From contig CBDETH010000008.1 of NCBI GenBank assembly GCA_965242885.1, positions 1,442,225-1,506,224 on the forward strand: a stretch of 64,000 nt of DNA. Reading direction: 5' to 3'. The position numbers were made by a program, and so were the translations under genes. This DNA is from a bacterium (GTDB lineage: Bacteria; JAAXHH01). The number at the start of each line of letters is the position of its first letter. The stretch's first letter is position 1. This document shows positions 1 through 64,000 of the stretch, one piece after another. Below the pieces are notes generated by a model. That model worked only from the letters and a program-made list of their open reading frames with translations, was not told where the DNA came from and searched no databases.

Positions 1-428
1 CGCCTTGAGCCACGTATTCGCGGCGGGGGAGAAAATCTGTGGCATATGGACTCGTTCTATCTTTCTCTGTTGCGTTCTTCACCAAATGACCGGATTCCCA
101 AACAACAGTCATGCACGATAAACCGCGACGCATACAAAGTCAATATAAATCGGCAGTTCGATTCGTTTTTTTGACCGTCGGTCCCGCGACCCGAAATACG
201 GGCATATCGCCGCCCTGAAGGTAATACGCAATCGGTCGATGTTTTCGATTTGTGCAGCGCGTTTTCCGACCGGTTGGCCTCCCCGGAACCCGGCCCGATT
301 GCCTTCCCCGGACCCGGGCACTGACCGATTGACACGGAGGACGATCCAGGGTAGATTGATATCAGGTTATGGGGATGGCAGGACAGGCAGGATTGACCGG
401 AGGCGGCACCTAATTCAAGGAGTGGCCC

Positions 429-830
429 ATGAACGAGCAGCAGCCGTCGGAAAAGAGCATGCAGCGCATGGAGAAGTACTGTGACAAGTACTGGGAAAAG
501 ACGGGTACGTCGCCTCATCCGAACGCGGAAGTTACCGACTCGGTGGTCAAGGGTCTCGCCGCCCACGTGGACGAACTGGGCCGCCCCCTTTGTCCGTGCA
601 ATTTCTATCCTGACAAGAAGGCCGAACTGGAACGCAGCCGCGAGTGGGTCTGTGCCTGCGATGAAATGAAGATCTGGAAATACTGCCACTGCCTGCTGTT
701 CGTGACCCCCGAGGGTCTTCCGATCACCGAATACCTTCCCGAAGACCACGAAGGCCGGCAGATGTACGGCCTGGTCAAGGATCCGACGCCGGACAAGGGC
801 AGGGAGGCGCGGCACCGCGCACCGGAGTGA
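429..830 (+). CDS. Ferredoxin-thioredoxin reductase catalytic-subunit-like protein (FtrC-like)
   Basis: Cys pattern CPC-x16-CAC-x8-CHC (CPCNFYPDKK...WVCACDEMKIWKYCHCLLF) matches the FTR catalytic chain signature. SD aaggag sits 7 nt upstream of the ATG. No variable subunit gene is adjacent. Confidence 0.6.
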   Translation: MNEQQPSEKSMQRMEKYCDKYWEKTGTSPHPNAEVTDSVVKGLAAHVDELGRPLCPCNFYPDKKAELERSREWVCACDEMKIWKYCHCLLFVTPEGLPITEYLPEDHEGRQMYGLVKDPTPDKGREARHRAPE

Positions 831-842
831 GCCTCGACGAAG

Positions 843-932
843 CTCGCCACCCTCGATCAGCTCGCCACCCTCGTTAAGACCCGCCACGCGGTCTGTTCCA
901 CCACGCGGCCTGTTCCACCACGCGGCCTGCGC
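843..932. repeat. Two short tandem-repeat families in a convergent intergenic region: gctcgccaccctcg x2, and 17-bp ccacgcggYctgttcca x2.5
   Basis: Direct reading: ctcgccaccctcg at 843-855 and 861-873; ccacgcgg(t/c)ctgttcca at 884-900, 901-917 and a partial copy at 918-932. Confidence 0.7.
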
Positions 933-934
933 TA

Positions 935-1909
935 TCATTTCACGACGTTCTGCGGCCGGCCCTCCAAAAAGGCGATGACGTTGTTCACCGCCCCTTCGTT
1001 AAGCAACTCAACGCCCTCCGGGGTCATGTCCGCGCAGTGAGGGGTCAGGACGACCTGTTCCATCGCGAGCAGCGGATGGCCCGCGGGTAACGGCTCCTCC
1101 TCGAAGACGTCCAGGGCCGCGCCGCCCAGATGACCCGATCGAAGCGCTGCCACCAGCGCGTCCGTATCCACCAGGCCCCCCCGGCCGCAGTTGATCAGCA
1201 ACGCGCCCGGTTTCATGCCCTCCAGCGAATCCCGGTTGATCATGTACCGGCTGTCCTCGGTCAGCATGACGTGCAGCGACACCACGTCCGACTTCTCCAG
1301 CAGTTCGTCGAGTTCCACGTAGGTCACCCCGATCTCCCGGGCCCTTTCATCCGACGGGTTGTACGTCCAGGCGATCACCTCCATGCCCACGCTGCCCGCC
1401 AGTCTCGCCATCTCCGATCCGATGGGGCCGGTTCCGATCACGCCGAGGGTCTTCCCCTTGAGATAAAAGGCGTCCAGCCGGGGCCACTGGCCGGCTTTCA
1501 TGGCGCCCGTGAAGTACGCCGCCCTTTTCGCGAGGGCGAACATCAGGCCGAAGGCGTGCTCCGCGACGACCGGCGCCGTGCGCCCGGGCTGGTTGGAGAT
1601 GACGATGCCGCATTCCCGCGCCGCATCCAGATCGAAACTGTCGACGCCGATCGAACAGGTCGCGATCAGGCGGAGATCGGGCAGCGCGCGGAGGACGTCC
1701 CCGGGCCACTTCACGAGACCCCGGGAGTTGATCATTACCGCGGCACCGCTGGCCCGTTCGATTTTCTCTTCCGCCGTTTCCGGTCGATCGGTGTGCAGGA
1801 CGACCTCTCCATAGGCTTCGAGCCGTTCCAGGTGGGGCGATCCCTGCATCTGGGGCGGGTCGTCCCCGGGTATGACGATACGTAATTGGTCTGGCATAGG
1901 TCTCCTCAA
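935..1909 (-). CDS. D-isomer-specific 2-hydroxyacid dehydrogenase family protein (glycerate / phosphoglycerate dehydrogenase-like)
   Basis: NAD-binding GxGxxG motif (GKTLGVIGTGPIGSEMARLAG) and the catalytic-domain layout typical of 2-HADH; 324 aa. Confidence 0.8.
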   Translation of the reverse strand: MRRPMPDQLRIVIPGDDPPQMQGSPHLERLEAYGEVVLHTDRPETAEEKIERASGAAVMINSRGLVKWPGDVLRALPDLRLIATCSIGVDSFDLDAARECGIVISNQPGRTAPVVAEHAFGLMFALAKRAAYFTGAMKAGQWPRLDAFYLKGKTLGVIGTGPIGSEMARLAGSVGMEVIAWTYNPSDERAREIGVTYVELDELLEKSDVVSLHVMLTEDSRYMINRDSLEGMKPGALLINCGRGGLVDTDALVAALRSGHLGGAALDVFEEEPLPAGHPLLAMEQVVLTPHCADMTPEGVELLNEGAVNNVIAFLEGRPQNVVK

Positions 1910-2162
1910 TGAAGTCGTGAATGATACCGTGCGACAATTGGCGCCGTCGACCCTTTGTCTTTCAGTTCCAGGCTGACTGCCGTGTTGGAATGTACCGGGT
2001 GGAGATCATTCCGGAAAGCATGGAAATAACGAAACATCCTGCATCTGCATCCCTTCATATGTATAATAGTCGAGGATCAGGCTACGTGTCTTGAAAGTAA
2101 TCGGAAGCGGACCGCGGATTGCTGTCCGGTATCAGGCTGTTTTTGGATGAGGAGTGTATGGT

Positions 2163-2945
2163 ATGTCGGAATATGACCGGAAAGACGCCGGGTTATACGA
2201 CAGCTTTTCGACCGGGCTCGAAGGCGACGAGGCATTCTACGTGGAGGAAGCCGCCGGGGCGGAAGGCCCCGTGCTGGAGCTCGGCTGCGGTACGGGCCGG
2301 ATCATGATACCGATCGCCGAGTCGGGCGTGTCCATCGTTGGACTGGACCGGGCTCCCGCGATGCTGGAGGTGGCGCGCCGCAAAGTCGCCGGACTGCCGG
2401 AGGAAACGAGGCAGCACATCCAAATCGTCGAAGGGGATATGAGGACGTTCAGCCTGAATCGGCGCTTTCCGCTGGCCATCATTCCGTACCGCGCGTTCCT
2501 GCACATGATGACCGCCGAAGACCAGCGCCGGGCCCTGACTCGGGTCCGCGAGCACCTGGCGGACCGAGGCCGGCTGGTGCTCAACGTGTTCGACCCCAGC
2601 ATCGAGTTGATCGCAGCCTACATGAAACCGCCCAGGGGCACCCTGAATCACCTGGGGTCGTTCACCCATCCCGAGACGGGACGCCGCGTCCTGGTTTCCG
2701 ATACGCGCCGGTACGATCCCCTGGAGCAGACGCTGGAGGAACACCGGTTTTTCGAAGAAGTGGACGACGAGGGCCGGGTGATTGCGAAGACCACCACCCC
2801 ATTGTATCTACGCTACGTCCATCGATTCGAAATGCAGTATCTTCTCGAACTGTGCGGCTACGAAATCGAGGCGCTCTACGGGGACTTCCAGCGTGGCCCA
2901 TTCAAGCATGGCAACGAACAGGTCTGGGTAGCCCGGAGGATCTGA
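2163..2945 (+). CDS. Class I SAM-dependent methyltransferase
   Basis: Motif I VLELGCGTGRIMIPIAESGVSIVGLDRAPAMLEVARRK. SD gaggag at 2149-2154 favours the ATG at 2163 over the GTG at 2154. Confidence 0.75.
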   Translation: MSEYDRKDAGLYDSFSTGLEGDEAFYVEEAAGAEGPVLELGCGTGRIMIPIAESGVSIVGLDRAPAMLEVARRKVAGLPEETRQHIQIVEGDMRTFSLNRRFPLAIIPYRAFLHMMTAEDQRRALTRVREHLADRGRLVLNVFDPSIELIAAYMKPPRGTLNHLGSFTHPETGRRVLVSDTRRYDPLEQTLEEHRFFEEVDDEGRVIAKTTTPLYLRYVHRFEMQYLLELCGYEIEALYGDFQRGPFKHGNEQVWVARRI

Positions 2946-3015
2946 AGGGATTCAACGAAGATCTGCGTCGAAGGGTCAAAGGACCTGCGAGGACCAAGAA
3001 CGAGGAACATAGAAA

Positions 3016-3861
3016 TTGAGCCGGAATCCCATGCACGAGGCGAATCGCCGGGGCTGGGACGCCGCTGCCTCTCAATGGCAGGCGGGTATAGACGCCAGGG
3101 TGGACTGGCGGAACATTCCGGGCGATATCCGCATTGCCCTGGACGACGTCGAGTTGAAACACCTCGGCGACGTGTCGGGCCGGTCCGCCTGCGTGCTGGG
3201 CAGCGGGGACAACCTGGTCGTTTTCGCCCTGGCCGCCGCCGGGGCCCGTGTCACTTCCGTGGATATCTCGCAGGCCCAGTTGGATATTGCCGCCGGAAGA
3301 GCGAAAGAACTCGGTCTGTCCATCGTCTTTCACCGGGCGGACGTGACCGAATTGGGAGACCTTGGCGACCCGGACGAACCGGGCGACCCGGACGACCTAA
3401 GCGGTCCTCTTGGCGGTGGTTTCGACATTGTCTACACAGGCGGCCACGTCGCCGTGTGGGTGTCCGATCTGGAGCGCTACTACGGAGAAGCCATTCGGAT
3501 ACTCAAACCCGGCGGCCTCTTCATGGTCAACGAATACCATCCCTTCCGCCGGATATGGAAACCGACGGCAGGTCCGTTGAAGCAGGAATACCACTACTTC
3601 GACCACGGCCCGCTAACTTACGACCGTTCCGAAGATTTAACCGAAGACTCAGGCCGATCGGTTCCGTCCGGTCCGCTTCCCAGCTACGAGTTCCACTGGA
3701 CGGTCTCGGACATGGTCCGCGCGATGCTGGATGGCGGATGCGAACTCACGGCCATGGAGGAATATGGGGACGGGCGTCAGGGCTGGGAGGGCGATGCGCC
3801 GCTGGAGAATCTGCCGGCGAACCTGCTCCTGGTGGGGCGGAAGAAACTGAACTCACCGTGA
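3016..3861 (+). CDS. SAM-dependent methyltransferase, paralog of the 5491-6279 gene
   Basis: Motif ACVLGSGDNLVVFALAAAGARVTSVDIS...RADVTELG. The N-terminus MSRNPMHEANRRGWDAAASQW parallels MHDANRRSWDNNAGSW of the paralog. TTG start at 3016 has an SD 9 nt upstream; an alternative ATG lies at 3031. Confidence 0.7.
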   Translation: MSRNPMHEANRRGWDAAASQWQAGIDARVDWRNIPGDIRIALDDVELKHLGDVSGRSACVLGSGDNLVVFALAAAGARVTSVDISQAQLDIAAGRAKELGLSIVFHRADVTELGDLGDPDEPGDPDDLSGPLGGGFDIVYTGGHVAVWVSDLERYYGEAIRILKPGGLFMVNEYHPFRRIWKPTAGPLKQEYHYFDHGPLTYDRSEDLTEDSGRSVPSGPLPSYEFHWTVSDMVRAMLDGGCELTAMEEYGDGRQGWEGDAPLENLPANLLLVGRKKLNSP

Positions 3862-3984
3862 GATTGAGCGTATAGTGAGATGGGGAAGGCTGTAAGATGG
3901 AGAGGGTTTTGTGAAAAAAAGAGGACCGGAAGGCCGTGATGGTCTGGTGGCAGGGTAGGCTGGACTGCCGGGAATGGCCACGGC

Positions 3985-4680
3985 TTACCAGGACCTGAGC
4001 ACCTTCTTCAACAGCTTGCCCCAGACCCGGTCGTAGGGATGGACGACCTGCACGCGCTCGTCGCCCCGGTACACGGGCTTCCCCTCGTTGGCCCAGGCGA
4101 AGATCGATCCTTCCAGGTTGTAGACCTTATCGAATCCCCTCTTCTGCACGAAGGCGGCCATCTCAGACGAGCGGTAGCCCACGGAACAGTAGAGCACGAC
4201 GGGCCGGTCCGGCGGAACGCCTTCAAGCGCCTCTATTGCCGCCTTCTCGGACGAGGCAAGAACGGCGTCTTTCAGGTGGCTGACCTCGTATTCCTCCTTC
4301 GCCCGTACATCGAGGAGCAGCGGATGCTCCGACGGCGCTTGTTCAGACTGTGACTGCTTCGTCAGCGCATGACCCGATTCATCCAGCCAGGTCTGCAGGC
4401 TGTCGGTGGAAAGCTGCGCGACCCCTGGGAACTTTGCACGTATCATCTTAAGTGTGGTCCACCAGAACACGGTGTTATCCTCGGTTTCTTCCTGCGCGGC
4501 AATGGCTGGTACGGAATGGACGGCAATGGGTTTAAACGCCGTGTATACCACGGAGACCGCGATGGCCAGGCCGACCAGACGGACCGCGCAGACCAGGCGG
4601 ACCGCGCAGACCAGGCGGACCGCGTGGCTCACGAAGCGATAGGTAACCGGTTTCGATCCTTGTTGCCCGCCTCGACGCAA
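3985..4680 (-). CDS. Membrane-anchored rhodanese-domain protein (sulfurtransferase-like)
   Basis: C-terminal rhodanese fold with active-site Cys (VVLYCSVGYRSSEMAAF...NLEGSIFAW) and one N-terminal TM helix. TTG start is preceded by SD gagaggag. Confidence 0.65.
   Translation of the reverse strand: MRRGGQQGSKPVTYRFVSHAVRLVCAVRLVCAVRLVGLAIAVSVVYTAFKPIAVHSVPAIAAQEETEDNTVFWWTTLKMIRAKFPGVAQLSTDSLQTWLDESGHALTKQSQSEQAPSEHPLLLDVRAKEEYEVSHLKDAVLASSEKAAIEALEGVPPDRPVVLYCSVGYRSSEMAAFVQKRGFDKVYNLEGSIFAWANEGKPVYRGDERVQVVHPYDRVWGKLLKKVLRSW
4573..4626. repeat. 18-bp x3 in-frame tandem repeat (gaccaggcggaccgcgca) encoding AVRLVC x3 in the N-terminal tail of the rhodanese protein
   Basis: Three consecutive units at 4573-4590, 4591-4608 and 4609-4626, with 1-2 mismatches. 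The unit is a multiple of 3 and preserves the frame. Confidence 0.8.
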
Positions 4681-4788
4681 TTTAACACTCCTCTCCGAGG
4701 ATGATCAACCGCACGTTTCAGGCTTAATCTACTTAGGCTAAATCAAGATTGGATTTTGAATCAGCCTAAAATCGACGAGTCGATCAAG

Positions 4789-5388
4789 CTACGGGCACAT
4801 GCCTTTCACGGCACGAAGGAACGATTCGATCTCCGTATTGGATCCGAGCCTGACAAATGCGACGTGCCGCCATTCGGGATCCTTCATGCAGGCCTCCATG
4901 CGACGGCGCTTCCTGCCCTGTTGGGTAACGATCCACCAGATCAGCGAGTCCTCCCGGTTCCACACCTTCAGCTGGGGCCAGAACCGCTCGTAATTGGTGC
5001 CCCAGAGCAGCTCTTTCGACCGCCAGCGCTTCCACGACCGGGCCAGCACGCGCCAGAGCAGCCGGTGCACGGGCAGGTCCAGCCAGACGACTGTCTCCAC
5101 GCGGGGCCAGAAGACCCGCTGGGAGAAAGCCATGTAGGAGCCGGAGACGACCCATCCTTCCCCGGCCGTCGCGTCGGCGAGGCGCCGGTCCAGTTCCCCG
5201 GGGTCCGTATCCGCCAGGCCGATCCATCCGGGCTGCCAGTTGAGGGCGTCCAATTCGACCAGGGGGACGTCGAGCGCGGACGCCAGTTGATTCGCCAGGG
5301 TGGATTTCCCGGAGCAACTGTTCCCGGTGACGTGAATCCTGCGCCCAATGGGTCTGCCTCGGTAGGTTGCGACTGCGTTCACGTCCAT
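4789..5388 (-). CDS. P-loop NTPase, adenylate/shikimate-kinase-like (AAA-domain small kinase)
   Basis: Walker A GNSCSGKST near the N-terminus; small size (199 aa); kinase-like layout. The exact start is uncertain. Confidence 0.5.
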   Translation of the reverse strand: MDVNAVATYRGRPIGRRIHVTGNSCSGKSTLANQLASALDVPLVELDALNWQPGWIGLADTDPGELDRRLADATAGEGWVVSGSYMAFSQRVFWPRVETVVWLDLPVHRLLWRVLARSWKRWRSKELLWGTNYERFWPQLKVWNREDSLIWWIVTQQGRKRRRMEACMKDPEWRHVAFVRLGSNTEIESFLRAVKGMCP

Positions 5389-5490
5389 GGACGAACCGGA
5401 GTTTGCGGATCAGATACTGCCCATTGTCGCAGACGGATCCCGGCGTTGTTACTGTCGGGCCACCAGCGTTATTGCGTACGGCCTCCGGCG

Positions 5491-6279
5491 TTATCCAGGC
5501 CTTTGCCATGCCGCCGAAAGCCAGAACGGTAGTGCCGCGCGGGGATTCACCTTCCAGTCCACCAACCGCTTGTCCTTGCCCGGACGATAGGAGGCCCCCT
5601 CCCAGGCATTCGAATCCTCCGCGGGACGTTCCAGGATGTGCCGAAGGACCAGGCCTGCATCTGCCCCGGGGTTCAGCAGGTCGGCCATCGTCCAGTTGAA
5701 TTCGAAGGTTCCCTCTTTTTCGTCCCGAATAGGTCCTGTCTGCCAGTAGGGTTTGTCGACTTCAATGGACATGGCCTCATCCGACCACGGACGCTGGAAA
5801 GGATGCACATCGTAGAAGACGTAGTGTCCTCCCGGTCTCAGTATGCGAAAGACCTCCCCGTAAACCGCGCGGAGATCCGCGATCCAGACGAAGAACCCGT
5901 TGGTCGAACAGACCAGGTCGAACGAACGGTCCGCGATCACGCCGAGATCCATCGCGTCCGCCCGCACGAAGTCTATCGCCAGGCCCAGCTGATCCGCCCG
6001 TGTTGAAGCGGTGGCCAACTGTCGCTCGGAAATATCGATGGAAGTAACATGAGCCTTCATGCCCGCGAGGGCGAAGACGGCATGATTGTCCCCGCTGCCT
6101 ACGACGGCGACGTCCTTCCCTTCCACACTGCCGGTAAGGGATCCGATCAACTCGTATGCGCCGCCCGCGAATCCCAGTTCGGGTTCCTCCGGGCATCGGC
6201 GCCACAGACCGTCCCGGTCCCGCATTTCGGCCCAGGATCCGGCATTGTTGTCCCAGGATCGACGATTGGCATCGTGCAT
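5491..6279 (-). CDS. SAM-dependent methyltransferase, paralog of 3016-3861, with upstream in-frame start-codon repeat array
   Basis: Motif VAVVGSGDNHAVFALAGMKAHVTSIDIS...RADAMDLG. The conserved core starts at ATG 6279 (MHDANRRSW...). The open frame continues through four more ATG-containing repeat units (6309, 6339, 6369, 6399) up to 6597. Confidence 0.7.
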   Translation of the reverse strand: MHDANRRSWDNNAGSWAEMRDRDGLWRRCPEEPELGFAGGAYELIGSLTGSVEGKDVAVVGSGDNHAVFALAGMKAHVTSIDISERQLATASTRADQLGLAIDFVRADAMDLGVIADRSFDLVCSTNGFFVWIADLRAVYGEVFRILRPGGHYVFYDVHPFQRPWSDEAMSIEVDKPYWQTGPIRDEKEGTFEFNWTMADLLNPGADAGLVLRHILERPAEDSNAWEGASYRPGKDKRLVDWKVNPRAALPFWLSAAWQRPG

Positions 6280-6410
6280 CTCCACGGTCCGACGATTGGC
6301 ATCGTGCATCTCCGCGGTCCGGTGATTGGCATCGTGCATCTCCGCGGTCCGACGATTGGCATCGTGCATCTCCGCGGTCCGGTGATTGGCATCGTGCATC
6401 TCCGCGGTCC
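6261..6410. repeat. 30-bp x5 perfect or near-perfect tandem repeat (gacgattggcatcgtgcatctccRcggtcc)
   Basis: Units at 6261-6290, 6291-6320, 6321-6350, 6351-6380 and 6381-6410. On the minus strand each unit encodes RTAEMHDANR(H/R), so each includes an in-frame ATG. Confidence 0.9.
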
Positions 6411-6762
6411 GGCGAGGCGTTGTTGCGGTCATGGCGGCTGGCCTGTTCTTGAAACCGTATATACCGGTGTTGACACCCGGGCAATGGGGGAACTGTTGTC
6501 GTCCGTGTATCCGTCGATCGGGCATCCTTAATATATGAAAGAACACTCCGTAGCCGCAAGCGTACCGCATAAGGCGCTCTTCCTTGCAGGATGCCATTGA
6601 AAATCGGGGAATTCAACCGGCGCGCGGATACGAAAAATAGCCTTGACAGTCGCCGCGTGATCGTGCCTTGTTAACAGGTACGAACGTTTGAGAATCCATC
6701 CGACGCCCGTGCCACAGGGAGGCGCGGCACGGATCATGGAACCGCATCCGCGGAGGAGTGTC

Positions 6763-7086
6763 ATGGCAAAGTACATGTACCGTACCAAGTACACGCAAGC
6801 GGGCCTGCAGGGACTGCTCAGGGAGGGTGGTACAGGCCGGCGCGCGGCCCTTTCGCAGACGATCGAAGGGATGGGTGGCGCCCTGGAAGGATTCTACTAC
6901 GCCATGGGGGACGACGATCTCATCCTGATCGCCGAGATTCCCGACGAAGCCACCGCGACGGCGATCGCCCTCAACGTGGCCGCGGCGGGCGCGCTCGAAG
7001 TATCTACGACGGTGCTGATCTCACCCGAGACGATCGACGAAGCGGTGGGAAAGAGCGTGACCTACCGGTTACCCGGAGCGGAATAA
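6763..7086 (+). CDS. GYD-domain protein
   Basis: MAKYMYRTKYTQAGLQGLL...FYYAMGDDDLILIAEIPD fits the GYD family (~107 aa). SD ggaggag lies 5 nt upstream of ATG 6763. Confidence 0.6.
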   Translation: MAKYMYRTKYTQAGLQGLLREGGTGRRAALSQTIEGMGGALEGFYYAMGDDDLILIAEIPDEATATAIALNVAAAGALEVSTTVLISPETIDEAVGKSVTYRLPGAE

Positions 7087-7226
7087 GGCCGGCCAGGTCG
7101 ATGCACAGGCACGCCGGCCAGGCCCGGTCAGCCGTGGCCAGGTCTGGACGGCCGCGGCCTGACCCGATCATCCGTACCCTGGCCCCGTCCGTCGTGACCC
7201 ATTCCCGCGAACCGAAGATTTAACTG

Positions 7227-7254
7227 TTGCCATTCTGTTTTAAGTTGTTATACT
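7227..7254 (+). promoter_or_regulatory. Candidate sigma70-like promoter (ttgcca-16nt-tatact) in the AT-rich region upstream of the aor operon
   Basis: The only AT-rich stretch in this window: ttgcca at 7227-7232 and tatact at 7249-7254, about 180 bp upstream of the ferredoxin-like gene start. Confidence 0.2.
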
Positions 7255-7432
7255 GATTAGTAACCCCAGCAGTATTAGGTAATCACCTTACGTAATACAT
7301 CGTTGTCCTTCGCGATGACGGCCCTTGAAACCGGACGTAAGCGGCCTGTCATATACGCTATTTTTACCGTTGTTCAGGTCTACAGAAAGAAACGCCTCCA
7401 AACCCAGCTCATCGTTACAGAAGGGAGTCGGT

Positions 7433-7924
7433 ATGGCTAAATCTCTACGCATAATCCCTGAAAAATGCACCGGGTGCATGCAGTGCGAACTGGCATGTTC
7501 CTGGGTGCAGACCGGCATGTTTCAACCATCCCGGTCGCTGATCCGCGTGAACATATTCGATGAGCAGGCCAGTTACGCGCCGTACACCTGTTTCCAGTGC
7601 GACGAAGCCTGGTGCATGACGGCCTGCCCCGTGAATGCCATCAGCATCGACGCGGATACCGGCGCCAAGGTCGTGGGCGATGCCAACTGCGTAGGTTGCG
7701 GGTTGTGCACCATCGCCTGTCCCTTCGGCACGGTGTTCTACAATCCCGACACGCAGAAGGCCTTCAAGTGTGATCTGTGCGACGGCAATCCCGCCTGCGC
7801 GGTCGCCTGCCCGACGGGCGCCATCGAGTACACCGAGAGCGAGTCGGCCGACTGGCTGGGCGGCTGGGCTGAGAAGGTCAACGAGTCCTACCTGACATCC
7901 ATCGAGGGAGGGAACGCGGCATGA
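7433..7924 (+). CDS. 4Fe-4S dicluster ferredoxin-like electron-transfer subunit of aldehyde oxidoreductase (AorA-like)
   Basis: Several CxxCxxCxxxCP motifs (CTGCMQCELAC, CFQCDEAWCMTACP, CVGCGLCTIACP, CDLCDGNPACAVACP). SD aagggag upstream. The 4-nt ATGA overlap with the downstream AOR gene indicates translational coupling. Confidence 0.8.
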   Translation: MAKSLRIIPEKCTGCMQCELACSWVQTGMFQPSRSLIRVNIFDEQASYAPYTCFQCDEAWCMTACPVNAISIDADTGAKVVGDANCVGCGLCTIACPFGTVFYNPDTQKAFKCDLCDGNPACAVACPTGAIEYTESESADWLGGWAEKVNESYLTSIEGGNAA

Positions 7925-9768
7925 GCAACGGCGGATGGACAGGCACGATCCTGCGCGTCGATCTGACCACCGGTCGGATCTCCAAAGAGCCCCTCAACAT
8001 GGACTGGGCAAAGTCCTTCGTGGGCGGGCGCGGCCTCGCGGCCAGATACCTCTATGAAGAGATGGACCCGGCGGCGGACGCGCTGGGCCCGGATAACAAG
8101 ATGATTTTCGCGACCGGTCCCATGACCGGCACGAACGCCTCGACGAGTTCACGCTACATGGTGGTCACCAAGGGGGCGCTGACCAACGCCATTACCACGT
8201 CCAACTCGGGCGGCCACTGGGGACCGGAACTGAAGTTCGCCGGCTACGACATGCTGATCGTGGAAGGCCGGGCGCCGGTTCCGTCCTACATCTCCATCTG
8301 TGACGACGACGTCCGGATCTGCTCCGCCGAGCACCTGTGGGGCAAGACGGTATGGGAGACGGATGACATCGTCCGGGAGGAGTCGGGGCAACACGACACG
8401 GTCGTTACCTGTATCGGTCCGGCGGGCGAGAACCTCGTACGATTCGCCGCCATAGTCAATGACCGGCACCGGGCCGCCGGACGATCCGGCGTCGGCGCGG
8501 TCATGGGTTCGAAGAACCTCAAAGCCATTGCCGTACGCGGTACCGGGGGCGTGCCCATCGCCGACCCGCAGAAGTTCATGTCGGCCATGTGGGAGATGAA
8601 GAGCAAGCTGGTCGAGCATCCGGTAACGGGTGAGGGTCTGGCCGCATACGGCACCGCGGTGCTGGTCAACATCATCAACGAGAGCGGCGCACTGCCGACG
8701 AACAACCACCAGGTCTCGCAGCTGGAAGGCGCAGACAATATCAGTGGGGAGACCCTGGCCGATACGCGGCTGGTGGCCAACAAGGCGTGCTTCGGCTGCA
8801 CGATTGCCTGCGGCAGGGTGTCGCAGCTACCGGGCGAGGCGCAGGACAAGTTCACCGTGACCACCCGGCCCCACAACTGGAAGATCGCGGTGGAGGGACC
8901 GGAGTACGAGAACGCCTGGGCCATGGGCGCCGACTGCGGCATCAATGACCTGGACGCCCTCATCAAGGCGAACGCCATGTGCAACGAACTGGGCATGGAC
9001 CCGATTTCCTTCGGGGCGACGCTCGCCGCGGCCATGGAGCTGTACGAAACCGGCGCCGTGAGCGATGAGCAGACCGGCATGCCGCTGAACTTCGGGAGCG
9101 GCGAGGCACTCGTCGCCATGACGGAGAAGGCGGCCTACCGCGAAGGCTTCGGCGATGAACTGGCCGAGGGTTCCAAGCGCATGACCGCCAAGTTCAACCG
9201 GCCCGAGTTCTTCATGGGCGTGCGCGGCCAGGAGTTTCCGGCCTACGACGCACGGGCGATCCAGGGCATGGGGCTGGGTTATGCGACCTCGAACCGGGGC
9301 GCCTGCCACCTGAAGAGCTACACGGTCGCCCCCGAGATCCTGGGGATCCCGGAAAAGATGGATCCGGCCGTGACGGAAGGCAAGGCGGAGATCACCAAGA
9401 TCTTCCAGGACGCCACCTGCACCGTGGATGCGTCGGGCCTCTGCCTGTTCCTCACCTTCGGCGTGGGCCTGGACGAGATACAACCCCAGCTCGAGGCGGT
9501 GACCGGCATCTCCTACACGGTGCCTGAACTGCTGGAAGTCGGAGAACGCGTCTGGAACATCGAGCGCATGTGGAACCAGCGGGCAGGTTTCACGGGCAAG
9601 GACGACACGTTGCCGAAGCGGCTGCTCGAAGAACCGATCCCCGACGGACCGACCAAGGGCGAAGTAAACCGCCTCGGCGAGATGCTGCCGGAATACTACG
9701 AAATCCGCGGCTGGAACGCGGAAGGCGAACCCACTCAGGAGAAACTGGCGTCGCTGGGACTGGCGTAG
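7921..9768 (+). CDS. aor: Tungsten-containing aldehyde:ferredoxin oxidoreductase (AOR family), copy 1
   Basis: AOR-family N-terminus (GWTGTILRVDLTTGRISKEPL...GGRGLAARYLYEEMDP); 615 aa; CxxC cluster-binding region; adjacent ferredoxin-like and FAD subunits. Confidence 0.9.
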   Translation: MSNGGWTGTILRVDLTTGRISKEPLNMDWAKSFVGGRGLAARYLYEEMDPAADALGPDNKMIFATGPMTGTNASTSSRYMVVTKGALTNAITTSNSGGHWGPELKFAGYDMLIVEGRAPVPSYISICDDDVRICSAEHLWGKTVWETDDIVREESGQHDTVVTCIGPAGENLVRFAAIVNDRHRAAGRSGVGAVMGSKNLKAIAVRGTGGVPIADPQKFMSAMWEMKSKLVEHPVTGEGLAAYGTAVLVNIINESGALPTNNHQVSQLEGADNISGETLADTRLVANKACFGCTIACGRVSQLPGEAQDKFTVTTRPHNWKIAVEGPEYENAWAMGADCGINDLDALIKANAMCNELGMDPISFGATLAAAMELYETGAVSDEQTGMPLNFGSGEALVAMTEKAAYREGFGDELAEGSKRMTAKFNRPEFFMGVRGQEFPAYDARAIQGMGLGYATSNRGACHLKSYTVAPEILGIPEKMDPAVTEGKAEITKIFQDATCTVDASGLCLFLTFGVGLDEIQPQLEAVTGISYTVPELLEVGERVWNIERMWNQRAGFTGKDDTLPKRLLEEPIPDGPTKGEVNRLGEMLPEYYEIRGWNAEGEPTQEKLASLGLA

Positions 9769-9878
9769 CGCCCGATCCGGCTTCCGAGCCAGGGAGATCC
9801 ACGGGGCGTGTCCCCGGGCCAGGCGGCCGGGGCGCGACCCCGCATCACCCGGCCTGAGCCGAGGAATGGAGTTTCTTC

Positions 9879-11708
9879 ATGACACACGGGTGGGCCGGAC
9901 ATATCCTGCGGGTGGACCTGTCGCGGGGCAAGGCGACCAAAGAACCCCTGAGACTGGACTGGGCCGAGGAATACATCGGCGGCCGCGGACTGGCCGCCCG
10001 GTATCTCTACGAGGAGATGGACCCCTCGGCCGACGCCCTCGGTCCCGACAACAAGCTCATCATGGCCACCGGGCCGCTTACGGGCACCAATGCCTCCTGC
10101 GCCGCCCGCTACATGGTGGTCACCAAGGGACCGCTCACCGGCGCCATCACGACGTCCAATTCGGGCGGCCACTGGGGCCCTGAACTCAAGTTCGCCGGCT
10201 ACGACATGGTGATCGTGGAAGGCCGGGCCGACCGTCCCTGCTACCTCCTCGTCGACGATGACCGCGTCGAGATCCGCGACGCCGCCGGCGTGTGGGGCAA
10301 AGTGGTCTCGGAGACCGAGGACGCCATCCGCGACGAGACCGGCATGCCCGAACTGCGGGTGGCCGGCATCGGTCCGGCGGGCGAGAACCTGGTGCGGTTC
10401 GCGTGCATCGTCAACGACAAGCACCGGGCGGCCGGCCGTTCCGGCGTCGGCGCCGTCATGGGCTCCAAGAACCTCAAGGCCATCGCCGTACGCGGCAACC
10501 AGGGCGTGCGGGTCGCGCGGCCCCTGGATTACATGTCCGCCATCTGGTCCTACCACGAGCATCTGGCGGAGAGCCCCGGCCGGCAGGGCCTCACGGAACT
10601 GGGCACGGCCCCCACGGTCGACCTGGTCAACACCTTCGGCGGCCTGCCGACCCGCAATTTCACGGCCGGCCAGTTCGAAGGCACCGAGGCGATCAACGGG
10701 GAGAGCATCAAGGACAACTGGCTGATCGCAAACAAGGCGTGCTTCGCCTGCAATATCGCCTGCGGCCGCGTGACCCAGGTGTCCCCCAACGCCGACAAGT
10801 ACATGGTCAACATGCATCCCCGCAACTGGAAGGTCGCCGGGGAGGGACCGGAGTACGAGAACCTCTGGTCGCTGGGGGCCGACTGCGGCGTGGACGACAT
10901 GGACGCCATCGTCATGGCCAACTACCTGTGCAACGACCTGGGCATGGATCCCATCTCCATGGGCGCCACGCTGGCCACGGCCATGGAGATGTACGAGCGG
11001 GGCCTGCTGAACGATGATCAGACGGGCATGGCGCTCCGGTTCGGAGACGGCAAGGCCCTGGTCGCCATGACGGAAGCCACGGGATTCCGGGAAGGCTTCG
11101 GCGACGAACTGGCCGAAGGCTCCAAGCGGATGACCGACAAGTTCGAGCACCCGGAGTACTTCATGGGCGTCAAGGGGCAGGAGTTCCCGGCCTATGATCC
11201 CCGGGGATTCCAGGGCATGGGCGTGGCCTATGCCACCTGCAACCGCGGCGCCTGCCACCTGAGGGCCTGGACGCCCGGCATCGAGACCAGCGGAGAGTAC
11301 GATCCCCACGGCACTGACGGGAAGTCGGTCTGGGTGGCCGAGGAGCAGAACCGGACCACGGCCCACGACGCCACGGGCATCTGCATGTTCACCACGGCGG
11401 GCGCGCCCCTGGACGACCTGATCCCCGTGCTGTCCGCGGCCACCGGCGTGGACTACACCATGGACGACTTCGTGCACATCGGCGAGCGGATCTGGAACAT
11501 CGAACGGCTGTGGAACCTGAAGGCCGGTCTCACCGCGGCCGATGACACGCTGCCGAAAAGACTGATGGAAGAGGCCCACAAGGAAGGGCCTTCGGCGGGC
11601 GTGACCGTCGATCTCGACGCCATGCTGCCGGACTACTACGCCGCCCGGGGATGGACGGCGGACGGACGGCCCACCACGGAAAAACTGGTGGAGCTGGGCC
11701 TCGCGTAG
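9879..11708 (+). CDS. aor: Tungsten-containing aldehyde:ferredoxin oxidoreductase (AOR family), copy 2, a tandem paralog
   Basis: About 65-70% identical to copy 1 along its whole length (GHILRVDLSRGKATKEPL...GGRGLAARYLYEEMDP...). Confidence 0.9.
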   Translation: MTHGWAGHILRVDLSRGKATKEPLRLDWAEEYIGGRGLAARYLYEEMDPSADALGPDNKLIMATGPLTGTNASCAARYMVVTKGPLTGAITTSNSGGHWGPELKFAGYDMVIVEGRADRPCYLLVDDDRVEIRDAAGVWGKVVSETEDAIRDETGMPELRVAGIGPAGENLVRFACIVNDKHRAAGRSGVGAVMGSKNLKAIAVRGNQGVRVARPLDYMSAIWSYHEHLAESPGRQGLTELGTAPTVDLVNTFGGLPTRNFTAGQFEGTEAINGESIKDNWLIANKACFACNIACGRVTQVSPNADKYMVNMHPRNWKVAGEGPEYENLWSLGADCGVDDMDAIVMANYLCNDLGMDPISMGATLATAMEMYERGLLNDDQTGMALRFGDGKALVAMTEATGFREGFGDELAEGSKRMTDKFEHPEYFMGVKGQEFPAYDPRGFQGMGVAYATCNRGACHLRAWTPGIETSGEYDPHGTDGKSVWVAEEQNRTTAHDATGICMFTTAGAPLDDLIPVLSAATGVDYTMDDFVHIGERIWNIERLWNLKAGLTAADDTLPKRLMEEAHKEGPSAGVTVDLDAMLPDYYAARGWTADGRPTTEKLVELGLA

Positions 11709-11720
11709 CGAATCCCAATC

Positions 11721-11764
11721 CACGGATGACAAACAACCACGGATGACAAACAACCACGGATGAC
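11721..11764. repeat. 17-bp x2.6 tandem repeat (cacggatgacaaacaac) between aor copy 2 and the FAD-subunit gene
   Basis: Units at 11721-11737 and 11738-11754, with a partial unit at 11755-11764. Confidence 0.8.
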
Positions 11765-11804
11765 CTGTACTTCGTTTTACGGTACTTAGCTGAAGGAGTG
11801 GATT

Positions 11805-13175
11805 ATGGCTACAGAACACGTGATTATCGGCGGTGGACCGGGCGGGATGAATGCCATCGAAACGATCCGGGGTTATGACTCGGACGCGTCCATTACCCTG
11901 ATCTCCGATGAGCCGGCCTATTCCCGCATGGCCCTCCCATACTACATATCGGGAAACATCCCGGTCGAGCAGGTGAATACCGGAGACGACGACTATTTCG
12001 GCAGGCTGGGGGTGAAGACCCGCTTCGGGGTCAGCGTCTCCGAGGTGAATCCCCACGCGAGCATGCTCACGCTCAGCGACGGTTCCATGGTGCCTTTCGA
12101 CAACCTGCTGATCGCCACGGGATCGTCCGCCCAGAAGCTGAACATCCCCGGCGCCGACGGCGACGGCGTCCATAATCTCTGGACCGTTGCCGACGCGGAA
12201 AAGACCGTGGACGCCCTGGGAAGCGATGCCGAGGTGGCCTTCATCGGGGCCGGGTTCATCGGGTTCATTATCCTCAACGCGATGCACAAGCGCGGCGCCC
12301 GCCTGAAGGTGATCGAACTGGAAGACCAGGTGCTGCCCCGCATGCTGGACGCCCAGGGCGCTTCCCTGGTGGGATCCTGGCTCGAGTCCCAGGGCGTCGA
12401 AGTCCACACCGGCGTAAGCGTACAGGGCATCGATCACGGGCACGACGGCGTCAAGACCCTGGAGCTTTCTGACGGATCATCCACCCGGGCGGACGTGGTC
12501 ATCGTGGCCACGGGGATCAAGGCCAACATAGGTTTTCTCGAAGGTTCGGGCATCGAGACCAACGAGGGCATCCTGGTCAACAACCGGTGCCAGTCCAACG
12601 TGGCCAACGTGTACGCCGCGGGCGACGTGGCCGAGGGACCGGACCTCTCCACCGGCGGACAGGCGGTACACGCCATTCAGCCCACCGCGGTCGACCATGG
12701 CCGGATCGCCGGCGCCAACATGGCCGGCCAGGACGTGGAGTATCCCGGCAGCCTGCTGATGAATATCCTCGATGTGTGCGGACTGCAGTGCGCCAGCTTC
12801 GGCGACTGGTCAGGTGAAGGCGACGTCACCGAGGTCATCAACGCCAACCGCCCCGTCTACCGCAAGCTGATCTGGGACGGGTCCACGATCTCCGGTGCCA
12901 TCATGCTCGGTCCTGCCGACGACGTGGCCATGTTGAACGACATGGGGATGATCAAGGGACTGATCCAGGCCAAGACGGACCTGGGCGCGTGGAAGCAGCA
13001 CATCCAGGCGAACCCGACGGACATCCGGCGGCCCTACGTGGCTACGAAGACCGCGGAGAAGATGCTGGCCCTTACCTCGCTGGGCAAGCCGTCCGAGCAC
13101 CGGTCGTACCAGCATGCCCAGAATGCCGGCAAGGACCGCAGCGCGCACCAGGTCTTCGTCGATTCAACTGGTTAG
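11805..13175 (+). CDS. FAD/NAD(P)-binding pyridine nucleotide-disulfide oxidoreductase family protein (AorC-like electron-transfer subunit)
   Basis: N-terminal FAD Rossmann fold (VIIGGGPGGMNAIE) and a second dinucleotide site (AFIGAGFIGFIILNAM). SD aaggag upstream. Position matches the AorABC-type operon. Confidence 0.8.
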   Translation: MATEHVIIGGGPGGMNAIETIRGYDSDASITLISDEPAYSRMALPYYISGNIPVEQVNTGDDDYFGRLGVKTRFGVSVSEVNPHASMLTLSDGSMVPFDNLLIATGSSAQKLNIPGADGDGVHNLWTVADAEKTVDALGSDAEVAFIGAGFIGFIILNAMHKRGARLKVIELEDQVLPRMLDAQGASLVGSWLESQGVEVHTGVSVQGIDHGHDGVKTLELSDGSSTRADVVIVATGIKANIGFLEGSGIETNEGILVNNRCQSNVANVYAAGDVAEGPDLSTGGQAVHAIQPTAVDHGRIAGANMAGQDVEYPGSLLMNILDVCGLQCASFGDWSGEGDVTEVINANRPVYRKLIWDGSTISGAIMLGPADDVAMLNDMGMIKGLIQAKTDLGAWKQHIQANPTDIRRPYVATKTAEKMLALTSLGKPSEHRSYQHAQNAGKDRSAHQVFVDSTG

Positions 13176-13257
13176 TGTAGGGTTGGCGGCCGGATGAGGC
13201 GGGACACCGGCCGGTCGGGGCAGGAGAGAAACAGGCTCCGGGTAGTGTCGGTCAGCG

Positions 13258-14157
13258 TCAATTTCCAAACAGGAATCGCACGTTCAGTGTCACGGACCAG
13301 TGGTTTGTGGCGCTGAACGTGTTTTTGTTTGTAAGCGAAGGATCCGTGTCGAAATGGGGATGGTACTCGTACGTCCCGATGTGTTCGACGTCGTCCACCC
13401 TCGCATAGGCCGCTTTGAGACCGACTGCGGCACGGTCGTTCAAGCTGTAGTCGGCGCCCGCGTACACATGCCCCGCGAATACCGTATCGGATAACCGGGT
13501 ATCCTGCTTGCTGTTGTAGAAGGACAGCGGCGGATCGTAGACCGTACCCTCTCCGGAGGGGTCACTGTATTCGATCGAGAAGAAGATCCGGGTCAGTTCC
13601 ACGAACGCAATGCCGGTGCCCACCCCCACGTAGGGCGTGATCCTGCTCGGTCCGAAGGGAAGATCGTAGTACGCGTTCAGGGTCACCGTTCTCGTCACGA
13701 GGTCTTCAAAGAAATTGGTGCTGGCAGCCTGTACCAGACCCTGGCTGAGGAATGTACTGGCGCCCGCTGTGCTGCCATCGAGGTAAGTTATCTCAAGGGG
13801 CGGTCCCTGGTCGACCTTGTTTCTCCGATGTGCGTATGAGACCTCGATGCGGGTGCGGTCGAATATCCGTCCGACGGCCGCATCGAAACCGATACCCCGT
13901 TCGGCGGATGGGTCGTAACGCCACCGATAGCCTGGAATGTCCCGCAGAATCATATCGAAACAGGCGCTGGTGGGATAACACGTGGACTCCGTGTTCGAGC
14001 CTGACTGGTCCAGGCCATAAACGAAATTTCCACCGAGTCCGCCTGAGACGTACCAGCCGGAATCCCTCCGATCCTGTGCCGCCGCTTCGCCGTGCGCGGC
14101 GAGGAGCAGGCAGATCGAAAGCGCGAAAGCCACGGTAATTTGTCTCTGTAGATTCAT
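13258..14157 (-). CDS. Outer-membrane beta-barrel protein (OmpW/porin-like)
   Basis: Signal peptide MNLQRQITVAFALSICLLLAAHGEAAAQ; alternating amphipathic beta-strand pattern; aromatic C-terminus (..RFLFGN). Confidence 0.5.
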   Translation of the reverse strand: MNLQRQITVAFALSICLLLAAHGEAAAQDRRDSGWYVSGGLGGNFVYGLDQSGSNTESTCYPTSACFDMILRDIPGYRWRYDPSAERGIGFDAAVGRIFDRTRIEVSYAHRRNKVDQGPPLEITYLDGSTAGASTFLSQGLVQAASTNFFEDLVTRTVTLNAYYDLPFGPSRITPYVGVGTGIAFVELTRIFFSIEYSDPSGEGTVYDPPLSFYNSKQDTRLSDTVFAGHVYAGADYSLNDRAAVGLKAAYARVDDVEHIGTYEYHPHFDTDPSLTNKNTFSATNHWSVTLNVRFLFGN

Positions 14158-14287
14158 AATAAACCGTTCATTCCGGGTTGTTTTCATTAATAAGAAGGCA
14201 GGTCATAAACGGCAAGGATATTGTTCCCTGAACCTGACTGTTAGTTGCTTAGGGATAATTGCCGGTGTCCGTACGGATGGAGTCAGC

Positions 14288-16867
14288 CTACAGGTTGAAC
14301 AGGTAGGAGACCTTGGCCACGATCTGCTGGTCCCGCAGTCTTAGCGGCGTCCGTTCGTAGACCCCGAAGCTTCCGTCGGTATCGAGGTCGTCGTCACGGA
14401 ACTGGTTGAAAGCCAGGAAGAACGAGTGGCCGAAGGGCGACCGGTAGGCGAGAAGGAGGTTCATCGTGACCGTATTGGTGTGGAAGTCGTCGATCTCCCG
14501 TTGACGGTCCGCGTTGAACTGGATGAAGGAGGAGAACGATAGGTTCGGCGTGAAGGCGTAACTCATTCGGACGCTCGGTATGAGCTGGGTACGATGATCG
14601 TATTCGTCGTCCTCCAGCCCCTCACGGTTGCCCCGGTCGACGCGGCTGCGCGTGATGCCCGGTTCCAGCGCGAAACGGGGATTAGGCTTAATCGAAAGTT
14701 CGCTCGAAAGACTGAGCAGATCGGCACTGTAGAACCGACCGAACCGGACATTGCCCCGCAAGGAGACCTTCCGGCCGCTGTCGGTGAAGAGGAACATGTT
14801 CCCCTGGTTGTAGGAATAGGATCCTTCGGGGAAATGCACACCGGCGATGCGCGTTGTTTTGCTCAGCGTATCGAATCGCATGTCGTATGAAGCGGAAATC
14901 CACAGCCCCCGCTCCAGTTCCAGGAACACGTTGGGCGAGAAGGACCAGGAGTCGGCATCGGAGAAGTCCGTGTCCTTCCGGGTCACGTAATTACTCCGAA
15001 AACCCCCGTTGATGCGGCGTATGCCGAACCGGCGCAGAAAGGTGTTGGCCGTTAGTCCGCCCCCAATCCGCTGCAGGCCCTCGTCCCGGACCAGTCCGGT
15101 CTGGCTGATGAAATCGTCTCCGATATCCAGGAAGGAAACGCCGTACATCAGCCAACGATTCTGCCAGCGTTGGATAGCCCGGAAGGTCCAGTCCTGGTTG
15201 CTGGTGCTCACCGTATCCGTCCAGCTCTTGGCGAAGGTGATCTGTCCCCGGTGATTGGTCGCCTGTGAGGCCAGGTTCAGGTCGAAGCCCACCACCCGGT
15301 TGTAGTCCGATTCCGCGTATCTGGGCAGGGCCATTCCGACACGGTCGTCGAATCGGGGATTCGGTTCCTTGAAGGTGGCCAGCATGCCCACGCTGGACCG
15401 TGATCCAAAGTCCTGCCGCACGCGCAGGGCCTGCCAGTTGGTCAGCGGTTCCGTCTTCTCTTCGCCGTCGTCGTCGTACTGGGTCTCCCGGGTCTGGACG
15501 TTCAGAAATCCTACGGTCGTGCGACCGAGCTTCCCTGTGAGACGCATCCCGAGGTCGATGGGAACGGTCTGCCCGTCCGGCAACTGCCGGCCGACGCGCC
15601 GGCTGAAGAAGAGCTGAGGCGTCAGGTCACCGAAGTTGCGCTGAGGTCCGCGGCGCTGCGGCCGCTCGTTCAGGGTGAAGATATCGCTGCGTTCCAGGAA
15701 GAATGGCCGCTTCTCGGTGAACTGGAATTCGAAGCGGGAAAGGTTCACGACCTCATCGTCCGCTTCCACCTGGGCGAAATCGGGGTTGACCGTGGCGTTC
15801 AGTGTCATCCCGGAAGTAACGCTGACCTTCAGGTCGCCGCCCAGTTTCCGCTGCATGTCGTTGTCGAGGGCCGTCGCCGCGATGGGCTGTACGGGCGACG
15901 GAGCGGTTTCCGTGAACCGGGAAGACTGGCCGCCGAGTACGGTGAAGGGGGTCACCTGCACCCGCCCACCCGGCGTGATGTCGGACAGGGTCGTCAGCCG
16001 GCCGCCCTTGCCGAAACGGTACAGCGCCTGGTCGCCGTCCCTCAGGCTCAGTGGAACCCAGAACGATTCCTCCCTGTTGCGCTGAATGCGGCGTCCGAAG
16101 TTTATGCCCCACGTCTGATCGCGGCGATCCGGAAACCGGAGGGTGTGGAACGGGATCACGTACTCGGCCGACCATCCGTAATCATAGACCTGGCTGGCCG
16201 CGTTCCAAAGCCCGTTCCAGTCGCGGTCGGTGTTATTGCCCTCGGCGCTGACGAAGGAGTCTGACCGGGCGCCGTTGGGATTGGTCTGGAATTCGAAGGC
16301 TTCGCGGTAGTGGTCGAGCGATGCGATGACGACCGTGACCATGTCGTTCGACCAGCTCATTCTCGTATCGCGTTGCATGTCCGGCGCCATGATCTGTTTC
16401 GGATTCGGATCGAAGCAGACGAATCCCACGTACAGGTTCTTGTCGTCGTACATTACCCGGACTTCGGTAGGATATGTGGCCGGTGCGCCCTCAACCGGCT
16501 CGAGCTGGAAGAAATCTTTGGCGACATCCGCCTGCTGCCATTCGGCTTCGTCCAGATGGCCGTCCACTTGGATGGCAGCATTAACCCGTCTGGCCTCCAG
16601 CATATAGTCCGCGGGATCCAGGGTCCTATAGTCGAAGGGCGACTTGGATACGGGAAGAGGAACGCTGAACGGTCGCGGGTCCGATGTCCTTTCGATTTCT
16701 CCCGTCATGGCCACTACGGATTCCGTCATGGCCGTTTCGGTCGCGGTCCGATCCTGGGGCGATTGCGCCCCCGTGATGCCTGGGAGGAACAGCAGACAGG
16801 CCAATATGAAACAAGTGCCGCCGGTTTTGCGGACGGGTGGGAATAATGACATTAAGTCCTCCAGCAT
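14288..16867 (-). CDS. DUF5916-family outer-membrane protein with an N-terminal CBM9-like domain
   Basis: Signal peptide; a CBM9-like segment (VDGHLDEAEWQQADVAKDFFQLEPVEGAPATYPTEVRVMYDDKNLYVGFVCFD); a long beta-rich C-terminal region ending ..SYLFNL; 859 aa. Confidence 0.45.
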   Translation of the reverse strand: MLEDLMSLFPPVRKTGGTCFILACLLFLPGITGAQSPQDRTATETAMTESVVAMTGEIERTSDPRPFSVPLPVSKSPFDYRTLDPADYMLEARRVNAAIQVDGHLDEAEWQQADVAKDFFQLEPVEGAPATYPTEVRVMYDDKNLYVGFVCFDPNPKQIMAPDMQRDTRMSWSNDMVTVVIASLDHYREAFEFQTNPNGARSDSFVSAEGNNTDRDWNGLWNAASQVYDYGWSAEYVIPFHTLRFPDRRDQTWGINFGRRIQRNREESFWVPLSLRDGDQALYRFGKGGRLTTLSDITPGGRVQVTPFTVLGGQSSRFTETAPSPVQPIAATALDNDMQRKLGGDLKVSVTSGMTLNATVNPDFAQVEADDEVVNLSRFEFQFTEKRPFFLERSDIFTLNERPQRRGPQRNFGDLTPQLFFSRRVGRQLPDGQTVPIDLGMRLTGKLGRTTVGFLNVQTRETQYDDDGEEKTEPLTNWQALRVRQDFGSRSSVGMLATFKEPNPRFDDRVGMALPRYAESDYNRVVGFDLNLASQATNHRGQITFAKSWTDTVSTSNQDWTFRAIQRWQNRWLMYGVSFLDIGDDFISQTGLVRDEGLQRIGGGLTANTFLRRFGIRRINGGFRSNYVTRKDTDFSDADSWSFSPNVFLELERGLWISASYDMRFDTLSKTTRIAGVHFPEGSYSYNQGNMFLFTDSGRKVSLRGNVRFGRFYSADLLSLSSELSIKPNPRFALEPGITRSRVDRGNREGLEDDEYDHRTQLIPSVRMSYAFTPNLSFSSFIQFNADRQREIDDFHTNTVTMNLLLAYRSPFGHSFFLAFNQFRDDDLDTDGSFGVYERTPLRLRDQQIVAKVSYLFNL

Positions 16868-16950
16868 CGGACAACAGGTTACACACAGCAGTCACGTCAC
16901 TTACGATGGGCACAGTCTTATATTCTACAACTTACACCCGTCGCTTCTTC

Positions 16951-16988
16951 AAGTGATACGCCAGATATCAAGTGATACGCCAGATATC
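16951..16988. repeat. 19-bp x2 tandem repeat (aagtgatacgccagatatc) in intergenic DNA
   Basis: Identical units at 16951-16969 and 16970-16988. Confidence 0.85.
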
Positions 16989-17045
16989 ACGGCGGGCCGA
17001 ATATAGCCGCCCGCTTCCGATTTGTCCAGTTCGGCATCCTGTGTG

Positions 17046-17969
17046 CTAGGACACCCTCCATCGTTCCCACCCGGTGTGCTCGTGTTTCGAGCCGAAGACG
17101 CCTGGGTGGATAATCTCTGCCAGAATCTCTGCCGATTCAACCAGGCGCGGTCCGGGACGGTTAAAGAACTGGTTGCCGTCGGTATAGAATACCTGCCCCT
17201 CCTGTACGGCATGCAGGTTTTGCCATGGCGATTGACGTGTGAGCGAAGCTGACTCGATTCGCGAACGGTGCATATCGAAACCGCAGGGCATTAGGATGAT
17301 GATGTCGGGCTGGGTTTCGACCATGTCTTCCCACGCCAGGTACGGTGAATGTTCCCCGTTCGAGGTATAGAGGTTATGGCCACCGGCGATTTCCACCAGT
17401 TCGGGAATCCAGTTTCCCGCGGCCATCAGTGGTTCGAACCACTCGATACAGGCCACTCGCGGGGTGTTTTCCGTTCTCCGGGCGCGGTCGGCTATCGTGC
17501 GCAACCGTTCGTTCAGCTGATCTACCAGAACGCCACTTTCGTCCTCCTTACCCAGTGCGGAGCCCACCTTTTCTATGTCGTGCCACACTTCGTCCAGCGT
17601 ATTCGGTTGCAATGACAGGATCTTCGGCCTGGAACGTACCAGTTGGAAGGCCGCTTCCTGGACATCCCGGAGACTGACGGCGCAGACTTCGCAATGGGAT
17701 TGCGTCACCAGCAGATCCGGAGCCAGCTCATCGAGCTGTTCGGCGTCTAACCGATATACCGAGGTTGCTTCCTGCAGGATGGCTTTGACCCGCTGGTCGA
17801 TCTGGTACGAGGTGCCGTCCGGATCGAATTTCGGTGAGGTACAAATGGGCAGGCTGGCGACACCGGGAGGATAGTCGCATTCGTGAGAACGACCAACGAG
17901 GCGCTCGGCGCAGCCTAGGGCGCAGATGATCTCGGTACTACTGGGCAGAAGTGAAATGATGCGGTTCAT
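17046..17969 (-). CDS. BtuF / Fe-siderophore-type (class III) periplasmic-binding-protein-like protein; no signal peptide apparent
   Basis: The N-terminus MNRIISLLPSSTEIICALGCAERLVG resembles the mature start of cobalamin/heme-binding proteins. SD ggagg lies 8 nt upstream of ATG 17969. Confidence 0.55.
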   Translation of the reverse strand: MNRIISLLPSSTEIICALGCAERLVGRSHECDYPPGVASLPICTSPKFDPDGTSYQIDQRVKAILQEATSVYRLDAEQLDELAPDLLVTQSHCEVCAVSLRDVQEAAFQLVRSRPKILSLQPNTLDEVWHDIEKVGSALGKEDESGVLVDQLNERLRTIADRARRTENTPRVACIEWFEPLMAAGNWIPELVEIAGGHNLYTSNGEHSPYLAWEDMVETQPDIIILMPCGFDMHRSRIESASLTRQSPWQNLHAVQEGQVFYTDGNQFFNRPGPRLVESAEILAEIIHPGVFGSKHEHTGWERWRVS

Positions 17970-18170
17970 CGATAGTGCCTCCATCCAAAGCCGGAAGTAA
18001 CCCCATACCGGAATATGCGCGTGCCCTCAGTTGCTTGCAACGGGAAGATAGGTAATACCAGGGCTGCCACGTTTGTCGTATCGGCCGCGCCAGTTTGCCC
18101 TTGCACTTTTATCACGCTGATGCCATCATCTAACCACGCCCGGGCGACCGTACGGTACCGGGCTTTGCCA

Positions 18171-18230
18171 GCGCGCCACCTCGCGCGTGCGCCACCTCGC
18201 GCGTGCGCCACCTCGCGCGTGCGCCACATC
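18171..18230. repeat. 16-bp x3.75 tandem repeat (gcgccacctcgcgcgt) in the 5' leader of the dehydratase gene
   Basis: Units at 18171-18186, 18187-18202 and 18203-18218, with a partial unit at 18219-18230. The unit is not a multiple of 3, so it is non-coding. Confidence 0.85.
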
Positions 18231-18263
18231 AGACATGAAATCGGTGATCGGAAGGGTACAGCG

Positions 18264-19223
18264 ATGCTGATCAACCTGGAAGAAATCGAACAGGCGAGAA
18301 GGGAACTACCGCCGGAGGTCGTATATACACCCGTCCTGCATTCAGGTGCGATTTCCGATCAGACCGGCGCGGACGTCTGGCTGAAGACGGAAAACCTGCA
18401 GGTGACGGGGTCTTACAAGACGCGCGCGGCCTATACCATCCTGAACCGACTTTCCGCGGACCAGAAGAAAATGGGCGCCGCCATTTCCTCCTCCGGTAAT
18501 TTCGCGACGGCCTTCGCTTACATGGGCACGCTGCTGGGGATTCCGACGGCTATCGTGATGATGGAAAAGACTTCGCCCTACAAGGTGCAGCGCACGATGG
18601 ACTACGGCGCCGAAGCGGTGCTGTGCGAAAACCACAACCAGGCGAGATGGGACACGCTGGACCGGCTGGGCAGGGAACGGGGGATCACCGCGATCAATAC
18701 GTGGGAAGACGAGAACGTCGTTCGGGGCCACGGCAGCATCGGCGCCGAGATCATGGAACAGGCACCGGACCTGGACGCCGTGATCGTCCCCGTGAGCAGC
18801 GGAGGCCTGATCGGCGGCATCGCCACGGCCGTGAAGACGCTAAATCCCGCGGTGAAGGTGATCGGGGTGCAACCCGAAGGGTCGCAGGCGGTTTACCGGT
18901 CTTTTCTGAAGAAGGAGATCTGCGAGGTGCCGGAACCGGACACGATATGCGATTCGCTGGTGGCGCCCCGCCCCGGTGACCTCACCTTCGAGCACGTAAT
19001 GGCCTACGTGGACGAGATGGTCCTGGTATCGGATGAACAGGCGATCGACGCGGTGAAGTACCTGATCGGGGCGATGAAACTCGTGGTCGAGCCGGGCGGC
19101 GCGGTCGGCGTCGCCGCGCTCCTGAACGGCATCGTTAAGCTGGAAGGCAAGAAGGTCGTGGCACTGCTCAGCGGCGGGAACATCATGCCTGAGCAACTCG
19201 CGGGGTACCTGGGCGCGGCCTGA
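18264..19223 (+). CDS. Threonine/serine dehydratase (PLP-dependent, fold type II)
   Basis: PLP-lysine motif LQVTGSYKTRAAY; GGGLIGG glycine loop; about 320 aa from ATG 18264, with SD gaaggg upstream. Confidence 0.8.
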   Translation: MLINLEEIEQARRELPPEVVYTPVLHSGAISDQTGADVWLKTENLQVTGSYKTRAAYTILNRLSADQKKMGAAISSSGNFATAFAYMGTLLGIPTAIVMMEKTSPYKVQRTMDYGAEAVLCENHNQARWDTLDRLGRERGITAINTWEDENVVRGHGSIGAEIMEQAPDLDAVIVPVSSGGLIGGIATAVKTLNPAVKVIGVQPEGSQAVYRSFLKKEICEVPEPDTICDSLVAPRPGDLTFEHVMAYVDEMVLVSDEQAIDAVKYLIGAMKLVVEPGGAVGVAALLNGIVKLEGKKVVALLSGGNIMPEQLAGYLGAA

Positions 19224-19315
19224 TGGGCAGTCGCCAGGCAGGGCCTGATGGCGGCCGTCGGGCGGGGCTTGATGACGCGGCCTGATCCTCGACTGCTGAG
19301 CAGTTACGATACAGT

Positions 19316-20611
19316 TCAGCGACTCCTTTCCTTGATGTAGATATTCCCGCTGTTCGTCTTCAGACGGATCCGATCGCCACCGCCGTTGAGGTCGCCGCTG
19401 GCTTCGCTCTGCACGTAGAAAAAAACGCCCCATTCGCTCTGGTTCAGGCGGAAATCCGAATCGATGTGGCCCAGATCATCGCGCCACAGCCGGCTTAACA
19501 GGAGTCCACCCGACGATCCCTCCGCATCGATCGTAGCCGGCAGGTCTTCGGGCAGATAGATGGTGACGTCTCCTTCGGTGGTTTCAAGGTTACGTTGGGT
19601 TTCAGGGCCGCGTTCTGTATCTTGAGAGTCGGTTTCCGTCTGTGCTGTATCCCGGCTTGTGCGGGCAACATACACTTCGATGCTGCCGCGAATAGCCTGC
19701 GCCTTTACTGAGCCCCGTGCGTCGAAGAGGTGTATATTGCCGTCGAGCGCGCCTGCGTCAATCTCTCCATCCGTTGTATCCGTTTCGATGTTTCCATCCT
19801 CGGTATCTACTGTCACTGCGCTCTGTGCGCCGCGGACCGAAATGTCGCCGTCTGTCGTCGAGGCGCTGACATCGCCCGTCACGCGACGGATGTAGATATT
19901 GCCGTCCACGGATTTCGCCGCTACAGTGCCTCGCGTGTTGTGGATTTCGATATCGCCATCGGTCGAACGAGCCGTGACGGGACCGCGGGTGGAGTTGATT
20001 TCGATGTCGCCGTCCACGGCGTGGGCCGTGACAGAACCTGTTACCTCTTCAATCTCGACGTTGCCGTCCGTCGTGCCTGCGTCGACCAGACCTTCCGCCG
20101 TGCGGATTTCGATGTCGCCGTCCACGGTTCGGGCTGTGACGGGACCCATCACCTCTTCTATCTCGATATTCCCATCAACGGTCGTGAGATCCAGTGTGCA
20201 CGATACGGGCACGCGTACGTTCATTTCAACGGTTACACGATTGCGAAAGAAAATCGACTCATCTTTGTCAACAACCCGGATATGCACTTCGTTATCCCGC
20301 CGCGACAGTACCACCTCGACTTCTTCGAAAGCGTTGCGCGCCCGATCTTCACGCCGGCCTTCGATCCGTTTTTCTATATGAATCTCCACCTCGTCGTTCG
20401 TCCAGCTGTCCACCTGGATCGATCCGATCTCGGCCTCCAACGTCAAGGTTGCTGCCGGGTCGACCGTGTATCGCCGCTCGATGGTTTCCACGAACCCGTC
20501 TTCATCGCGCGCGAAGGTGGCTTCCTGTGCGTCACCTGGCGAAGGCGCTACGATGAACAGGGCGAGCCATGTACAGCATACAACTGCGCGATACAGGGGT
20601 TTCATTATCAT
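19316..20611 (-). CDS. DUF4097-family beta-strand-repeat ('putative adhesin') protein, paralog 1
   Basis: Signal peptide, then repeated VDGNIEIEEVxGxVTAxxVDGDIEI... units. Confidence 0.6.
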   Translation of the reverse strand: MIMKPLYRAVVCCTWLALFIVAPSPGDAQEATFARDEDGFVETIERRYTVDPAATLTLEAEIGSIQVDSWTNDEVEIHIEKRIEGRREDRARNAFEEVEVVLSRRDNEVHIRVVDKDESIFFRNRVTVEMNVRVPVSCTLDLTTVDGNIEIEEVMGPVTARTVDGDIEIRTAEGLVDAGTTDGNVEIEEVTGSVTAHAVDGDIEINSTRGPVTARSTDGDIEIHNTRGTVAAKSVDGNIYIRRVTGDVSASTTDGDISVRGAQSAVTVDTEDGNIETDTTDGEIDAGALDGNIHLFDARGSVKAQAIRGSIEVYVARTSRDTAQTETDSQDTERGPETQRNLETTEGDVTIYLPEDLPATIDAEGSSGGLLLSRLWRDDLGHIDSDFRLNQSEWGVFFYVQSEASGDLNGGGDRIRLKTNSGNIYIKERSR

Positions 20612-20671
20612 GCTGACCGAGTTGGTTGAGTTCGACCTTCACTTAAAAGGATTTGACCGCACAGAACGGTT

Positions 20672-21541
20672 TCAGGAGGAGCCGACCGTAACGCGTCCCC
20701 CCAGGGCACTGGAGTTCACTTTACCTCCCACTTCGTCGATATCGATACTTCCGCCGATCGTCTTCACGTCCACATCGCCAAGCGTTGGGCCGATTTCGAT
20801 GTTCCCGCCTACCGTCCCGGCTTTGACGTTACCCTGGACCCTGCCGATTTCGATGTTTCCACCCGTCGTTTTCACGTCGACATCTCCACCGGTGTCACCG
20901 ATTTCAATGTCACCACCCGTAGTCTTCGCCTTCACGCCGCCATCCGCCCGTTCGACCGTGATGTCTCCACCGGTCGTAGACGCCTCGGTTTCCCTGCCGC
21001 CGCCCCGTATCCTGATGTCTCCTCCGGCGGTGCCGGCCGTGACGTCGCCGTCCGAGACGGTGCCGATATCCACGTCGCCTCCCGCGGTCCTGGCGTTGAT
21101 GTCGCCGTTCAGGTCGCCGGTCTCGATGTCCCCGCCCGATGTCTTGAGTTCCAGGTTGTAGGTTTCCGGCACCCGCACTTTCACTTTTACCGAAACCCGG
21201 TTGTTCCTGAACCATCCCGGCCGGTCGATCTCGACGCGCACGCCGTCCCGGTCCTGCGATATTTCCACTTCCACCTCTTCAAGTTCCTGCCGGGCCCGCT
21301 CCTCGTCGACTCTCCGGATCCTTTTCTCCACGAACACATCCACTTCGTTCCTGGACCAGGGCTCGACCTGTATGGAACCCATATCCGCATCTACGGTCAG
21401 GGTACCGCCCGGTTCTACCGCGTACTGCTCCTCGATCTGTTCCACATGACCGCGTCCATCCACCATGGAAGTAACCTCCTGCGCGCTGCATCCCGAAGCG
21501 ATGAACGCGAACACCATCGTCAACAGTCCTGAAGGTCTCAT
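20672..21541 (-). CDS. DUF4097-family beta-strand-repeat protein, paralog 2
   Basis: Signal peptide MRPSGLLTMVFAFIASGCSAQE; repeated TGGDIEIG/TGGDVDVKT units; SD gagggagg upstream. Confidence 0.6.
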   Translation of the reverse strand: MRPSGLLTMVFAFIASGCSAQEVTSMVDGRGHVEQIEEQYAVEPGGTLTVDADMGSIQVEPWSRNEVDVFVEKRIRRVDEERARQELEEVEVEISQDRDGVRVEIDRPGWFRNNRVSVKVKVRVPETYNLELKTSGGDIETGDLNGDINARTAGGDVDIGTVSDGDVTAGTAGGDIRIRGGGRETEASTTGGDITVERADGGVKAKTTGGDIEIGDTGGDVDVKTTGGNIEIGRVQGNVKAGTVGGNIEIGPTLGDVDVKTIGGSIDIDEVGGKVNSSALGGRVTVGSS

Positions 21542-21607
21542 AGCCTCCCTCGCTCGCTATACTGCTAATCTACCACTATGGACGCGCATCCGCAACGCTG
21601 TCCGGCG

Positions 21608-22915
21608 TCACTGTTTCTTGATTTCGATATTGCCGTTCGTCGTTTCGATCCTGATCGTGTCGCCGCCGCCGTTGATGTCGCCCCGGACCCTGGCCTGGCC
21701 GCCGCTTCCGTATCCGTATACCCGTGCCCATGTCGAATTGCGGCTGCCGATGTTGTCGTTACCGTCGATGTCGAATTCCGAATACACGCGGTAGTCGCGG
21801 CGTTTCCAGAATCCTGAAACACCGAGATCGACCGTGGCGTCGATAGTCGCCGCCAGGTCTTCCGGCAGATAGACCGTCACTTCGCCGCCGGTCGATTCAA
21901 GATGGCAACTGCGATCGACTGAGGGGTCTGTTCCGCCAAGTGCGACATTGAGGTCGCCCCCCGAGGTCTTTGCCGTCACGCCGCCCTGTGCGTTTTCAAT
22001 CTGGATGTCCCCGCCCGTGGTCCTGACCGTGACGGTTCCTCTGGCGTTTTCGATGTCGATGTCCCCGCCTCCGCTTTCGGCATCCACGCCATCCATCGCG
22101 TTTTCGATCTGGATATCGCCCCCCGAAGTTTCTATCGACAACCTGCCCGATGCGTTTTCGATGTCGATATCTCCACCGGACGACGTCGCCGTCAGCTTGC
22201 CGGCCGTGTTTTCGATCTCGATGTCTCCGCCGGATGTCCTGACATCCACGTCCCCATCGGCGTGTTCGATCTGGATATCGCCCCCGGAGGTCTGCACTAC
22301 CGTCCTTCCGCCGGCGTTTTCAATCCGAACGTCCCCCCCGGACGTTTTCATCCTGGAATCCGCGTCGCTGCTTTCCAAACGGATATCGCCTCCCGACGTG
22401 CGGACGTCGACGTTCGACTCGCGGATGTTCCCCATGACCACGTCGCCTCCCGACGACCGGGCGCGGACGTCACCTCGCAGGTCATCGATTACGATATCGC
22501 CGCCGGAGGCTTTAAGATCAAGATGGTAGCGTTCGGGGACCCGCACCGTGATACTTACGGTTACTCTGTTCCGCCGATTCGAATCCGGGCCGTCCACGCT
22601 GATGTGCACGTCATCGTCCCTTTTTTCCGTTCTGACCTCGATGTCGTCGAAGGCCCTGCGCGCCCGGCCTTCGTCTAAGAACTCCGACCGTTTTTCAACC
22701 GTCACGTTCACTTCGCCCTTCGCCCAACTGCTGATCTCAATCGATGCGAACGCGTTGTCCGTCGTCAGCGTACCCCCGGATTTCACCGGGAAGCTGTATT
22801 GGGACTGTTCTACGTAGTCCGCGCCGTCACGCATAAACTTTGTCTCCTGTGCACTGCTCGTATACACAGCGGATATTGAGGCGCAAATCAGCGCCGCCAT
22901 CCCCAGCGATCTCAT
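21608..22915 (-). CDS. DUF4097-family beta-strand-repeat protein, paralog 3
   Basis: Repeated SGGDIxIEN units. The ATG at 22915 (MRSLGMAALICAS...) has a strong SD gggagggg 4 nt upstream; the ORF frame extends to 22966 with a TTG. Confidence 0.6.
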   Translation of the reverse strand: MRSLGMAALICASISAVYTSSAQETKFMRDGADYVEQSQYSFPVKSGGTLTTDNAFASIEISSWAKGEVNVTVEKRSEFLDEGRARRAFDDIEVRTEKRDDDVHISVDGPDSNRRNRVTVSITVRVPERYHLDLKASGGDIVIDDLRGDVRARSSGGDVVMGNIRESNVDVRTSGGDIRLESSDADSRMKTSGGDVRIENAGGRTVVQTSGGDIQIEHADGDVDVRTSGGDIEIENTAGKLTATSSGGDIDIENASGRLSIETSGGDIQIENAMDGVDAESGGGDIDIENARGTVTVRTTGGDIQIENAQGGVTAKTSGGDLNVALGGTDPSVDRSCHLESTGGEVTVYLPEDLAATIDATVDLGVSGFWKRRDYRVYSEFDIDGNDNIGSRNSTWARVYGYGSGGQARVRGDINGGGDTIRIETTNGNIEIKKQ

Positions 22916-23028
22916 AGCCCCTCCCGTGATCATGGAAACGTCGCGTCGATGTGTGCTGAACTGCAACTACCTATAAGACTGTGGGGAAGGGGAAAATGTT
23001 GCGTGCGAGACAAGGATTTCCCGGTTGC

Positions 23029-23823
23029 CTACTCCACCCAGTGAGACACGAGGGGCTTCAACTCAACGGGCAGGCTGTCAAAGACTTCCATTGGAAGGGT
23101 GGGAACCAGGTTTTCCGTTCCACCGGTTTCGTCCACCAAAGTCCGGCGGTCTGCCGAACCGGGCCGCAGCACGTTCAGATTGAGCCACCAGGGCGCGTAG
23201 CGGACGACGACTGCCACGCGGGGATCCTTGTAGGTGTTGGCGGCCGTCGAATGCCAGAGCCGGCTGTCCATGACGAGGACGCTACCCGCCTCGCCGGTCA
23301 CGTTCAGCTCGTTCGGATGGGGTTCGTCGGGAGGTACCCCATTGTTGCCGGTAGGATTGTTGTCGTCGCGGTGGCTGCCCGGGACGATGAGCGTGCCCCC
23401 GTTTTCGCCGGTGAAGGAGGAGAGCATCCAGATGGTCGTGAGGTGCATGACCGCGTCCGGATACGGTGCGGGCACATGTCCCGCGTTCCGCTGGTTGAAG
23501 GGCCAGTCCGCGTGCCAGCCCCCGCGGTCGTTTCCGGGTTCGTTGATGGTGGCCGTGGTGAAAGAGATGCGGAAATGGTGACCGAGCAGTGCGCCGGCCA
23601 GGTCGAGGAGCCGCCGGTCCGCGAGCCAGGGCGCCAGCGACTGGTCGTACTTCAGGAAACCGCTCACGTGGCCGATGTTCGCGGGTGCGTCGGGATTTCG
23701 GTGTCGGTTGGTGGAGGCGATGACCCGGTCGCGTATCTCATCCAGCCTGTCCCCCGGGATGATGCTGTCCAGGACGCACCAGCCGTCGAGTCGCATGCGC
23801 TGTTTCAGTCGCTCCAAAGACAT
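23029..23823 (-). CDS. Phytanoyl-CoA dioxygenase (PhyH) family Fe(II)/2-oxoglutarate oxygenase
   Basis: HxD...H facial-triad context (IVPGSHRDD ... LWHSTAANT); 264 aa; lies 12 bp downstream of the epimerase gene on the same strand. Confidence 0.65.
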   Translation of the reverse strand: MSLERLKQRMRLDGWCVLDSIIPGDRLDEIRDRVIASTNRHRNPDAPANIGHVSGFLKYDQSLAPWLADRRLLDLAGALLGHHFRISFTTATINEPGNDRGGWHADWPFNQRNAGHVPAPYPDAVMHLTTIWMLSSFTGENGGTLIVPGSHRDDNNPTGNNGVPPDEPHPNELNVTGEAGSVLVMDSRLWHSTAANTYKDPRVAVVVRYAPWWLNLNVLRPGSADRRTLVDETGGTENLVPTLPMEVFDSLPVELKPLVSHWVE

Positions 23824-23835
23824 GCCGTTTCGTCC

Positions 23836-24807
23836 CTACAGGTCGTCGGTGCTCAGCGTGCCGGCTTCGTGATGACGGCGGAATACGTCCCAGGTCTCCC
23901 TGATTCCCTCGTCCAGCGGCGTGTAGGGGATCTCGCCCACATCCTCCTGGATGGCGCGGTCATCGAGGTCGGGCGCAATGGGCAGGTTCAGGTCCAGGTG
24001 GGTGATGAGTCCCTCCGAACCCGGGACGACGCGCTCGATGGACGCGATGACTTCGTCGATGGTTACGACGTCGCCGCGGATGCTGTAGGCCCCGGCGCCA
24101 TCGGTGGCGGCTTCGCCGCAGCGGATGAAGGTTCGCGCCGTGTCGTTCACGTACTGCATGTTGTTTCGCCCGCCGTACCCGATCACGTACGGCCGGCTCA
24201 ACAGGGCGGCCTTGACCGCCTTCGTGGGGTCGGAGGTCAATCCGAAGTCCCGGCCCGGGCCGTACACGGTCCATGGCCGAAGACCGATGCTGGAAATGCC
24301 GTGGTCGAGGAAATACACCCGCGCGTTCGCCTCGTTGCATTGCTTGAAGACGCCGTAGTGGGTGACGGGCCGCAACACCGCGTCGTTGCCGACCGGACCC
24401 GCATCGTAGTCGTCCTCCATGCCGTAGACGGCCGCGGAACTCGCGTAGACGACGCGCTTGACGATGTCGTGGTGGGTTTTCGCCGCCTCGAAGACGTTCA
24501 GGGTGCCGATGACGTTGACCGTTGCGCCCTTGATGGGGTCGGCCCGGCACACGGGCACCTGCAGCCCGGCCAGGTGGATGATGCGGGAAGCGCCCGTTTC
24601 TCCGACTACCCGGGTGAAGTGGGTCCCGTCGGCGATGTCGCCCTTGATGAACCGGACCCGGGCAATCTGATCCTCGTCCATGATGAGCGCCATGCGGGCG
24701 GTGTGTTCCACCAGGTCGTAGATGGCGACGTCGTGTCCGTCGTCGACCAGGTTCTTCACAATCCACGAACCGATGCAACCATATCCGCCGGTGAGCAGAT
24801 ACTGCAT
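23836..24807 (-). CDS. NAD-dependent epimerase/dehydratase (extended SDR)
   Basis: N-terminal Rossmann fold LLTGGYGCIGSWIVKNL; YxxxK-type catalytic region; 323 aa. Confidence 0.8.
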   Translation of the reverse strand: MQYLLTGGYGCIGSWIVKNLVDDGHDVAIYDLVEHTARMALIMDEDQIARVRFIKGDIADGTHFTRVVGETGASRIIHLAGLQVPVCRADPIKGATVNVIGTLNVFEAAKTHHDIVKRVVYASSAAVYGMEDDYDAGPVGNDAVLRPVTHYGVFKQCNEANARVYFLDHGISSIGLRPWTVYGPGRDFGLTSDPTKAVKAALLSRPYVIGYGGRNNMQYVNDTARTFIRCGEAATDGAGAYSIRGDVVTIDEVIASIERVVPGSEGLITHLDLNLPIAPDLDDRAIQEDVGEIPYTPLDEGIRETWDVFRRHHEAGTLSTDDL

Positions 24808-24941
24808 AAAAAGGTCCTATTCTGCAGGGTGCAGGGACCAAAAATCATGGGCCGAAAAACCTCGTCCATGGTATGACGCGCAAGGTCGAGTGTCAAGGGA
24901 AACAGCCGCCTTCCCACGGGCCGGTCCGCGGCTCACATGGC

Positions 24942-25040
24942 GGCCCGCCGGCAACCTGTTCGAGGTACGTCCCACGGCCCGCCGGCAGCCTGTTCGAGGT
25001 ACGTCCCACGGCCCGTTTCCGGCCCGCCGGCAGCCGTTTT
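24942..25040. repeat. ~34-bp x2 (plus a degenerate third) tandem repeat (ggcccgccggcaRcctgttcgaggtacgtcccac) in the divergent intergenic region
   Basis: Units start at 24942 and 24976; a degenerate copy runs from 25010 to 25040. Confidence 0.8.
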
Positions 25041-25097
25041 AGTCCTTGATCGGACCCCGCCGGGCCGATACATTGTGCCCATCCCGGAACGACCGGC

Positions 25098-25157
25098 GAT
25101 CAACCGGCGATCAACCGGCGATCAACCGGCGATCAACCGGTGATCGACCGGTAAACG
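25098..25157. repeat. 12-bp x5 tandem repeat (gatcaaccggcg), each unit carrying GATC and ACCGG
   Basis: Units at 25098, 25110, 25122, 25134 and 25146. With a further GATC at ~25176, there are six GATC sites within ~80 bp. Confidence 0.85.
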
Positions 25158-25223
25158 GCCGGTATCTGTACGGAGATCGTCCGGTAAATCCAGTAGTTAC
25201 CATCCCCTCAAGCGATCTGTTTC

Positions 25224-27221
25224 ATGAGCGTACGCCAGCGGTCTTCCGCGCCGTCCGGAAAGCCGGATTCCCATCCTCCCGGTACGGGGCCTCCCGCCCG
25301 GCATGGCGGACTGGCGTCGGGCATGACGCTCCGGGCGGTGGGTCTCGGCCTGGGACTCTCCGTGTTCATGGCGTGGTGGGTGGTGCATTCCGCCTTCGAA
25401 GCTCATTCTTCCTACCTTTCCATTACCCACTTGCCCATGGCGGCGCTCTTCCCCTTCATGCTGGTCGTCTTCGTCATAAACGGCCTGTTGAAGCGTTTCG
25501 CGCCCACGCGGATCTTCACCGCGCCGGAACTGATCATCATCTTCTTCATCGTGTTCACGGCCTCGGCCGTCCCGGGATGGGCCTTTACCACCTACTGGGT
25601 CGCCATCCCATCCATCCCCCACTACTACGCCAATTCCGAGAACAGATACGTCGAGTTGTTCTTCGAGTACCTGCCGACCTGGCTGATCGTCCCCGACGAA
25701 CGGCGGGCCGTGCACTGGTTCTACGAGGGCCTGCCGTCTACGGGTATCATTCCCTGGCGGGACTGGATCATCCCCATGAGCTGGTGGGGTACCTTCTTCC
25801 TGGCCCTCTTCTTCGCCAGCGCATCGCTCATGGTGATCCTGCGCAAGCAATGGATCGAAAGGGAGCGGTTGACCTTCCCGCTGGCCCGCGTTCCCCTGCT
25901 GCTCGTCGAGGATGACGACAGCGGTTCCGTGCTGCCCCGGATCGCCCGGTCCAGGGTGTTCTGGTACGGTTTTTCTATCCCCCTCTTCGTCATCCTGTGG
26001 AATATCGTCTCGTACTGGGACTTCGTGCCGCCCATCAAACTGGGCGGCGATTACCGCATCCCGATCACCCTGGCCGAATCCTTCCCCCCGATACAGTTCA
26101 AGATCAGTTTCGCTTTCATCGGCATCGGCTTCTTCACGAACCTCAATATCCTGTTCAGCATCTGGGTATTCTTCCTGTTGGCCACAATCCAGATCGGCAT
26201 CATGAGCCGGTTCGGCATTCCGAAGACGACCGAGATCGTCACGGCGCAGCACCTGGGCGGTTTTTTCATGTACACGCTCTTCGGACTCTGGATGGCGAGA
26301 CGCCACCTATACGACGTGGTGCGAAAGGCCATCGGCCGGGGACAAGACATTGATGATTCGGGGGAGTTCTTCTCGTACCGGACCGCCATGGCGGGCGTGG
26401 TGTTCGGCATCGTCTACATGTTTTTCTTTCTGATCAGCATGGGCATGTCATTTGCCGCCGCGGCCACGCTGCTGGCCACCTGCATGCTGCTCTTTATCGG
26501 GGTCACCCGCGTAGTGGCGGAAGCCGGTCTGATCTACCTGGACCTGCCCTACAACGCCCACGAATTCACGGTTTTTTCCTTCGGGTCGGCGAACCTGCAC
26601 CGGGCCGACCTCACGATACTGACGCTGTCCCAGACCTTCTCGAGGAACTGGCGGACACTGGGCATGTGCGCCATGGCACACGTCAACAAGATGGGCGACG
26701 AGATCGGCGGGGCCCGGCGCGGGATTTTCCCGGTCATCGTCTCGGCCCTCCTCATGGCCGCGGTCATATCGGTCGTCTATACGGTGTTCCTGGGTTACGA
26801 TACCACCGGAGCGGACGGGTTCGAGGACGCCTTCGGCAATGCAAAGAGAGGCTACGAGACGCTGGCGACGTGGATCAACAACCAGACGCAGTTGACCGGC
26901 GGCGAGTACATGGGCCTGGGGGTCGGCGCGCTCACCGCCTGGCTGCTGATCCTGGCCCACCACAACTTCCACTGGTGGCCGCTGCATCCCATCGGCTGGG
27001 CGGTCGCCAAGACCTGGGCCATCGGGATGATCGCCACTTCGATTTTCATGGTCTGGCTCATCAAGGCCATAATCATGAAACTGGGCGGCACGAGACTCTA
27101 CCGCCAGTCGCAGCCCTTCTTCATCGGCATGCTGGTGGGGTACGTACTGGGTGTCGCACTTTCCTACGGCGTGGATGTGATCTGGTTTCCCGCCTCGGGG
27201 CATATCGTGGAGACGTGGTAA
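25224..27221 (+). CDS. Polytopic integral membrane protein, uncharacterised family, paralog A (665 aa, ~14 predicted TM)
   Basis: Many hydrophobic helices. Conserved blocks shared with paralogs B and C: ILRKQWIERERLTFP, VAEAGL, WWPLHPIG, GQPFFIG. Confidence 0.6.
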   Translation: MSVRQRSSAPSGKPDSHPPGTGPPARHGGLASGMTLRAVGLGLGLSVFMAWWVVHSAFEAHSSYLSITHLPMAALFPFMLVVFVINGLLKRFAPTRIFTAPELIIIFFIVFTASAVPGWAFTTYWVAIPSIPHYYANSENRYVELFFEYLPTWLIVPDERRAVHWFYEGLPSTGIIPWRDWIIPMSWWGTFFLALFFASASLMVILRKQWIERERLTFPLARVPLLLVEDDDSGSVLPRIARSRVFWYGFSIPLFVILWNIVSYWDFVPPIKLGGDYRIPITLAESFPPIQFKISFAFIGIGFFTNLNILFSIWVFFLLATIQIGIMSRFGIPKTTEIVTAQHLGGFFMYTLFGLWMARRHLYDVVRKAIGRGQDIDDSGEFFSYRTAMAGVVFGIVYMFFFLISMGMSFAAAATLLATCMLLFIGVTRVVAEAGLIYLDLPYNAHEFTVFSFGSANLHRADLTILTLSQTFSRNWRTLGMCAMAHVNKMGDEIGGARRGIFPVIVSALLMAAVISVVYTVFLGYDTTGADGFEDAFGNAKRGYETLATWINNQTQLTGGEYMGLGVGALTAWLLILAHHNFHWWPLHPIGWAVAKTWAIGMIATSIFMVWLIKAIIMKLGGTRLYRQSQPFFIGMLVGYVLGVALSYGVDVIWFPASGHIVETW

Positions 27222-27354
27222 TCGCCGGCAACGAGGCGGCGCGCGGTACCGAGGCGGAACGAGATATCGAGGCGAACCGCACGGTCGAGGCGGCCGCACA
27301 GTCAAGGCGGACCGCGCCGCCGAAAATGAAGACGAAAACGAAAGGAGTACCTGT

Positions 27355-27792
27355 ATGAGCGTGGAACAGGTCATGCCCGACGAGGCGGCCAGGCTGGTCG
27401 AATCCGAGGGGTACACATACATCGACGTCCGGTCGGTTCCTGAATTCGACCAGGGCCATCCCGCGCCGGCCGTGAACATCCCCTTGCTGCACGCGGACGA
27501 GCAGACCGGGCAGATGACGCCCAACCCCGATTTCGTGCGGGTGATGAAAGCAAATTATGCTGAGGATTCGAAGCTGGTACTGGGTTGCCGCACCGGCCAG
27601 CGTTCCAATCACGCCGCCGAACTGCTGCAGTCGATGGGATACCAATCGGTCGTCAACATGCGCTGCGGGTTCAGCGGCGAGATGACGCCCTTCGGCCAGG
27701 TGGTCAATCCGGGATGGGAGGAAGTGGGCCTGCCGGTGAGCCATGACAGCGGTGAGGGCGTGAGTTACGCGTCGCTCGCGGCAAAAGGGTGA
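27355..27792 (+). CDS. Single-domain rhodanese (sulfurtransferase)
   Basis: Active-site loop LGCRTGQRS; rhodanese fold; SD aaaggag 7 nt upstream. Confidence 0.8.
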   Translation: MSVEQVMPDEAARLVESEGYTYIDVRSVPEFDQGHPAPAVNIPLLHADEQTGQMTPNPDFVRVMKANYAEDSKLVLGCRTGQRSNHAAELLQSMGYQSVVNMRCGFSGEMTPFGQVVNPGWEEVGLPVSHDSGEGVSYASLAAKG

Positions 27793-27852
27793 GTTACGCA
27801 TCGCTCGCGGCAAAGTCGGAAGTGGACTGGCGGGGTCGTCGGCGGGTTCCGG

Positions 27853-28974
27853 CTATCCCCGCAACACCTCTTCGTAGTAGGCTTCGTATTTCGGGACCAC
27901 GGCCTCTTCCGCGAAGTTATCCAGCACCCGTTGCCGGGCCTTCCGTCCGACCGCCTCTCGCAAGCCGTCGTTTGCAAGCAGGTCCGTGGCGTGCCGGGCC
28001 ATCTGCCCGATGTCGCCCACTTCGGTGATGTAGCCCGTTTCCCCGTGGCGTACGAGTTCCGGCAGGCCGCCGGCGTTGGCGCCGATCACCGGGACGCCGC
28101 AACTCATCGCCTCCAGGGCCGACAGGCCGAAGCTCTCCTGTTCGCTGGGAAGCAGGTACAGGTCGGAACAGGAAAGAATCCGGTCCACTCCCTCCTGCTC
28201 TCCCATAAAGACCACGCCGTCCTCCAGGCCCAGTTCCCGGGCCAGTTCCTGCATGGGGATGCGCTCCGGACCTTCCCCCACGAGCAGCAGCTTGCACTTG
28301 ACTACTCGCCGCACCTCCGCGTACATGCGGATGATGTCCCCGATGCGCTTGACCGGCCGGAAATTCGAGACGTGCGCGATGACCTTCTCGTCATCGTCGA
28401 CGAAATTGCTGATGTCGCAGTGGCCGTCCCCCCTGCGGAACCGTTCGACGTCGACGAAATTGGGGATCACACGGATGTCCTTATCGATGTCGAAGAGGGA
28501 CAGCGTGTCGCGCTTGAGGGACTCGGAGACCGCCGTGACCCCCTGGCTTTCCTCGATGCTGAACCGGGTGATCCGGTAGAAGGACTTGTCGCTTCCCACG
28601 AGGGTGATATCGGTGCCGTGCAGGGTCGTGATGACCTTGACGTCCCGGTCGCGCAGCATGTGCCGCGCCAGGAAGGCGCAGGTGGCGTGGGGCACGGCGT
28701 AGTGCACGTGCAGGATATCCAGATTCGCCTCGGAGGCCACGTCCGCCATTTTCGCCGCGAGCGCGAGGGTGTAGGGCGGGTACTTGAACAGCGGGTAGGG
28801 CATGACCTCCACGTTGTGGAAGGAGATGTTCTGGCTGTATTCCTGCAGGCGGAAGGGGATCGAATAGCTCACGAAATGGACCCTGTGCCCCTTCCGGGCC
28901 AGTGCCTGTCCCAGCTCGGCGGCGATGGCGCCGCTTCCTCCGTAGGTGGGATAGCAGGTGATGCCGATGTTCAT
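27853..28974 (-). CDS. bshA: N-acetyl-alpha-D-glucosaminyl L-malate synthase (GT4 glycosyltransferase)
   Basis: N-terminus MNIGITCYPTYGGSGAIAAELGQALARKGHRVHFVSYSIPFRL is near-colinear with Bacillus BshA ([43 protein letters not shown]); GT4 C-terminal domain. Confidence 0.8.
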   Translation of the reverse strand: MNIGITCYPTYGGSGAIAAELGQALARKGHRVHFVSYSIPFRLQEYSQNISFHNVEVMPYPLFKYPPYTLALAAKMADVASEANLDILHVHYAVPHATCAFLARHMLRDRDVKVITTLHGTDITLVGSDKSFYRITRFSIEESQGVTAVSESLKRDTLSLFDIDKDIRVIPNFVDVERFRRGDGHCDISNFVDDDEKVIAHVSNFRPVKRIGDIIRMYAEVRRVVKCKLLLVGEGPERIPMQELARELGLEDGVVFMGEQEGVDRILSCSDLYLLPSEQESFGLSALEAMSCGVPVIGANAGGLPELVRHGETGYITEVGDIGQMARHATDLLANDGLREAVGRKARQRVLDNFAEEAVVPKYEAYYEEVLRG

Positions 28975-29702
28975 CGGTTTCCGCCTCTGCCCACGAAATG
29001 GGCCAGGGGATCGTCGACCTGAAGGTACTCCCGGACGACGAAAGGCTCTCCGTACCGCGCGCCGATCAGCTGTCCGTAGTAACGGCTCTGGGCTTCCACC
29101 TCCTCGAGGAACTCGGGCCGGCTGATGAAGGTCTCCGGCTCGGTAGAGTCCGGGTCGTGGAACTGCGACCGGTGGGCCTTCACCGCCTCGATTTTCCGGC
29201 TGAACGTCGACGTGATGTCGACGATAAAGGAAGGCCGGGGTTCCCGGTAGCGGTGGTGGGTAAGGTAGAAGACCACCTTCCGGGGCCTGAAGGCCGGGTG
29301 GTCCGTCTCGAGTTTCTCCAGACCGGCCAGAAAGGCCGCGTCCCGGGCCAGCCGGGCGGTCGCCCCGTGATCGGGATGGCGGGCGACCTCGTGAGGTACG
29401 AGGAGCATATCGGGCTTGTACCGGCGAATGGCGTCGATGAGGGCGTCGCGGTGCGTCGGGCTGGTGCCGACTCGGGCGTCCGGCAATTCGAGGTTCAGCC
29501 TTTCGGACAAGCCGAGCACTTCCGCCGCCGCCGCCGCTTCCCCTTTCCGTCCGTCGACCGTTCCCCGGGTACCCATCTCGCCCAGGCTCATGTCGACGAT
29601 ACCGGTGGCATATCCCAGGTCGGCGAACCGGATCATCAGTCCGCCGCAGTGCAGCTCCACGTCGTCCGGGTGCGGGGATACGGCAAGCACATCGAGTTTC
29701 AT
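28971..29702 (-). CDS. bshB1: N-acetyl-alpha-D-glucosaminyl L-malate deacetylase (PIG-L/LmbE family)
   Basis: LAVSPHPDDVELHCGG ... YKPDMLLVPHEVARHPDH motifs of LmbE-type deacetylases; colinear with BshB1; 4-nt overlaps with both bshA and bshC. Confidence 0.75.
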   Translation of the reverse strand: MKLDVLAVSPHPDDVELHCGGLMIRFADLGYATGIVDMSLGEMGTRGTVDGRKGEAAAAAEVLGLSERLNLELPDARVGTSPTHRDALIDAIRRYKPDMLLVPHEVARHPDHGATARLARDAAFLAGLEKLETDHPAFRPRKVVFYLTHHRYREPRPSFIVDITSTFSRKIEAVKAHRSQFHDPDSTEPETFISRPEFLEEVEAQSRYYGQLIGARYGEPFVVREYLQVDDPLAHFVGRGGNR

Positions 29703-31333
29703 AACGGGGTCATCCTGTGTCTGAAGTCCGTTTCGTCCGTGGCCTCGATGAGGGTATTCATGACGTCGAAACCGTGAAGGGCGACGTACTGCCAGATGTT
29801 GGCCACCCGTTCCTGGAGGTGCCCGTTGGGATACAACAGGCGGTCCGCCCGCATGATCTGTCCGCGCATGACCCCGTCCGCCTTCTTCAGGGCGCGGAGC
29901 GTCTTTTCTTCCAATCTGCCCAGGGCGAAGCGGGTCTTCCGCTCCGAGGCCTCGACGATCCGGCTCAGCCCGGGGTCGATGGAAGTCACGTGCCCTTTGA
30001 GGTTTCTGTAGTGGGCTTCCACGTCGCCCCGTGCGGCCCGGAGACCCTCGGTGACCGGTACCGGCATCTCTTCCCGGAGTTTCCGGTCGACCACGGATTC
30101 GATGCCCTGGACGAAATGGGAGATCGCGAGGCCGTGTTTCTCCAGGATCCGGGCGGTCCTCGCGCCCACCAGCGTATGGGACGCGCGGGGATAGACCACG
30201 GGGAAGGGCAGGCCGAACTGCCGGTAGACCCCGCCGAGCTGGCCATAGTAGGCGATTTCCGCCGGACCGCCGATATAGGTCAGCGTCGGAAACAGCGTGT
30301 CCTGCACCAGGGGCCGGGTGATGACGTTGTGCGTGAACCGACCGGGCGTATCCTTAAGTATCCCTAGCAGTTCCTCGCCGCTAAAGGAGAGGCCTTCGTC
30401 CCGGCTGCTGAACCGCCCGTCCTCGTAGCGCAGGGCATTGCGCTGCCCGTCCTGGTACAGAAACAAGTTCACCGCGTCCTGGGACCGGGAGACCTGAGGA
30501 TGAAACCCGGCGTGCTCCAGATCGCGGGACGCCTCCAGGACCGAACGGGTAGTCGTGAGCGGTGCGCGGATTTCCTGCTCGAAAACGGGACGCATAAGGG
30601 GTTTCAGCGCCGGGTCGGTGGGGTCGACGAGGACCAGGCCATGGTCCCGGAACAGCAGCGTCATGAGACGAGCGAAGGCATCGGACAGCGAAGTCCCGGC
30701 CGTACAGTGCCGCCGAAGCGCCTCGATGGCGGACGGGCGGTATTCCGAGTCGGGCAGGGCCTCGGCGAACTGCCCGAGCAGCGTTTCGATTTCGGGTCCG
30801 AGCAGGCGGTCGCTCGCGGACCGGCGATCGGCGGGGTCGTCGGGGCTCAGTTCGAACCTGAGGGCGTCCCCGTCCGTCCGGCAGACGTGGACATGGTTGA
30901 TTTCGGCGTAGTCATGGTCGTCGGCGGCCATCCAGAAGACGGGCACGGCCCGCACGCCGGTTTCCTCAGAGACCCTTTTCGCCAGCTTGACCGCCGTTAC
31001 AGCCTTGTAGATGGTGAACAGGGGACCGGTCAACAGGCCCGTCTGCTGTCCGGTGGATACGACGAAGGTATCGTCCCCGGCGAGGGAACGGGCGTTGGCC
31101 AGGACCGTCTCGTCCGCTCCGAACCGGCCGTTCTGGACCTCGAGAATCCTGGCGAGCGCCTTTCTCGGCGGCGGCGCGGCGCGGGACTGGACGGCCTCGA
31201 TCATGCGCGGCCATACATCCGGATCGCGTGGATCGTGGGTGTAGAAAGGCCGCAACGACTCGAAGTCTTCGAGAAAGGTATGCAGCAGGTGGTCCGGCAA
31301 CACCTGTCGGTAGTCCACTGCATGATTGTTCAT
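29699..31333 (-). CDS. bshC: Bacillithiol biosynthesis cysteine-adding enzyme
   Basis: BshC signature VVSTGQQTGLLTGPLFTIYKAVTAVKLAK; about 545 aa from ATG 31333 (MNNHAVDY...). The ORF frame extends upstream to 31507 without homology. Confidence 0.75.
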   Translation of the reverse strand: MNNHAVDYRQVLPDHLLHTFLEDFESLRPFYTHDPRDPDVWPRMIEAVQSRAAPPPRKALARILEVQNGRFGADETVLANARSLAGDDTFVVSTGQQTGLLTGPLFTIYKAVTAVKLAKRVSEETGVRAVPVFWMAADDHDYAEINHVHVCRTDGDALRFELSPDDPADRRSASDRLLGPEIETLLGQFAEALPDSEYRPSAIEALRRHCTAGTSLSDAFARLMTLLFRDHGLVLVDPTDPALKPLMRPVFEQEIRAPLTTTRSVLEASRDLEHAGFHPQVSRSQDAVNLFLYQDGQRNALRYEDGRFSSRDEGLSFSGEELLGILKDTPGRFTHNVITRPLVQDTLFPTLTYIGGPAEIAYYGQLGGVYRQFGLPFPVVYPRASHTLVGARTARILEKHGLAISHFVQGIESVVDRKLREEMPVPVTEGLRAARGDVEAHYRNLKGHVTSIDPGLSRIVEASERKTRFALGRLEEKTLRALKKADGVMRGQIMRADRLLYPNGHLQERVANIWQYVALHGFDVMNTLIEATDETDFRHRMTPL

Positions 31334-33876
31334 GTAACCGGCCTTGTTCGGCGCTTTTCCATGATGAGCAGGTAGGCGGGCAGCGCGACCAGGGCTGTCG
31401 CCAGCGTGGCGATCTCTCCCACGTTGGCCATGATCCCGAAGGAATGCAGGCCCCGGTTGGACGTGAGCATGAGCGAGGTGTACCCGATCAGCGTCGTGGA
31501 CGAGCACATGACCAGGGCCGCGCCCGTATGCTGTACCATATTACCGATGGAACCCCGTCCGTCAAGGCGGTAGCGTTGATACAGGTTCACGCTGTAGTCT
31601 ACCCCGATGCCCAGCGTAGTGGGTATGACGATGAAGTTGAAGAAGTTCACCTTGATGTCGAAGAGCGCGATGAAGCCGCCCATAACCAGCATGCCGCCCA
31701 GCAGGGACGCCAGGATGACCACCGACGCGTGGATGCTTCGGAAGGCCAGTACGAGGAGCGTGATCACGCCCACGAAGCAGGCGATGGTGGCGATGGGCCC
31801 GTCGCTGTCCACGGCCTTCAGCATGTCGGCGAAGACCACGGCCTCTCCGGAAGAATAGATGACTTCATCGTCCGGAAGTTGGTTGGAACGGACGACCTCC
31901 GCGAACCGGATCAGGTTCCGGCCGTTCCAGAGCCCGGCGTCCGACCGCGGGTAAACGTAGATCAGCCTGCCCACCGTCCCGTCCCGCTCCTCGTAGGGCC
32001 GCGTTAGCGCTTCGGGCAGGTCGTCCACGGTGATCCCGTCCAGGCTCAGGTTGTCGCGGAAATCGTTGATCTTCGCGAGCTGGTCGGGCGGTATGCCGAG
32101 TTCGTCGGGCGGATTCGTGTCGAGCATGTACTCGATGTCCCAGAGGACGTCGATCTTGTCCTCCTGGTCCTCCGGCAGCAGGTCGTAAATGGTCCGGACC
32201 CGGTCGATGGTCGGATTGGGCACTTCCTTTTCGGCCTCTTTCTTGTCCAGCACGGCCCGGCGTATGCCCGGCACCTGGTCCAGGCGGTCCGCCAGGATGA
32301 CGGCAGGCGACTGCGATATGCCGAAGAGGGCGTTGACGCGGTGGTTGAGGATCCGCTCGTAAGTGTCGCCCCGCGGCTCGTTGCGCAGCTTCGAGAAGTC
32401 GTACTCGAAGGAGTTCGGAAGCCACCACACCAGCAGGGCGGCGCCCAGCACGACCAGGGAGAAACTCGTGCCCACCACGGCCCGCGGCTTCTTCTGCACC
32501 AGGTTGGCGAGACGGCTCATCGACCTGCCCCGGGAAACCTTCCGGGTCCAGGTCTTCCGTCCGAAGGCGGTGCGGTCCCAGAGCATCAGCAGCGCCGGCA
32601 GGATCGAGAAGGTCGAAAGCCAGCACAGTAGCATGCCCAGGCCGCCGATAAACCCGAAATGGTTGAAGCCCCGGAAATCGGTGATCATGAGGGTACCGTA
32701 GGCCAGGCCGGTGGACGCCGCCGAGGTGACCGTCGCCGTGAGCGTGTTCCGGAAGGCGATCTGCACGCCGTCCCGGGCGTTCTCTCCCCGCAGCCGCTCT
32801 TCCTTGTACCGGGACATCAGGATCAGGCCGTAGTTGATGCCGTTCCCAATGATGATGGCGCCCAGGAAGGCGGTCTGCATGTTCAGGTAGCCGATGCGGA
32901 AGTAGGTCAGGCAGAACGTCCAGAGGATGCCGACGACCACGACCAGCGTGATGTTGATGACCGGGACGATTGTACGGAAGTAGAGGAAGATGGCCAGGGC
33001 GACCAGTGACAGCGTGACGCCGGCCGACGTGAAGATCTCCCGGTTTACGGACTCGTACTGATCGAGGATCAAGCGGTACTTGCCGGTGAGCCCGACCTTC
33101 AGCGACGGGTGGTAGGACGCGGGTTCGAGGCCTTCCGCGATGGCCAGGACCCGTTCGCACAGGTCTCGCGAGAAGGACACGCCGGTCGACGACCCGAAGG
33201 GTTTCAGCACCATGACGAGAAACTGCCCCTGCTCGTCCTGTCCCGTGAAATAACCGTCGACCCACTTGTCCAGCTTCTCCGACGCCTGTTTCTCGTACTT
33301 CTCCTCCAGGTCGCTCACGGTGAACGGTTCGTCTTCCGTCTCCAGGCCGAGGTCTTCCTCGGAAACGAAAAGGGGATTCTGTTCCAGTTTCGTCTTCAGG
33401 ATCTGCCGGCTCAGCCGGCTCTGGATCTCTTCCAGGTCCTCCAGGTCGGCGTACAGGTACTTGTGGTTTTCGTAGAACCGCTTTTCGTCGTCCACCCTGT
33501 ACTCGATGTAACGGACATATCCTTCCGGGAGATCGGACCGGAGCCGGCCGGCGAGGTCGTCGGCGTACCGCCGGGCGGCGGCCAGGTCTTCCGTTTCAAT
33601 TACGACCGTCAGGTTGCCGATGCCGCCGACACGCTCCGTGAGCCGGTGTATGTCGTCGACGCTCCGGTAGCCTTCGGGGAGCAGTTCGACAAAGTCGGTT
33701 TTCAGCTGAAGTCTGGAGGCGAAATGGACGGAAAGCAGGGCGGAAAGCAGCGCGAACAGCAGGACCTTTGCCGGATGGCGGCAGATGAAGGCGATGTACC
33801 TGTTCAGGAAGCGGTCTAGGGCGGCTCTGGTTTCGGCCTTCACGGTGCATTCCTCGTGTGAAACGCGCGCATCCAA
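31330..33876 (-). CDS. MMPL / RND-superfamily exporter (HpnN-like, 12-TM with two large periplasmic loops)
   Basis: 848 aa. Two 6-TM bundles (SSD-like), each preceded by a large soluble loop. Its stop overlaps the bshC start (ATGA). The start codon is uncertain: TTG at 33876 or GTG at 33840. Confidence 0.7.
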   Translation of the reverse strand: MDARVSHEECTVKAETRAALDRFLNRYIAFICRHPAKVLLFALLSALLSVHFASRLQLKTDFVELLPEGYRSVDDIHRLTERVGGIGNLTVVIETEDLAAARRYADDLAGRLRSDLPEGYVRYIEYRVDDEKRFYENHKYLYADLEDLEEIQSRLSRQILKTKLEQNPLFVSEEDLGLETEDEPFTVSDLEEKYEKQASEKLDKWVDGYFTGQDEQGQFLVMVLKPFGSSTGVSFSRDLCERVLAIAEGLEPASYHPSLKVGLTGKYRLILDQYESVNREIFTSAGVTLSLVALAIFLYFRTIVPVINITLVVVVGILWTFCLTYFRIGYLNMQTAFLGAIIIGNGINYGLILMSRYKEERLRGENARDGVQIAFRNTLTATVTSAASTGLAYGTLMITDFRGFNHFGFIGGLGMLLCWLSTFSILPALLMLWDRTAFGRKTWTRKVSRGRSMSRLANLVQKKPRAVVGTSFSLVVLGAALLVWWLPNSFEYDFSKLRNEPRGDTYERILNHRVNALFGISQSPAVILADRLDQVPGIRRAVLDKKEAEKEVPNPTIDRVRTIYDLLPEDQEDKIDVLWDIEYMLDTNPPDELGIPPDQLAKINDFRDNLSLDGITVDDLPEALTRPYEERDGTVGRLIYVYPRSDAGLWNGRNLIRFAEVVRSNQLPDDEVIYSSGEAVVFADMLKAVDSDGPIATIACFVGVITLLVLAFRSIHASVVILASLLGGMLVMGGFIALFDIKVNFFNFIVIPTTLGIGVDYSVNLYQRYRLDGRGSIGNMVQHTGAALVMCSSTTLIGYTSLMLTSNRGLHSFGIMANVGEIATLATALVALPAYLLIMEKRRTRPVT

Positions 33877-34079
33877 GGTATGGAAATATCCCCGTAAACC
33901 ACTGGGGTGTCAACCACTAAAACCGCTAGAACAACGGGGCGGAAGGACTTCGTAGAAAGGCGTTTTTCTTTGACTTATCCCGTGCACGACCTTACATATG
34001 CTGGACCCGTATTTTTAACACAATCCATTGCTGAAAACGCACGGACCGTTCTCCGCCCACTACATTTTCCGCCTACTCC

Positions 34080-36074
34080 ATGGCCTCAGTACAGCAAAGT
34101 GTTTCCGCCTCCGCTGTCCGTGCGACCGCGACCCGGATCATTACGCCGCGGTCCATTCTCCTGGGCCTGCTGAGCGTCGTCCTGATCTCCCTCATCGTCC
34201 CCTATTTCCAGTACACCATGGCCTCGTCCCAGCTGGGCGCGGATCATCTCCACATCGGCGCGCTGTTTCTGGCCTTCGGGTACCTGGTCGTTTTCAACGT
34301 GGTGCTGGCCAGGTGGAAGAAGGACTGGGCCCTCACGCCCCACGAGTTCGTCATACCCCTGGTCATGGGCATGGCGGCATCGGGGCTGACGACCAACGGC
34401 ATGGGCGCCCCGTTCATCTCCACGCTGATGGCACCCTACCTGCTGGCGACGCCCGAGAACCAGTGGGCCGAGTACTTCTACCCGTACCTGCAACCCTGGG
34501 CGACGGTCACGAACCAGGGCAACGCCCTCACGTGGCTGGTAGACGGTATACCGCCCGGCGTGTCCATTCCCTGGAGCGTGTGGGGCATTCCGCTGTTCTG
34601 GTGGCTGACTTTCATCGTCCCGGTCATCTTCATGGGCCTGTGTCTCGTGGTCATCCTCAGGCGGCAGTGGGTCGAACACGAGAAGCTTGTCTTTCCCATG
34701 ATGCAGATCCCCCTCGCCTTCACCCGCGGCATGGAGTCGCCGAGCCGCGTCCCGGCCTTTCTCTCGGAGAAGCGGTTCTGGATCGGCTTTTCCATCCCCT
34801 TCTGCGTGATGATGTACAACATTGTCGGGTTCTTCACCCCGGTCGTGCCCCAGTTCCCCTATTTCGGGTCGGCGCCGCCCATCGTATTCGGCGAGGGATT
34901 CCCCCCGCTGGAAATCAACTTCCGCCCGGCCATCCTGGGCATTTCCTATTTCGTCAATTTGGATGTCCTCGCCGGTTTCTGGGTGTTCTACATGATCGGG
35001 ATCATCCAGGTGGGCATCGCCCACCGGATCGGGTACGACATCCCGGGACGGGACAACTACACCTCGATCCATCCCATGCTGGACTGGCAGAACATGGGCG
35101 CGTTCATCCTGTTCGTGGGATGGGGGCTGTGGCGGGCGCGGTTTCACATCCGCGCCGTGTGCTCACAGGCCTTCGGCCGCCGGTCGGACCTGGATGACTC
35201 GGACGAGATGCTGCCCTACCGGGTCGCGGTTTTCGGGTTCATCGGAGGCTTCGTCTACGGGGTGGTCTGGCTGAACCAGCTGGGCATGGGCGTACCCATT
35301 GCCGTGTTCCTCCTCGCCGGGGTATTCATCATCTACATCGGCGTATCCCGCATCATCGCCGAGGCCGGGCTGCCCTACGTGCGTTCGCCCATGATCGCCC
35401 AGGTGCTCGTGTTCTATTCGGTCGGGTCGGCCAACCTTTCCATGTCCACCATGACGGCCATGGCCCAGACGTACGGACCCGTCAGCGAGATCAAGTCTAC
35501 CTTCATGCCCGCCTTCATGCAGGCGGCCAAGCTATCCGAGATCGGCACGCGCTGGCAGCGCGGCCTGGGTTGGTCGCTCCTGTCCGCCGCGGTGATCGGC
35601 GTGGTGATCTCGCTGGTCTGGACGATCTACCTGGGGTTCGACCTGGGCACGCGCCAGTTCACCAACGGCTGGTGGTTCGGCCGGATCGGATCGACCATCC
35701 CCTATAATGAAACGCTCACCAAGATGCGGGACCCCTTCGGGCCCGACACGTCGCGGCTCATGTTCTTCCTGGTGGGCGGTGCGCTCATGTTTCTGCTCAT
35801 GACGCTGCGGGCCCGGCTGCCGGGCTGGCCGCTGCATCCCCTCGGGTTCTTCCTTTCATACTCCTGGCCCGCCCGGGCGATCGTCTCGTCCATGTTCGTG
35901 TGCTGGGTCATCAAGAGCATCATGATGTGGGTCGGCGGCATCGAACTGTACCGGAAGGGGCAGCCCTTCTTCCTGGGCCTGATCTTCGGCGTGGTCACCG
36001 GCGTGGTCATCTCCATGTTCGTCGACTACGTGTGGTTTCCCCACGCAGGTCATCACATCTACGGGATAGACTAG
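34080..36074 (+). CDS. Polytopic integral membrane protein, uncharacterised family, paralog B (664 aa)
   Basis: Colinear with paralog A (ILRRQWVEHEKLVFP, IAEAGLPY, GWPLHPLG, GQPFFLG). Its stop TAG lies 1 nt before the GTG start of the downstream fusion gene. Confidence 0.6.
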   Translation: MASVQQSVSASAVRATATRIITPRSILLGLLSVVLISLIVPYFQYTMASSQLGADHLHIGALFLAFGYLVVFNVVLARWKKDWALTPHEFVIPLVMGMAASGLTTNGMGAPFISTLMAPYLLATPENQWAEYFYPYLQPWATVTNQGNALTWLVDGIPPGVSIPWSVWGIPLFWWLTFIVPVIFMGLCLVVILRRQWVEHEKLVFPMMQIPLAFTRGMESPSRVPAFLSEKRFWIGFSIPFCVMMYNIVGFFTPVVPQFPYFGSAPPIVFGEGFPPLEINFRPAILGISYFVNLDVLAGFWVFYMIGIIQVGIAHRIGYDIPGRDNYTSIHPMLDWQNMGAFILFVGWGLWRARFHIRAVCSQAFGRRSDLDDSDEMLPYRVAVFGFIGGFVYGVVWLNQLGMGVPIAVFLLAGVFIIYIGVSRIIAEAGLPYVRSPMIAQVLVFYSVGSANLSMSTMTAMAQTYGPVSEIKSTFMPAFMQAAKLSEIGTRWQRGLGWSLLSAAVIGVVISLVWTIYLGFDLGTRQFTNGWWFGRIGSTIPYNETLTKMRDPFGPDTSRLMFFLVGGALMFLLMTLRARLPGWPLHPLGFFLSYSWPARAIVSSMFVCWVIKSIMMWVGGIELYRKGQPFFLGLIFGVVTGVVISMFVDYVWFPHAGHHIYGID

Positions 36075-36075
36075 C

Positions 36076-39000
36076 GTGTATTCGCGGATATTCGGTTTTT
36101 TCTTCCTCGCCGTGGGCGTCCTGTTGTTCCTCGCCGTGGCCGTCGCCGGCCCGGCCTGGGTGACAGAGCACGTGATCCTCAGGATCGTCTCCATTCCGGA
36201 AGACGTGCCGCCCAGGCCCCTCGAGGAAGCGCCGGTGTCCTGGGAGGAAGTTTCCGAAATCGTTACGCGGGAGCGTGTGGAGGCTCATGTCCGGGCGATG
36301 AGCGAGAACCCGTCGCGCGTCGTCGGCTATCCGGGAAACCGGGCGGCCATGGAATACGTGGTCGATGCCTTCCGTGCCGGAGGCCTGGCAGAGGTCACGG
36401 TCGACACCTTCACGGTATCCTCGCCCGTCGACCATGGTTTCACGCTGACCGTGCACGACGCCGTGGAGACCGAGATACCGGTGTATCAGTTCTGGCCCAA
36501 CCTGGTCCGGCTGAATTCCTTTCCTGACGGGATCCGGGGACCCCTGCACTACGGCCAGCGGGGCGAATTCCAGGCCTTCAACGGGAAAGAGATCGAGGGC
36601 AGCATCGTCCTGGTCGATTTCGACGGGCGCGACCAGTACCTCAACGCGCGGATGCTCGGAGCCCGGGCCGTGCTGTTCCACGACAGCGGCCCCGGTTCCG
36701 TGACCAACAACCAGGCCCAGCGCAAGATCCTGGACGTGCCCGCCGACGTGCCGCGCTTCTGGGTCCCGGACCCCCACGCCGCCGCTGTCCTGGCGGCCGC
36801 GCGGTCCGGCGATGTCGAAGTGACGATCCGTGGACACATGACGTGGGAACGGGCCGAGACCTGGAACGTCATGGGGTGGATACCGGGCCGGGACGAACCG
36901 CTGCCGGGGAGCGACGGCACGGAGAAATGGAAAGACCGGATCGTCGTGCTGTCGGCGTTCTACGACGCCATGTCGGTCGTACCCGGTCTGGCGCCGGGCG
37001 CCGAGAGCGCGGGGGGTATCGCCGCCATGCTGGAGCTGATGGACGTGCTCCGGGCCCATCCGCCGGGATACACCGTGCTGTTCCTGGCCACGTCCGCCCA
37101 TTTCCACGGGCTGCAGGGCGTAAACGACTTCCTGGACCGGCACCAGCGAAAGGACGAGTTCTTCCTGGAACGGATCCCCGAAGAGGACCGGATCCCCTTC
37201 GACCTGTTCCTGGGCCTGGACCTCACCAGCAGGGCGGACCAGGTCGGCCTGTTCAGCTACGGCGATTTCATCTTCTTCACCTCGAATCTGGATATCCTGT
37301 ACGAACCCTATGCGGACCGGTACCTGAATTACGCGCGCAAGGCCGGGGTCCACGATGATGAGGATAGCCGGACGGCCTATCTCAACACGCTGACGCACCC
37401 GCTCCGGTCGCAGGAAAGCTTCATGCCCGCCGGTCCCGCCTTCGACCACGAGATGGTCACGCTCGCCGGGCTCCACGGCATGACCTTCGCCACGGTAAAC
37501 GACAACAGACTCCTCATCGACACCCCGAAGGACCGGATCGAGTACGTCGATTTCCCCAACCTGGTCCGGCAGATCCGAACGCTGGGCACGCTGCTGCCGG
37601 CCATGCTGTCCGATCCCGTGGCCTTCGACGTGGACGAGTCGATTCGGCTCAAGGACGAGGGCCGCGACATTGAAGGCCGGGTCCTCGAATTCGACCGAAC
37701 GGTGGATTTCTTCAAGCCCAATACCCCGGTCTCCGACGCCCTGGTCGTCTACGAGCCCGGATACCAGAGCCACAGCGGCGTTCGTGGGTTCATGGTTACC
37801 CACGCCGACTCGCTGGGGCATTTCCGGCACTCCATGGTCCGGTTCCCCCGGGGACCGACGGAACTGCGCAGTTACGGCCTCGCCGCCGACGGCCGGATCG
37901 TGTACGCCCCCGACCTCGGTGAAGAAGGCAACGCCACCTTTCCCCTCGCGGTGCCGAACTCATCCAAGGTGAACAATACCATACAGGTCCTCTTCCCCTG
38001 CGAGGAGATCAACCTCTTCGATATCGTGGACCCCGGCGTCTTCGTCGCCCTCGACAACCTGACCGTACTCGGCCGGGACAACAGCCCGCTGCGCAAGTAC
38101 GGCGCGGCCTTCGTGGAAGACCAGAGTTTCTTCGGCAACTGGATGACCAACGCCGCGGTGGTCTTCGCCCGGCCCGAGGACCGGGTCAAGATGTTCATGA
38201 GCTCGGGTCCCCGGGGTGTCAAGTACCTGCTGACCAACACGCCCGAATCGTGGCTCGACGAACCGCCGGTAAGCATCTCGGACGACGCCATGGCCCTGGC
38301 CCAGGGACGGGGATTCACGGCGGACCAGGGCCTGATCCTCTACCCCTTCTACCAGAGCGCCCTGGACCTGTGGTCGCTCAACCGGGCCCGCCTGATGAAA
38401 CTGGAGGATCACGGCGTGACCAACGCCCGGGCCGCCGAGCTGCACGAGGAGAGCACCGAAGCGCTTCGGGCCGCCCGGGAGGCCCTGGAGAACCGCCGAT
38501 ACGACGCCTTCGCCGCGCGGTCGAGAGAGGCGTGGGGCTTCGAGGCGCGGGCTTATCCCGACGTGCGGTACGCCGCGGACGATACGGTGGACGGCATCGT
38601 GTTCTACTTCATGCTGCTGGTCCCCTTCTGTTTCTTCCTCGAACGGCTTTTCTTCGGTTTCACGGACATTCGGAAGCGGCTGGCCTCGGTGGGCGTCATC
38701 TTCGCGGCGGTCTTCATGCTGCTGCAGAACGTGCACCCCGCCTTCCAACTCAGCCTGACGCCGTACATGGTCTTTCTCGCCTTCCTCATCCTGGCCATGG
38801 CGCTGATCATCATCACCATGATCGTCACCCGGTTCGACACCGAGATGAAGAACCTGACCCGGTCTGCGGCCGGCCTCCACGAGGCGGACATCGGCCGGCT
38901 GAGCGCCACGGCCGTGGCCATTTCCCTGGGGATATCGAACCTGCGCAAGCGGAAGATGCGCACGGCGCTGACCGCGGTCACGCTGACCCTGCTGACCTTC

Positions 39001-40644
39001 ACCGTCTTGTCCTTCACTTCCTTCCGGACCGGCATCCAGTTCTATACGCTGGACCGCGAAAACACCCCGCCGTACGACGGCGTCCTCATGCGCAGCCTGT
39101 CGTGGCACTCCCTGCCCACGTCCTTCCTGCCCTACGTGGAGAACGCCTTCGAAGACCAGGCGGACGTGGTACCCCGGTCCTGGTACGAGCCGGAGGACAT
39201 GGTCAGCCCCTATATCGACCTGCGTGTGCGGGGCAAGGGGACCGCCACCACGGTACAATCCATCCTGGGACTGCACGCCGACGAACCGGCCGTCACCGCG
39301 CTGGACCGCTACCTGGTGCCGGGCGGACGGTGGTTCGCCCCGGACGAAAGGGCGGCCTGCCTGCTGCCCACGGAACTGGCCGAGCGGCTGGACGTGGGGC
39401 CGGAGGACGTGGGTACGGCGGAGGTGGAGATCCTCGGTGGACGCTATACGGTGATCGGACTGCTCGATTCCGAGGGGTTCGACGCCTACCGGGACATGGA
39501 CGACGAGAGCATCATGCCCGCCAGCTTCTCCATGACACGCTCGCTTACCGATATGGACATCGAAGTGTTCATGTCCACCATCCAGGCCTCCGAACACCTG
39601 CCGTCCCGCAACGTGCTGGTCCTGCCCTACCGGCAGACGCTCGACCTGAACGGGTCCACGCGGTCCGTGGCCATCGCGGGGTTCTCAGGCGGCGAAGAGC
39701 TCCGCGATTCCGTTGAGGCCTTCATGTCGCGGGTCCTCCTGGCCGTGTTCGTCGGCATGGAAGACGAAGTGAGGGTCTACAGCTCCCTGGGCGCTACTTC
39801 GGTCTCGGGCCTGGCCAACCTGATCATCCCGGTGCTCATCGCGGCGTTCCTGGTGTTGAATACCATGATGGGCGCCGTGTTCGAACGGTTCCGGGAAATC
39901 GGCGTGTACAGCGCGGTCGGGCTGGCCCCGAACCACGTCGCCGCCCTGTTCATCGCCGAAGCCGCCGTATTCGCGACGCTCGGGGCCGTCTTCGGTTACC
40001 TGTCCGGCCAGATCATCACCATGGGGCTCTCGCAATGGGACCTGCTGGGTGGCATGTCGCTCAACTATTCCTCCCTTTCGACCGTTTACGCCACGTTGGT
40101 CGTCATGGCCATCGTCTTCCTGTCCACCCTCTACCCGGCGAAGAAGGCCGCGGACATGACGGTAGAGGACGTGACGCGGCGCTGGTCGCCCCCGCCGCCC
40201 GACGAAGACGACTGGTGCTTCGAGTTCCCGTTCACGGTGACCGTACCCGAAGCGTTGCCGCTGTCGGGCTACCTGAACCACATCTTCCAGACCCATGAAG
40301 ACAGTTCGGCAGAGGACTTCGTCGCCGAGGGGACCACGCTCGACGCGATACCGGGGGATACCTACGACACGTATCACGTGGCATCCACCGTCTGGCTGGC
40401 GCCGTACGACCTCGCCATCAGCCAGGACGTGCGGCTTGAACTGGAGCCCGTGCTTCACGAAAGACTGTACCGCATCCTGATCGTGATCCACCGCCGCAGC
40501 GGTGACCTGGCGCAATGGCAGACGATCAACCGGCGGTTCTTCACCGTATTGAGGAAGCGGTTTCTGGTATGGCGGACCCTGGCAGAGCCCATAAAGGCGC
40601 GGTACCGGGATATCAAAGCCTTCGATCGCCACACGGCCCTGTAA
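36076..40644 (+). CDS. Fusion protein: N-terminal TM + M28-peptidase-like/PA ectodomain + two FtsX-like permease modules (1522 aa)
   Basis: PA domain (GSIVLVDFDGRDQYLNARMLGARAVLFHD). M28-like core (VVLSAFYDAMSVVPGLAPGAESAGGIAAMLELMDVL...LATSAHFHG). FtsX/MacB-type TM1 (LRKRKMRTALTAVTLTLLTFTVLSF). C-terminal FtsX domain (GAVFERFREIGVYSAVGLAPNHVAALFIAEAAVFATLGAVFGYLSG). Confidence 0.7.
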   Translation: MYSRIFGFFFLAVGVLLFLAVAVAGPAWVTEHVILRIVSIPEDVPPRPLEEAPVSWEEVSEIVTRERVEAHVRAMSENPSRVVGYPGNRAAMEYVVDAFRAGGLAEVTVDTFTVSSPVDHGFTLTVHDAVETEIPVYQFWPNLVRLNSFPDGIRGPLHYGQRGEFQAFNGKEIEGSIVLVDFDGRDQYLNARMLGARAVLFHDSGPGSVTNNQAQRKILDVPADVPRFWVPDPHAAAVLAAARSGDVEVTIRGHMTWERAETWNVMGWIPGRDEPLPGSDGTEKWKDRIVVLSAFYDAMSVVPGLAPGAESAGGIAAMLELMDVLRAHPPGYTVLFLATSAHFHGLQGVNDFLDRHQRKDEFFLERIPEEDRIPFDLFLGLDLTSRADQVGLFSYGDFIFFTSNLDILYEPYADRYLNYARKAGVHDDEDSRTAYLNTLTHPLRSQESFMPAGPAFDHEMVTLAGLHGMTFATVNDNRLLIDTPKDRIEYVDFPNLVRQIRTLGTLLPAMLSDPVAFDVDESIRLKDEGRDIEGRVLEFDRTVDFFKPNTPVSDALVVYEPGYQSHSGVRGFMVTHADSLGHFRHSMVRFPRGPTELRSYGLAADGRIVYAPDLGEEGNATFPLAVPNSSKVNNTIQVLFPCEEINLFDIVDPGVFVALDNLTVLGRDNSPLRKYGAAFVEDQSFFGNWMTNAAVVFARPEDRVKMFMSSGPRGVKYLLTNTPESWLDEPPVSISDDAMALAQGRGFTADQGLILYPFYQSALDLWSLNRARLMKLEDHGVTNARAAELHEESTEALRAAREALENRRYDAFAARSREAWGFEARAYPDVRYAADDTVDGIVFYFMLLVPFCFFLERLFFGFTDIRKRLASVGVIFAAVFMLLQNVHPAFQLSLTPYMVFLAFLILAMALIIITMIVTRFDTEMKNLTRSAAGLHEADIGRLSATAVAISLGISNLRKRKMRTALTAVTLTLLTFTVLSFTSFRTGIQFYTLDRENTPPYDGVLMRSLSWHSLPTSFLPYVENAFEDQADVVPRSWYEPEDMVSPYIDLRVRGKGTATTVQSILGLHADEPAVTALDRYLVPGGRWFAPDERAACLLPTELAERLDVGPEDVGTAEVEILGGRYTVIGLLDSEGFDAYRDMDDESIMPASFSMTRSLTDMDIEVFMSTIQASEHLPSRNVLVLPYRQTLDLNGSTRSVAIAGFSGGEELRDSVEAFMSRVLLAVFVGMEDEVRVYSSLGATSVSGLANLIIPVLIAAFLVLNTMMGAVFERFREIGVYSAVGLAPNHVAALFIAEAAVFATLGAVFGYLSGQIITMGLSQWDLLGGMSLNYSSLSTVYATLVVMAIVFLSTLYPAKKAADMTVEDVTRRWSPPPPDEDDWCFEFPFTVTVPEALPLSGYLNHIFQTHEDSSAEDFVAEGTTLDAIPGDTYDTYHVASTVWLAPYDLAISQDVRLELEPVLHERLYRILIVIHRRSGDLAQWQTINRRFFTVLRKRFLVWRTLAEPIKARYRDIKAFDRHTAL

Positions 40645-40727
40645 CCTGCGGAGAGGCAACGCGATGCGCGGTGCGATCCGGAATGAGGAAAAGCGATGTG
40701 CGGCGCGAACATGAGAGAGGAGCGGCC

Positions 40728-41885
40728 ATGTACGACCTGATCATCAAGGGCGGCCATGTCATCGATCCCGATAACGGCATCAACGGAAGCCGGGACGTCG
40801 CCGTCGACGGCGGCCTGATCGCGGCGGTGGAACACGACATCCCGGCGGAACACGGTCGAAGGGTCGCCCGCGTCCACGGCCATTACGTCACGCCCGGGCT
40901 GATCGACATCCACATGCACGCTTACGGCGGCTACCGGGGGTGGGTTTTCCCCGACGCCCACGTGCTTCCCAACGGCGTGACCACGGTGCTCGATACCGGG
41001 GGCGCGGGCTGGAAGAAGTTCGAAGACTTCAAGGACACGGTCATCGCGGATTCCACAACCCGGGTCCTGGCGCTGATCAACATCGTGGGCGCCGGCATGG
41101 AAGGCGCCGTGGAGCAGGACGTTTCGGAGATGGACCCGGTACCCTGCGGGGACATGATCGCCCGGTACCCGGAGCACGTCGTCGGGTCCAAGACCGCCCA
41201 TTTCGGCGGTCCGGGCTGGGAGGCGGTGGACGGCGCCGTCGAAGCGGCCCGTCGAAGCGGCACCATCGCCATGATCGATTTCGCGCCGAAGCCGACCCGG
41301 AGCTACCGGGACCTGCTGCTGAAGAAACTGAGCCCCGGCGACATCCATACGCATCTCTACGCGCAGCACATACCCCTGCTGGACGAGCACGGCCGGGTGA
41401 ACGACTACGTCCGGGAAGCGCGGGACAAGGGCATCCTGTTCGACCTGGGCCACGGCGGCGGCAGCTTCTGGTTTCGCATCGCCGTGCCGGCCATCGAGCA
41501 GGGGTTCCTGCCGGATACCATCAGTACGGACCTCCACAAGTACAGCGCCCTGATGCCGAACGCGAGCATGAACACGACCATGTCGAAATGCCTGAACATG
41601 GGGATGACGCTGGAGGACGTGGTCATGCGCTCCACGCGGAACCCCGCCCGGGCCATCCGGCGCCCCGAACTGGGCACGCTGAGCATCGGCGCGGAGGCGG
41701 ACGTCGCCGTGCTGGAGCTGGAATACGGAGAGTTCGGTTTCGTGGACTCGGGCCACGCGCGCATGCGCGGCGACCGGCGTCTGAGGTGCCTGTTGACGGT
41801 GCGTGCCGGCGAGGTGGTCTGGGACCTGAACGGCCTGACGCGGCCGGACTGGGACAAGGCGGGAAAATACATCAGGGCGGATTAG
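40728..41885 (+). CDS. Amidohydrolase-superfamily metallohydrolase (dihydroorotase / D-aminoacylase-like)
   Basis: N-terminus YDLIIKGGHVIDPDNG ... GLIDIHMHAY (HxH metal site). SD gagaggag lies upstream of ATG 40728. Confidence 0.75.
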   Translation: MYDLIIKGGHVIDPDNGINGSRDVAVDGGLIAAVEHDIPAEHGRRVARVHGHYVTPGLIDIHMHAYGGYRGWVFPDAHVLPNGVTTVLDTGGAGWKKFEDFKDTVIADSTTRVLALINIVGAGMEGAVEQDVSEMDPVPCGDMIARYPEHVVGSKTAHFGGPGWEAVDGAVEAARRSGTIAMIDFAPKPTRSYRDLLLKKLSPGDIHTHLYAQHIPLLDEHGRVNDYVREARDKGILFDLGHGGGSFWFRIAVPAIEQGFLPDTISTDLHKYSALMPNASMNTTMSKCLNMGMTLEDVVMRSTRNPARAIRRPELGTLSIGAEADVAVLELEYGEFGFVDSGHARMRGDRRLRCLLTVRAGEVVWDLNGLTRPDWDKAGKYIRAD

Positions 41886-41970
41886 CCGGACGGACCGGGT
41901 TGAGTACGGGCGCGGCTGAAAACCGGTACGCGCCGCACCCATTCGGAAATGCCATGACCGAGCGTAAACC

Positions 41971-44022
41971 ATGAGCGACACCACCAGGCGTGAACACCAG
42001 GATCGGCACGACCGGGAAGCCGATTCCGCCGGACAGGACGACCGGTGGCAGATCGTGCCGGACAGCCTGCCCTACGAGGACGGGTTCAGCAGCCGGATCA
42101 TCTGGGCCGCCTTCTTCGTCGGGCTGGTCATGCTTCCGGGGGCGATCTACCTGGAACTGGTGACCGGAAAGAGTTTCGCGGGCGCCGCGGAATGGGTCAC
42201 CATCATCATGTTCATCGAGATCGGGAAGCGCCTGTTCATCAAGCTGAAGCCCCAGGAAGCCATCATCCTCTACTGGCTCGCTGCCGGCCTGGCGGCGACG
42301 GGACTGGGCGCCAGCGGCATGGCGGCCGGGTCATCGGTGCACGGCGCGCCTTTCGCCAAGATGATCTGGTTCCAGTATCTGATCCAGTCCCCCCAGGCGG
42401 ACGGCCTGGCCCAGCTTCTGCCCCAGTGGGTATCGCCGCCCAGAGGTTCCGATTCCCTGATCACCCGGACCCTCTTCTCCATGGAGTGGCTGGAACCCAT
42501 CCTGCTGGCCGTCCTCGTGTCCATCCTCGGCCTGGTCAACGCCCTTTCGCTGGGATACGTGCTCTTCCGCATCACGGCGGACACCGAACGCCTGCCCTTT
42601 CCCCTGGCGCCCGTACAGGCGGCCGGCGCCACCGCGCTGGCGGAATCGTCCGCGGGCGAAGAGACCTGGCGGTGGCGCCTGTTTACCGTCGGCGCCATGA
42701 TCGGCCTGGGTTGGGGTATTCTGTACGTCGTCGTTCCGACGGTATCGGGCGTGGTGCTGACCAAGGGGGTCGAAGTCTTCCCCATTCCCTTCGCGGACTT
42801 TACGCCGCGGGTCCGGGACGTGCTGCCCGCGTCGCCCATCGGCATCGGCACGGACATGGCCACGCTCCTGGTGGGTTTCGTTCTGCCCTTCTGGATCGTG
42901 GTCGGTACTTTCATCAGTTCTTTCGTCGTCACCTTCATCGCCAACCCGGCCCTCTACCACTTCGGCCTTTTGCACAGCTGGGCGCCGGGGATGAGCACCA
43001 TCCCCACTTCCATCAACAACACCATCGATTTCTGGCTGAGTTTTTCCTCCATCGGCACTTCGCTGGTCATCGGCCTGATCGGCCTGGTCGCCTTCGCCCG
43101 CGCCCTGCGACGAGACCCGGACGGCCCGTCGGGCGCCCAGGGACCCCGCCGGCCGCCGCCGGACCGGGGCGATTTCAGGCTGCCTATCCCCATCGCGCTC
43201 TGGGCGGTCTCGACCCTTTGCTTCATTCTCCTGGTCTACTACCTCGAACCCACGTTTCCGGTATGGATCTCCCTGGTATTCGGGTTCCTGTGGACGCCCT
43301 TCTTCTCCTACATCGGCGCGCGCATGATCGGTCTCACGGGCTCGCCCTACGGATCGTCCTTCCCCTACGCGAGGGAGGGCTCCTTCTACCTGTCGGGCTA
43401 CAAGGGCGTGGCCATCTGGTTCGCGCCGGTTCCGCTCTTCGATCACAGCGGCGTGGTCGCGACCTTCCGGCAGCTGGAACTCACCCGAACGCGATTTCCA
43501 AGCCTGGTCAAACTCTATATATTGAGCCTGTTGCTGCTCATCGTATTCAGTTTCCTGTTCTACGCCCTGATCTGGAAACTGGCGCCCATACCGTCCGCGG
43601 CCTATCCCTTCGTCGAGAAGATGTGGCCGCTGCAGGCGACGATGGAGACGATCTGGATCAAGTCGACCCTGCCGGGCGGATCGGATGTGATCGGGCAGCT
43701 CATCAAGTGGGAGTACATCGGCGCCGGGATGGGGTTCACGGTGGCCCTGTACGGGGTCCTGAGCCTGCTCAAAGCGCCGCCGCTGCTGTTCTACGGCCTG
43801 GTCGCGGGACTGGGCACCGGCGCTTGGATTCATTACACGTTGCCCACGTTCATCGGAGCGATGCTGGGCCGGTTCTATTTCGGGCGGCGCTATGGCGAGA
43901 AGAGATGGCGGGCCTACGCGCCCGTGATCCTCGCCGGGTACGGGTGCGGCCTGGGCCTGATCGGCATGGCGGCCGTCTCCCTGGTGCTGATCGCCAAGTC
44001 CACGTCCCAGATCCTGTTCTGA
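41971..44022 (+). CDS. Polytopic integral membrane protein, uncharacterised family, divergent paralog C (683 aa)
   Basis: Same overall layout as A and B. Weaker shared blocks (FRITADTERLPFP; C-terminal ...RWRAYAPVILAGYGCGLGLIG). Confidence 0.55.
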   Translation: MSDTTRREHQDRHDREADSAGQDDRWQIVPDSLPYEDGFSSRIIWAAFFVGLVMLPGAIYLELVTGKSFAGAAEWVTIIMFIEIGKRLFIKLKPQEAIILYWLAAGLAATGLGASGMAAGSSVHGAPFAKMIWFQYLIQSPQADGLAQLLPQWVSPPRGSDSLITRTLFSMEWLEPILLAVLVSILGLVNALSLGYVLFRITADTERLPFPLAPVQAAGATALAESSAGEETWRWRLFTVGAMIGLGWGILYVVVPTVSGVVLTKGVEVFPIPFADFTPRVRDVLPASPIGIGTDMATLLVGFVLPFWIVVGTFISSFVVTFIANPALYHFGLLHSWAPGMSTIPTSINNTIDFWLSFSSIGTSLVIGLIGLVAFARALRRDPDGPSGAQGPRRPPPDRGDFRLPIPIALWAVSTLCFILLVYYLEPTFPVWISLVFGFLWTPFFSYIGARMIGLTGSPYGSSFPYAREGSFYLSGYKGVAIWFAPVPLFDHSGVVATFRQLELTRTRFPSLVKLYILSLLLLIVFSFLFYALIWKLAPIPSAAYPFVEKMWPLQATMETIWIKSTLPGGSDVIGQLIKWEYIGAGMGFTVALYGVLSLLKAPPLLFYGLVAGLGTGAWIHYTLPTFIGAMLGRFYFGRRYGEKRWRAYAPVILAGYGCGLGLIGMAAVSLVLIAKSTSQILF

Positions 44023-44070
44023 CGTCCCGGATCCTGTGCTGACACGCGAATTGACCTGGAAACCTGTTCC

Positions 44071-45105
44071 ATGCCCAATGATTTCCGCGTAGCCCTGGTC
44101 GCCGATCTGCTGGGTCCCGACGGCGGGGTCGTCTTCGACGATTTCGGCGTCGACCTGCTGGACGATGCAGGGGTCTTCCATGCCTTCCTGGAAGAGGACC
44201 GGTCGCCCGTCACCCCGGATCAGCTGGAGGACTTCGACGCGGTGATCTCCATGGGCCAATCTTACACGCGAGACTCCTTTGCCCGAGTCGAGCGCCTGGC
44301 GCTGATCGCCCGTACGGGCGTGGGCTACGACATGATCGATATGGACGCCGCGACGGAGGCGGACGTCATGGTGACGATCACGCCGGAGGCCACGCGCAGG
44401 CCCGTGGCCAGCGCCACCATGGCCCTGATGCTCGGTCTCTGCCACCGGGTGACGATCAAGGACGCCATCGTCCGGAACGACGACTGGGACATCCGGTTCG
44501 ATCACATGGGATGCGAGATCCGGGGACGGGTGGTCGGCCTCATCGGCATGGGCATGATCGGCCGCGAGGTGGCCCGCATGCTGGCGCCCTTCGAGCCTTC
44601 CGAAATCCTCGTCGCCGATCCGGCGGTGACCGCGGAAGAGGCCGCGCGACTGGGCGTTACGCTGGTGGATTTGGAGACGCTGCTCCGGCGCAGCACGTTC
44701 GTTACCATCCACTGCCCGTTGAATGAGCACACCCGGTACCTGATCGGTGCGCGTGAGCTGCGCATGATGCGGGAGGGCGCCTACCTCGTTAACACGGCGC
44801 GTGGCGCCATCGTAGACCAGAAAGCACTGGAGCAGGCGTTGCAGGAAGGCTGGATCGCAGGCGCGGCCATTGATGTTTTCGAGCAGGAACCGCCAGCCGC
44901 CGACGATCCCCTGCTTTCCCTGCCGAACGTCATCCTGGCACCTCACGCTTCGTGCTGGACCTACGAGCTGTTCCGTGATATCGGACACGACTGCATGAAG
45001 GCGGCCCTGGCCGTTTCCAGGGGAGAAGAGCCTCCTTACGTGGTCAACCGGGAAGTACTCGAGCGGCCCGGATTAAGGAGAAAACTGGAACGATTCAGCG
45101 GATAA
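44071..45105 (+). CDS. D-isomer-specific 2-hydroxyacid dehydrogenase family protein (PGDH-like)
   Basis: NAD site GRVVGLIGMGMIGREVARML; catalytic-domain signature ...LVNTARGAIVD...; 344 aa. Confidence 0.8.
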   Translation: MPNDFRVALVADLLGPDGGVVFDDFGVDLLDDAGVFHAFLEEDRSPVTPDQLEDFDAVISMGQSYTRDSFARVERLALIARTGVGYDMIDMDAATEADVMVTITPEATRRPVASATMALMLGLCHRVTIKDAIVRNDDWDIRFDHMGCEIRGRVVGLIGMGMIGREVARMLAPFEPSEILVADPAVTAEEAARLGVTLVDLETLLRRSTFVTIHCPLNEHTRYLIGARELRMMREGAYLVNTARGAIVDQKALEQALQEGWIAGAAIDVFEQEPPAADDPLLSLPNVILAPHASCWTYELFRDIGHDCMKAALAVSRGEEPPYVVNREVLERPGLRRKLERFSG

Positions 45106-45123
45106 CACCAGGAAAGGAAGAAA

Positions 45124-46182
45124 ATGCCAGTAATTTCCCCCGAGAAACTGCATCGAATCGGCTGTGAAGTGATGGAGGCGGCCGGCTGCACGGCGGACGA
45201 CGCGCGCAGCGTCGTGGACCACCTCGTGGATTCCAATCTCTTCGGTCATGATTCCCACGGCGCTATCCGGATCCCGGAATACGTCAAGGCCATCAAGGAC
45301 GAGGGCCGGTTCAAGGCCAGGGCGGACGTGCGAATCCTGATGGAGAGTCCTTGTACGGCCGTGGTGGACAACGGAGGCGCGCTCGGCCAGGTGGGCGGAA
45401 CCGTCGCCATGCAACTGGCCATGAAGAAGGCGAGAGCGCACGGCACGGCCACGGTTTCGCTAAGGCGTACCAGCCACGTGGGGCGCGTGGGCGCTTATCC
45501 GCTCATGGCGGCCCGGGAGGGCCTGATCGGACTGGCCTTCGTCAACGCGGGCCGGTTCGGACGCCAGATCCCGCCCTTCGGCGGTATCGACGGACGCATC
45601 AGCACCAATCCCATTGCTTTCTCGGCCCCCCGCAGGAACGACGACCCCGTCATGGTGGACCTGACCACTTCCGTCGTCGCGGAAGGCAAGGTGCGTGTCG
45701 CCGCGAACAAGGGCGTGCGGGTTCCCGAGGGCTGGTTGATCGACCACGAAGGAAATCCCACCACGGACCCGACCGTGATCAAGGGCCCGCCGCCCAACGG
45801 CGCCATCCTGCCCATGGGTGGCATCGTCGCCCACAAGGGCTACAGCCTGGGGCTGCTCGTAGAGATCCTGGGCGGCACGCTGAGCGGACAGGGATGCGCG
45901 CAGGGCGAGCAGACCGTATCGAGCAACGGGGTGCTCTTCACCGTTTACGATATCTCTTTCTTTACCGATCTGGACTGGTACTACGAGGAAGTCGAAGGAA
46001 TGATCCGCCACGTGAAAGCCAGCCGTACAGCACCGGGATTCGACGAGATCCTCATACCGGGCGAACCGGAGTTCCGACTGGCGGCGAAGCGACGTCAGGA
46101 AGGGATCAGCATCGACGACACCACCTGGCAGCAGATGAAAGAGGCCGGGACCCGAGTCGGTCTGAATCCGGAGCAATGGTAA
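45124..46182 (+). CDS. Ldh_2-family (malate/L-lactate/sulfolactate/ureidoglycolate dehydrogenase type 2) oxidoreductase
   Basis: GHDSHGAIR and GGALGQVGGTVAM...HVGRVGAY are colinear with E. coli AllD/YbiC-type proteins (GIHSHGAVR ... NAAGQVAAKMGM). Confidence 0.65.
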   Translation: MPVISPEKLHRIGCEVMEAAGCTADDARSVVDHLVDSNLFGHDSHGAIRIPEYVKAIKDEGRFKARADVRILMESPCTAVVDNGGALGQVGGTVAMQLAMKKARAHGTATVSLRRTSHVGRVGAYPLMAAREGLIGLAFVNAGRFGRQIPPFGGIDGRISTNPIAFSAPRRNDDPVMVDLTTSVVAEGKVRVAANKGVRVPEGWLIDHEGNPTTDPTVIKGPPPNGAILPMGGIVAHKGYSLGLLVEILGGTLSGQGCAQGEQTVSSNGVLFTVYDISFFTDLDWYYEEVEGMIRHVKASRTAPGFDEILIPGEPEFRLAAKRRQEGISIDDTTWQQMKEAGTRVGLNPEQW

Positions 46183-46199
46183 GCCCGCGGTAAACCGAA

Positions 46200-46233
46200 A
46201 AAGGGACAGGAGCATAACTACCCCTGTCCCTTT
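46200..46233. terminator. Bidirectional rho-independent terminator hairpin (11-bp perfect stem aaagggacagg/cctgtcccttt, 12-nt loop)
   Basis: Lies between the convergent genes ending at 46182 (+) and 46264 (-). Flanked by an A-run on the left (a U-tract for the minus-strand transcript) and ttt on the right. Confidence 0.6.
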
Positions 46234-46263
46234 AGAGATGTGCTTACAGGATCGCGGCGGAAT

Positions 46264-46824
46264 CTACTTGGCCGAGAAACTGCCCATGAGCCGGTGGGTT
46301 CCCCACGAGACGGTCAATTTGCCCATCCCATCAGAATCCCCAAGCTCCACGGTGAGGCGCTCCACCGATTCGTCGCCCGTGCTGTAACTCAGCGGCACTT
46401 CCAGCACGTCGTTCTCCCGGCTGGCGCCCGGTGCGCCCCAGATCCCCACTTCGCTGTTGAAGATGAGCGCCCACGAGTCGCCTTCCACGTGCTTGATCCA
46501 TGCGCTGTAGGATCCCTTAGTCAGGGTCTGGTCACCGAACATCAGATCGGCGTCCGTAGTAAAAGTGGTGGATTTGTTGCTGCCGAAACGCCATACGAAT
46601 CCCGCCGGCGCCATGGCGAGCATGTCCCTGCCCTTCATTTCGGGACGGCCGTAGTCGATGGACACCTTGCCGCCTGACAATGCGACCTCCGCCATTCCGC
46701 GGCCGGGGTCCATCGCCTCACCGCCCGAGGGCATAGTCGTTTGGGCATCGGCGATCCCACTACTCAGGGAAGTAAGGGTCATGACAAGGGCCAGGCCGCC
46801 GATCATACGGGTAATGCGAAGCAT
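46264..46824 (-). CDS. DUF2911-family secreted protein
   Basis: Signal peptide MLRITRMIGGLALVMTLTSLSSGIADAQ. The pattern KVSIDYGRPEMKGRDM...GFVWRFGSNKST.FTTDADLMFGDQTLTKGSYSAW is typical of DUF2911. Confidence 0.55.
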   Translation of the reverse strand: MLRITRMIGGLALVMTLTSLSSGIADAQTTMPSGGEAMDPGRGMAEVALSGGKVSIDYGRPEMKGRDMLAMAPAGFVWRFGSNKSTTFTTDADLMFGDQTLTKGSYSAWIKHVEGDSWALIFNSEVGIWGAPGASRENDVLEVPLSYSTGDESVERLTVELGDSDGMGKLTVSWGTHRLMGSFSAK

Positions 46825-47142
46825 AAATCCCTCCTGTAAACGGTTCTTGTTTTGACATGCCGTAAAAGCAGGTCGTACGAGCAAAAATGAGAAGAATAAG
46901 CGATGCTGTCAACGTAATTGCATCGAGCCGACGATACCCGGGAAACGGACCAGGGAAAAGTCGACACGAATGCCGCGGCCGGCCTCGGGAGACGGTAAAC
47001 CGGCGGTGTATTTCCCTTGATTTCTGGCCCGCCCCGGTCGATTTTAGCCCTTGGGGCCGGAAGGTTCAACAACCCCTTCCTTCAGTGACGATTCATTATA
47101 CGTCAGATTTCCGCATTTCTTCATTTTAAAGGAGCTACTGGG

Positions 47143-47817
47143 ATGACCCGCGTAGACGATGCCGTATTGAACGGTCTGGCCGAATTCGACTCGGCCACGG
47201 TTTACAATGCCGTGGAAAAAGTGCAGGGCGTATCCAACGACGACTATACAGGACCTGAAATCCAATACCTGACGCCCGAATTCGGCGCCGTGATCGGGTA
47301 CGCGGTGACGTCCGAGGTCACCCCGCTGGACGCCACACCGGCCAATCTGACCTGGCCCGACTACTACGACGTGCTCAACGAAACGCCGGGTCCCATGATC
47401 GCGGTGATGAAGGACGTCGACACCCGTCCGAAGCGCGCCGCCCTCTTCGGAGACGGCATGGCGCATATCCACAGGAAGCTTGGCGTAGTTGGCGCCGTGG
47501 TCGAAGGCTGCGTCCGCGATCTCGAGGGCATCCGGTCAGCGGGCCTGCCCATCTGGGGCATCGGCACGGTATCCGGCCATGGTCCTTTCAACGTGCGGGC
47601 CGTAGGCCGGCCTCTTGTGGCCGGACAGCTGCTCGTGCAGACCGGCGACCTGTTGCTCGCCGACGTGGACGGCGTGGTGAAGATCCCCCTCGATATCGCG
47701 AAAGACACCCTGAGAAAGGCGAACGAGATCAGGACGTGGGAACGGACCCACTTCGACATGATCAACAGCCCCGATTTCTCCTACGAAAAGTGGAAGAACC
47801 GGGAATCGCAGGCGTAA
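47143..47817 (+). CDS. RraA-like (RraA / 4-hydroxy-4-methyl-2-oxoglutarate aldolase family) protein
   Basis: RraA-fold segments ([12 protein letters not shown]...[10 protein letters not shown]...[16 protein letters not shown]...[12 protein letters not shown]); SD aaaggag upstream. Confidence 0.7.
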
Positions 47818-47825
47818 GCCGCCTA

Positions 47826-49475
<1,650 letters not shown>

Positions 49476-49497
49476 ATATCGGAAGCGATGGTCGGAT

Positions 49498-51117
49498 ATG
49501 GCTGATTCCCGGGCCCCCCAGGCCCTCACGGATCCCCAGGCCCACACGGACCCTCTGGCCCTCACCGGCCACGATCTCACTATTGACGACGTGGTCGCCG
49601 TCTCGCGGGGCCGACCCGTCGCCATACACCCCGATGCCCTTCCCCGCATGGAACGGTCCCGGGAGGTCGTGGACCGGCTGGTCTCGGAAGGGCGGATCGC
49701 CTACGGCATCACCACGGGGTTCGGCCGGTTCAAGGACAAGCTGATCTCGGCCGACCAGGTCGCCGAACTGCAGTTGAACCTGATCAGGAGCCACGCGGCC
49801 GGAACCGGTCCGGAACTGGACGAGGAGACCGTGCGGGCCATGCTGGTCATCCGGGCAAATACGCTCGCCATGGGCTATTCGGGCATTCGGACCGAAGTCG
49901 TGCAACTGATGGCGGACATGCTGAACGCGGGCGTACATCCCTGCATACCCGGACGGGGATCCCTCGGCGCGAGCGGGGACCTGGCGACGCTGGCCCACAT
50001 GTCCCTGGTGCTCATCGGCGAAGGCGAGGCCATGTACCGGTCCAGGCGGCTCGACGGCGCGTCCGCGCTGCGGGAGGCCGGCCTCCGGTCCGTAACCCTG
50101 GGTGCCAAGGAAGGCCTGGCCCTGACGAACGGCACCACGCTCATGGCCGGCCTCGGCGCCTTGCTGGTCCACCGGGCGACCTACCTGGCCCTCACGGCGG
50201 ATATCGCTGCCGCCATGACCCTGGAGGCGCTGGCCGGCACCGACCGCGCCTACGACGCAAGGGTGCACGCCATACGGCCCCACCCCCGGCAGATCGCCTG
50301 CGCGGGATTCCTGCGGGACATCCTGCACGGCAGCCGGTTGCTGCGTACCGACAATCCTGGCAACGTCCAGGATCCCTATACCCTGCGGTGCGTGCCCCAG
50401 GTACACGGCACGGTCAGGGACACGATCGACTACGCCCGCTGGGTGGTGGGCATCGAGCTGAACGCCGCGAACGACAATCCGCTGGTCTTCGCCAGTGACG
50501 ATCCCGCCGACGCGGAAGTCATCAGCGCGGGAAATTTCCACGGCGAACCCATCGCCGTCGCCATGGACAGCATGAAACTGGCGCTCGCGGACATGGGGAA
50601 CATGAGCGAACGGCGCGCGGCCCGGCTGGTGGATGCCGATTCCAACGGAGGCATTTTGCCCATGTTCCTCACGGACCACGGCGGACTGGAAAGCGGCCTG
50701 ATGCTCGCCCAGTACACGGCGGCGGCCCTGGCTTCTGAGAACAAAGTGCTGGCCCATCCCGCCAGCGCCGACTCCATTCCGAGCGGCGCCAATACGGAAG
50801 ACCATGTGAGCATGGGCGCGGCGTCGGTGCACCACACGCATCAGGTGGTGGAGAACGTGGAGACCATCGTCGCCATCGAGTTGATCGCCGCGGCCCAGGC
50901 CATCGACTTCAGATGCAGGGAACCCGGGATCACCCCTGAATCTCTGGGTGCCGGTACCGGCCTCGCATACCGGTTGATTCGCCGGCACGTCCCCTTCCTC
51001 GATCGCGACGTCCCGCTTTCCCCGCTATTTGAAGACATTCGTTCGCTGGTCGCGAAGGGCGATGTGGTCGCCGCGGTCGCAGAGAAGGTGGAAGTTCCCG
51101 GGCCGACGCTGGACTGA
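49498..51117 (+). CDS. hutH: Histidine ammonia-lyase
   Basis: MIO-forming Ala-Ser-Gly triad in SLGASGDLATLAHMS; 539 aa. Confidence 0.9.
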   Translation: MADSRAPQALTDPQAHTDPLALTGHDLTIDDVVAVSRGRPVAIHPDALPRMERSREVVDRLVSEGRIAYGITTGFGRFKDKLISADQVAELQLNLIRSHAAGTGPELDEETVRAMLVIRANTLAMGYSGIRTEVVQLMADMLNAGVHPCIPGRGSLGASGDLATLAHMSLVLIGEGEAMYRSRRLDGASALREAGLRSVTLGAKEGLALTNGTTLMAGLGALLVHRATYLALTADIAAAMTLEALAGTDRAYDARVHAIRPHPRQIACAGFLRDILHGSRLLRTDNPGNVQDPYTLRCVPQVHGTVRDTIDYARWVVGIELNAANDNPLVFASDDPADAEVISAGNFHGEPIAVAMDSMKLALADMGNMSERRAARLVDADSNGGILPMFLTDHGGLESGLMLAQYTAAALASENKVLAHPASADSIPSGANTEDHVSMGAASVHHTHQVVENVETIVAIELIAAAQAIDFRCREPGITPESLGAGTGLAYRLIRRHVPFLDRDVPLSPLFEDIRSLVAKGDVVAAVAEKVEVPGPTLD

Positions 51118-51193
51118 TTCCTTCATCCCCACGGGTCAAACGCGTCCCGGAAGGGCCGTAAAACCCGGTTCACCGAATGCCACCTGTTTATAG

Positions 51194-52477
51194 ATGGAAA
51201 ACATGGAAACCGTCGATCTGTACCTCCACAACGCGGAACAGGTCGTGACCTGCGCATCGCGCGGACCGAAACGCGGGGCGGCCATGGCGGAGGCCGGCGT
51301 GATCGAGCGCGGCGCCGTGGCGGTCAGGGACGGGCGGATCGTGGCGGCCGGCCCGACCACGCAACTGGACGAGGTTTTTGCGGCTGAGCGCGTGATCGAC
51401 TGCACGGGCCGGTCCGTTTGTCCCGGCTTCGTGGACGCCCATACCCATACGGTCTTCGGCGGCGACCGGGCGGCGGAATTCGAACTGCGGATCAAGGGCG
51501 CTTCGTATCTGGAAATCATGGCGGCCGGCGGGGGGATCGTCAATACCGTCCGGCACACGCGGTCGGCATCCGAGGACGAGCTCGCGCGCTCCGCCACGGC
51601 CCGCCTCGACGAAATGCTGGCGCTGGGCACCACGACCGTGGAGATCAAGACCGGCTATGGCCTGTGTGCTTCCGACGAACTGAAGATGCTCCAGGTCATC
51701 GAAGAACTCGACCGCAACCATCCCTGCGATATCGTACCCACGTTCCTGGGCGCCCACACTGTGCCTCCCGAATTCGATGGGGATGCCGAAACGTACACGC
51801 GGTGCGTCATCGACGAGATCCTGCCGGAAGCGGCGGCCTGGTATGCATCATCCCCGTTCGCGGCACGCGGCGTTCCCATGTACGTCGACGTGTTCTGCGA
51901 AGACCACGCCTTCGATCTCGACCAGTCCCGCCGTGTGCTGGAGGCAGGGATCGAAGCCGGTTTCAAGGCGAAGATGCACGTGGACCAGTTCAATAGTTTC
52001 GGCGGCGTCGCCATGGCCCTGGAGCTCGGCGCCGCTTCGGTGGATCATCTCGACGTGACGGACCGCGCTGAAATCGAGATGATTGCCGGAACCGACACCA
52101 TTGCCGTCCCGCTTCCGGCCGTCAACTTCAACCTGGGCATGACGGACTATGCCGACGCCCGGGCGATGATGAACGCGGGCGCCGCCGTGGCCCTCGCCAC
52201 CGACCTGAACCCCGGTTCCGCGCCCTGTCCATCCATGCCCGCGGTCATGGCCATAGCCTGCAGGTACCAGCGGCTGACCCCGGCGGAGGCGTTGAACGCG
52301 TCCACCATCAACGCGGCCCACGCGATCGGGGAGGGCGAGGAGGCGGGTTCTATCGAAGCTGGCAAGCGGGCCGATATCCTCGTGCTTAAGGCGGGAGATT
52401 ACCGGCATATTCCTTATTTCTTCGGAGGAAACCCGGTGCAGACCGTGATCAAGCGGGGGCGGGTATTCAGCCGATGA
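51194..52477 (+). CDS. hutI: Imidazolonepropionase
   Basis: PGFVDAHTHTVFGGDRAAEF...; amidohydrolase fold; 427 aa; 4-nt overlap with hutF. Confidence 0.9.
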   Translation: MENMETVDLYLHNAEQVVTCASRGPKRGAAMAEAGVIERGAVAVRDGRIVAAGPTTQLDEVFAAERVIDCTGRSVCPGFVDAHTHTVFGGDRAAEFELRIKGASYLEIMAAGGGIVNTVRHTRSASEDELARSATARLDEMLALGTTTVEIKTGYGLCASDELKMLQVIEELDRNHPCDIVPTFLGAHTVPPEFDGDAETYTRCVIDEILPEAAAWYASSPFAARGVPMYVDVFCEDHAFDLDQSRRVLEAGIEAGFKAKMHVDQFNSFGGVAMALELGAASVDHLDVTDRAEIEMIAGTDTIAVPLPAVNFNLGMTDYADARAMMNAGAAVALATDLNPGSAPCPSMPAVMAIACRYQRLTPAEALNASTINAAHAIGEGEEAGSIEAGKRADILVLKAGDYRHIPYFFGGNPVQTVIKRGRVFSR

Positions 52478-53721
52478 ACCCTGGGAACGACGCGCCCGCG
52501 ATCCGATACGAAACCGGCCACTGGGTCCTGCCGGGCCTGGCCACGGCCCACTCCCACGCCTTCCAGCGTGCCCTCCGCGGGCGGACGCAGCGGCGCACGA
52601 CCGGGGCCGGCACTTTCCGGGGCTGGCGGGACGAGATGTACCGGCTGGTCGAAGGACTGAGTCCGGACGACCTGTATGCCATATCGCGTTTCGCCTATAC
52701 CGAACTGGCGATGTCCGGCGTCACGGCTGTCGGCGAGTTCCATTACGTGCATCACGGTCCGGGCGCGCATCCCTATGCGAATCGCACCGAACTGGCGGAC
52801 GCCGTTATCCGCGCGGCCCGGGACGTCGGCATCCGGATCTGTCTGATCCGTGCCGCTTACCTTCGGGCCGGTTACCGGCAGTCAGCGGTCCCGGCGCAGG
52901 AACGATTCATCGACCCGTCGATCGACCACGTGATGCAAGACCTCGATGTCCTGCGAACGCGTTACGCGGACGATCCTCACGTAGCCGTGGCCGCTGCCGT
53001 TCATAGTGTCCGGGCGGTGCCGATATCCGGGATTCGGACGCTGGCCGCGTACGCGGACGAGCACGATATTCTCTTCCACATGCACGTCAGCGAACAACGT
53101 GGTGAGCTGGAGGAATGCAGGGCGGAGCACGGGACGACGCCCGTGGCGCTGCTTGCCAATGAAGGGGTGCTTTCCTCGCGTTTCGTGGCCGTGCACGCCA
53201 CGCACCTGGAGGACGCGGAAGTCTCCGCATTGGGCGAAAATCGCGCTTTCGTGTGCATCTGCCGTACGACGGAAAGGGATCTCGGCGATGGGCTCCCGCC
53301 CACGTCCGGATTGCTTGACACCGGCGCGCGCCTCTGCGTCGGCGTGGACAGCCACGCCTGCGAGAACGCCTTCGAAGAAGTCAGGGCCGTGGAACTCGAC
53401 GAACGATCCCGCCTGGAGAAGCGGCACGCCGCGACGGAGGGACGGGATCTGCTGGACGCGGCCACGAGACAGGGCTACGTGGCCTGTGGATTGGGGGAGT
53501 CGTGGCGGGAAGACCATGTCCACCTGAATCCCGACGACCCGTCCATCGCGGCCATCGATCCGGATCTCGCTCCTGACGCGATCCTCTTCGGCACCACGCC
53601 GAGGGCGGTGAAATCCGTCGTCGTCGCGGGGAGGCAGATCATTGACGAGGGCCGTCACGCCCAATACGACGAGACCTTGGAACTGTACCGCAAATCGCTG
53701 CGTAAACTGGAGTTAATTTAA
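52474..53721 (+). CDS. hutF: Formimidoylglutamate deiminase
   Basis: LPGLATAHSHAFQRALRGRTQ ... FRGWRDEMY ... VGEFHYVHH blocks characteristic of HutF. Confidence 0.8.
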   Translation: MNPGNDAPAIRYETGHWVLPGLATAHSHAFQRALRGRTQRRTTGAGTFRGWRDEMYRLVEGLSPDDLYAISRFAYTELAMSGVTAVGEFHYVHHGPGAHPYANRTELADAVIRAARDVGIRICLIRAAYLRAGYRQSAVPAQERFIDPSIDHVMQDLDVLRTRYADDPHVAVAAAVHSVRAVPISGIRTLAAYADEHDILFHMHVSEQRGELEECRAEHGTTPVALLANEGVLSSRFVAVHATHLEDAEVSALGENRAFVCICRTTERDLGDGLPPTSGLLDTGARLCVGVDSHACENAFEEVRAVELDERSRLEKRHAATEGRDLLDAATRQGYVACGLGESWREDHVHLNPDDPSIAAIDPDLAPDAILFGTTPRAVKSVVVAGRQIIDEGRHAQYDETLELYRKSLRKLELI

Positions 53722-53760
53722 ATAAAGAAAGATGGGCGAACGAAACGAAAGGAGCCCCTG

Positions 53761-54615
53761 ATGGCATCAGTCAAGTTTGACTACGCGGAGATGATCTGGA
53801 ACGAGGTCAGGGACGCCGCGGCCCAGGACCGGGTCGCCCTCCTGCCGGTGGCGACTTATGAAGACCACGGACCGCACCTGCCGGTGGACGTCGATGTGGT
53901 CCTGGCGACGGAGATCTGCCGGCGCGCCGCGGCCCGCATCCCGGAGGAGGTCGTGCTCGCCCCTCCGGTGACCCACGGCTACAGTCCTCATCACATGGAT
54001 TTCCACGGGACGATCACCATCCGGTGGGACACCTTCATCAACTACGTCAGGGACGTGTGCTGCAGCCTGGCCTATCACGGTTTCAAGCGTATCCTCATCA
54101 TCAATGGCCACGGGAGCAACACCTCGCCCCTGGATCTGGCCGCCCGTCTCACCGTGCTCGACTATGAGGGACGTGTTCTTTGCGCCAGTGCGAACCACTG
54201 GGGACTGAGGCAGGCCCGGAAGACGGGTAATGCGCTCCGCGATTCGGACTACGGCGGGACGTCTCACGGCGGGGAATACGAGACGTCGCTCTACCTCGTC
54301 CTGAAGCCCGACCTGGTCGAGATGGACAAGGCCGTGGACAACCGGAGCCCGCTTCCCGACAGTTTCAAGACGGACCTCCTGTCCGGCGGACATCCCGATG
54401 CTTCCGACGCCCGCCTGGTACCCTACTGGAGTTCGATTTCTCCCAGCGGAGTCATGGGAGACGCCACAAAAGCGACGAAAGAGAAGGGAGAGAAGTTCCT
54501 GGAGGCCGCCATCAACGGCGTGATCGAGCTCGTCCGGGAATTGCGCGGGACCCCCATACTTGCGCGGCGCGTGCAGCACGGAGATGTTCCAGATACGAAG
54601 TGGAAGATGACCTAG
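53761..54615 (+). CDS. Creatininase-family amidohydrolase, a candidate N-formylglutamate deformylase occupying the HutG position
   Basis: LLPVATYEDHGPHLPVDVDVVLATEICRRAA matches the creatininase-family core (LPxGSxEQHGPHLPLxTD). Confidence 0.65.
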   Translation: MASVKFDYAEMIWNEVRDAAAQDRVALLPVATYEDHGPHLPVDVDVVLATEICRRAAARIPEEVVLAPPVTHGYSPHHMDFHGTITIRWDTFINYVRDVCCSLAYHGFKRILIINGHGSNTSPLDLAARLTVLDYEGRVLCASANHWGLRQARKTGNALRDSDYGGTSHGGEYETSLYLVLKPDLVEMDKAVDNRSPLPDSFKTDLLSGGHPDASDARLVPYWSSISPSGVMGDATKATKEKGEKFLEAAINGVIELVRELRGTPILARRVQHGDVPDTKWKMT

Positions 54616-54639
54616 GGGATTGCGAGCGACAACCCGCAC

Positions 54640-55476
54640 TCAGCCCCGCGACGGCTCGCTCATGGTTTCCCTGGCCTGGCGGCTCAGTTCCGGCAGATGA
54701 TCGTCATTGGCCATGACCTGCTCGAGGTGACGCATGCGGTCGGGGGAAGCAGTTCGCAGCATCGCCGGGCCATACGCTTCGTCCAGCCAGAAGCGGGAAG
54801 CGCCGCTGATGTAATCGCGCAGTTCCGGGACGAGACGGTCGGGATAGCGCTGGCACAGGTTCATGGTGAACATCCGCCGGCGCCCACCGCCGCCGAACGA
54901 GGCGTGCTTGGTATTGTGGTTGAAGCAGACGATATCGCCCGGCCGGGTCTCCAGCGCCTGGGCCGGTACGTCCGCGGGCGCCGTATCCCACAATGACAAA
55001 CTCTCGCCTACGTTTTTCTGCAAGCCAGCTCCATAGATGTCATCCCGCTTATGGCTGCCGGGAATGACCCGCAGACAGCCGGTGTCCCGGGTTAACGAAT
55101 CCAGGTAATAGGCGATCTTGATATGAAGGATTTCGGGATGCCATCCATCGGAGTGCCACCTCGTATCGCCGGCATAGTAGTTACCGTCGCTGCCCATGTA
55201 ATTGAAATCGTCACCCAGAAGACTGGTCGCGATCCCCCGGATCCGCTCGTCGTCCAGCAGCGAGGATAACCGGTCATGCTGGTCGATGAACGGTACGATG
55301 CAGGAGCGTTCCTTTCCGTCATGCGGCCGTCCGTGGTGCCCGCCTCCTCGACTTGCCCAGACCGCTTCGAAGTCATTGATGATCTCGTCGATACGGTCAT
55401 CCAGCAGACCCGGGAATCCCAGGTAACCGAACGTATCGAAGAAAGCGAGTTGCTGCTCAGTCAATTTGTAGCCCAT
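54640..55476 (-). CDS. Phytanoyl-CoA dioxygenase (PhyH) family oxygenase, second copy
   Basis: VIPGSHKRDD ... FNHNTKHASFG. A double SD aaggag lies upstream of ATG 55476 (MGYKLTEQQ...). Confidence 0.6.
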   Translation of the reverse strand: MGYKLTEQQLAFFDTFGYLGFPGLLDDRIDEIINDFEAVWASRGGGHHGRPHDGKERSCIVPFIDQHDRLSSLLDDERIRGIATSLLGDDFNYMGSDGNYYAGDTRWHSDGWHPEILHIKIAYYLDSLTRDTGCLRVIPGSHKRDDIYGAGLQKNVGESLSLWDTAPADVPAQALETRPGDIVCFNHNTKHASFGGGGRRRMFTMNLCQRYPDRLVPELRDYISGASRFWLDEAYGPAMLRTASPDRMRHLEQVMANDDHLPELSRQARETMSEPSRG

Positions 55477-55502
55477 AACCTGCGCTCCTTGGCTCCTTGA
55501 GC

Positions 55503-55934
55503 CTACGGATTGGGAGGAGAGGTGCAGATGAGTACGACCAGGGTTTCGGTACCGGTGTTTTCTATACCGTGCAGACACCAGGGCGGCAGATAGACGAAGT
55601 CGCCTTTTTTCACGGCACGTTTGTAATTCGCGAAGGTCATTTCCCCCGATCCCTCAAGGATGACATAGGTTTCTTCGGTGGGATGCGAACCTGGTTCAAG
55701 AATGACATGGGGCGGCACGTAAAACAGCACCAGCCCCATGTTCTCCGCGGGGGCGTTGGGATTGACGGGATGCACCACTCTGACCCCCAGACCGTTGCAT
55801 CCCGGATAGACGACCGGCACGCCGTCCTGGGCGTTGACGATCATGGGATCCGGAGGCGTCTCCGGTTTGGGGATGTCGGGGATTTTGGCCTGGTCTTCAC
55901 CGGTGTATCCTTTGAATTCGGTGATCTTCGCCAT
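55503..55934 (-). CDS. Cupin-domain protein
   Basis: Small (143 aa) RmlC-like cupin motif (EETYVILEGSGEMTF ... GDFVYLPPWCLHGIENTG). Confidence 0.55.
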   Translation of the reverse strand: MAKITEFKGYTGEDQAKIPDIPKPETPPDPMIVNAQDGVPVVYPGCNGLGVRVVHPVNPNAPAENMGLVLFYVPPHVILEPGSHPTEETYVILEGSGEMTFANYKRAVKKGDFVYLPPWCLHGIENTGTETLVVLICTSPPNP

Positions 55935-55978
55935 GTGATGAGCGCTCCCATTCCGTTGCTGCCTGGGCGAAATGTGTA

Positions 55979-56857
55979 TTAACCGTCACGTCTCGACGTG
56001 TATTCGAAATCGAACTCCAGTGTATCGCCCAGAGGCACGTAACCGATTTTCTGATAGATGTGGTTGGAGGCTGGGTTCGACTGGTCGGTAAACAGACTAC
56101 AGAAACTGAACCGGCCCGCAAGCAGTTTCTTCGTCAACGCGTAAACGCACGAAGTCGCGTATCCCCGGTTACGTAACGCGGCAGGAGTGTAAACCATTGT
56201 GACATTCGTACCGTTTCTCATGGCCCGCGACTGCCTGGCGATCGACACCGGTCGATCGTCCTCCCAGATGTACAGGTTTCCCTCCTTGATGTACTTTTCA
56301 GCGTTGCGTTCCGCCTTCCCCGGTCCGCTTTCCTCACCGACCGCTTCCCGCGTGAATGCCGCGACCCACTTCGCCATCAGTCGTTGATCCGCCATTTCAG
56401 CCGGCCTCAGCCCGCCCGGGGCGAGCGGCACATCGATCACGCTACGAGTCTCGAATACCCGCAGCCGTTTTCGCTGTATCGCTGAACACCCTGGAAAAGT
56501 CCTTATCCATTGACTGGAAAAGCTCCGGGCCTCAGCCTCCGGTCCAACTACGCCTGGCACCTGTACCTTCCCGCTTTGCAGGTGCCGAACAAGCCGGTAC
56601 ATGGCACCATCGATTTCCGTGTCGTAAATGCTCAGGACGAGTCTGTAGGGCGGCGACCTGACCGCTACGCCCACCGGATCGCCACTATCCAGAATGCTCA
56701 GAAGCAGCGGCGGTTCGTCGCCGTAGTAGTACGGATCTTCGGCCAGCGTGTACGCCAGGCCCAGGGGCAGGTTGTTCTCGCTCTCGCGTTTTTCCAGGTG
56801 GGAACCGCACAGCGCCAGAAGTTCCCTTGCGTGGCCATGTTGCACGATGTCGTACAT
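55979..56857 (-). CDS. GNAT-family N-acetyltransferase
   Basis: C-terminal acetyl-CoA-binding fold (...RNRGYATSCVYALTKKLLAGRFSFCSLFTDQSNPASNHIYQKIGY...). Confidence 0.65.
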   Translation of the reverse strand: MYDIVQHGHARELLALCGSHLEKRESENNLPLGLAYTLAEDPYYYGDEPPLLLSILDSGDPVGVAVRSPPYRLVLSIYDTEIDGAMYRLVRHLQSGKVQVPGVVGPEAEARSFSSQWIRTFPGCSAIQRKRLRVFETRSVIDVPLAPGGLRPAEMADQRLMAKWVAAFTREAVGEESGPGKAERNAEKYIKEGNLYIWEDDRPVSIARQSRAMRNGTNVTMVYTPAALRNRGYATSCVYALTKKLLAGRFSFCSLFTDQSNPASNHIYQKIGYVPLGDTLEFDFEYTSRRDG

Positions 56858-56866
56858 GACGCGGCC

Positions 56867-57625
56867 TCAGGACAACTCGTACCGGATCCACCACCAGTAG
56901 TTGCCGATATGCACCATGAGGTTTTTCGACAGGGGCTCGAATATGCGCCTCAATTCGTCTTCCGTTGGATCATTCTCGACCATGACGAATTCCGAACCAT
57001 CGGACAACTGTCGCGTCATGAACTGGTCCTCGTGGCCCTCAATCCTGAACAGCCGGCTCACGGCATCGGGACTTGTCGGCCTGGACGACCGCATGAACAC
57101 GACAGAACCCTCCTCGAGCCGTGCGTGGAAGCCATGCAGAAACTCCGCATGCCTCGAAGCAGGGCAGGTGTGCAGAAACCCCGCCGCGAAACCGCCGTCA
57201 AAACGCTTGCCTGGCGCGATGGATCCAAGTTCGAAGGCGTCGCCGGCCAGATAACTGACGTTGGGCGGGTTGTCGTTTTCTGCGGCGATGCGCAACATGT
57301 TGGGAGCGATCTCCACCCCCGTTACGGTCACCGCGGTCACCGCGATTTCCCGGGTCGCCGATCCCGTGCCGCTCGCTACCTCGAGCACCTTCCGGCTGCG
57401 CATGGCTTCCTGCGATTCCCGGACCATCCTGGCCTGTTCGGCCGGCAGATCTGGCGCGGGGCCGCGAGGTACCCTGTGCGGCATGTCGCCATGGACCTGG
57501 CGCAGGTTGTAGTACTCGATGGTCGCTCGATGCAGGTTCTCCGGTTGCAGATTGTCCGGATACGGCACTGGCCCGCGACCGTGCAATTCCGGCGCTGGTC
57601 GACGGTCGCGCGTTTTCCTGCTCAT
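56867..57625 (-). CDS. Class I SAM-dependent methyltransferase
   Basis: Motif I KVLEVASGTGSATREIAV; 252 aa. Confidence 0.7.
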   Translation of the reverse strand: MSRKTRDRRPAPELHGRGPVPYPDNLQPENLHRATIEYYNLRQVHGDMPHRVPRGPAPDLPAEQARMVRESQEAMRSRKVLEVASGTGSATREIAVTAVTVTGVEIAPNMLRIAAENDNPPNVSYLAGDAFELGSIAPGKRFDGGFAAGFLHTCPASRHAEFLHGFHARLEEGSVVFMRSSRPTSPDAVSRLFRIEGHEDQFMTRQLSDGSEFVMVENDPTEDELRRIFEPLSKNLMVHIGNYWWWIRYELS

Positions 57626-58305
57626 TTGCGCACCGTTCCTGTGACGGCGAGGTAGAGCTTTCCGTCGTATTGCACGGTGAAGTCCATTTCGCAGGTATCG
57701 GACATCCGGTCGAAATCCGCCCCTTCGAAGTACCGCTTGTAGATCTCGAATTGCCGCCCGTCATTGAGCGTGCGGACCGTGGTGCCTTCCTTGGACCGGG
57801 ACCCGCGGTAGCGTGTCCAATTGGAGTCCAGAATAACAATGCGTCCGTCAGGTTTCAGTGCGTTCCGCAGCCTAAGGAAAAACTGCTCTATCTGGCTGTC
57901 CGTGACGTGGCTGAGGAAGAACCCCACCAGTACGGAATCGAAGGACCGGTCTTCCAACGACACCTCGAGGGCATCGGTCTTCATGAAACTGGTGATCGGC
58001 TCGACGTCATGGGCGCGCGCCTTCTCCCTTCCCTCCGCGAGCATGTTCCCGGACTGGTCCACGAGCGTGATCGCCGAACAGTTCGCAGCGTAAAACTGTA
58101 GCCAGTAGCCCGTTCCGCACGGGATATCCAGGACGCTGCCGCGACAGTGGTCCCGGACGAGATGCCCCAGGGACCGGGCCTCTTCCTTGTACAGCTCCGG
58201 ATCCGAAACTTTACCGGGCGGCCTGCCCAGCGTGTAGATTTCGTCGAACTCGGCCGCCCGTTCGTTGTAATACTCGTTCATGCTCTGCTGCAGGCGCGGG
58301 TCCAT
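57622..58305 (-). CDS. Class I SAM-dependent methyltransferase
   Basis: Motif I GSVLDIPCGTGYWLQFYA; 4-nt overlap with the downstream methyltransferase. Confidence 0.7.
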   Translation of the reverse strand: MDPRLQQSMNEYYNERAAEFDEIYTLGRPPGKVSDPELYKEEARSLGHLVRDHCRGSVLDIPCGTGYWLQFYAANCSAITLVDQSGNMLAEGREKARAHDVEPITSFMKTDALEVSLEDRSFDSVLVGFFLSHVTDSQIEQFFLRLRNALKPDGRIVILDSNWTRYRGSRSKEGTTVRTLNDGRQFEIYKRYFEGADFDRMSDTCEMDFTVQYDGKLYLAVTGTVRK

Positions 58306-58490
58306 GGATGGATCACTTTCCTGATCGAAACTACAGTTTGCCGCATTACGTCTTGAATGTCCTGGGTATCCAAAGTGTAAAACTGTTTATTACGCAGTCA
58401 AGGATGCATTCCCATTTTAAGTACCGCTCCGAAACCAGGATGCTGGATCGAGGTTGCCGGCGCGACCTCGCAGATCAAAGGAGTATTATC

Positions 58491-59897
58491 ATGAGTTCGG
58501 AAGGCTATGCAAACGACCGCCCCACGGGACACCCGAATACCATGGAACGGCGGCATTTCCTGAAAACCGCCGGCGTGACAGCCGGTTTGGCCACGTTCCT
58601 CGGTCCCGATTCCTTCCGGGGCGTCGAAGCCGCGGTAAGTGAAACCGCGGATCTCACGCCGCTAGAGGCCGCCCGTGACGAAGGGCTCTGGCGCGAAGTC
58701 AAGCGGGCATACACGGTGGACCGCAGCCTGATCAATCTGGATAACGGCTATGCCTGCCCTACGCCCCGCGTCGTCACCGAAGCGTTCATTCGATACATAT
58801 GGGAACAGGAACAGAACCCGTACGGGGTGTTCGTTGACATGGCCAGGGACCGCATGAGTACCGTGAAGAAGTCCGTGGCGCGGCAGTTCGGAAGCATCCC
58901 CGATGAAATCGCCCTCGTGCGCAACACCACCGAGGCGCTCAAGACGGTCCTGTACGGCATCCCGCTGAACCGGGGTGACGAAGTCCTCACGACGACCCAT
59001 GACTATCCTTCCCTGGTGCGGGTCGTGCGGGATCGGGAGCAGAAAGAAGGGATCAAACTGGTCGAGGTGCCCGTACCGTATCCCGCAGGATCCATGGATG
59101 AGCTGGTGAAAGCCATTGAAAACGGCATTACATCGAAGACCCGCGTCATCCTGGTGTCCCACATAACGTACACCACCGGTCAGGTGTTTCCGATCCGGCA
59201 GATCAGCGACCTGGCCCATCGGCACGGGATCGAAGTCGTCGTGGACGGCGCCCATGCCGTCGCCCATTTGGATTTCAAGGCCTCGGACCTGGACTGCGAC
59301 TATTACGGAGCAAGCCTGCACAAATGGCTGAGTGCGCCGAAAGGGACCGGCTTGCTGTACATGAAGCGCGAGCACGTCGAGAAGATCGAGCCGTTGTACG
59401 GCCCGACCATGAGTCTCCGATTCAACCCCCTGACGAGCATGCAGAAATACGAATCCGTCGGCACCCAACCCCTGCCGCCGTTCCTCGCCATCGGCGAGGC
59501 CGTCGCTTTTCACAACGCCATCGGACCGAAGCGCAAGGAAGAACGGCTTCGTTACCTGAAGAATTACTGGGCGGAACGGCTTCAAAGCCACCCCAAGATA
59601 CGGGTATACACCCCGACGGCCCCCGAAATGAGTTGCTGTATCGCCGGGGTTGGAATCGAAGGGGCCGATCCGACCGGTATTCGGGACTACCTTTGGAATG
59701 AACATCAGATTCGGACTTCCCGGGGCCGGTACGACCGGGAGGACACCGGTCGTACGTGGGTTCGTATCACGCCGAATCTGTACACTACTCTGTCTGAGCT
59801 CGATTACTTCAGCGACGTGATGGAAGAGGCGGCAGAGAACGGCCTGCCGGAACCGTACAGCAGGTACGAATTCGATCCGGAACGAATGCGCAGGTAG
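58491..59897 (+). CDS. Tat-signal-bearing aminotransferase class V-fold PLP-dependent enzyme (isopenicillin-N-epimerase / cysteine-desulfurase-like)
   Basis: Twin-arginine signal ERRHFLKTAGVTAGLATFLG; class V AT fold (..ALVRNTTEALKTVLYG...HDYPS...VVDGAHAVAHLDF..SLHKWLSAPKGTGLLY). SD aaaggag lies upstream of ATG 58491. Confidence 0.7.
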   Translation: MSSEGYANDRPTGHPNTMERRHFLKTAGVTAGLATFLGPDSFRGVEAAVSETADLTPLEAARDEGLWREVKRAYTVDRSLINLDNGYACPTPRVVTEAFIRYIWEQEQNPYGVFVDMARDRMSTVKKSVARQFGSIPDEIALVRNTTEALKTVLYGIPLNRGDEVLTTTHDYPSLVRVVRDREQKEGIKLVEVPVPYPAGSMDELVKAIENGITSKTRVILVSHITYTTGQVFPIRQISDLAHRHGIEVVVDGAHAVAHLDFKASDLDCDYYGASLHKWLSAPKGTGLLYMKREHVEKIEPLYGPTMSLRFNPLTSMQKYESVGTQPLPPFLAIGEAVAFHNAIGPKRKEERLRYLKNYWAERLQSHPKIRVYTPTAPEMSCCIAGVGIEGADPTGIRDYLWNEHQIRTSRGRYDREDTGRTWVRITPNLYTTLSELDYFSDVMEEAAENGLPEPYSRYEFDPERMRR

Positions 59898-60321
59898 GAT
59901 CTCCTCTGGGAGGCGGCAGTCTGTTAGACGGCGCTCTGACAGACGGCAGTCTGTTACCCGATGGCAGCCAGTCCGTCACCCGATGTTTGAAGTGGCTTAA
60001 GGTGCCCCAGGGCATTGCTCACGGTCACAAAAATACCTTGCAACGGGGTAGTCCCGGTCTTATCATTTTGAATCATTACAACAGTTTCCAAGACGGAAAC
60101 AATTAGTACATTTCCCAAACCAGAACTTCGTACTGCGATTCCCGGTACAGTCAATGTCCGGCCCGGATACGGTTGCCGGACGGCCGTGAAACTCGTAAGA
60201 CTCACGAAGAGTAACATTCACGGCTCATTTGATGACGAGGAAGCGTATGAGTGGGCGTGACGGTAAAGGTCAATCAGGGGATAGGCCCGGGTCGCCTGCG
60301 CCGTTGTTAACGCGGAGGACC

Positions 60322-61611
60322 ATGTTGCGCCGCGGCCTGGCGGGACTGCTTGCGGTTTCCTGCGCGGGCTTGAAGGACGCCGGTACCTTTTTTGGAGGTT
60401 TGAACATGGTCTCAGCACAGGAAACGGAAACGGGGTTCGAAGGCGCGACGGATGATGAGATCATCCTGGGCATGTCGGCCGCGTTCTCCGGTCCTTCCAG
60501 GGGTCTTGGCAGCGAGCTGTACCGCGGCGCCATGGCCTATTTCAATCATGTAAACGACAACGGCGGCGTGGCCGGACGCAAGATCACCCTGAAGCTCTAC
60601 GACGACGGTTACCAGCCGGATCCATGCGTCCGGAACACCATGAAGCTCATGCTCGAAGACAACGTGTTCCTGCTCTTCGGGTACGTGGGCACGCCGACCG
60701 TTACGCGGGTGCTGCCCCTGCTGAAGAAGTTCCAGGACGAGCAGGTCTACCTGTTCTTTCCCTTTACCGGCGCCCAGCCCCAGCGGGAGCCGCCGTACGG
60801 TGATTTCGCCTTCAACCTCAGGGCGTCCTACCGGCAGGAAACGGCCGGTCTCGTCAACAACTTCCTCGCCGCGGGCAAAAGAAGAATCGGCGTGTTCTAC
60901 CAGGCCGACGCCTATGGAAGAAGCGGATGGGCCGGAGTAAGGGCGGCGCTGGACCGGCACGGCGAACGGCTCGCGGGCGAGGCGACCTACCGCCGGGGCT
61001 CGCGTTTCACCGGCAGCATGCGGGAGCAGGTGGAGATCCTCAAGTCCAATTCTCCGGATGCCGTCATCTGCATCGGGTCGTACGCGGCCTGTGCGGCCTT
61101 CGCCCGCGACGCGGTGGACCGCGACCTTCGCGTACCCATCGCGAATCTGTCGTTCGTGGGCAGCGAGAACATGCTCCAGTTGCTCAGCGATCTGGGGGAG
61201 GACGTGGAGACCTACTCCCGTTACCTCGTCAATTCCCAGGTGGTCCCGAGCTACGAGGACACGTCCATTCCCGCCGTTCGGGAGTACCGCGAACTGATGG
61301 AACGCTACGATCCGGCGGTTCCCGAGGAACTCGTCCAGGAGTCGTACAGCCCCTTTCCACAGAGTTTCGTGAGTCTCGAGGGTTTTCTGGACGCCAAGCT
61401 GATGACCGAGATCCTGCGGCGCCTGGGAGGAAGTCCCGACCGCGACGGGCTGGAGGAAGCCGTGTTCTCGGTCGACAACTACGATCTCGGGATCGGCGAG
61501 CGGGTCTCCTTCGGACCGGACCGCCGGCAGGGTCTGCAGACCGTATACTATACCGTCGTCCAGGAGGGCCGGTTCGTGACCCTGGAGGACTGGCAAGGCT
61601 GGCTATCCTAG
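60322..61611 (+). CDS. Type I periplasmic binding protein, LivK/branched-chain amino-acid-binding family; probable lipoprotein
   Basis: ILGMSAAFSGPSRGLGSELYRGAMAYFNHVNDNGGVAGRKITLKLYDDGYQP is typical of Leu/Ile/Val-binding-protein homologs. Signal MLRRGLAGLLAVSCAG has a lipobox-like AVSC. SD ggagga precedes ATG 60322; the ORF frame extends to 60229. Confidence 0.7.
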   Translation: MLRRGLAGLLAVSCAGLKDAGTFFGGLNMVSAQETETGFEGATDDEIILGMSAAFSGPSRGLGSELYRGAMAYFNHVNDNGGVAGRKITLKLYDDGYQPDPCVRNTMKLMLEDNVFLLFGYVGTPTVTRVLPLLKKFQDEQVYLFFPFTGAQPQREPPYGDFAFNLRASYRQETAGLVNNFLAAGKRRIGVFYQADAYGRSGWAGVRAALDRHGERLAGEATYRRGSRFTGSMREQVEILKSNSPDAVICIGSYAACAAFARDAVDRDLRVPIANLSFVGSENMLQLLSDLGEDVETYSRYLVNSQVVPSYEDTSIPAVREYRELMERYDPAVPEELVQESYSPFPQSFVSLEGFLDAKLMTEILRRLGGSPDRDGLEEAVFSVDNYDLGIGERVSFGPDRRQGLQTVYYTVVQEGRFVTLEDWQGWLS

Positions 61612-61612
61612 C

Positions 61613-62368
61613 ATGAAAGTACAGAAGCTCTTCCAGCGCACCCGCTTCGGGATCTTCCTGCTCTTCGGCGTCATCGTCCTCTGCACGTCCGCCCTGTGTA
61701 TATACACTGTAGATACGCAGTTGACGTCGGAGTACGAGACCAACAGCCAGAATATCGCCAAGAGCATCGCCGACTCCAGTGTCGACATCCTGCTCAACCG
61801 GAACCTGGCCACGCTGCAGTCGATGATTGATCAGTTCGTCGAGATCCAGGGCATCCGGTATATCTACATCACCAGCGAGGACGGCGAGTATCTCGCCCAT
61901 ACCTTCGTGCCGGGGATTCCCGAGGAAATACTGGCAAGCGATCACGCGAATACCGAGCCGGTGGAGCGAAGCATCCCCGGCCTGGGTGATTTCCTGGAGG
62001 TCGGCAGCCCCATCCTGGCGGGTGTCGCGGGCACGGTGCACGTAGGCATGGACCAGGACGAGGTCGCTCTCAAGATCCAGCGCGCCATCGGCCAGCAGGT
62101 CATCCTCATCTGCATATTCCTGGTCGTGGGCGTCCTCGCGTCGATCTGGCTGGTCAATCTCGCCGCGAAGCCCCTTGCGGAACTGCTGGCGTACGCCGTC
62201 AACCTCGCGGGCAACAAAGAGCCGGAGACGACGTCCGACGATCTCCTCGGACGCGACGATGAAGTGGGCGACCTGGCCCGCCTCTTCCAACACATTTCCG
62301 ATCAGCCGTCCGGTTCCGGTACGTCCGGATCCGGTGCACCCGGCGCGCCACCGGGAAACGCCCGGTAA
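61613..62368 (+). CDS. Membrane sensor stub: TM - periplasmic domain - TM - HAMP-like helix, with no output domain
   Basis: Two TM segments flank a ~150-aa extracytoplasmic domain; a HAMP-like amphipathic region (AKPLAELLAYAVNLAG...DEVGDLARLFQ); a Ser/Gly/Pro tail. Starts 2 nt after the binding-protein stop. Confidence 0.45.
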   Translation: MKVQKLFQRTRFGIFLLFGVIVLCTSALCIYTVDTQLTSEYETNSQNIAKSIADSSVDILLNRNLATLQSMIDQFVEIQGIRYIYITSEDGEYLAHTFVPGIPEEILASDHANTEPVERSIPGLGDFLEVGSPILAGVAGTVHVGMDQDEVALKIQRAIGQQVILICIFLVVGVLASIWLVNLAAKPLAELLAYAVNLAGNKEPETTSDDLLGRDDEVGDLARLFQHISDQPSGSGTSGSGAPGAPPGNAR

Positions 62369-62382
62369 GAGGAGGATAAGCG

Positions 62383-63690
62383 ATGCGCATTCCCCGAAGC
62401 GCCATCGCGCTCTTCTGCACGGCGCTTCAGATCTGCTTCGGTACGGTCTACGCCTGGAGCTTCTTTCAGACGATTCTGGTGCGCCAGATCGGCTGGACGC
62501 ACACCGAGACGGCCTGGGCTTTCAGCATCGCCATCTTCACCCTCGGCGTGTCGGCGGCGTGGGCCGGGAACATGCTGCCGAAGATGGGTCCGCGCAAACT
62601 CGCGCTGATCGGCAGTTTCATGTTTGCATGCGGGTACCTGATCTCGGGCCTTGCGCTGGAGATGGAGTATATCCCGCTGTTCTATCTCGGATACGGGGTG
62701 GTCGGCGGCGCCGGCATCGGGCTGGGATACGTCACGCCGGTCGCGACGGTCGCCAAGTGGTTTCCGGACCGCAAGGGACTGGCTACCGGTATCGTGGTCA
62801 TGGGGTTCGGGGTCGGCGCCTTTCTGCTCAGCAAGGGCCTGGCGCCTTTCCTCATTGTGCGGACCGCGGGCGCCCTGCCGGAAGTCTTCATCTGGCTCGG
62901 CATCATCTTCGCCCTGATTCTCATCCCCTGCAGCCTGGCCCTGTCCGATCCGCCGCCGGATGCCACGGGTCCTTCGACTTTGGCCTCTGCCGATCCCGAC
63001 GAGGCCGACGAACCGAAGTACGCCCGAACCTACCTGGGCACCACGCAGTTTGTCTTCATGTGGATCGTCTTCTTCTTCAACATCGCGGCCGGGATTTCGG
63101 TCGTCAGCTTTCAGTCGGAGATCCTCCAGGAGATCTGGGGCCTGGCGGATGACAGCATCGAACCGACCGTCCTGGCCGAATACGGCGCCACGCTCATCGC
63201 GGTGAGTTCGATCTGCAACGGTCTCGGAAGGCTCTTCTGGGGATTGCTGTCCGACCGGTTCGGCAGGGTGACCGTCTTCCGGGTGCTGCTCGGCAGCCAG
63301 ATGGTGGTCTTCGGCATTCTGATGACCGAAACCAATCCGTGGATTTTCTCCGCCCTGGTCTGCTACGTGCTGCTCTGTTTCGGCGGCGGTTTCGCCACCA
63401 TGCCTTCCTTCGTCCTCGACGTGTTCGGCACGAAGAAGATGTCCACCATCTACGGTGCAGTGCTGACCGCGTGGGCGGCCGCGGGGATTTTCGGACCGCT
63501 GTACGTGGGATACCTCAAGGACGTCTATCCCGACCGTGCGGTCATGTACTGCTTCCTCATCGGGATCCTCATGCTCGGAGCCGGCTACCTGTTCTCCTAC
63601 TTGCTGAACGACGGCCGGATCCGCCTGGGTCGCCCGACGCTCGAGACTACGCTGCAGCGGTACGGGATCGCCGTGCCGGGGCGGGGTTGA
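62383..63690 (+). CDS. MFS transporter, oxalate/formate antiporter (OFA) family
   Basis: 12-TM MFS layout. N-terminal block CTALQICFGTVYAWSFFQ...GWTHTETAWAFSIAIFTLG is typical of OFA/OxlT-like members. Confidence 0.8.
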   Translation: MRIPRSAIALFCTALQICFGTVYAWSFFQTILVRQIGWTHTETAWAFSIAIFTLGVSAAWAGNMLPKMGPRKLALIGSFMFACGYLISGLALEMEYIPLFYLGYGVVGGAGIGLGYVTPVATVAKWFPDRKGLATGIVVMGFGVGAFLLSKGLAPFLIVRTAGALPEVFIWLGIIFALILIPCSLALSDPPPDATGPSTLASADPDEADEPKYARTYLGTTQFVFMWIVFFFNIAAGISVVSFQSEILQEIWGLADDSIEPTVLAEYGATLIAVSSICNGLGRLFWGLLSDRFGRVTVFRVLLGSQMVVFGILMTETNPWIFSALVCYVLLCFGGGFATMPSFVLDVFGTKKMSTIYGAVLTAWAAAGIFGPLYVGYLKDVYPDRAVMYCFLIGILMLGAGYLFSYLLNDGRIRLGRPTLETTLQRYGIAVPGRG

Positions 63691-63726
63691 GCTGGGTGAC
63701 GGCGCTACGGGATCGCCGTGCCGGGG
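63661..63726. repeat. 21-bp direct repeat (tacgggatcgccgtgccgggg) duplicated across the 3' end of the MFS gene
   Basis: Copies at 63661-63681 (inside the CDS, just before the stop) and 63706-63726 (intergenic). Confidence 0.8.
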
Positions 63727-63793
63727 TTTAGAAGCGGGACAGCGCAAATCCGTTTTTCTTTCAATATAGAGTGAAATTCACGGGGGAAATACG

Positions 63794-64000
63794 ATGCCAC
63801 GCCTGAGATTGGGGTTCATAATCGTCTTACTGCTGGGTCTGGATGCATCTCCAGTTTTTGCGCAGGGGGTTACGGGATCCGTCCAGGTGGGCACGCTCGG
63901 GATCGGGGCGCAGGTCGCGACGCCACTCGCAAGCCGGATCAACTTCCGAGGCGGCCTCGATTTTCAGCCGGTCAGCTTCGAAGTACTCGCGGATGATGTG
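63794..64000 (+). CDS. Secreted / outer-membrane protein, 5' partial (truncated at the window end)
   Basis: Signal peptide MPRLRLGFIIVLLLGLDASPVFAQG followed by a beta-strand-like segment; the ORF runs off the window. Confidence 0.3.
   Translation, partial: MPRLRLGFIIVLLLGLDASPVFAQGVTGSVQVGTLGIGAQVATPLASRINFRGGLDFQPVSFEVLADDV

Follow-up and report, generated by a model that had tools for sequence, protein, structure and literature searches.

Does the gene for an MMPL-type transporter that precedes a set of bacillithiol (BSH) genes encode an exporter of this thiol? An earlier note on the locus had suggested that the transporter exports or traffics BSH, and its premise that no dedicated BSH exporter is known stands: a 2018 review treats BSH export as an open question (PMC5790435), and our literature search turned up no publication that connects bacillithiol with MMPL proteins or with export. 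We analysed the locus within a window of 64,000 nucleotides, the whole stretch of DNA under study, and favour, at a probability of roughly 0.7, the reading that it combines an ordinary bsh operon with an HpnN/MmpL-like RND transporter of lipid type, a neighbour that probably plays no direct part in BSH metabolism.

Bacillithiol genes, host and flanking genes

A complete bsh set lies behind the transporter gene, as the earlier note had described, and the four co-directional open reading frames on the minus strand of the window read, in the 5′ to 3′ direction, MMPL, bshC, bshB1 and bshA. We searched the three predicted BSH enzymes against the curated NCBIfam equivalog models TIGR03999, TIGR04001 and TIGR03998, the check that the note had proposed for its assignments, and all three passed, with scores 1.4–2 times the cut-offs. 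The last gene of the unit, bshA (27853..28974, minus strand, 373 aa), encodes a GT4 N-acetylglucosaminyl-malate synthase that scores 549 bits with TIGR03999 (cut-off 274) over residues 1–371 of 373 and carries the GT4 N- and C-terminal domains of Pfam; the runner-up among other GT4 subfamilies, TIGR03088, reaches 140 bits and MshA 88 bits. The GlcNAc-malate deacetylase gene bshB1 (28971..29702, minus strand, 243 aa) yields 258 bits with TIGR04001 (cut-off 182) and a PIG-L domain (PF02585, 87 bits), compared with 45.5 bits for the BshB2 paralogue model, whose cut-off is 195. The gene for the cysteine-adding enzyme, bshC (29699..31333, minus strand, 544 aa), gives 502 bits with TIGR03998 (cut-off 266), and its product contains the Rossmann-like N-terminal and coiled-coil C-terminal domains that define the family alongside the equivalog cut-off (PF10079, 360 bits; PF24850, 98 bits). 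We place the bshC start at the ATG at 31333, which gives the length of most homologues, and reject the upstream GTG at 31507 chosen by the ORF finder. Judged by these profiles, the genes are a genuine, ordinary three-gene bacillithiol operon, bshC-bshB1-bshA. By homology, BshA would join UDP-GlcNAc and malate, BshB1 would remove the acetyl group and BshC would add cysteine.

The nearest genomes are by title Candidatus Latescibacterota, so the host is not a Firmicute; this placement and a GC content of 0.58–0.67 across the window bear out the description of a high-GC, non-Firmicute genome. The lineage is uncultivated and represented by metagenome-assembled genomes only. BSH genes outside the Firmicutes have been published for Chlorobi, Bacteroidetes, Acidobacteria and Latescibacteria (PMC6282198, PMC4454575), the BSH machinery of the latter having been noted in single-cell genomes (PMC4454575). 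Chlorobaculum tepidum, whose FCB-group pathway makes BSH and N-methyl-BSH (Hiras et al. 2018, PMC6282198), is likewise a non-Firmicute and a relative of Latescibacterota, but its bsh genes are scattered (CT0548, CT1419, CT1558), whereas those in the window are clustered. The window holds no orthologue of the N-methylating enzyme NmbA by the published criteria (E ≤ 1e-20, >80% coverage), its best methyltransferase match to CtNmbA (PDB 9RI2) having E = 1.6e-9 over 123 residues.

Bacillus subtilis makes BSH with the same three enzymes that the equivalog models identified in the window. The earlier note called the bsh genes of Bacillus dispersed, which is true of bshC (panE-bshC) but not of bshA and bshB1, which are co-transcribed in an mgsA-bshB1-bshA operon (PMC5790435). 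In the window, by contrast, a single unit comprises all three, ordered bshC-bshB1-bshA, and neither mgsA nor pan genes nor an Spx context accompany it in this high-GC host of Latescibacterota type.

The note had further proposed a low-molecular-weight-thiol and sulfur-transfer theme for the region, based on two flanking rhodaneses and an FTR-like protein. One rhodanese does adjoin the operon: a single-domain protein of 145 aa (27355..27792, plus strand; PF00581, 57 bits) is convergent with bshA, with 60 nt between its end and the bshA stop codon. It occupies the same position in six relatives (L001, L003, L004, L008, L081 and L090), whereas it does not follow the bsh cluster of three others (L086, L087 and L089); we treat it as a syntenic neighbour of the operon. 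The second rhodanese (3985–4704) is located 23 kb from the operon, and the supposed FTR-like ORF (429–830), 27 kb away, has only a sub-threshold FtrB-like match (38.7 bits; cut-off 160). The theme is thus among the weaker parts of the note, with one adjacent rhodanese and two distant, weak items behind it.

Junctions and transcription of the four genes

All three junctions of the four genes read ATGA, a 4-nt overlap of stop and start codons, as the earlier note had reported. The bshC/bshB1 overlap lies at 29699–29702, the bshB1/bshA overlap at 28971–28974, and at 31330..31333 (minus strand) the MMPL stop TGA (31332–31330) overlaps the bshC start ATG (31333–31331). Their conservation differs. 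The bshC/bshB1 overlap is kept wherever a relative has the gene intact, a depth of conservation that further distinguishes the unit from B. subtilis, whereas the MMPL/bshC overlap occurs only in the window and in L001, a 97%-identical relative. The distances between MMPL and bshC in the window and the further loci are −4, −4, 61, 52, 43, 52, 75, 21, 219, 22 and 130 nt, that is, the other relatives have spacers of 21–219 nt.

Alignment of the raw junctions explains this difference. Relative to L003 and L008, 83 nt are missing at 31351..31355 (minus strand) between AGCG direct repeats, and the lost segment comprises the last ~17 MMPL codons, the MMPL stop codon and most of the ~52-nt spacer between MMPL and bshC. 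The deletion is found only in the window and L001; the segment is retained in L002, L003, L004 and L008. The MMPL/bshC overlap is thus the scar of a recent 83-nt deletion, which stripped the C-terminal tail of the transporter together with the spacer in the lineage of the window.

As a result of this deletion, the MMPL reading frame now ends within the bshC start codon, and the four genes are for this reason very probably co-transcribed. Given that the overlaps are real, a single minus-strand transcription unit beginning at MMPL is likely in this genome, in line with the note's placement of MMPL as the first cistron, and ribosomes that finish MMPL may re-initiate on bshC. Transcription of all four genes would very probably start from a promoter upstream of MMPL. 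A σ70-like candidate, TTGACA-17-GATATT (33885..33913, minus strand), is located just upstream of MMPL; with 10/12 consensus positions matched, it is the best of three promoter-like sites in the region (mean in shuffled sequences 1.3) and would, as a consensus match, probably serve the whole four-gene unit.

Alternatively, MMPL and bshCBA might be transcribed independently, with a promoter inside the 3′ end of MMPL mainly driving bshCBA and the ATGA overlap having no regulatory consequence. A promoter-like sequence, TTGACG-16-TAATAT (9/12), is present at 31565–31538, ~205 nt upstream of bshC, and a promoter close to bshC must exist in L090 and L086, with their spacers of 130–219 nt, as well as in L089, which has no MMPL and a 183-nt upstream gap. 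However, three promoter-like sites do not differ significantly from the 1.3 expected, and the internal site belongs to the weakest class. There is also no terminator-like hairpin between MMPL and bshC, because no spacer is left there, and an internal promoter would supplement read-through rather than replace it. We regard independent transcription in this genome as quite improbable.

Identity and relatives of the transporter

The transporter gene (31330..33846, minus strand) encodes a predicted inner-membrane MMPL/RND protein (HAE3-like) of 838 aa. Its start is probably the GTG at 33846, which follows a GAGGAA Shine-Dalgarno sequence and yields a length close to the 837 aa of homologue P0002; the TTG at 33876 (848 aa) is less likely. 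Both the domain content and the layout of the protein place it in the MMPL family of the RND superfamily: Pfam MMPL (PF03176) matches in two stretches with 145 bits against a threshold of 20.5, and hydropathy and an AlphaFold2 model (pLDDT 82.8) agree on an N-terminal transmembrane (TM) helix, a soluble domain and a TM bundle, all of which are then repeated. HpnN, MmpL4/5 and MmpL3 are the top Foldseek matches of this model, and the fold also matches AcrB. By sequence and fold together, the nearest solved structures are HpnN, then MmpL4/5, MmpL3 and NPC1/Patched.

The best match, the hopanoid transporter HpnN of Burkholderia (PDB 5KHN, 6WU0; profile 150 bits; Foldseek E = 1e-27, TM-score 0.68), has the same RND-type layout as the window transporter, and the C-terminal TM bundles of both contain a conserved Thr-Thr motif. 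The TM4 Asp of HpnN (GVDF) aligns with Asn (GINY) in the window transporter, so the conserved Asp is missing. The family of the window transporter instead shows an Asp-Tyr pair (GVDYSVN), invariant among its members, at a position of the C-terminal TM bundle occupied by Ala-Phe in HpnN. The conserved TM4 Asp, D344 in B. multivorans, is said to have been assigned to the proton relay of HpnN by Kumar and co-workers in 2017. Orthology to HpnN was rejected at 298 bits with TIGR03480 (cut-off 752) and 168 bits with NF052374 (cut-off 1100), and the HAE3 subfamily model TIGR00921 gave 198 bits, below its cut-off of 352. Nor does the transporter lie in the hopanoid (hpn/shc) neighbourhood characteristic of HpnN: Pfam scans of ~45 ORFs across the 64-kb window detected neither a squalene-hopene cyclase nor hpn genes.

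The mycobacterial siderophore exporters MmpL4/MmpL5 and ApeX of Bacillus anthracis have the same fold (Foldseek E ~1e-25) and demonstrate export of biosynthetic small molecules by transporters of this class, whose genes often lie next to those for biosynthesis. With petrobactin exported by ApeX (PMC5596346) and siderophores by MmpL4/5, pumps of the MMPL type can carry small, polar-headed molecules other than lipids, a point in favour of BSH export. The transporter is, however, only 16–18% identical to these proteins, the window contains no MmpS-like partner or siderophore genes, and their substrates are amphiphilic, which BSH is not. The closest characterised relatives carry hopanoids, mycolates, sterols and lipophilic siderophores. 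BSH, a small and highly polar dicarboxylate, is unlike the known substrates of the RND/MMPL fold, and this speaks against its export by the transporter.

Distant homologues of the transporter are encoded beside lipid head-group enzymes; GT4, polysaccharide deacetylase, CDP-alcohol phosphatidyltransferase/GtrA, PAP2_3, LPG_synthase_TM and PMT_2 recur among these neighbours, and in homologue P0095 MMPL is fused to PAP2_3. No conserved lipid-synthesis gene adjoins MMPL in the window or in close relatives, so the lipid substrate is deduced solely from the distant homologues and the fold. Most likely, the transporter would use the proton gradient to carry a membrane lipid or another amphiphile across the envelope.

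Conservation of the gene order and its meaning

The adjacency of MMPL and bsh is not unique to this genome, and the note's own condition for refutation, a pairing confined to this genome, thus does not apply. Surveying related taxa, we found the order MMPL-bshC-bshB1-bshA at 10 more loci, which represent nine or ten relatives distinct in sequence, with MMPL identities of 66–97%. The clade is fairly deep (BshC identity down to 46–49%), and the order is co-directional throughout. In seven of the 10 loci the spacer measures 21–75 nt, L001 being the one with overlapping genes. Such conserved co-directional order with short spacers also looks like what is expected of an operon under selection.

Two readings draw on this conservation. 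In the first, MMPL would be a dedicated exporter of BSH, its disulfide (BSSB) or its conjugates (mercapturic acids) to the periplasm or medium of a presumably diderm host, and this role would account for its co-expression with the bsh genes; the gene overlap in the window genome fits this reading. Such a protein would fulfil the same physiological role as E. coli CydDC, an exporter of glutathione and cysteine to the periplasm according to a citation in PMC5790435, although CydDC belongs to the ABC transporters and has no relationship in sequence or mechanism, which limits the likeness to a functional analogy. BSH export and import are acknowledged as an open question, and mercapturic acids leave by unknown means (PMC5790435). 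In the second reading, MMPL and BSH synthesis would be co-regulated as an envelope- or oxidative-stress unit, with selection acting on expression timing rather than on a shared substrate; a lipid exporter would, for example, remodel the outer membrane, with BSH acting as the buffer of the cytoplasm. B. subtilis bsh genes likewise share operons with the loosely related mgsA and panE (PMC5790435). In more distant relatives of the window, the unit lies downstream of a sensory block (MBL-fold GloB-like protein, GAF histidine kinase, response regulator and GAF-HD protein), but this block is absent in the window and its five closest relatives.

Against both readings, the two modules separate freely. 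L089 and a contig of ERZ1305449 carry bshCBA without MMPL in the same synteny (MBL – GAF kinase – GAF-HD – bshCBA – GNAT), and in assembly GCA_016209865.1 MMPL (L084), directly followed by a GH113 gene, and bshCBA-GNAT (L091) are located on different contigs. For the exporter reading, the distribution outside the clade is equally adverse. A profile search detected no MMPL in 80 bshC loci of other lineages, even at E ≤ 10; at least 2.5 kb of upstream sequence is available in 43 of the 80, and the profile recovered positive controls. Conversely, bshC and bshB1 are absent from 75 loci of MMPL homologues (31–45% identity; Myxococcota, Bdellovibrionota and others), whose neighbours include the lipid enzymes named above. 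Clustering of bshC-bshB1-bshA itself does recur, in about 10 of these 80 metagenomic loci, which are unrelated to the window. A pair of biosynthesis and dedicated exporter, as in MmpL4/5-mycobactin and ApeX-petrobactin, was rejected for MMPL and bsh, which show neither independent recurrence (0/80, 0/75) nor strict co-occurrence. With the MMPL/bshC overlap traced to a recent deletion, we consider BSH export by this transporter very improbable, and the same slight chance attaches to its being the first exporter of a bacillithiol system, kept with bshCBA in one operon throughout the Latescibacterota clade. A shared stress response is unlikely.

We therefore retain the reading of an ordinary bsh operon beside a lipid-type transporter. 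The distributions suggest that MMPL stands beside bsh through local synteny inherited within one clade; BSH metabolism probably does not involve it directly.

Transport of BSH or its conjugates by this protein would, if it occurred, settle the question raised in the review of whether BSH exits the cytoplasm and by what route (PMC5790435), and would widen the substrate range of MMPL proteins. On the favoured reading, the locus is cautionary in two respects: (i) an overlap of stop and start codons that resembles translational coupling by design can be what a small, recent deletion left behind, and (ii) adjacency conserved within a single clade is weak evidence of shared function. For the family, a complete bshC-bshB1-bshA operon in an uncultivated lineage of the FCB group supports BSH being widespread beyond the Firmicutes.

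The bacillithiol operon and its surroundings

ORF finding placed four co-directional ORFs on the minus strand between 27853 and 33876: an MMPL transporter gene (31330–33876 as ORF, PF03176), bshC (29699–31333), bshB1 (28971–29702) and bshA (27853–28974). For the transporter, the GTG at 33846 is a more probable start than 33876, because GAGGAA precedes this codon and the resulting 838 aa compare with 837 aa in the nearest database homologue. For bshC, the predicted start is the ATG at 31333 and not the GTG at 31507 given by the ORF finder, since homologues have 544 aa and the N-terminus MNxHAVDYRQV fits there. All three junctions (MMPL/bshC, bshC/bshB1 and bshB1/bshA) are ATGA, a 4-nt overlap of stop and start codons. 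Scores against the NCBIfam equivalogs bear out the assignments made in the earlier note, with 549 bits for BshA (TIGR03999, cut-off 274), 258 bits for BshB1 (TIGR04001, cut-off 182; just 45 bits to the BshB2 model) and 502 bits for BshC (TIGR03998, cut-off 266). Pfam is concordant (GT4 domains in BshA, PIG-L in BshB1, Rossmann-like_BshC and CC_BshC in BshC). Enzyme functions are predicted from the characterised B. subtilis and S. aureus equivalogs, and bshC-bshB1-bshA is almost certainly a standard bacillithiol (BSH) biosynthesis operon. The description of the bsh genes as dispersed in Bacillus holds for bshC but not for bshA and bshB1, which share one operon in B. subtilis (PMC5790435).

Directly upstream of MMPL lies a candidate sigma-70-like site (TTGACA-17-GATATT, 33913–33885, 10 of 12 matches), and beyond it a divergent DUF6785 gene (34080–36074). 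The latter and 25224–27221 (+) encode two paralogous DUF6785/DUF6784 membrane proteins on both sides of the locus, ~34–37% identical to each other's orthologues. The one at 34080–36074 is directly followed by 36076–40644 (+), which encodes 1522 aa with Peptidase_M28, MacB_PCD and FtsX domains, an arrangement that is syntenic throughout the clade.

The wider sulfur-transfer theme proposed around the operon was rejected as its context. A 145-aa rhodanese (27355–27792) does adjoin bshA downstream, in convergent orientation, and is syntenic in several relatives and missing in others, but the second supposedly flanking rhodanese lies 23 kb away. The ORF 429–830 (+), read as FTR-like, reaches just 38.7 bits to the FtrB selenoprotein family (cut-off 160); its Cys-rich product of 133 aa contains CPC and CAC motifs, and its weak match to the FtrB double-selenoprotein model places Cys at that family's selenocysteine position. 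The PALP enzyme at 17976–19223 is of the threonine/serine dehydratase type and was rejected as a cysteine synthase. The scanned ORFs of the window included no recognisable BSH-utilising genes (NmbA, Bdr/YpdA, bacilliredoxins, FosB, DinB-type transferases). For NmbA, the N-methyl-BSH synthase, we compared three class-I methyltransferases with PDB sequences; the closest hit to CtNmbA (9RI2), with E=1.6e-9 over 123 residues, falls short of published criteria, and none of the three was called NmbA. That weak hit belongs to 2151–2945 (+), whose similarity to an unnamed methyltransferase in PDB 9SOT/9SOV is strong (E=1e-61). This gene, 3013–3861 (+) and 5491–6612 (-), all SAM-dependent, cluster round the other rhodanese (3985–4704 (-)), which is of the 'rhoda_near_glyco' type (117 bits, cut-off 145). 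Three DUF4097 'toastrack' proteins of 440, 294 and 452 aa are encoded in succession at 19316–22966 (-).

The MMPL/bshC junction and its recurrence

The adjacency of MMPL and bsh is not unique to the window genome. The order MMPL-bshC-bshB1-bshA is conserved within one clade: in five close loci from other genomes or contigs (L001–L004 and L008; MMPL identity 90–97%), in L081/L082 and L090 (73% each), and in L083 with a JGI contig, L086 and L087 (66% each), with BshC identity falling to 46–49%. The MMPL/bshC ATGA overlap, among the relatives compared, occurs only in the window and L001, the remaining spacers measuring 61, 52, 43, 52, 75, 21, 219, 22 and 130 nt; the bshC/bshB1 overlap is kept in all relatives whose gene is intact, among them those at 47–54% BshC identity. 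Alignment of the junctions shows that 83 nt of L003/L008 are missing from the window and L001. This segment, flanked by AGCG direct repeats, comprises the last ~17 MMPL residues, the stop codon and most of the ~52-nt spacer, and the MMPL frame now crosses the old bshC leader to terminate at the TGA within ATGA. The overlap is recent and arose by a small deletion. In L004 (complete-chromosome metagenome-assembled genome OZ252103.1), bshB1 is split over two frames (14216–14940, two tblastn segments), either an assembly frameshift error or a pseudogene. The 219-nt spacer of L086 (10545–10763) is AT-rich and flanked by inverted arrays of the GAATCGGC repeat (CGAATCGGCGAATCGGCGAATCGGCG ... CGCCGATTCGCCGATTCG); it resembles either a long hairpin or the insertion of a small repeat element.

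The deletion has physically fused the bsh operon to the upstream MMPL gene in the window species. Transcription from the MMPL promoter almost certainly continues through bshCBA, and BshC translation may be governed by termination-reinitiation at ATGA. Co-transcription of MMPL and bshCBA is very probable in the window genome; an internal promoter candidate at 31565–31538 could render bshCBA partly independent, which we regard as distinctly unlikely.

MMPL and the bsh genes behave as separable modules. Many relatives share the series DUF6785, MBL-fold protein, GAF histidine kinase, in some a response regulator, and GAF-HD protein, to which MMPL and bshC-bshB1-bshA-GNAT are variably joined. In L089 and a contig of sample ERZ1305449, the bsh cluster directly follows the GAF-HD gene without MMPL, and the nearest MMPL seen in that sample (46% identical) is at another site. 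In GCA_016209865.1, MMPL (L084, 60% identical) retains the upstream block and is followed by a GH113 gene; bshCBA-GNAT lies on a different contig (L091), where a methyltransferase and a SAM hydrolase-type gene precede it.

A profile of distant BshC, scanned against metagenome contigs, yielded 80 bshC loci 27–37% identical to window BshC, 43 with at least 2.5 kb of upstream sequence. The MMPL-family HMM, which recovered all positive controls, found MMPL in none of the 80, even at E<=10. In ~12 of them bshB1 and/or bshA adjoin bshC, so the clustered bshC-bshB1-bshA arrangement is not special to the window lineage. Conversely, neither bshC nor bshB1 occurs in any of 75 genome loci with MMPL homologues (31–45% identity; Myxococcota, Bdellovibrionota and others), and the BshA search of these loci returned only unrelated GT4 enzymes of 22–34% identity.

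The recent overlap, the separable modules and the lack of independent recurrence argue against a functional pairing of MMPL and bsh. The operon described in the earlier note is confirmed, and the note's interpretation finds partial support; its reading of MMPL as a trafficker of BSH or a BSH-conjugate is not upheld on these grounds. Direct export of BSH, its disulfide BSSB or conjugates by MMPL would accord with co-directional adjacency and short spacers throughout the clade and with siderophores being among the cargo of MMPL-type pumps, and whether BSH is exported is an open question in the field (PMC5790435); on present evidence such export is highly improbable. Our literature search for bacillithiol with MMPL, exporter or transporter found nothing. 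An indirect tie through shared regulation is plausible, if unlikely. The transporter probably has no relation to BSH.

Relationships of the transporter

PF03176 (145 bits) marks the transporter as a genuine MMPL/RND protein. Hydropathy and an AlphaFold2 model (pLDDT 82.8, pTM 0.71) give an RND-type layout in which a TM helix is followed by a soluble domain of ~220 residues and then a TM bundle, the whole series occurring twice. Among PDB sequences it matches HpnN, a hopanoid transporter, best (150 bits using the family profile), and MmpL4/5 next; Foldseek ranks HpnN first (E=1e-27, TM 0.68), then MmpL4/5, MmpL3, NPC1/NPC1L1/Patched and AcrB-type pumps. Orthology to HpnN was rejected on sub-threshold scores (298 against a cut-off of 752 and 168 against 1100 bits), the TM4 residue and the gene neighbourhood; scores are also well under the BstA and HAE3 cut-offs. 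HpnN has the TM4 Asp in GVDF, whereas the window MMPL family has Asn-Tyr in GINY at the aligned site of the N-terminal half. In the C-terminal TM bundle, an invariant Asp-Tyr of this family (GVDYSVN) stands opposite Ala-Phe in HpnN; a Thr-Thr motif is common to both. The conservation of charged and polar residues in the TM segments suggests that the pump is active and proton-driven.

Among neighbours in 80 genome loci, no single MMPL partner is conserved. Lipid head-group enzymes are diffusely enriched, in 3–9 loci each. Neighbours that recur beside distant MMPL homologues are GT4 glycosyltransferases (9), CDP-alcohol phosphatidyltransferase/GtrA fusions (8), class-III aminotransferases (7), PAP2_3 (5), PMT_2-like (5), LPG_synthase_TM (4) and polysaccharide deacetylases (3). 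In P0095, a homologue of 1139 aa, the transporter is fused to a PAP2_3 domain of the lipid-phosphatase type. Neighbours and fusion together point to membrane-lipid or glycolipid head-group metabolism, and the most likely cargo of the transporter is a lipid or amphiphile.

Host lineage and genes beside bsh in relatives

The nearest genomic loci (90–97% protein identity) bear the title Candidatus Latescibacterota bacterium or plain 'bacterium', and NCBI labels some near-identical proteins Gemmatimonadota. The window has a GC content of 58–67% and carries, besides other housekeeping genes, hut genes and two tungsten-type aldehyde:ferredoxin oxidoreductases. The latter are in tandem (7873–9768 (+) and 9858–11708 (+)), and next to them comes a pyridine nucleotide-disulfide oxidoreductase whose C-terminus is rubredoxin-reductase-like (11790–13175 (+)); the histidine-utilisation cluster (47259–53721 (+)) comprises urocanase, histidine ammonia-lyase, imidazolonepropionase-like and other amidohydrolases, and a creatininase-family gene comes after it.

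The window and its five closest relatives lack the entire upstream block of MBL-fold protein, GAF histidine kinase, sometimes response regulator, and GAF-HD(-GYP-like) protein (L081:3091–7727, L086:3012–7769, L084:2844–7985, L089:1255–5818, L090:562–3068). The best match of its MBL-fold protein is the hydroxyacylglutathione hydrolase GloB (90 bits, cut-off 201), and the presence of a glyoxalase-II-like thioesterase next to bsh genes is reminiscent of the BSH-dependent GlxB.

In more distant relatives, bshA is followed by a GNAT acetyltransferase of ~160 aa (L081:14116–14610, L087:10543–11025, L089:9608–10081, L090:9506–9997, L086:14439–14915, L091:7142–7502), with a 4-nt overlap of the bshA stop codon in L081, L089 and L090. 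The window, L001–L004 and L008 have no such gene, which has been lost in the window clade. Its reading as an MshD-like 'BSH acetylase' was rejected (MshD 21–29 bits, cut-off 163; generic RimI-like similarity only). To our knowledge, no acetyltransferase has been identified that converts Cys-S-conjugates to mercapturic acids in BSH organisms; as a conserved partner, the post-bshA GNAT may deserve attention as a candidate.

BSH biosynthesis genes are established beyond Firmicutes in Chlorobi, Bacteroidetes and Acidobacteria (PMC6282198), and in 2015 single-cell genomes of Latescibacteria were described as having 'machinery for bacillithiol biosynthesis' (PMC4454575), so bshABC here is expected rather than surprising. 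The exporter hypothesis would be interesting if true; the overall picture, to which we assign a probability of roughly 0.7, is of a BSH operon co-transcribed in the window genome with a transporter unrelated to BSH. The locus is an ordinary BSH operon, in a lineage for which BSH genes have already been reported, adjoining an HpnN-like RND transporter.

What the first reader, a model, noticed from the sequence alone, without database searches (positions are those of the whole stretch)
34080..46233. Candidate uncharacterised envelope system: membrane-protein paralog B coupled to a giant M28/PA-double-FtsX fusion, with no ABC ATPase, in a six-gene operon
Six same-strand genes with gaps of 1, 83, 85, 48 and 18 bp run from 34080 to 46182 and stop at a perfect bidirectional hairpin at 46200-46233. 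They are: membrane protein B, the M28/PA-FtsX fusion, an amidohydrolase, membrane protein C, a 2-hydroxyacid dehydrogenase and an Ldh_2 dehydrogenase. FtsX-type permeases normally need a cytoplasmic ABC ATPase partner (FtsE/MacB/LolD-like), and none is encoded within about 10 kb. Instead the permease is translationally coupled (1-nt spacer, GTG start) to a 14-TM protein of unknown family. This combination of an unknown polytopic protein, a peptidase-like ectodomain on a double FtsX scaffold, and amidohydrolase plus dehydrogenases does not match any characterised transport or processing system I recognise. It could be a peptide or acyl-amino-acid uptake/processing or envelope-remodelling module.
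Basis: partly seen in the sequence, partly recalled or inferred. Interest (0 to 1): 0.8.

Follow-up and report, generated by a model that had tools for sequence, protein, structure and literature searches.

The report
OPT-type importers with ATPase-less FtsX partner
The two "unknown" membrane proteins are distant relatives of proton-driven oligopeptide/Yellow-Stripe importers, and across several uncultured phyla they are locked (sometimes physically fused) to a giant MacB/FtsX-type membrane protein that carries a dead-looking peptidase domain and has no ATPase gene nearby, a pairing I could not find described.

Summary
Six same-strand genes run from 34080 to 46182 with gaps of 1, 83, 85, 48 and 18 nt. 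A 34-nt hairpin follows, and the 64-kb window encodes no ABC ATPase.

The 1522-aa fusion has these parts:
- an M28/PA domain whose canonical zinc and catalytic residues are replaced;
- a conserved non-ATPase cytoplasmic tail.

A second FtsX unit is not detectable by sequence.

In 60 of 63 related loci the fusion lies within 3 kb of a B- or C-type gene, in at least seven gene orders. None has an adjacent ATPase. A Latescibacterota lineage fuses the two into one 2120-aa protein.

The conserved core is therefore the fusion plus OPT-fold transporter(s). The amidohydrolase and dehydrogenases are clade-specific cargo.

Best reading: a proton-driven uptake module with a membrane-anchored periplasmic capture subunit. 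The function itself is untested.

The parts
34080..36074 (+). Membrane protein B: DUF6785 + DUF6784, an OPT/Yellow-Stripe-fold secondary transporter
36076..40644 (+). Fusion protein (1522 aa, GTG start 1 nt after the B stop), member of a conserved ~1500-aa family
   Evidence: Pfam PA, M28, MacB_PCD and FtsX. 559 homologues, many full length. At least 574 loci in GTDB species genomes.
36076..36165 (+). Fusion residues 1-30: N-terminal transmembrane helix (TM1)
   Evidence: Hydrophobic segment IFGFFFLAVGVLLFLAVAVAGPAWV read from the translation; the topology is inferred.
36253..37575 (+). Fusion residues ~60-500: periplasmic PA + M28-like domain with a degenerate metal site (probable pseudopeptidase)
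   Evidence: Profile alignment to the aminopeptidases 2ek8 and YwaD; nicalin is also among the hits. Ligand-column statistics in 120 homologues: His97-equivalent is Y/F in 95; catalytic Glu151-equivalent is His in 120/120; Glu152-equivalent is Phe in 106; His256-equivalent is Ser/Ala in 87.
37576..38580 (+). Fusion residues 501-835: conserved periplasmic region of unknown fold; site of 200-300 aa insertions in Planctomycetota variants
   Evidence: No Pfam hit even at E<=10. Insertions map to about residue 578.
38587..38835 (+). Fusion residues 838-920: three transmembrane helices (TM2-4). With TM1 they give an FtsX-like 1+3 topology, but homology to FtsX is not detectable.
   Evidence: hhalign against the C-terminal FtsX unit gives probability 0.3%. 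No FtsX Pfam hit at E<=10 in 6 homologues. Helical in the AF2 model.
38962..39795 (+). Fusion residues 963-1240: TM5 plus a MacB-type periplasmic core domain
39811..40158 (+). Fusion residues 1246-1361: FtsX domain (TM6-8) with the conserved ERxREIG loop
40159..40641 (+). Fusion residues 1362-1522: family-specific cytoplasmic alpha+beta domain (DxWxFEFPFT motif); no P-loop
   Evidence: No Pfam hit. 1188 representative proteins carry it, almost always at the extreme C-terminus of 1450-1900-aa proteins. Predicted as beta-alpha-beta4-alpha. In the natural fusions it is joined by about 35 residues to the N-terminus of a DUF6785 protein.
40728..41885 (+). COG3964-type amidohydrolase/deacetylase (clade-specific passenger)
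   Evidence: NCBIfam NF006689, 371.2 bits against a cut-off of 371. PDB relatives 8je0 amidase, 2ogj and 2ics. Present next to the fusion only in loci L003-L013.
41971..44022 (+). Membrane protein C: a sister family of DUF6785 without a Pfam model; inferred OPT fold
   Evidence: No Pfam or NCBIfam hit. hhalign of the B family against the C family gives probability 95.9%, E 5.4e-9. NCBI names many members 'peptide transporter', and one cluster carries PF03169 OPT.
44071..45105 (+). D-isomer-specific 2-hydroxyacid dehydrogenase (clade-specific passenger)
   Evidence: Pfam 2-Hacid_dh_C 194 bits. Below every NCBIfam equivalog cut-off.
45124..46182 (+). Ldh_2 family dehydrogenase (malate/L-lactate/ureidoglycolate/sulfolactate type)
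   Evidence: Pfam Ldh_2 354 bits. Ldh_2 genes recur near the module in Latescibacterota and next to a stand-alone DUF6785 gene in L086.
46200..46233 (.). Hairpin flanked by A and T tracts between convergent genes; probable bidirectional terminator
   Evidence: Sequence read; 15-pair stem found by the terminator scan.
25224..27221 (+). Paralogue A: stand-alone DUF6785 + DUF6784 transporter, 34% identical to B, not next to a fusion gene
   Evidence: Pfam; BLASTP E 1e-113. Neighbours are an epimerase (minus strand) and a rhodanese.

Best explanation
The conserved unit is one giant fusion protein plus one or two OPT/Yellow-Stripe-fold secondary transporters (B-type DUF6785/6784 and/or C-type), working as one inner-membrane complex for nutrient uptake.

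Proposed mechanism:
- B and C move a small organic substrate into the cell by proton symport, using the elevator-type mechanism proposed for the only solved relative, HvYS1. The substrate is probably peptide-like or an acylated or modified amino-acid derivative.
- The fusion protein supplies no ATP energy. Its eight TM helices, four of them a true MacB/FtsX bundle, act as a membrane anchor or scaffold docked to the transporter.
- Its two large periplasmic modules capture or present the substrate. These are a PA/M28-like domain that has lost the canonical di-zinc catalytic set, and a MacB-type periplasmic core domain.
- This would resemble a membrane-tethered version of the binding proteins of TRAP/TTT secondary transporters.
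- The family-specific cytoplasmic C-terminal domain contacts the transporter's cytoplasmic N-terminus.
- In the window's clade, the imported compound is then processed by the co-transcribed COG3964 amidohydrolase and the two dehydrogenases.

Shown: the folds, the degenerate M28 site, the conserved linkage, the natural gene fusion and the absence of linked ATPase genes. Inferred: complex formation, direction of transport, proton coupling, the capture role and the substrate class.
For: - HvYS1 is a proton-driven symporter with a proposed elevator mechanism (PMC9691689).
- C is homologous to B. NCBI annotates C-family members as peptide transporters.
- Linkage: 60 of 63 fusion genes with at least 3 kb of flank have a B and/or C gene within 3 kb. 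All 13 fusion clades (60% identity) have such a neighbour, in at least 7 different arrangements. Adjacent pairs often have gaps of a few nt or overlap, and the gap is 1 nt in the window.
- Rosetta stone: P0475 (2120 aa) is the fusion family joined to a full-length DUF6785 protein. It has several independent full-length copies in ENA, JGI and NCBI and is one uninterrupted ORF in L087. A second fused cluster is P0445/P0523.
- No ATPase: only 13 of 82 loci have any ABC ATPase within 10 kb. All are at least 3.5 kb away and sit beside their own permeases.
- The canonical M28 catalytic Glu and most zinc ligands are replaced family-wide.
- Import/catabolism context: stand-alone DUF6785 genes sit inside catabolic operons, namely sulfatase-TIM barrel-SDR-DUF6785 and Ldh_2-DUF6785-cupin with 2-Hacid_dh nearby.
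Against: - No experiment or complex model supports the capture/scaffold role.
- The FtsX cytoplasmic loop (ERxREIG), which docks the ATPase in MacB-type systems, is invariant in the family. That could mean an ATPase encoded elsewhere still binds.
- Invariant D297, H342, D382 and E459 and near-invariant E310 at the former metal site could form a non-canonical active site.
- The AF2 model of the C-terminal half has a low pTM of 0.46, so domain packing is unknown.
- The substrate class is a guess: neighbouring genes differ widely between clades.
- B and C fail the Pfam OPT model, so proton symport is extrapolated from fold alone.
Confidence: 0.45

Rival explanations
1. The fusion is a genuine Type VII ABC (mechanotransmission) permease whose ATPase is encoded elsewhere in the genome. 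ATP-driven movements of its periplasmic domains extract or process a substrate, which B and C then import.
For: The MacB/FtsX fold is unambiguous. The coupling-loop motif ERxREIG is invariant. Shared or remote ATPases are known for other ABC systems (own knowledge). The rest of these genomes could not be searched.
Against: None of 82 loci from 13 clades and several phyla has an adjacent ATPase, whereas B/C linkage is near-universal. The fusion carries its own conserved cytoplasmic domain directly after the last TM helix. In the natural fusions that cytoplasmic domain is joined by about 35 residues to the transporter's N-terminus. Both leave less room for an ATPase dimer under the FtsX bundle (inference).
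Confidence: 0.2
2. This is a proton-powered mechanotransmission machine. The OPT-fold protein replaces the ATPase as the motor, and its elevator movements, driven by the proton gradient, are passed to the FtsX bundle and on to the periplasmic domains.
For: Obligate linkage and covalent fusion of the two proteins. No ATPase. Strong conservation of the FtsX TM and loop residues, beyond what a passive anchor would seem to need.
Against: There is no precedent. DUF6785 proteins also occur alone inside catabolic operons, where they look like plain importers. There is no structural model of the interface.
Confidence: 0.12
3. The ectodomain is an active hydrolase with a non-canonical site. It trims periplasmic peptides or conjugates so that the products can enter through B and C.
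For: The M28 fold is retained. Residues at the old metal site are strongly conserved: D297, H342 and D382 are invariant or nearly so, and E310 and E459 are conserved in 116 and 119 of 120. 25 of 120 members keep the first His.
Against: The general-base Glu is His in 120 of 120, the adjacent zinc-ligand Glu is Phe in 106 of 120, and the first and last His ligands are missing in most members. The pattern resembles the inactive M28 relatives nicalin and transferrin receptor (nicalin hit; their inactivity is from own knowledge).
Confidence: 0.1
4. This is an envelope-remodelling or peptidoglycan-related device, analogous to FtsEX controlling wall hydrolases, with B and C recycling the released peptides.
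For: FtsX-fold proteins regulate wall hydrolases in known systems (papers). One giant variant (P0383) carries a LysM domain in its ectodomain.
Against: No wall hydrolase, division gene or EnvC-like gene recurs next to the module. Several paralogous copies occur per genome. Neighbours are mostly catabolic or secreted glycan-binding proteins.
Confidence: 0.08

Closest known systems
OPT / Yellow-Stripe-like transporters (TC 2.A.67; Pfam PF03169; solved example barley HvYS1, PDB 7wsr/7wst)
   Different: Identity is only 13-15%. Neither B nor C matches PF03169. No PDB sequence hit appears even with profiles. Known OPT/YSL proteins work alone or as homodimers (PMC9691689), not with an FtsX-type partner.
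Type VII ABC transporters (MacB, LolCDE, FtsEX, HrtBA, YtrEF, BceAB, YbbAP-TesA)
   Same: Residues 963-1361 of the fusion are a MacB_PCD + FtsX unit by sequence and fold. A large extra periplasmic module is attached to the permease, as with YbbAP, which works with the hydrolase TesA (PMC12646458).
   Different: No ATPase is fused or linked. Only one FtsX unit is recognisable. The partner is a secondary transporter. A unique cytoplasmic C-terminal domain follows the last helix.
ADOP, acidobacterial duplicated orphan permeases (TIGR03434)
   Same: These are FtsX-type permeases in large single polypeptides that lack an adjacent ATPase gene (family definition from own knowledge; weak hit).
   Different: The score is 21 bits against a cut-off of 622. 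ADOP has two MacB_PCD+FtsX repeats, no M28/PA domain and no reported OPT-fold partner.
Inactive M28-fold ectodomains on membrane proteins (nicalin, transferrin receptor; active relative GCPII)
   Same: An M28 fold with a PA insertion, tethered to the membrane, with catalytic residues lost. Nicalin is among the PDB profile hits.
   Different: Those are eukaryotic single-pass proteins. Here the domain forms the first periplasmic loop of an 8-TM bacterial protein.
TRAP / TTT transporters (secondary transporters that depend on a periplasmic binding protein)
   Same: This is a functional analogy only: a proton- or ion-driven elevator-type permease combined with an extracytoplasmic substrate-capture component and an extra scaffold membrane subunit (own knowledge).
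   Different: There is no sequence or fold relationship. Here the putative capture component is membrane-integral and MacB-like, and the role is inferred rather than shown.

Membership tests
DUF6785/DUF6784 (Pfam PF20581/PF20580) | Scores above the Pfam gathering cut-offs for both models | tested here: met
   B scores 368.1 and 81 bits; A scores 380.3 and 79.3 bits; the cut-offs are 25 and 26.4. C has no hit, so C is not a member by this test.
OPT / YSL transporter family | Sequence match to Pfam PF03169 (OPT) above the gathering score | tested here: not met
   No PF03169 hit for A, B or C. None in 13 C-family members at E<=10. Only one distant C-family cluster has a precomputed PF03169 hit.
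OPT / YSL transporter family | Same three-dimensional fold as a solved member (HvYS1) | tested here: met
OPT / YSL transporter family | Proton-coupled substrate symport; conserved proton-binding acidic residues in the core domain | not tested
   No structure-based residue mapping to HvYS1 Asp446/490/494 was possible with these tools. Transport itself needs an experiment.
Type VII ABC transporter (MacB/FtsX superfamily) | FtsX domain and MacB-type periplasmic core domain | tested here: met
Type VII ABC transporter (MacB/FtsX superfamily) | A cognate ABC ATPase, fused or encoded with the permease | tested here: not met
   None in the 64-kb window. In 82 related loci only 13 have any ABC ATPase within 10 kb, none is adjacent, and each sits beside its own permease. 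A remote ATPase elsewhere in the genome was not testable.
Type VII ABC transporter (MacB/FtsX superfamily) | Two FtsX four-helix units per complex (homodimer, heterodimer or internal duplication) | tested here: inconclusive
   The topology is 1+3 / 1+3 helices. However, the N-terminal unit shows no similarity to FtsX: hhalign probability 0.3% and no Pfam hit at E<=10 in 6 homologues.
M28 metallopeptidases | Pfam PF04389 match | tested here: met
   37.9 bits against a cut-off of 21.3, residues 284-498. Profile hit to the aminopeptidase 2ek8, E 9.6e-18.
M28 metallopeptidases | Co-catalytic zinc ligands (His, Asp, Glu, Asp, His) and the general-base Glu | tested here: not met
   Alignment to 2ek8 and YwaD plus 120-sequence column counts. 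His97-equivalent: Y48/F47/H25. Asp117-equivalent: Glu in 116. Glu151-equivalent: His in 120. Glu152-equivalent: Phe in 106. Asp179-equivalent: Asp in 119. His256-equivalent: S71/H23/A16. In the window protein these are F295, E310, H342, F343, D382 and H458.
ADOP duplicated orphan permease (TIGR03434) | Score above the NCBIfam cut-off; two MacB_PCD+FtsX repeats | tested here: not met
   21.1 bits against a cut-off of 622.3, covering the last FtsX unit only.
COG3964 amidohydrolase/deacetylase (NF006689) | Score at or above the curated equivalog cut-off | tested here: met
   371.2 bits against a cut-off of 371, over the full length; this is borderline. PDB relatives are 8je0, 2ogj and 2ics.

The most novel reading that the evidence does not exclude
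This would be a previously unrecognised class of inner-membrane machine. A MacB/FtsX-fold 'mechanotransmission' protein has dispensed with its ABC ATPase and is mechanically or energetically coupled to a proton-driven OPT-fold elevator transporter. The two are sometimes in one polypeptide. The proton gradient, not ATP, would then drive or gate the periplasmic PA/M28-like and MacB-type domains.
Probability: 0.25. Interest if true: 0.85.

Novelty: new variant of a known kind. Interest (0 to 1): 0.68.

Why it matters
- It gives the DUF6785/DUF6784 proteins, and a sister family with no Pfam model, a fold and a likely activity: OPT-type proton symport.
- It defines a large, conserved and unstudied protein family: 1188 representative clusters and at least 574 loci in species-representative genomes of Gemmatimonadota, Latescibacterota, Zixibacteria, Handelsmanbacteria and Planctomycetota.
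- It shows that an FtsX/MacB-fold protein can be tied to a secondary transporter instead of an ABC ATPase. All well-studied members of this fold are ATP-driven, so the pairing raises a testable question about how, or whether, this fold works without ATP.
- It may describe an important nutrient-uptake route in abundant uncultured marine bacteria. Several MAG names suggest sponge-associated lineages.

Tried and rejected
- Second FtsX unit: hhalign of fusion residues 835-960 against 1225-1370, and of TM1 against TM5, gave nothing. Pfam at E<=10 on six homologous segments gave no FtsX hit. 'Double FtsX' is therefore left as topology only.
- Sequence-profile searches of the PDB with the B and C family alignments found nothing useful. 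The OPT link needed a structure prediction.
- Pfam OPT hits for the C family: none in 13 members.
- ABC ATPases near the module: those found are 8 kb away beside BPD_transp_1 permeases (L001 type), or form their own small FtsX+ATPase pair (L029, L040). I rejected them as partners.
- Searching for further conserved neighbours (all-vs-all clustering) gave only clade-specific genes. Several have no Pfam or PDB match: clusters c9, c16 and c17.
- The giant 1815-1995-aa variants in the first 120 homologues are not fusions to B or C, only ectodomain insertions. Real fusions appeared only in the search with the C-terminal domain.
- Literature searches for DUF6785/DUF6784, orphan FtsX permeases, and OPT+FtsX found no description of this system.
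- The AFDB Foldseek library was unavailable.

Full report
**1. The observation**

All six ORFs are present on the plus strand at the stated coordinates:

| Gene | Coordinates | Length |
|---|---|---|
| B | 34080-36074 | 664 aa |
| Fusion | 36076-40644 | 1522 aa, GTG start |
| Amidohydrolase | 40728-41885 | 385 aa |
| C | 41971-44022 | 683 aa |
| 2-hydroxyacid dehydrogenase | 44071-45105 | 344 aa |
| Ldh_2 dehydrogenase | 45124-46182 | 352 aa |

- The gaps are 1, 83, 85, 48 and 18 nt. The B stop and the fusion start read TAG-c-GTG.
- The hairpin at 46200-46233 is a 15-pair stem flanked by A and T runs. It lies between convergent genes.
A and B are 34% identical.
- A Walker A/signature motif scan of all six frames and Pfam scans of the remaining ORFs find no ABC ATPase anywhere in the 64 kb.
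- The window is 98% identical to contig VXTP01000016.1 of the MAG "Gemmatimonadetes bacterium SB0665_bin_8".

**2. What the membrane proteins are**

- No paper in the library mentions DUF6785 or DUF6784. Profile searches of PDB sequences gave nothing.
- An AlphaFold2 model of B, built on 74 homologues, is confident: pLDDT 90.7, pTM 0.91.
- Foldseek agrees: E 1e-9, probability 1.00, TM 0.65/0.71, and nothing else below E 0.01.
- HvYS1 belongs to the oligopeptide transporter (OPT) family. It is a proton-driven symporter with a proposed elevator mechanism (PMC9691689).
- C has no Pfam or NCBIfam hit and only a marginal BLASTP match to B.
- Profile-profile comparison of 119 B-type against 120 C-type sequences gives 95.9% probability, E 5.4e-9. 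The shared motifs include ERLxFP.
- NCBI labels many C-family proteins "peptide transporter", and one cluster carries a PF03169 (OPT) hit.
- Conclusion: A, B and C are divergent OPT-fold secondary transporters. They fail the Pfam OPT sequence test, so I call them OPT-fold relatives, not OPT family members.

**3. What the fusion is**

The architecture is conserved full-length in hundreds of proteins from Gemmatimonadota, Latescibacterota, Zixibacteria and Planctomycetota. The parts are:

- **TM1.**
- **PA + M28-like domain.** Alignment to the active aminopeptidases 2ek8 and YwaD, and counts over 120 homologues, show the canonical M28 site is gone:
  - the general-base Glu is His in 120/120;
  - the neighbouring zinc-ligand Glu is Phe in 106;
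  - the first His ligand is Tyr or Phe in 95;
  - the last His is Ser or Ala in 87;
  - the bridging Asp is Glu in 116.

  The pseudo-enzyme nicalin is among the PDB hits. I therefore read this as a binding domain. The conserved D297/E310/H342/D382/E459 set keeps a non-canonical activity possible.
- **A 335-residue periplasmic region** with no match.
- **Three TM helices.**
- **A MacB_PCD + FtsX unit.**
- **A 160-residue cytoplasmic domain.**

The N-terminal 1+3 helices mimic FtsX topology but show no detectable homology. "Double FtsX" is therefore unproven.

**4. Linkage**

- A scan of species-representative genomes found at least 574 loci; 80 were fetched with 10-kb flanks.
- Among fusion genes with at least 3 kb on both sides, 60 of 63 have a B- and/or C-type gene within 3 kb: 23 with B only, 23 with both, and 14 with C only. 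Of the other three, two have one within about 5 kb (L001, L082) and one has none (L020).
- The 13 fusion clades (60% identity) each keep their own arrangement: b>F>, F>c>, F>b>c>, c>b>F>, b>F>b>, b<F>, and b>F>am>c>had>ldh2>. Shuffled order with retained proximity is the classic sign of a functional partnership.
- A tandem b-F-b-F array occurs in an 8-Mb genome.
- Only 13 of 82 loci contain any ABC ATPase. All are at least 3.5 kb away and beside their own permeases.
- The strongest evidence came from the C-terminal-domain search. P0475 (2120 aa) is the fusion family (residues 25-1448) joined to a complete DUF6785 protein (1483-2109, E 5e-85).
- Its 90% cluster has 56 members. These include four 2120-aa copies and a 2083-aa NCBI protein from different sources. 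In L087 it is one uninterrupted ORF. A second fused cluster is P0445/P0523.
- This Rosetta-stone fusion argues that the two proteins act together. It also places the fusion's C-terminal domain and the transporter's N-terminus on the same (cytoplasmic) side.

**5. What is core and what is cargo**

- The amidohydrolase and the 2-hydroxyacid dehydrogenase follow the fusion only in the window's own clade, L003-L013 at 66-98% identity. An Ldh_2 gene also follows there, and Ldh_2 genes recur on the opposite strand near the module in about eight Latescibacterota loci. The amidohydrolase matches NF006689 at 371.2 bits against a cut-off of 371 and has PDB relatives 8je0, 2ogj and 2ics.
- Other clades carry different neighbours: FGE-sulfatase, xylose-isomerase-like TIM barrels, PhyH, metallophosphoesterase, or secreted lectin-like proteins with type IX secretion tails.
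- DUF6785 genes also occur without the fusion, embedded in catabolic operons. Examples are sulfatase-TIM barrel-SDR-DUF6785 and Ldh_2-DUF6785-cupin with a nearby 2-Hacid_dh.
- That pattern is typical of substrate importers and supports uptake rather than export or wall remodelling.

**6. Mechanism**

- Best-supported model (confidence about 0.45): B and C are proton-coupled importers. The fusion is an ATPase-independent partner that anchors beside them and uses its PA/M28-like and MacB-type periplasmic domains to capture or present substrate. This would be functionally analogous to binding-protein-dependent secondary transporters.
- Shown: the folds, the degenerate active site, the linkage, the gene fusion and the absence of linked ATPases.
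- Inferred: physical docking geometry, proton coupling, direction, the capture role and the substrate class.
- Rivals:
  - a remote ATPase still powers the FtsX unit (0.2; the invariant ERxREIG loop, keeps this alive);
  - the OPT-fold protein is the motor for a proton-driven mechanotransmission device (0.12);
  - the ectodomain is a non-canonical hydrolase (0.1);
  - a peptidoglycan-related role (0.08; one variant carries LysM).

**7. Comparison and novelty**

- The closest known systems are OPT/YSL transporters (fold of B and C), Type VII ABC permeases (fold of the fusion's C-terminal half) and ADOP orphan permeases. ADOP is a precedent for FtsX proteins without an ATPase, but the fusion scores only 21 bits against a cut-off of 622.
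- Inactive M28 ectodomains such as nicalin are the closest match to the peptidase-like domain.
- I know of no characterised system that combines an OPT-fold transporter with a MacB/FtsX-fold protein, and five literature searches found none.
- I rate it a new variant of a known kind: a secondary importer with an unprecedented accessory subunit. There is about a 25% chance that it is a truly new energy-coupling arrangement.

**8. Limits**

- The remainder of the genomes could not be searched for orphan ATPases.
- All members are from uncultured organisms, so nothing here is experimentally tested.

Noticed in passing
window 27853-31507 (- strand): A complete bacillithiol biosynthesis set in a row: GT4 glycosyltransferase (BshA-like, 27853-28974), PIG-L deacetylase (BshB-like, 28971-29702) and BshC (29699-31507). 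This suggests the Gemmatimonadota MAG uses bacillithiol.
   Followed up: no
window 31330-33876 (- strand): An 848-aa MMPL/RND-type membrane protein is transcribed divergently from B across the 34-kb intergenic region, which holds a good minus-strand promoter match at 33913-33885. The same gene sits upstream in the orthologous loci L003-L013 (cluster 30).
   Followed up: partly
window 47143-55578: Just downstream of the operon lie an RraA-like aldolase, a full histidine-utilisation set (urocanase, histidine ammonia-lyase, imidazolonepropionase, a further amidohydrolase), a creatininase and a PhyH dioxygenase. PhyH and creatininase genes also recur near fusion or DUF6785 genes in unrelated loci (L001, L002, L083, L087).
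   Followed up: partly
window 19316-22966 (- strand): Three consecutive paralogous 'toastrack' DUF4097 proteins of 431, 289 and 452 aa.
   Followed up: no
window 7921-9768 (+): An aldehyde:ferredoxin oxidoreductase (AFOR_N + AFOR_C, very strong hits). This is a tungsten/molybdopterin enzyme more typical of anaerobes (own knowledge).
   Followed up: no
L087 6001-12363; proteins P0475, P0513, P0517, P0519, P0520, P0445, P0523: Natural single-gene fusions of the FtsX-type protein with a full DUF6785 transporter in Latescibacterota. In these the M28 Pfam hit is lost, and the gene is surrounded by FG-GAP/UnbV_ASPIC proteins, a sulfatase and PhyH.
   Followed up: yes
proteins P0362, P0365, P0367 (2769-3053 aa) and P0383 (2451 aa): These are giant variants of the fusion family. 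P0362 and P0365 have about 1100-1270 extra N-terminal residues containing Big_5 Ig-like domains. P0383 has LysM and NMB0315-domain-I modules in the ectodomain. Planctomycetota variants carry a 200-300-aa insertion near residue 578.
   Followed up: partly
L060-L080 (e.g. L069 1388-7987, L071 7690-9018, L067 9015-9806): In one Latescibacterota clade the module is preceded, on the same strand, by further conserved genes. These are up to three paralogous secreted proteins with F5/8-type-C, FlgD-Ig and type IX secretion C-terminal domains, then three conserved proteins of 871, 442 and 263 aa with no Pfam or PDB match. They may be further components of a larger system.
   Followed up: partly
L085 3848-17512: The gene order ExbB-ExbD-ExbD-(256 aa)-rotamase lies immediately upstream of C - FGE-sulfatase - fusion - a 628-aa protein with no Pfam hit. 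The proximity of a proton-driven ExbBD motor may be chance but is worth checking in more loci.
   Followed up: no
L086 6895-12274: A stand-alone DUF6785 gene is flanked by Ldh_2 and cupin genes with a 2-Hacid_dh nearby. These are the same two dehydrogenase families as in the window operon, which suggests a shared substrate class independent of the fusion.
   Followed up: partly
window 2154-6597 and 57622-58305: There are four separate class I SAM-methyltransferase genes (2154-2945, 3016-3861, 5491-6597 and 57622-58305). A rhodanese-domain gene (3985-4680) and a second 2-Hacid_dh gene (935-1909) lie nearby, and a further rhodanese gene sits next to paralogue A (27355-27792).
   Followed up: no
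window 42331-44988 (-), 36007-37830 (-), 22981-24876 (+): Very long antisense or alternative-frame ORFs of 600-885 aa have high first-position and low third-position GC. They are shadow ORFs typical of 62% GC DNA, not genes.
   Followed up: yes
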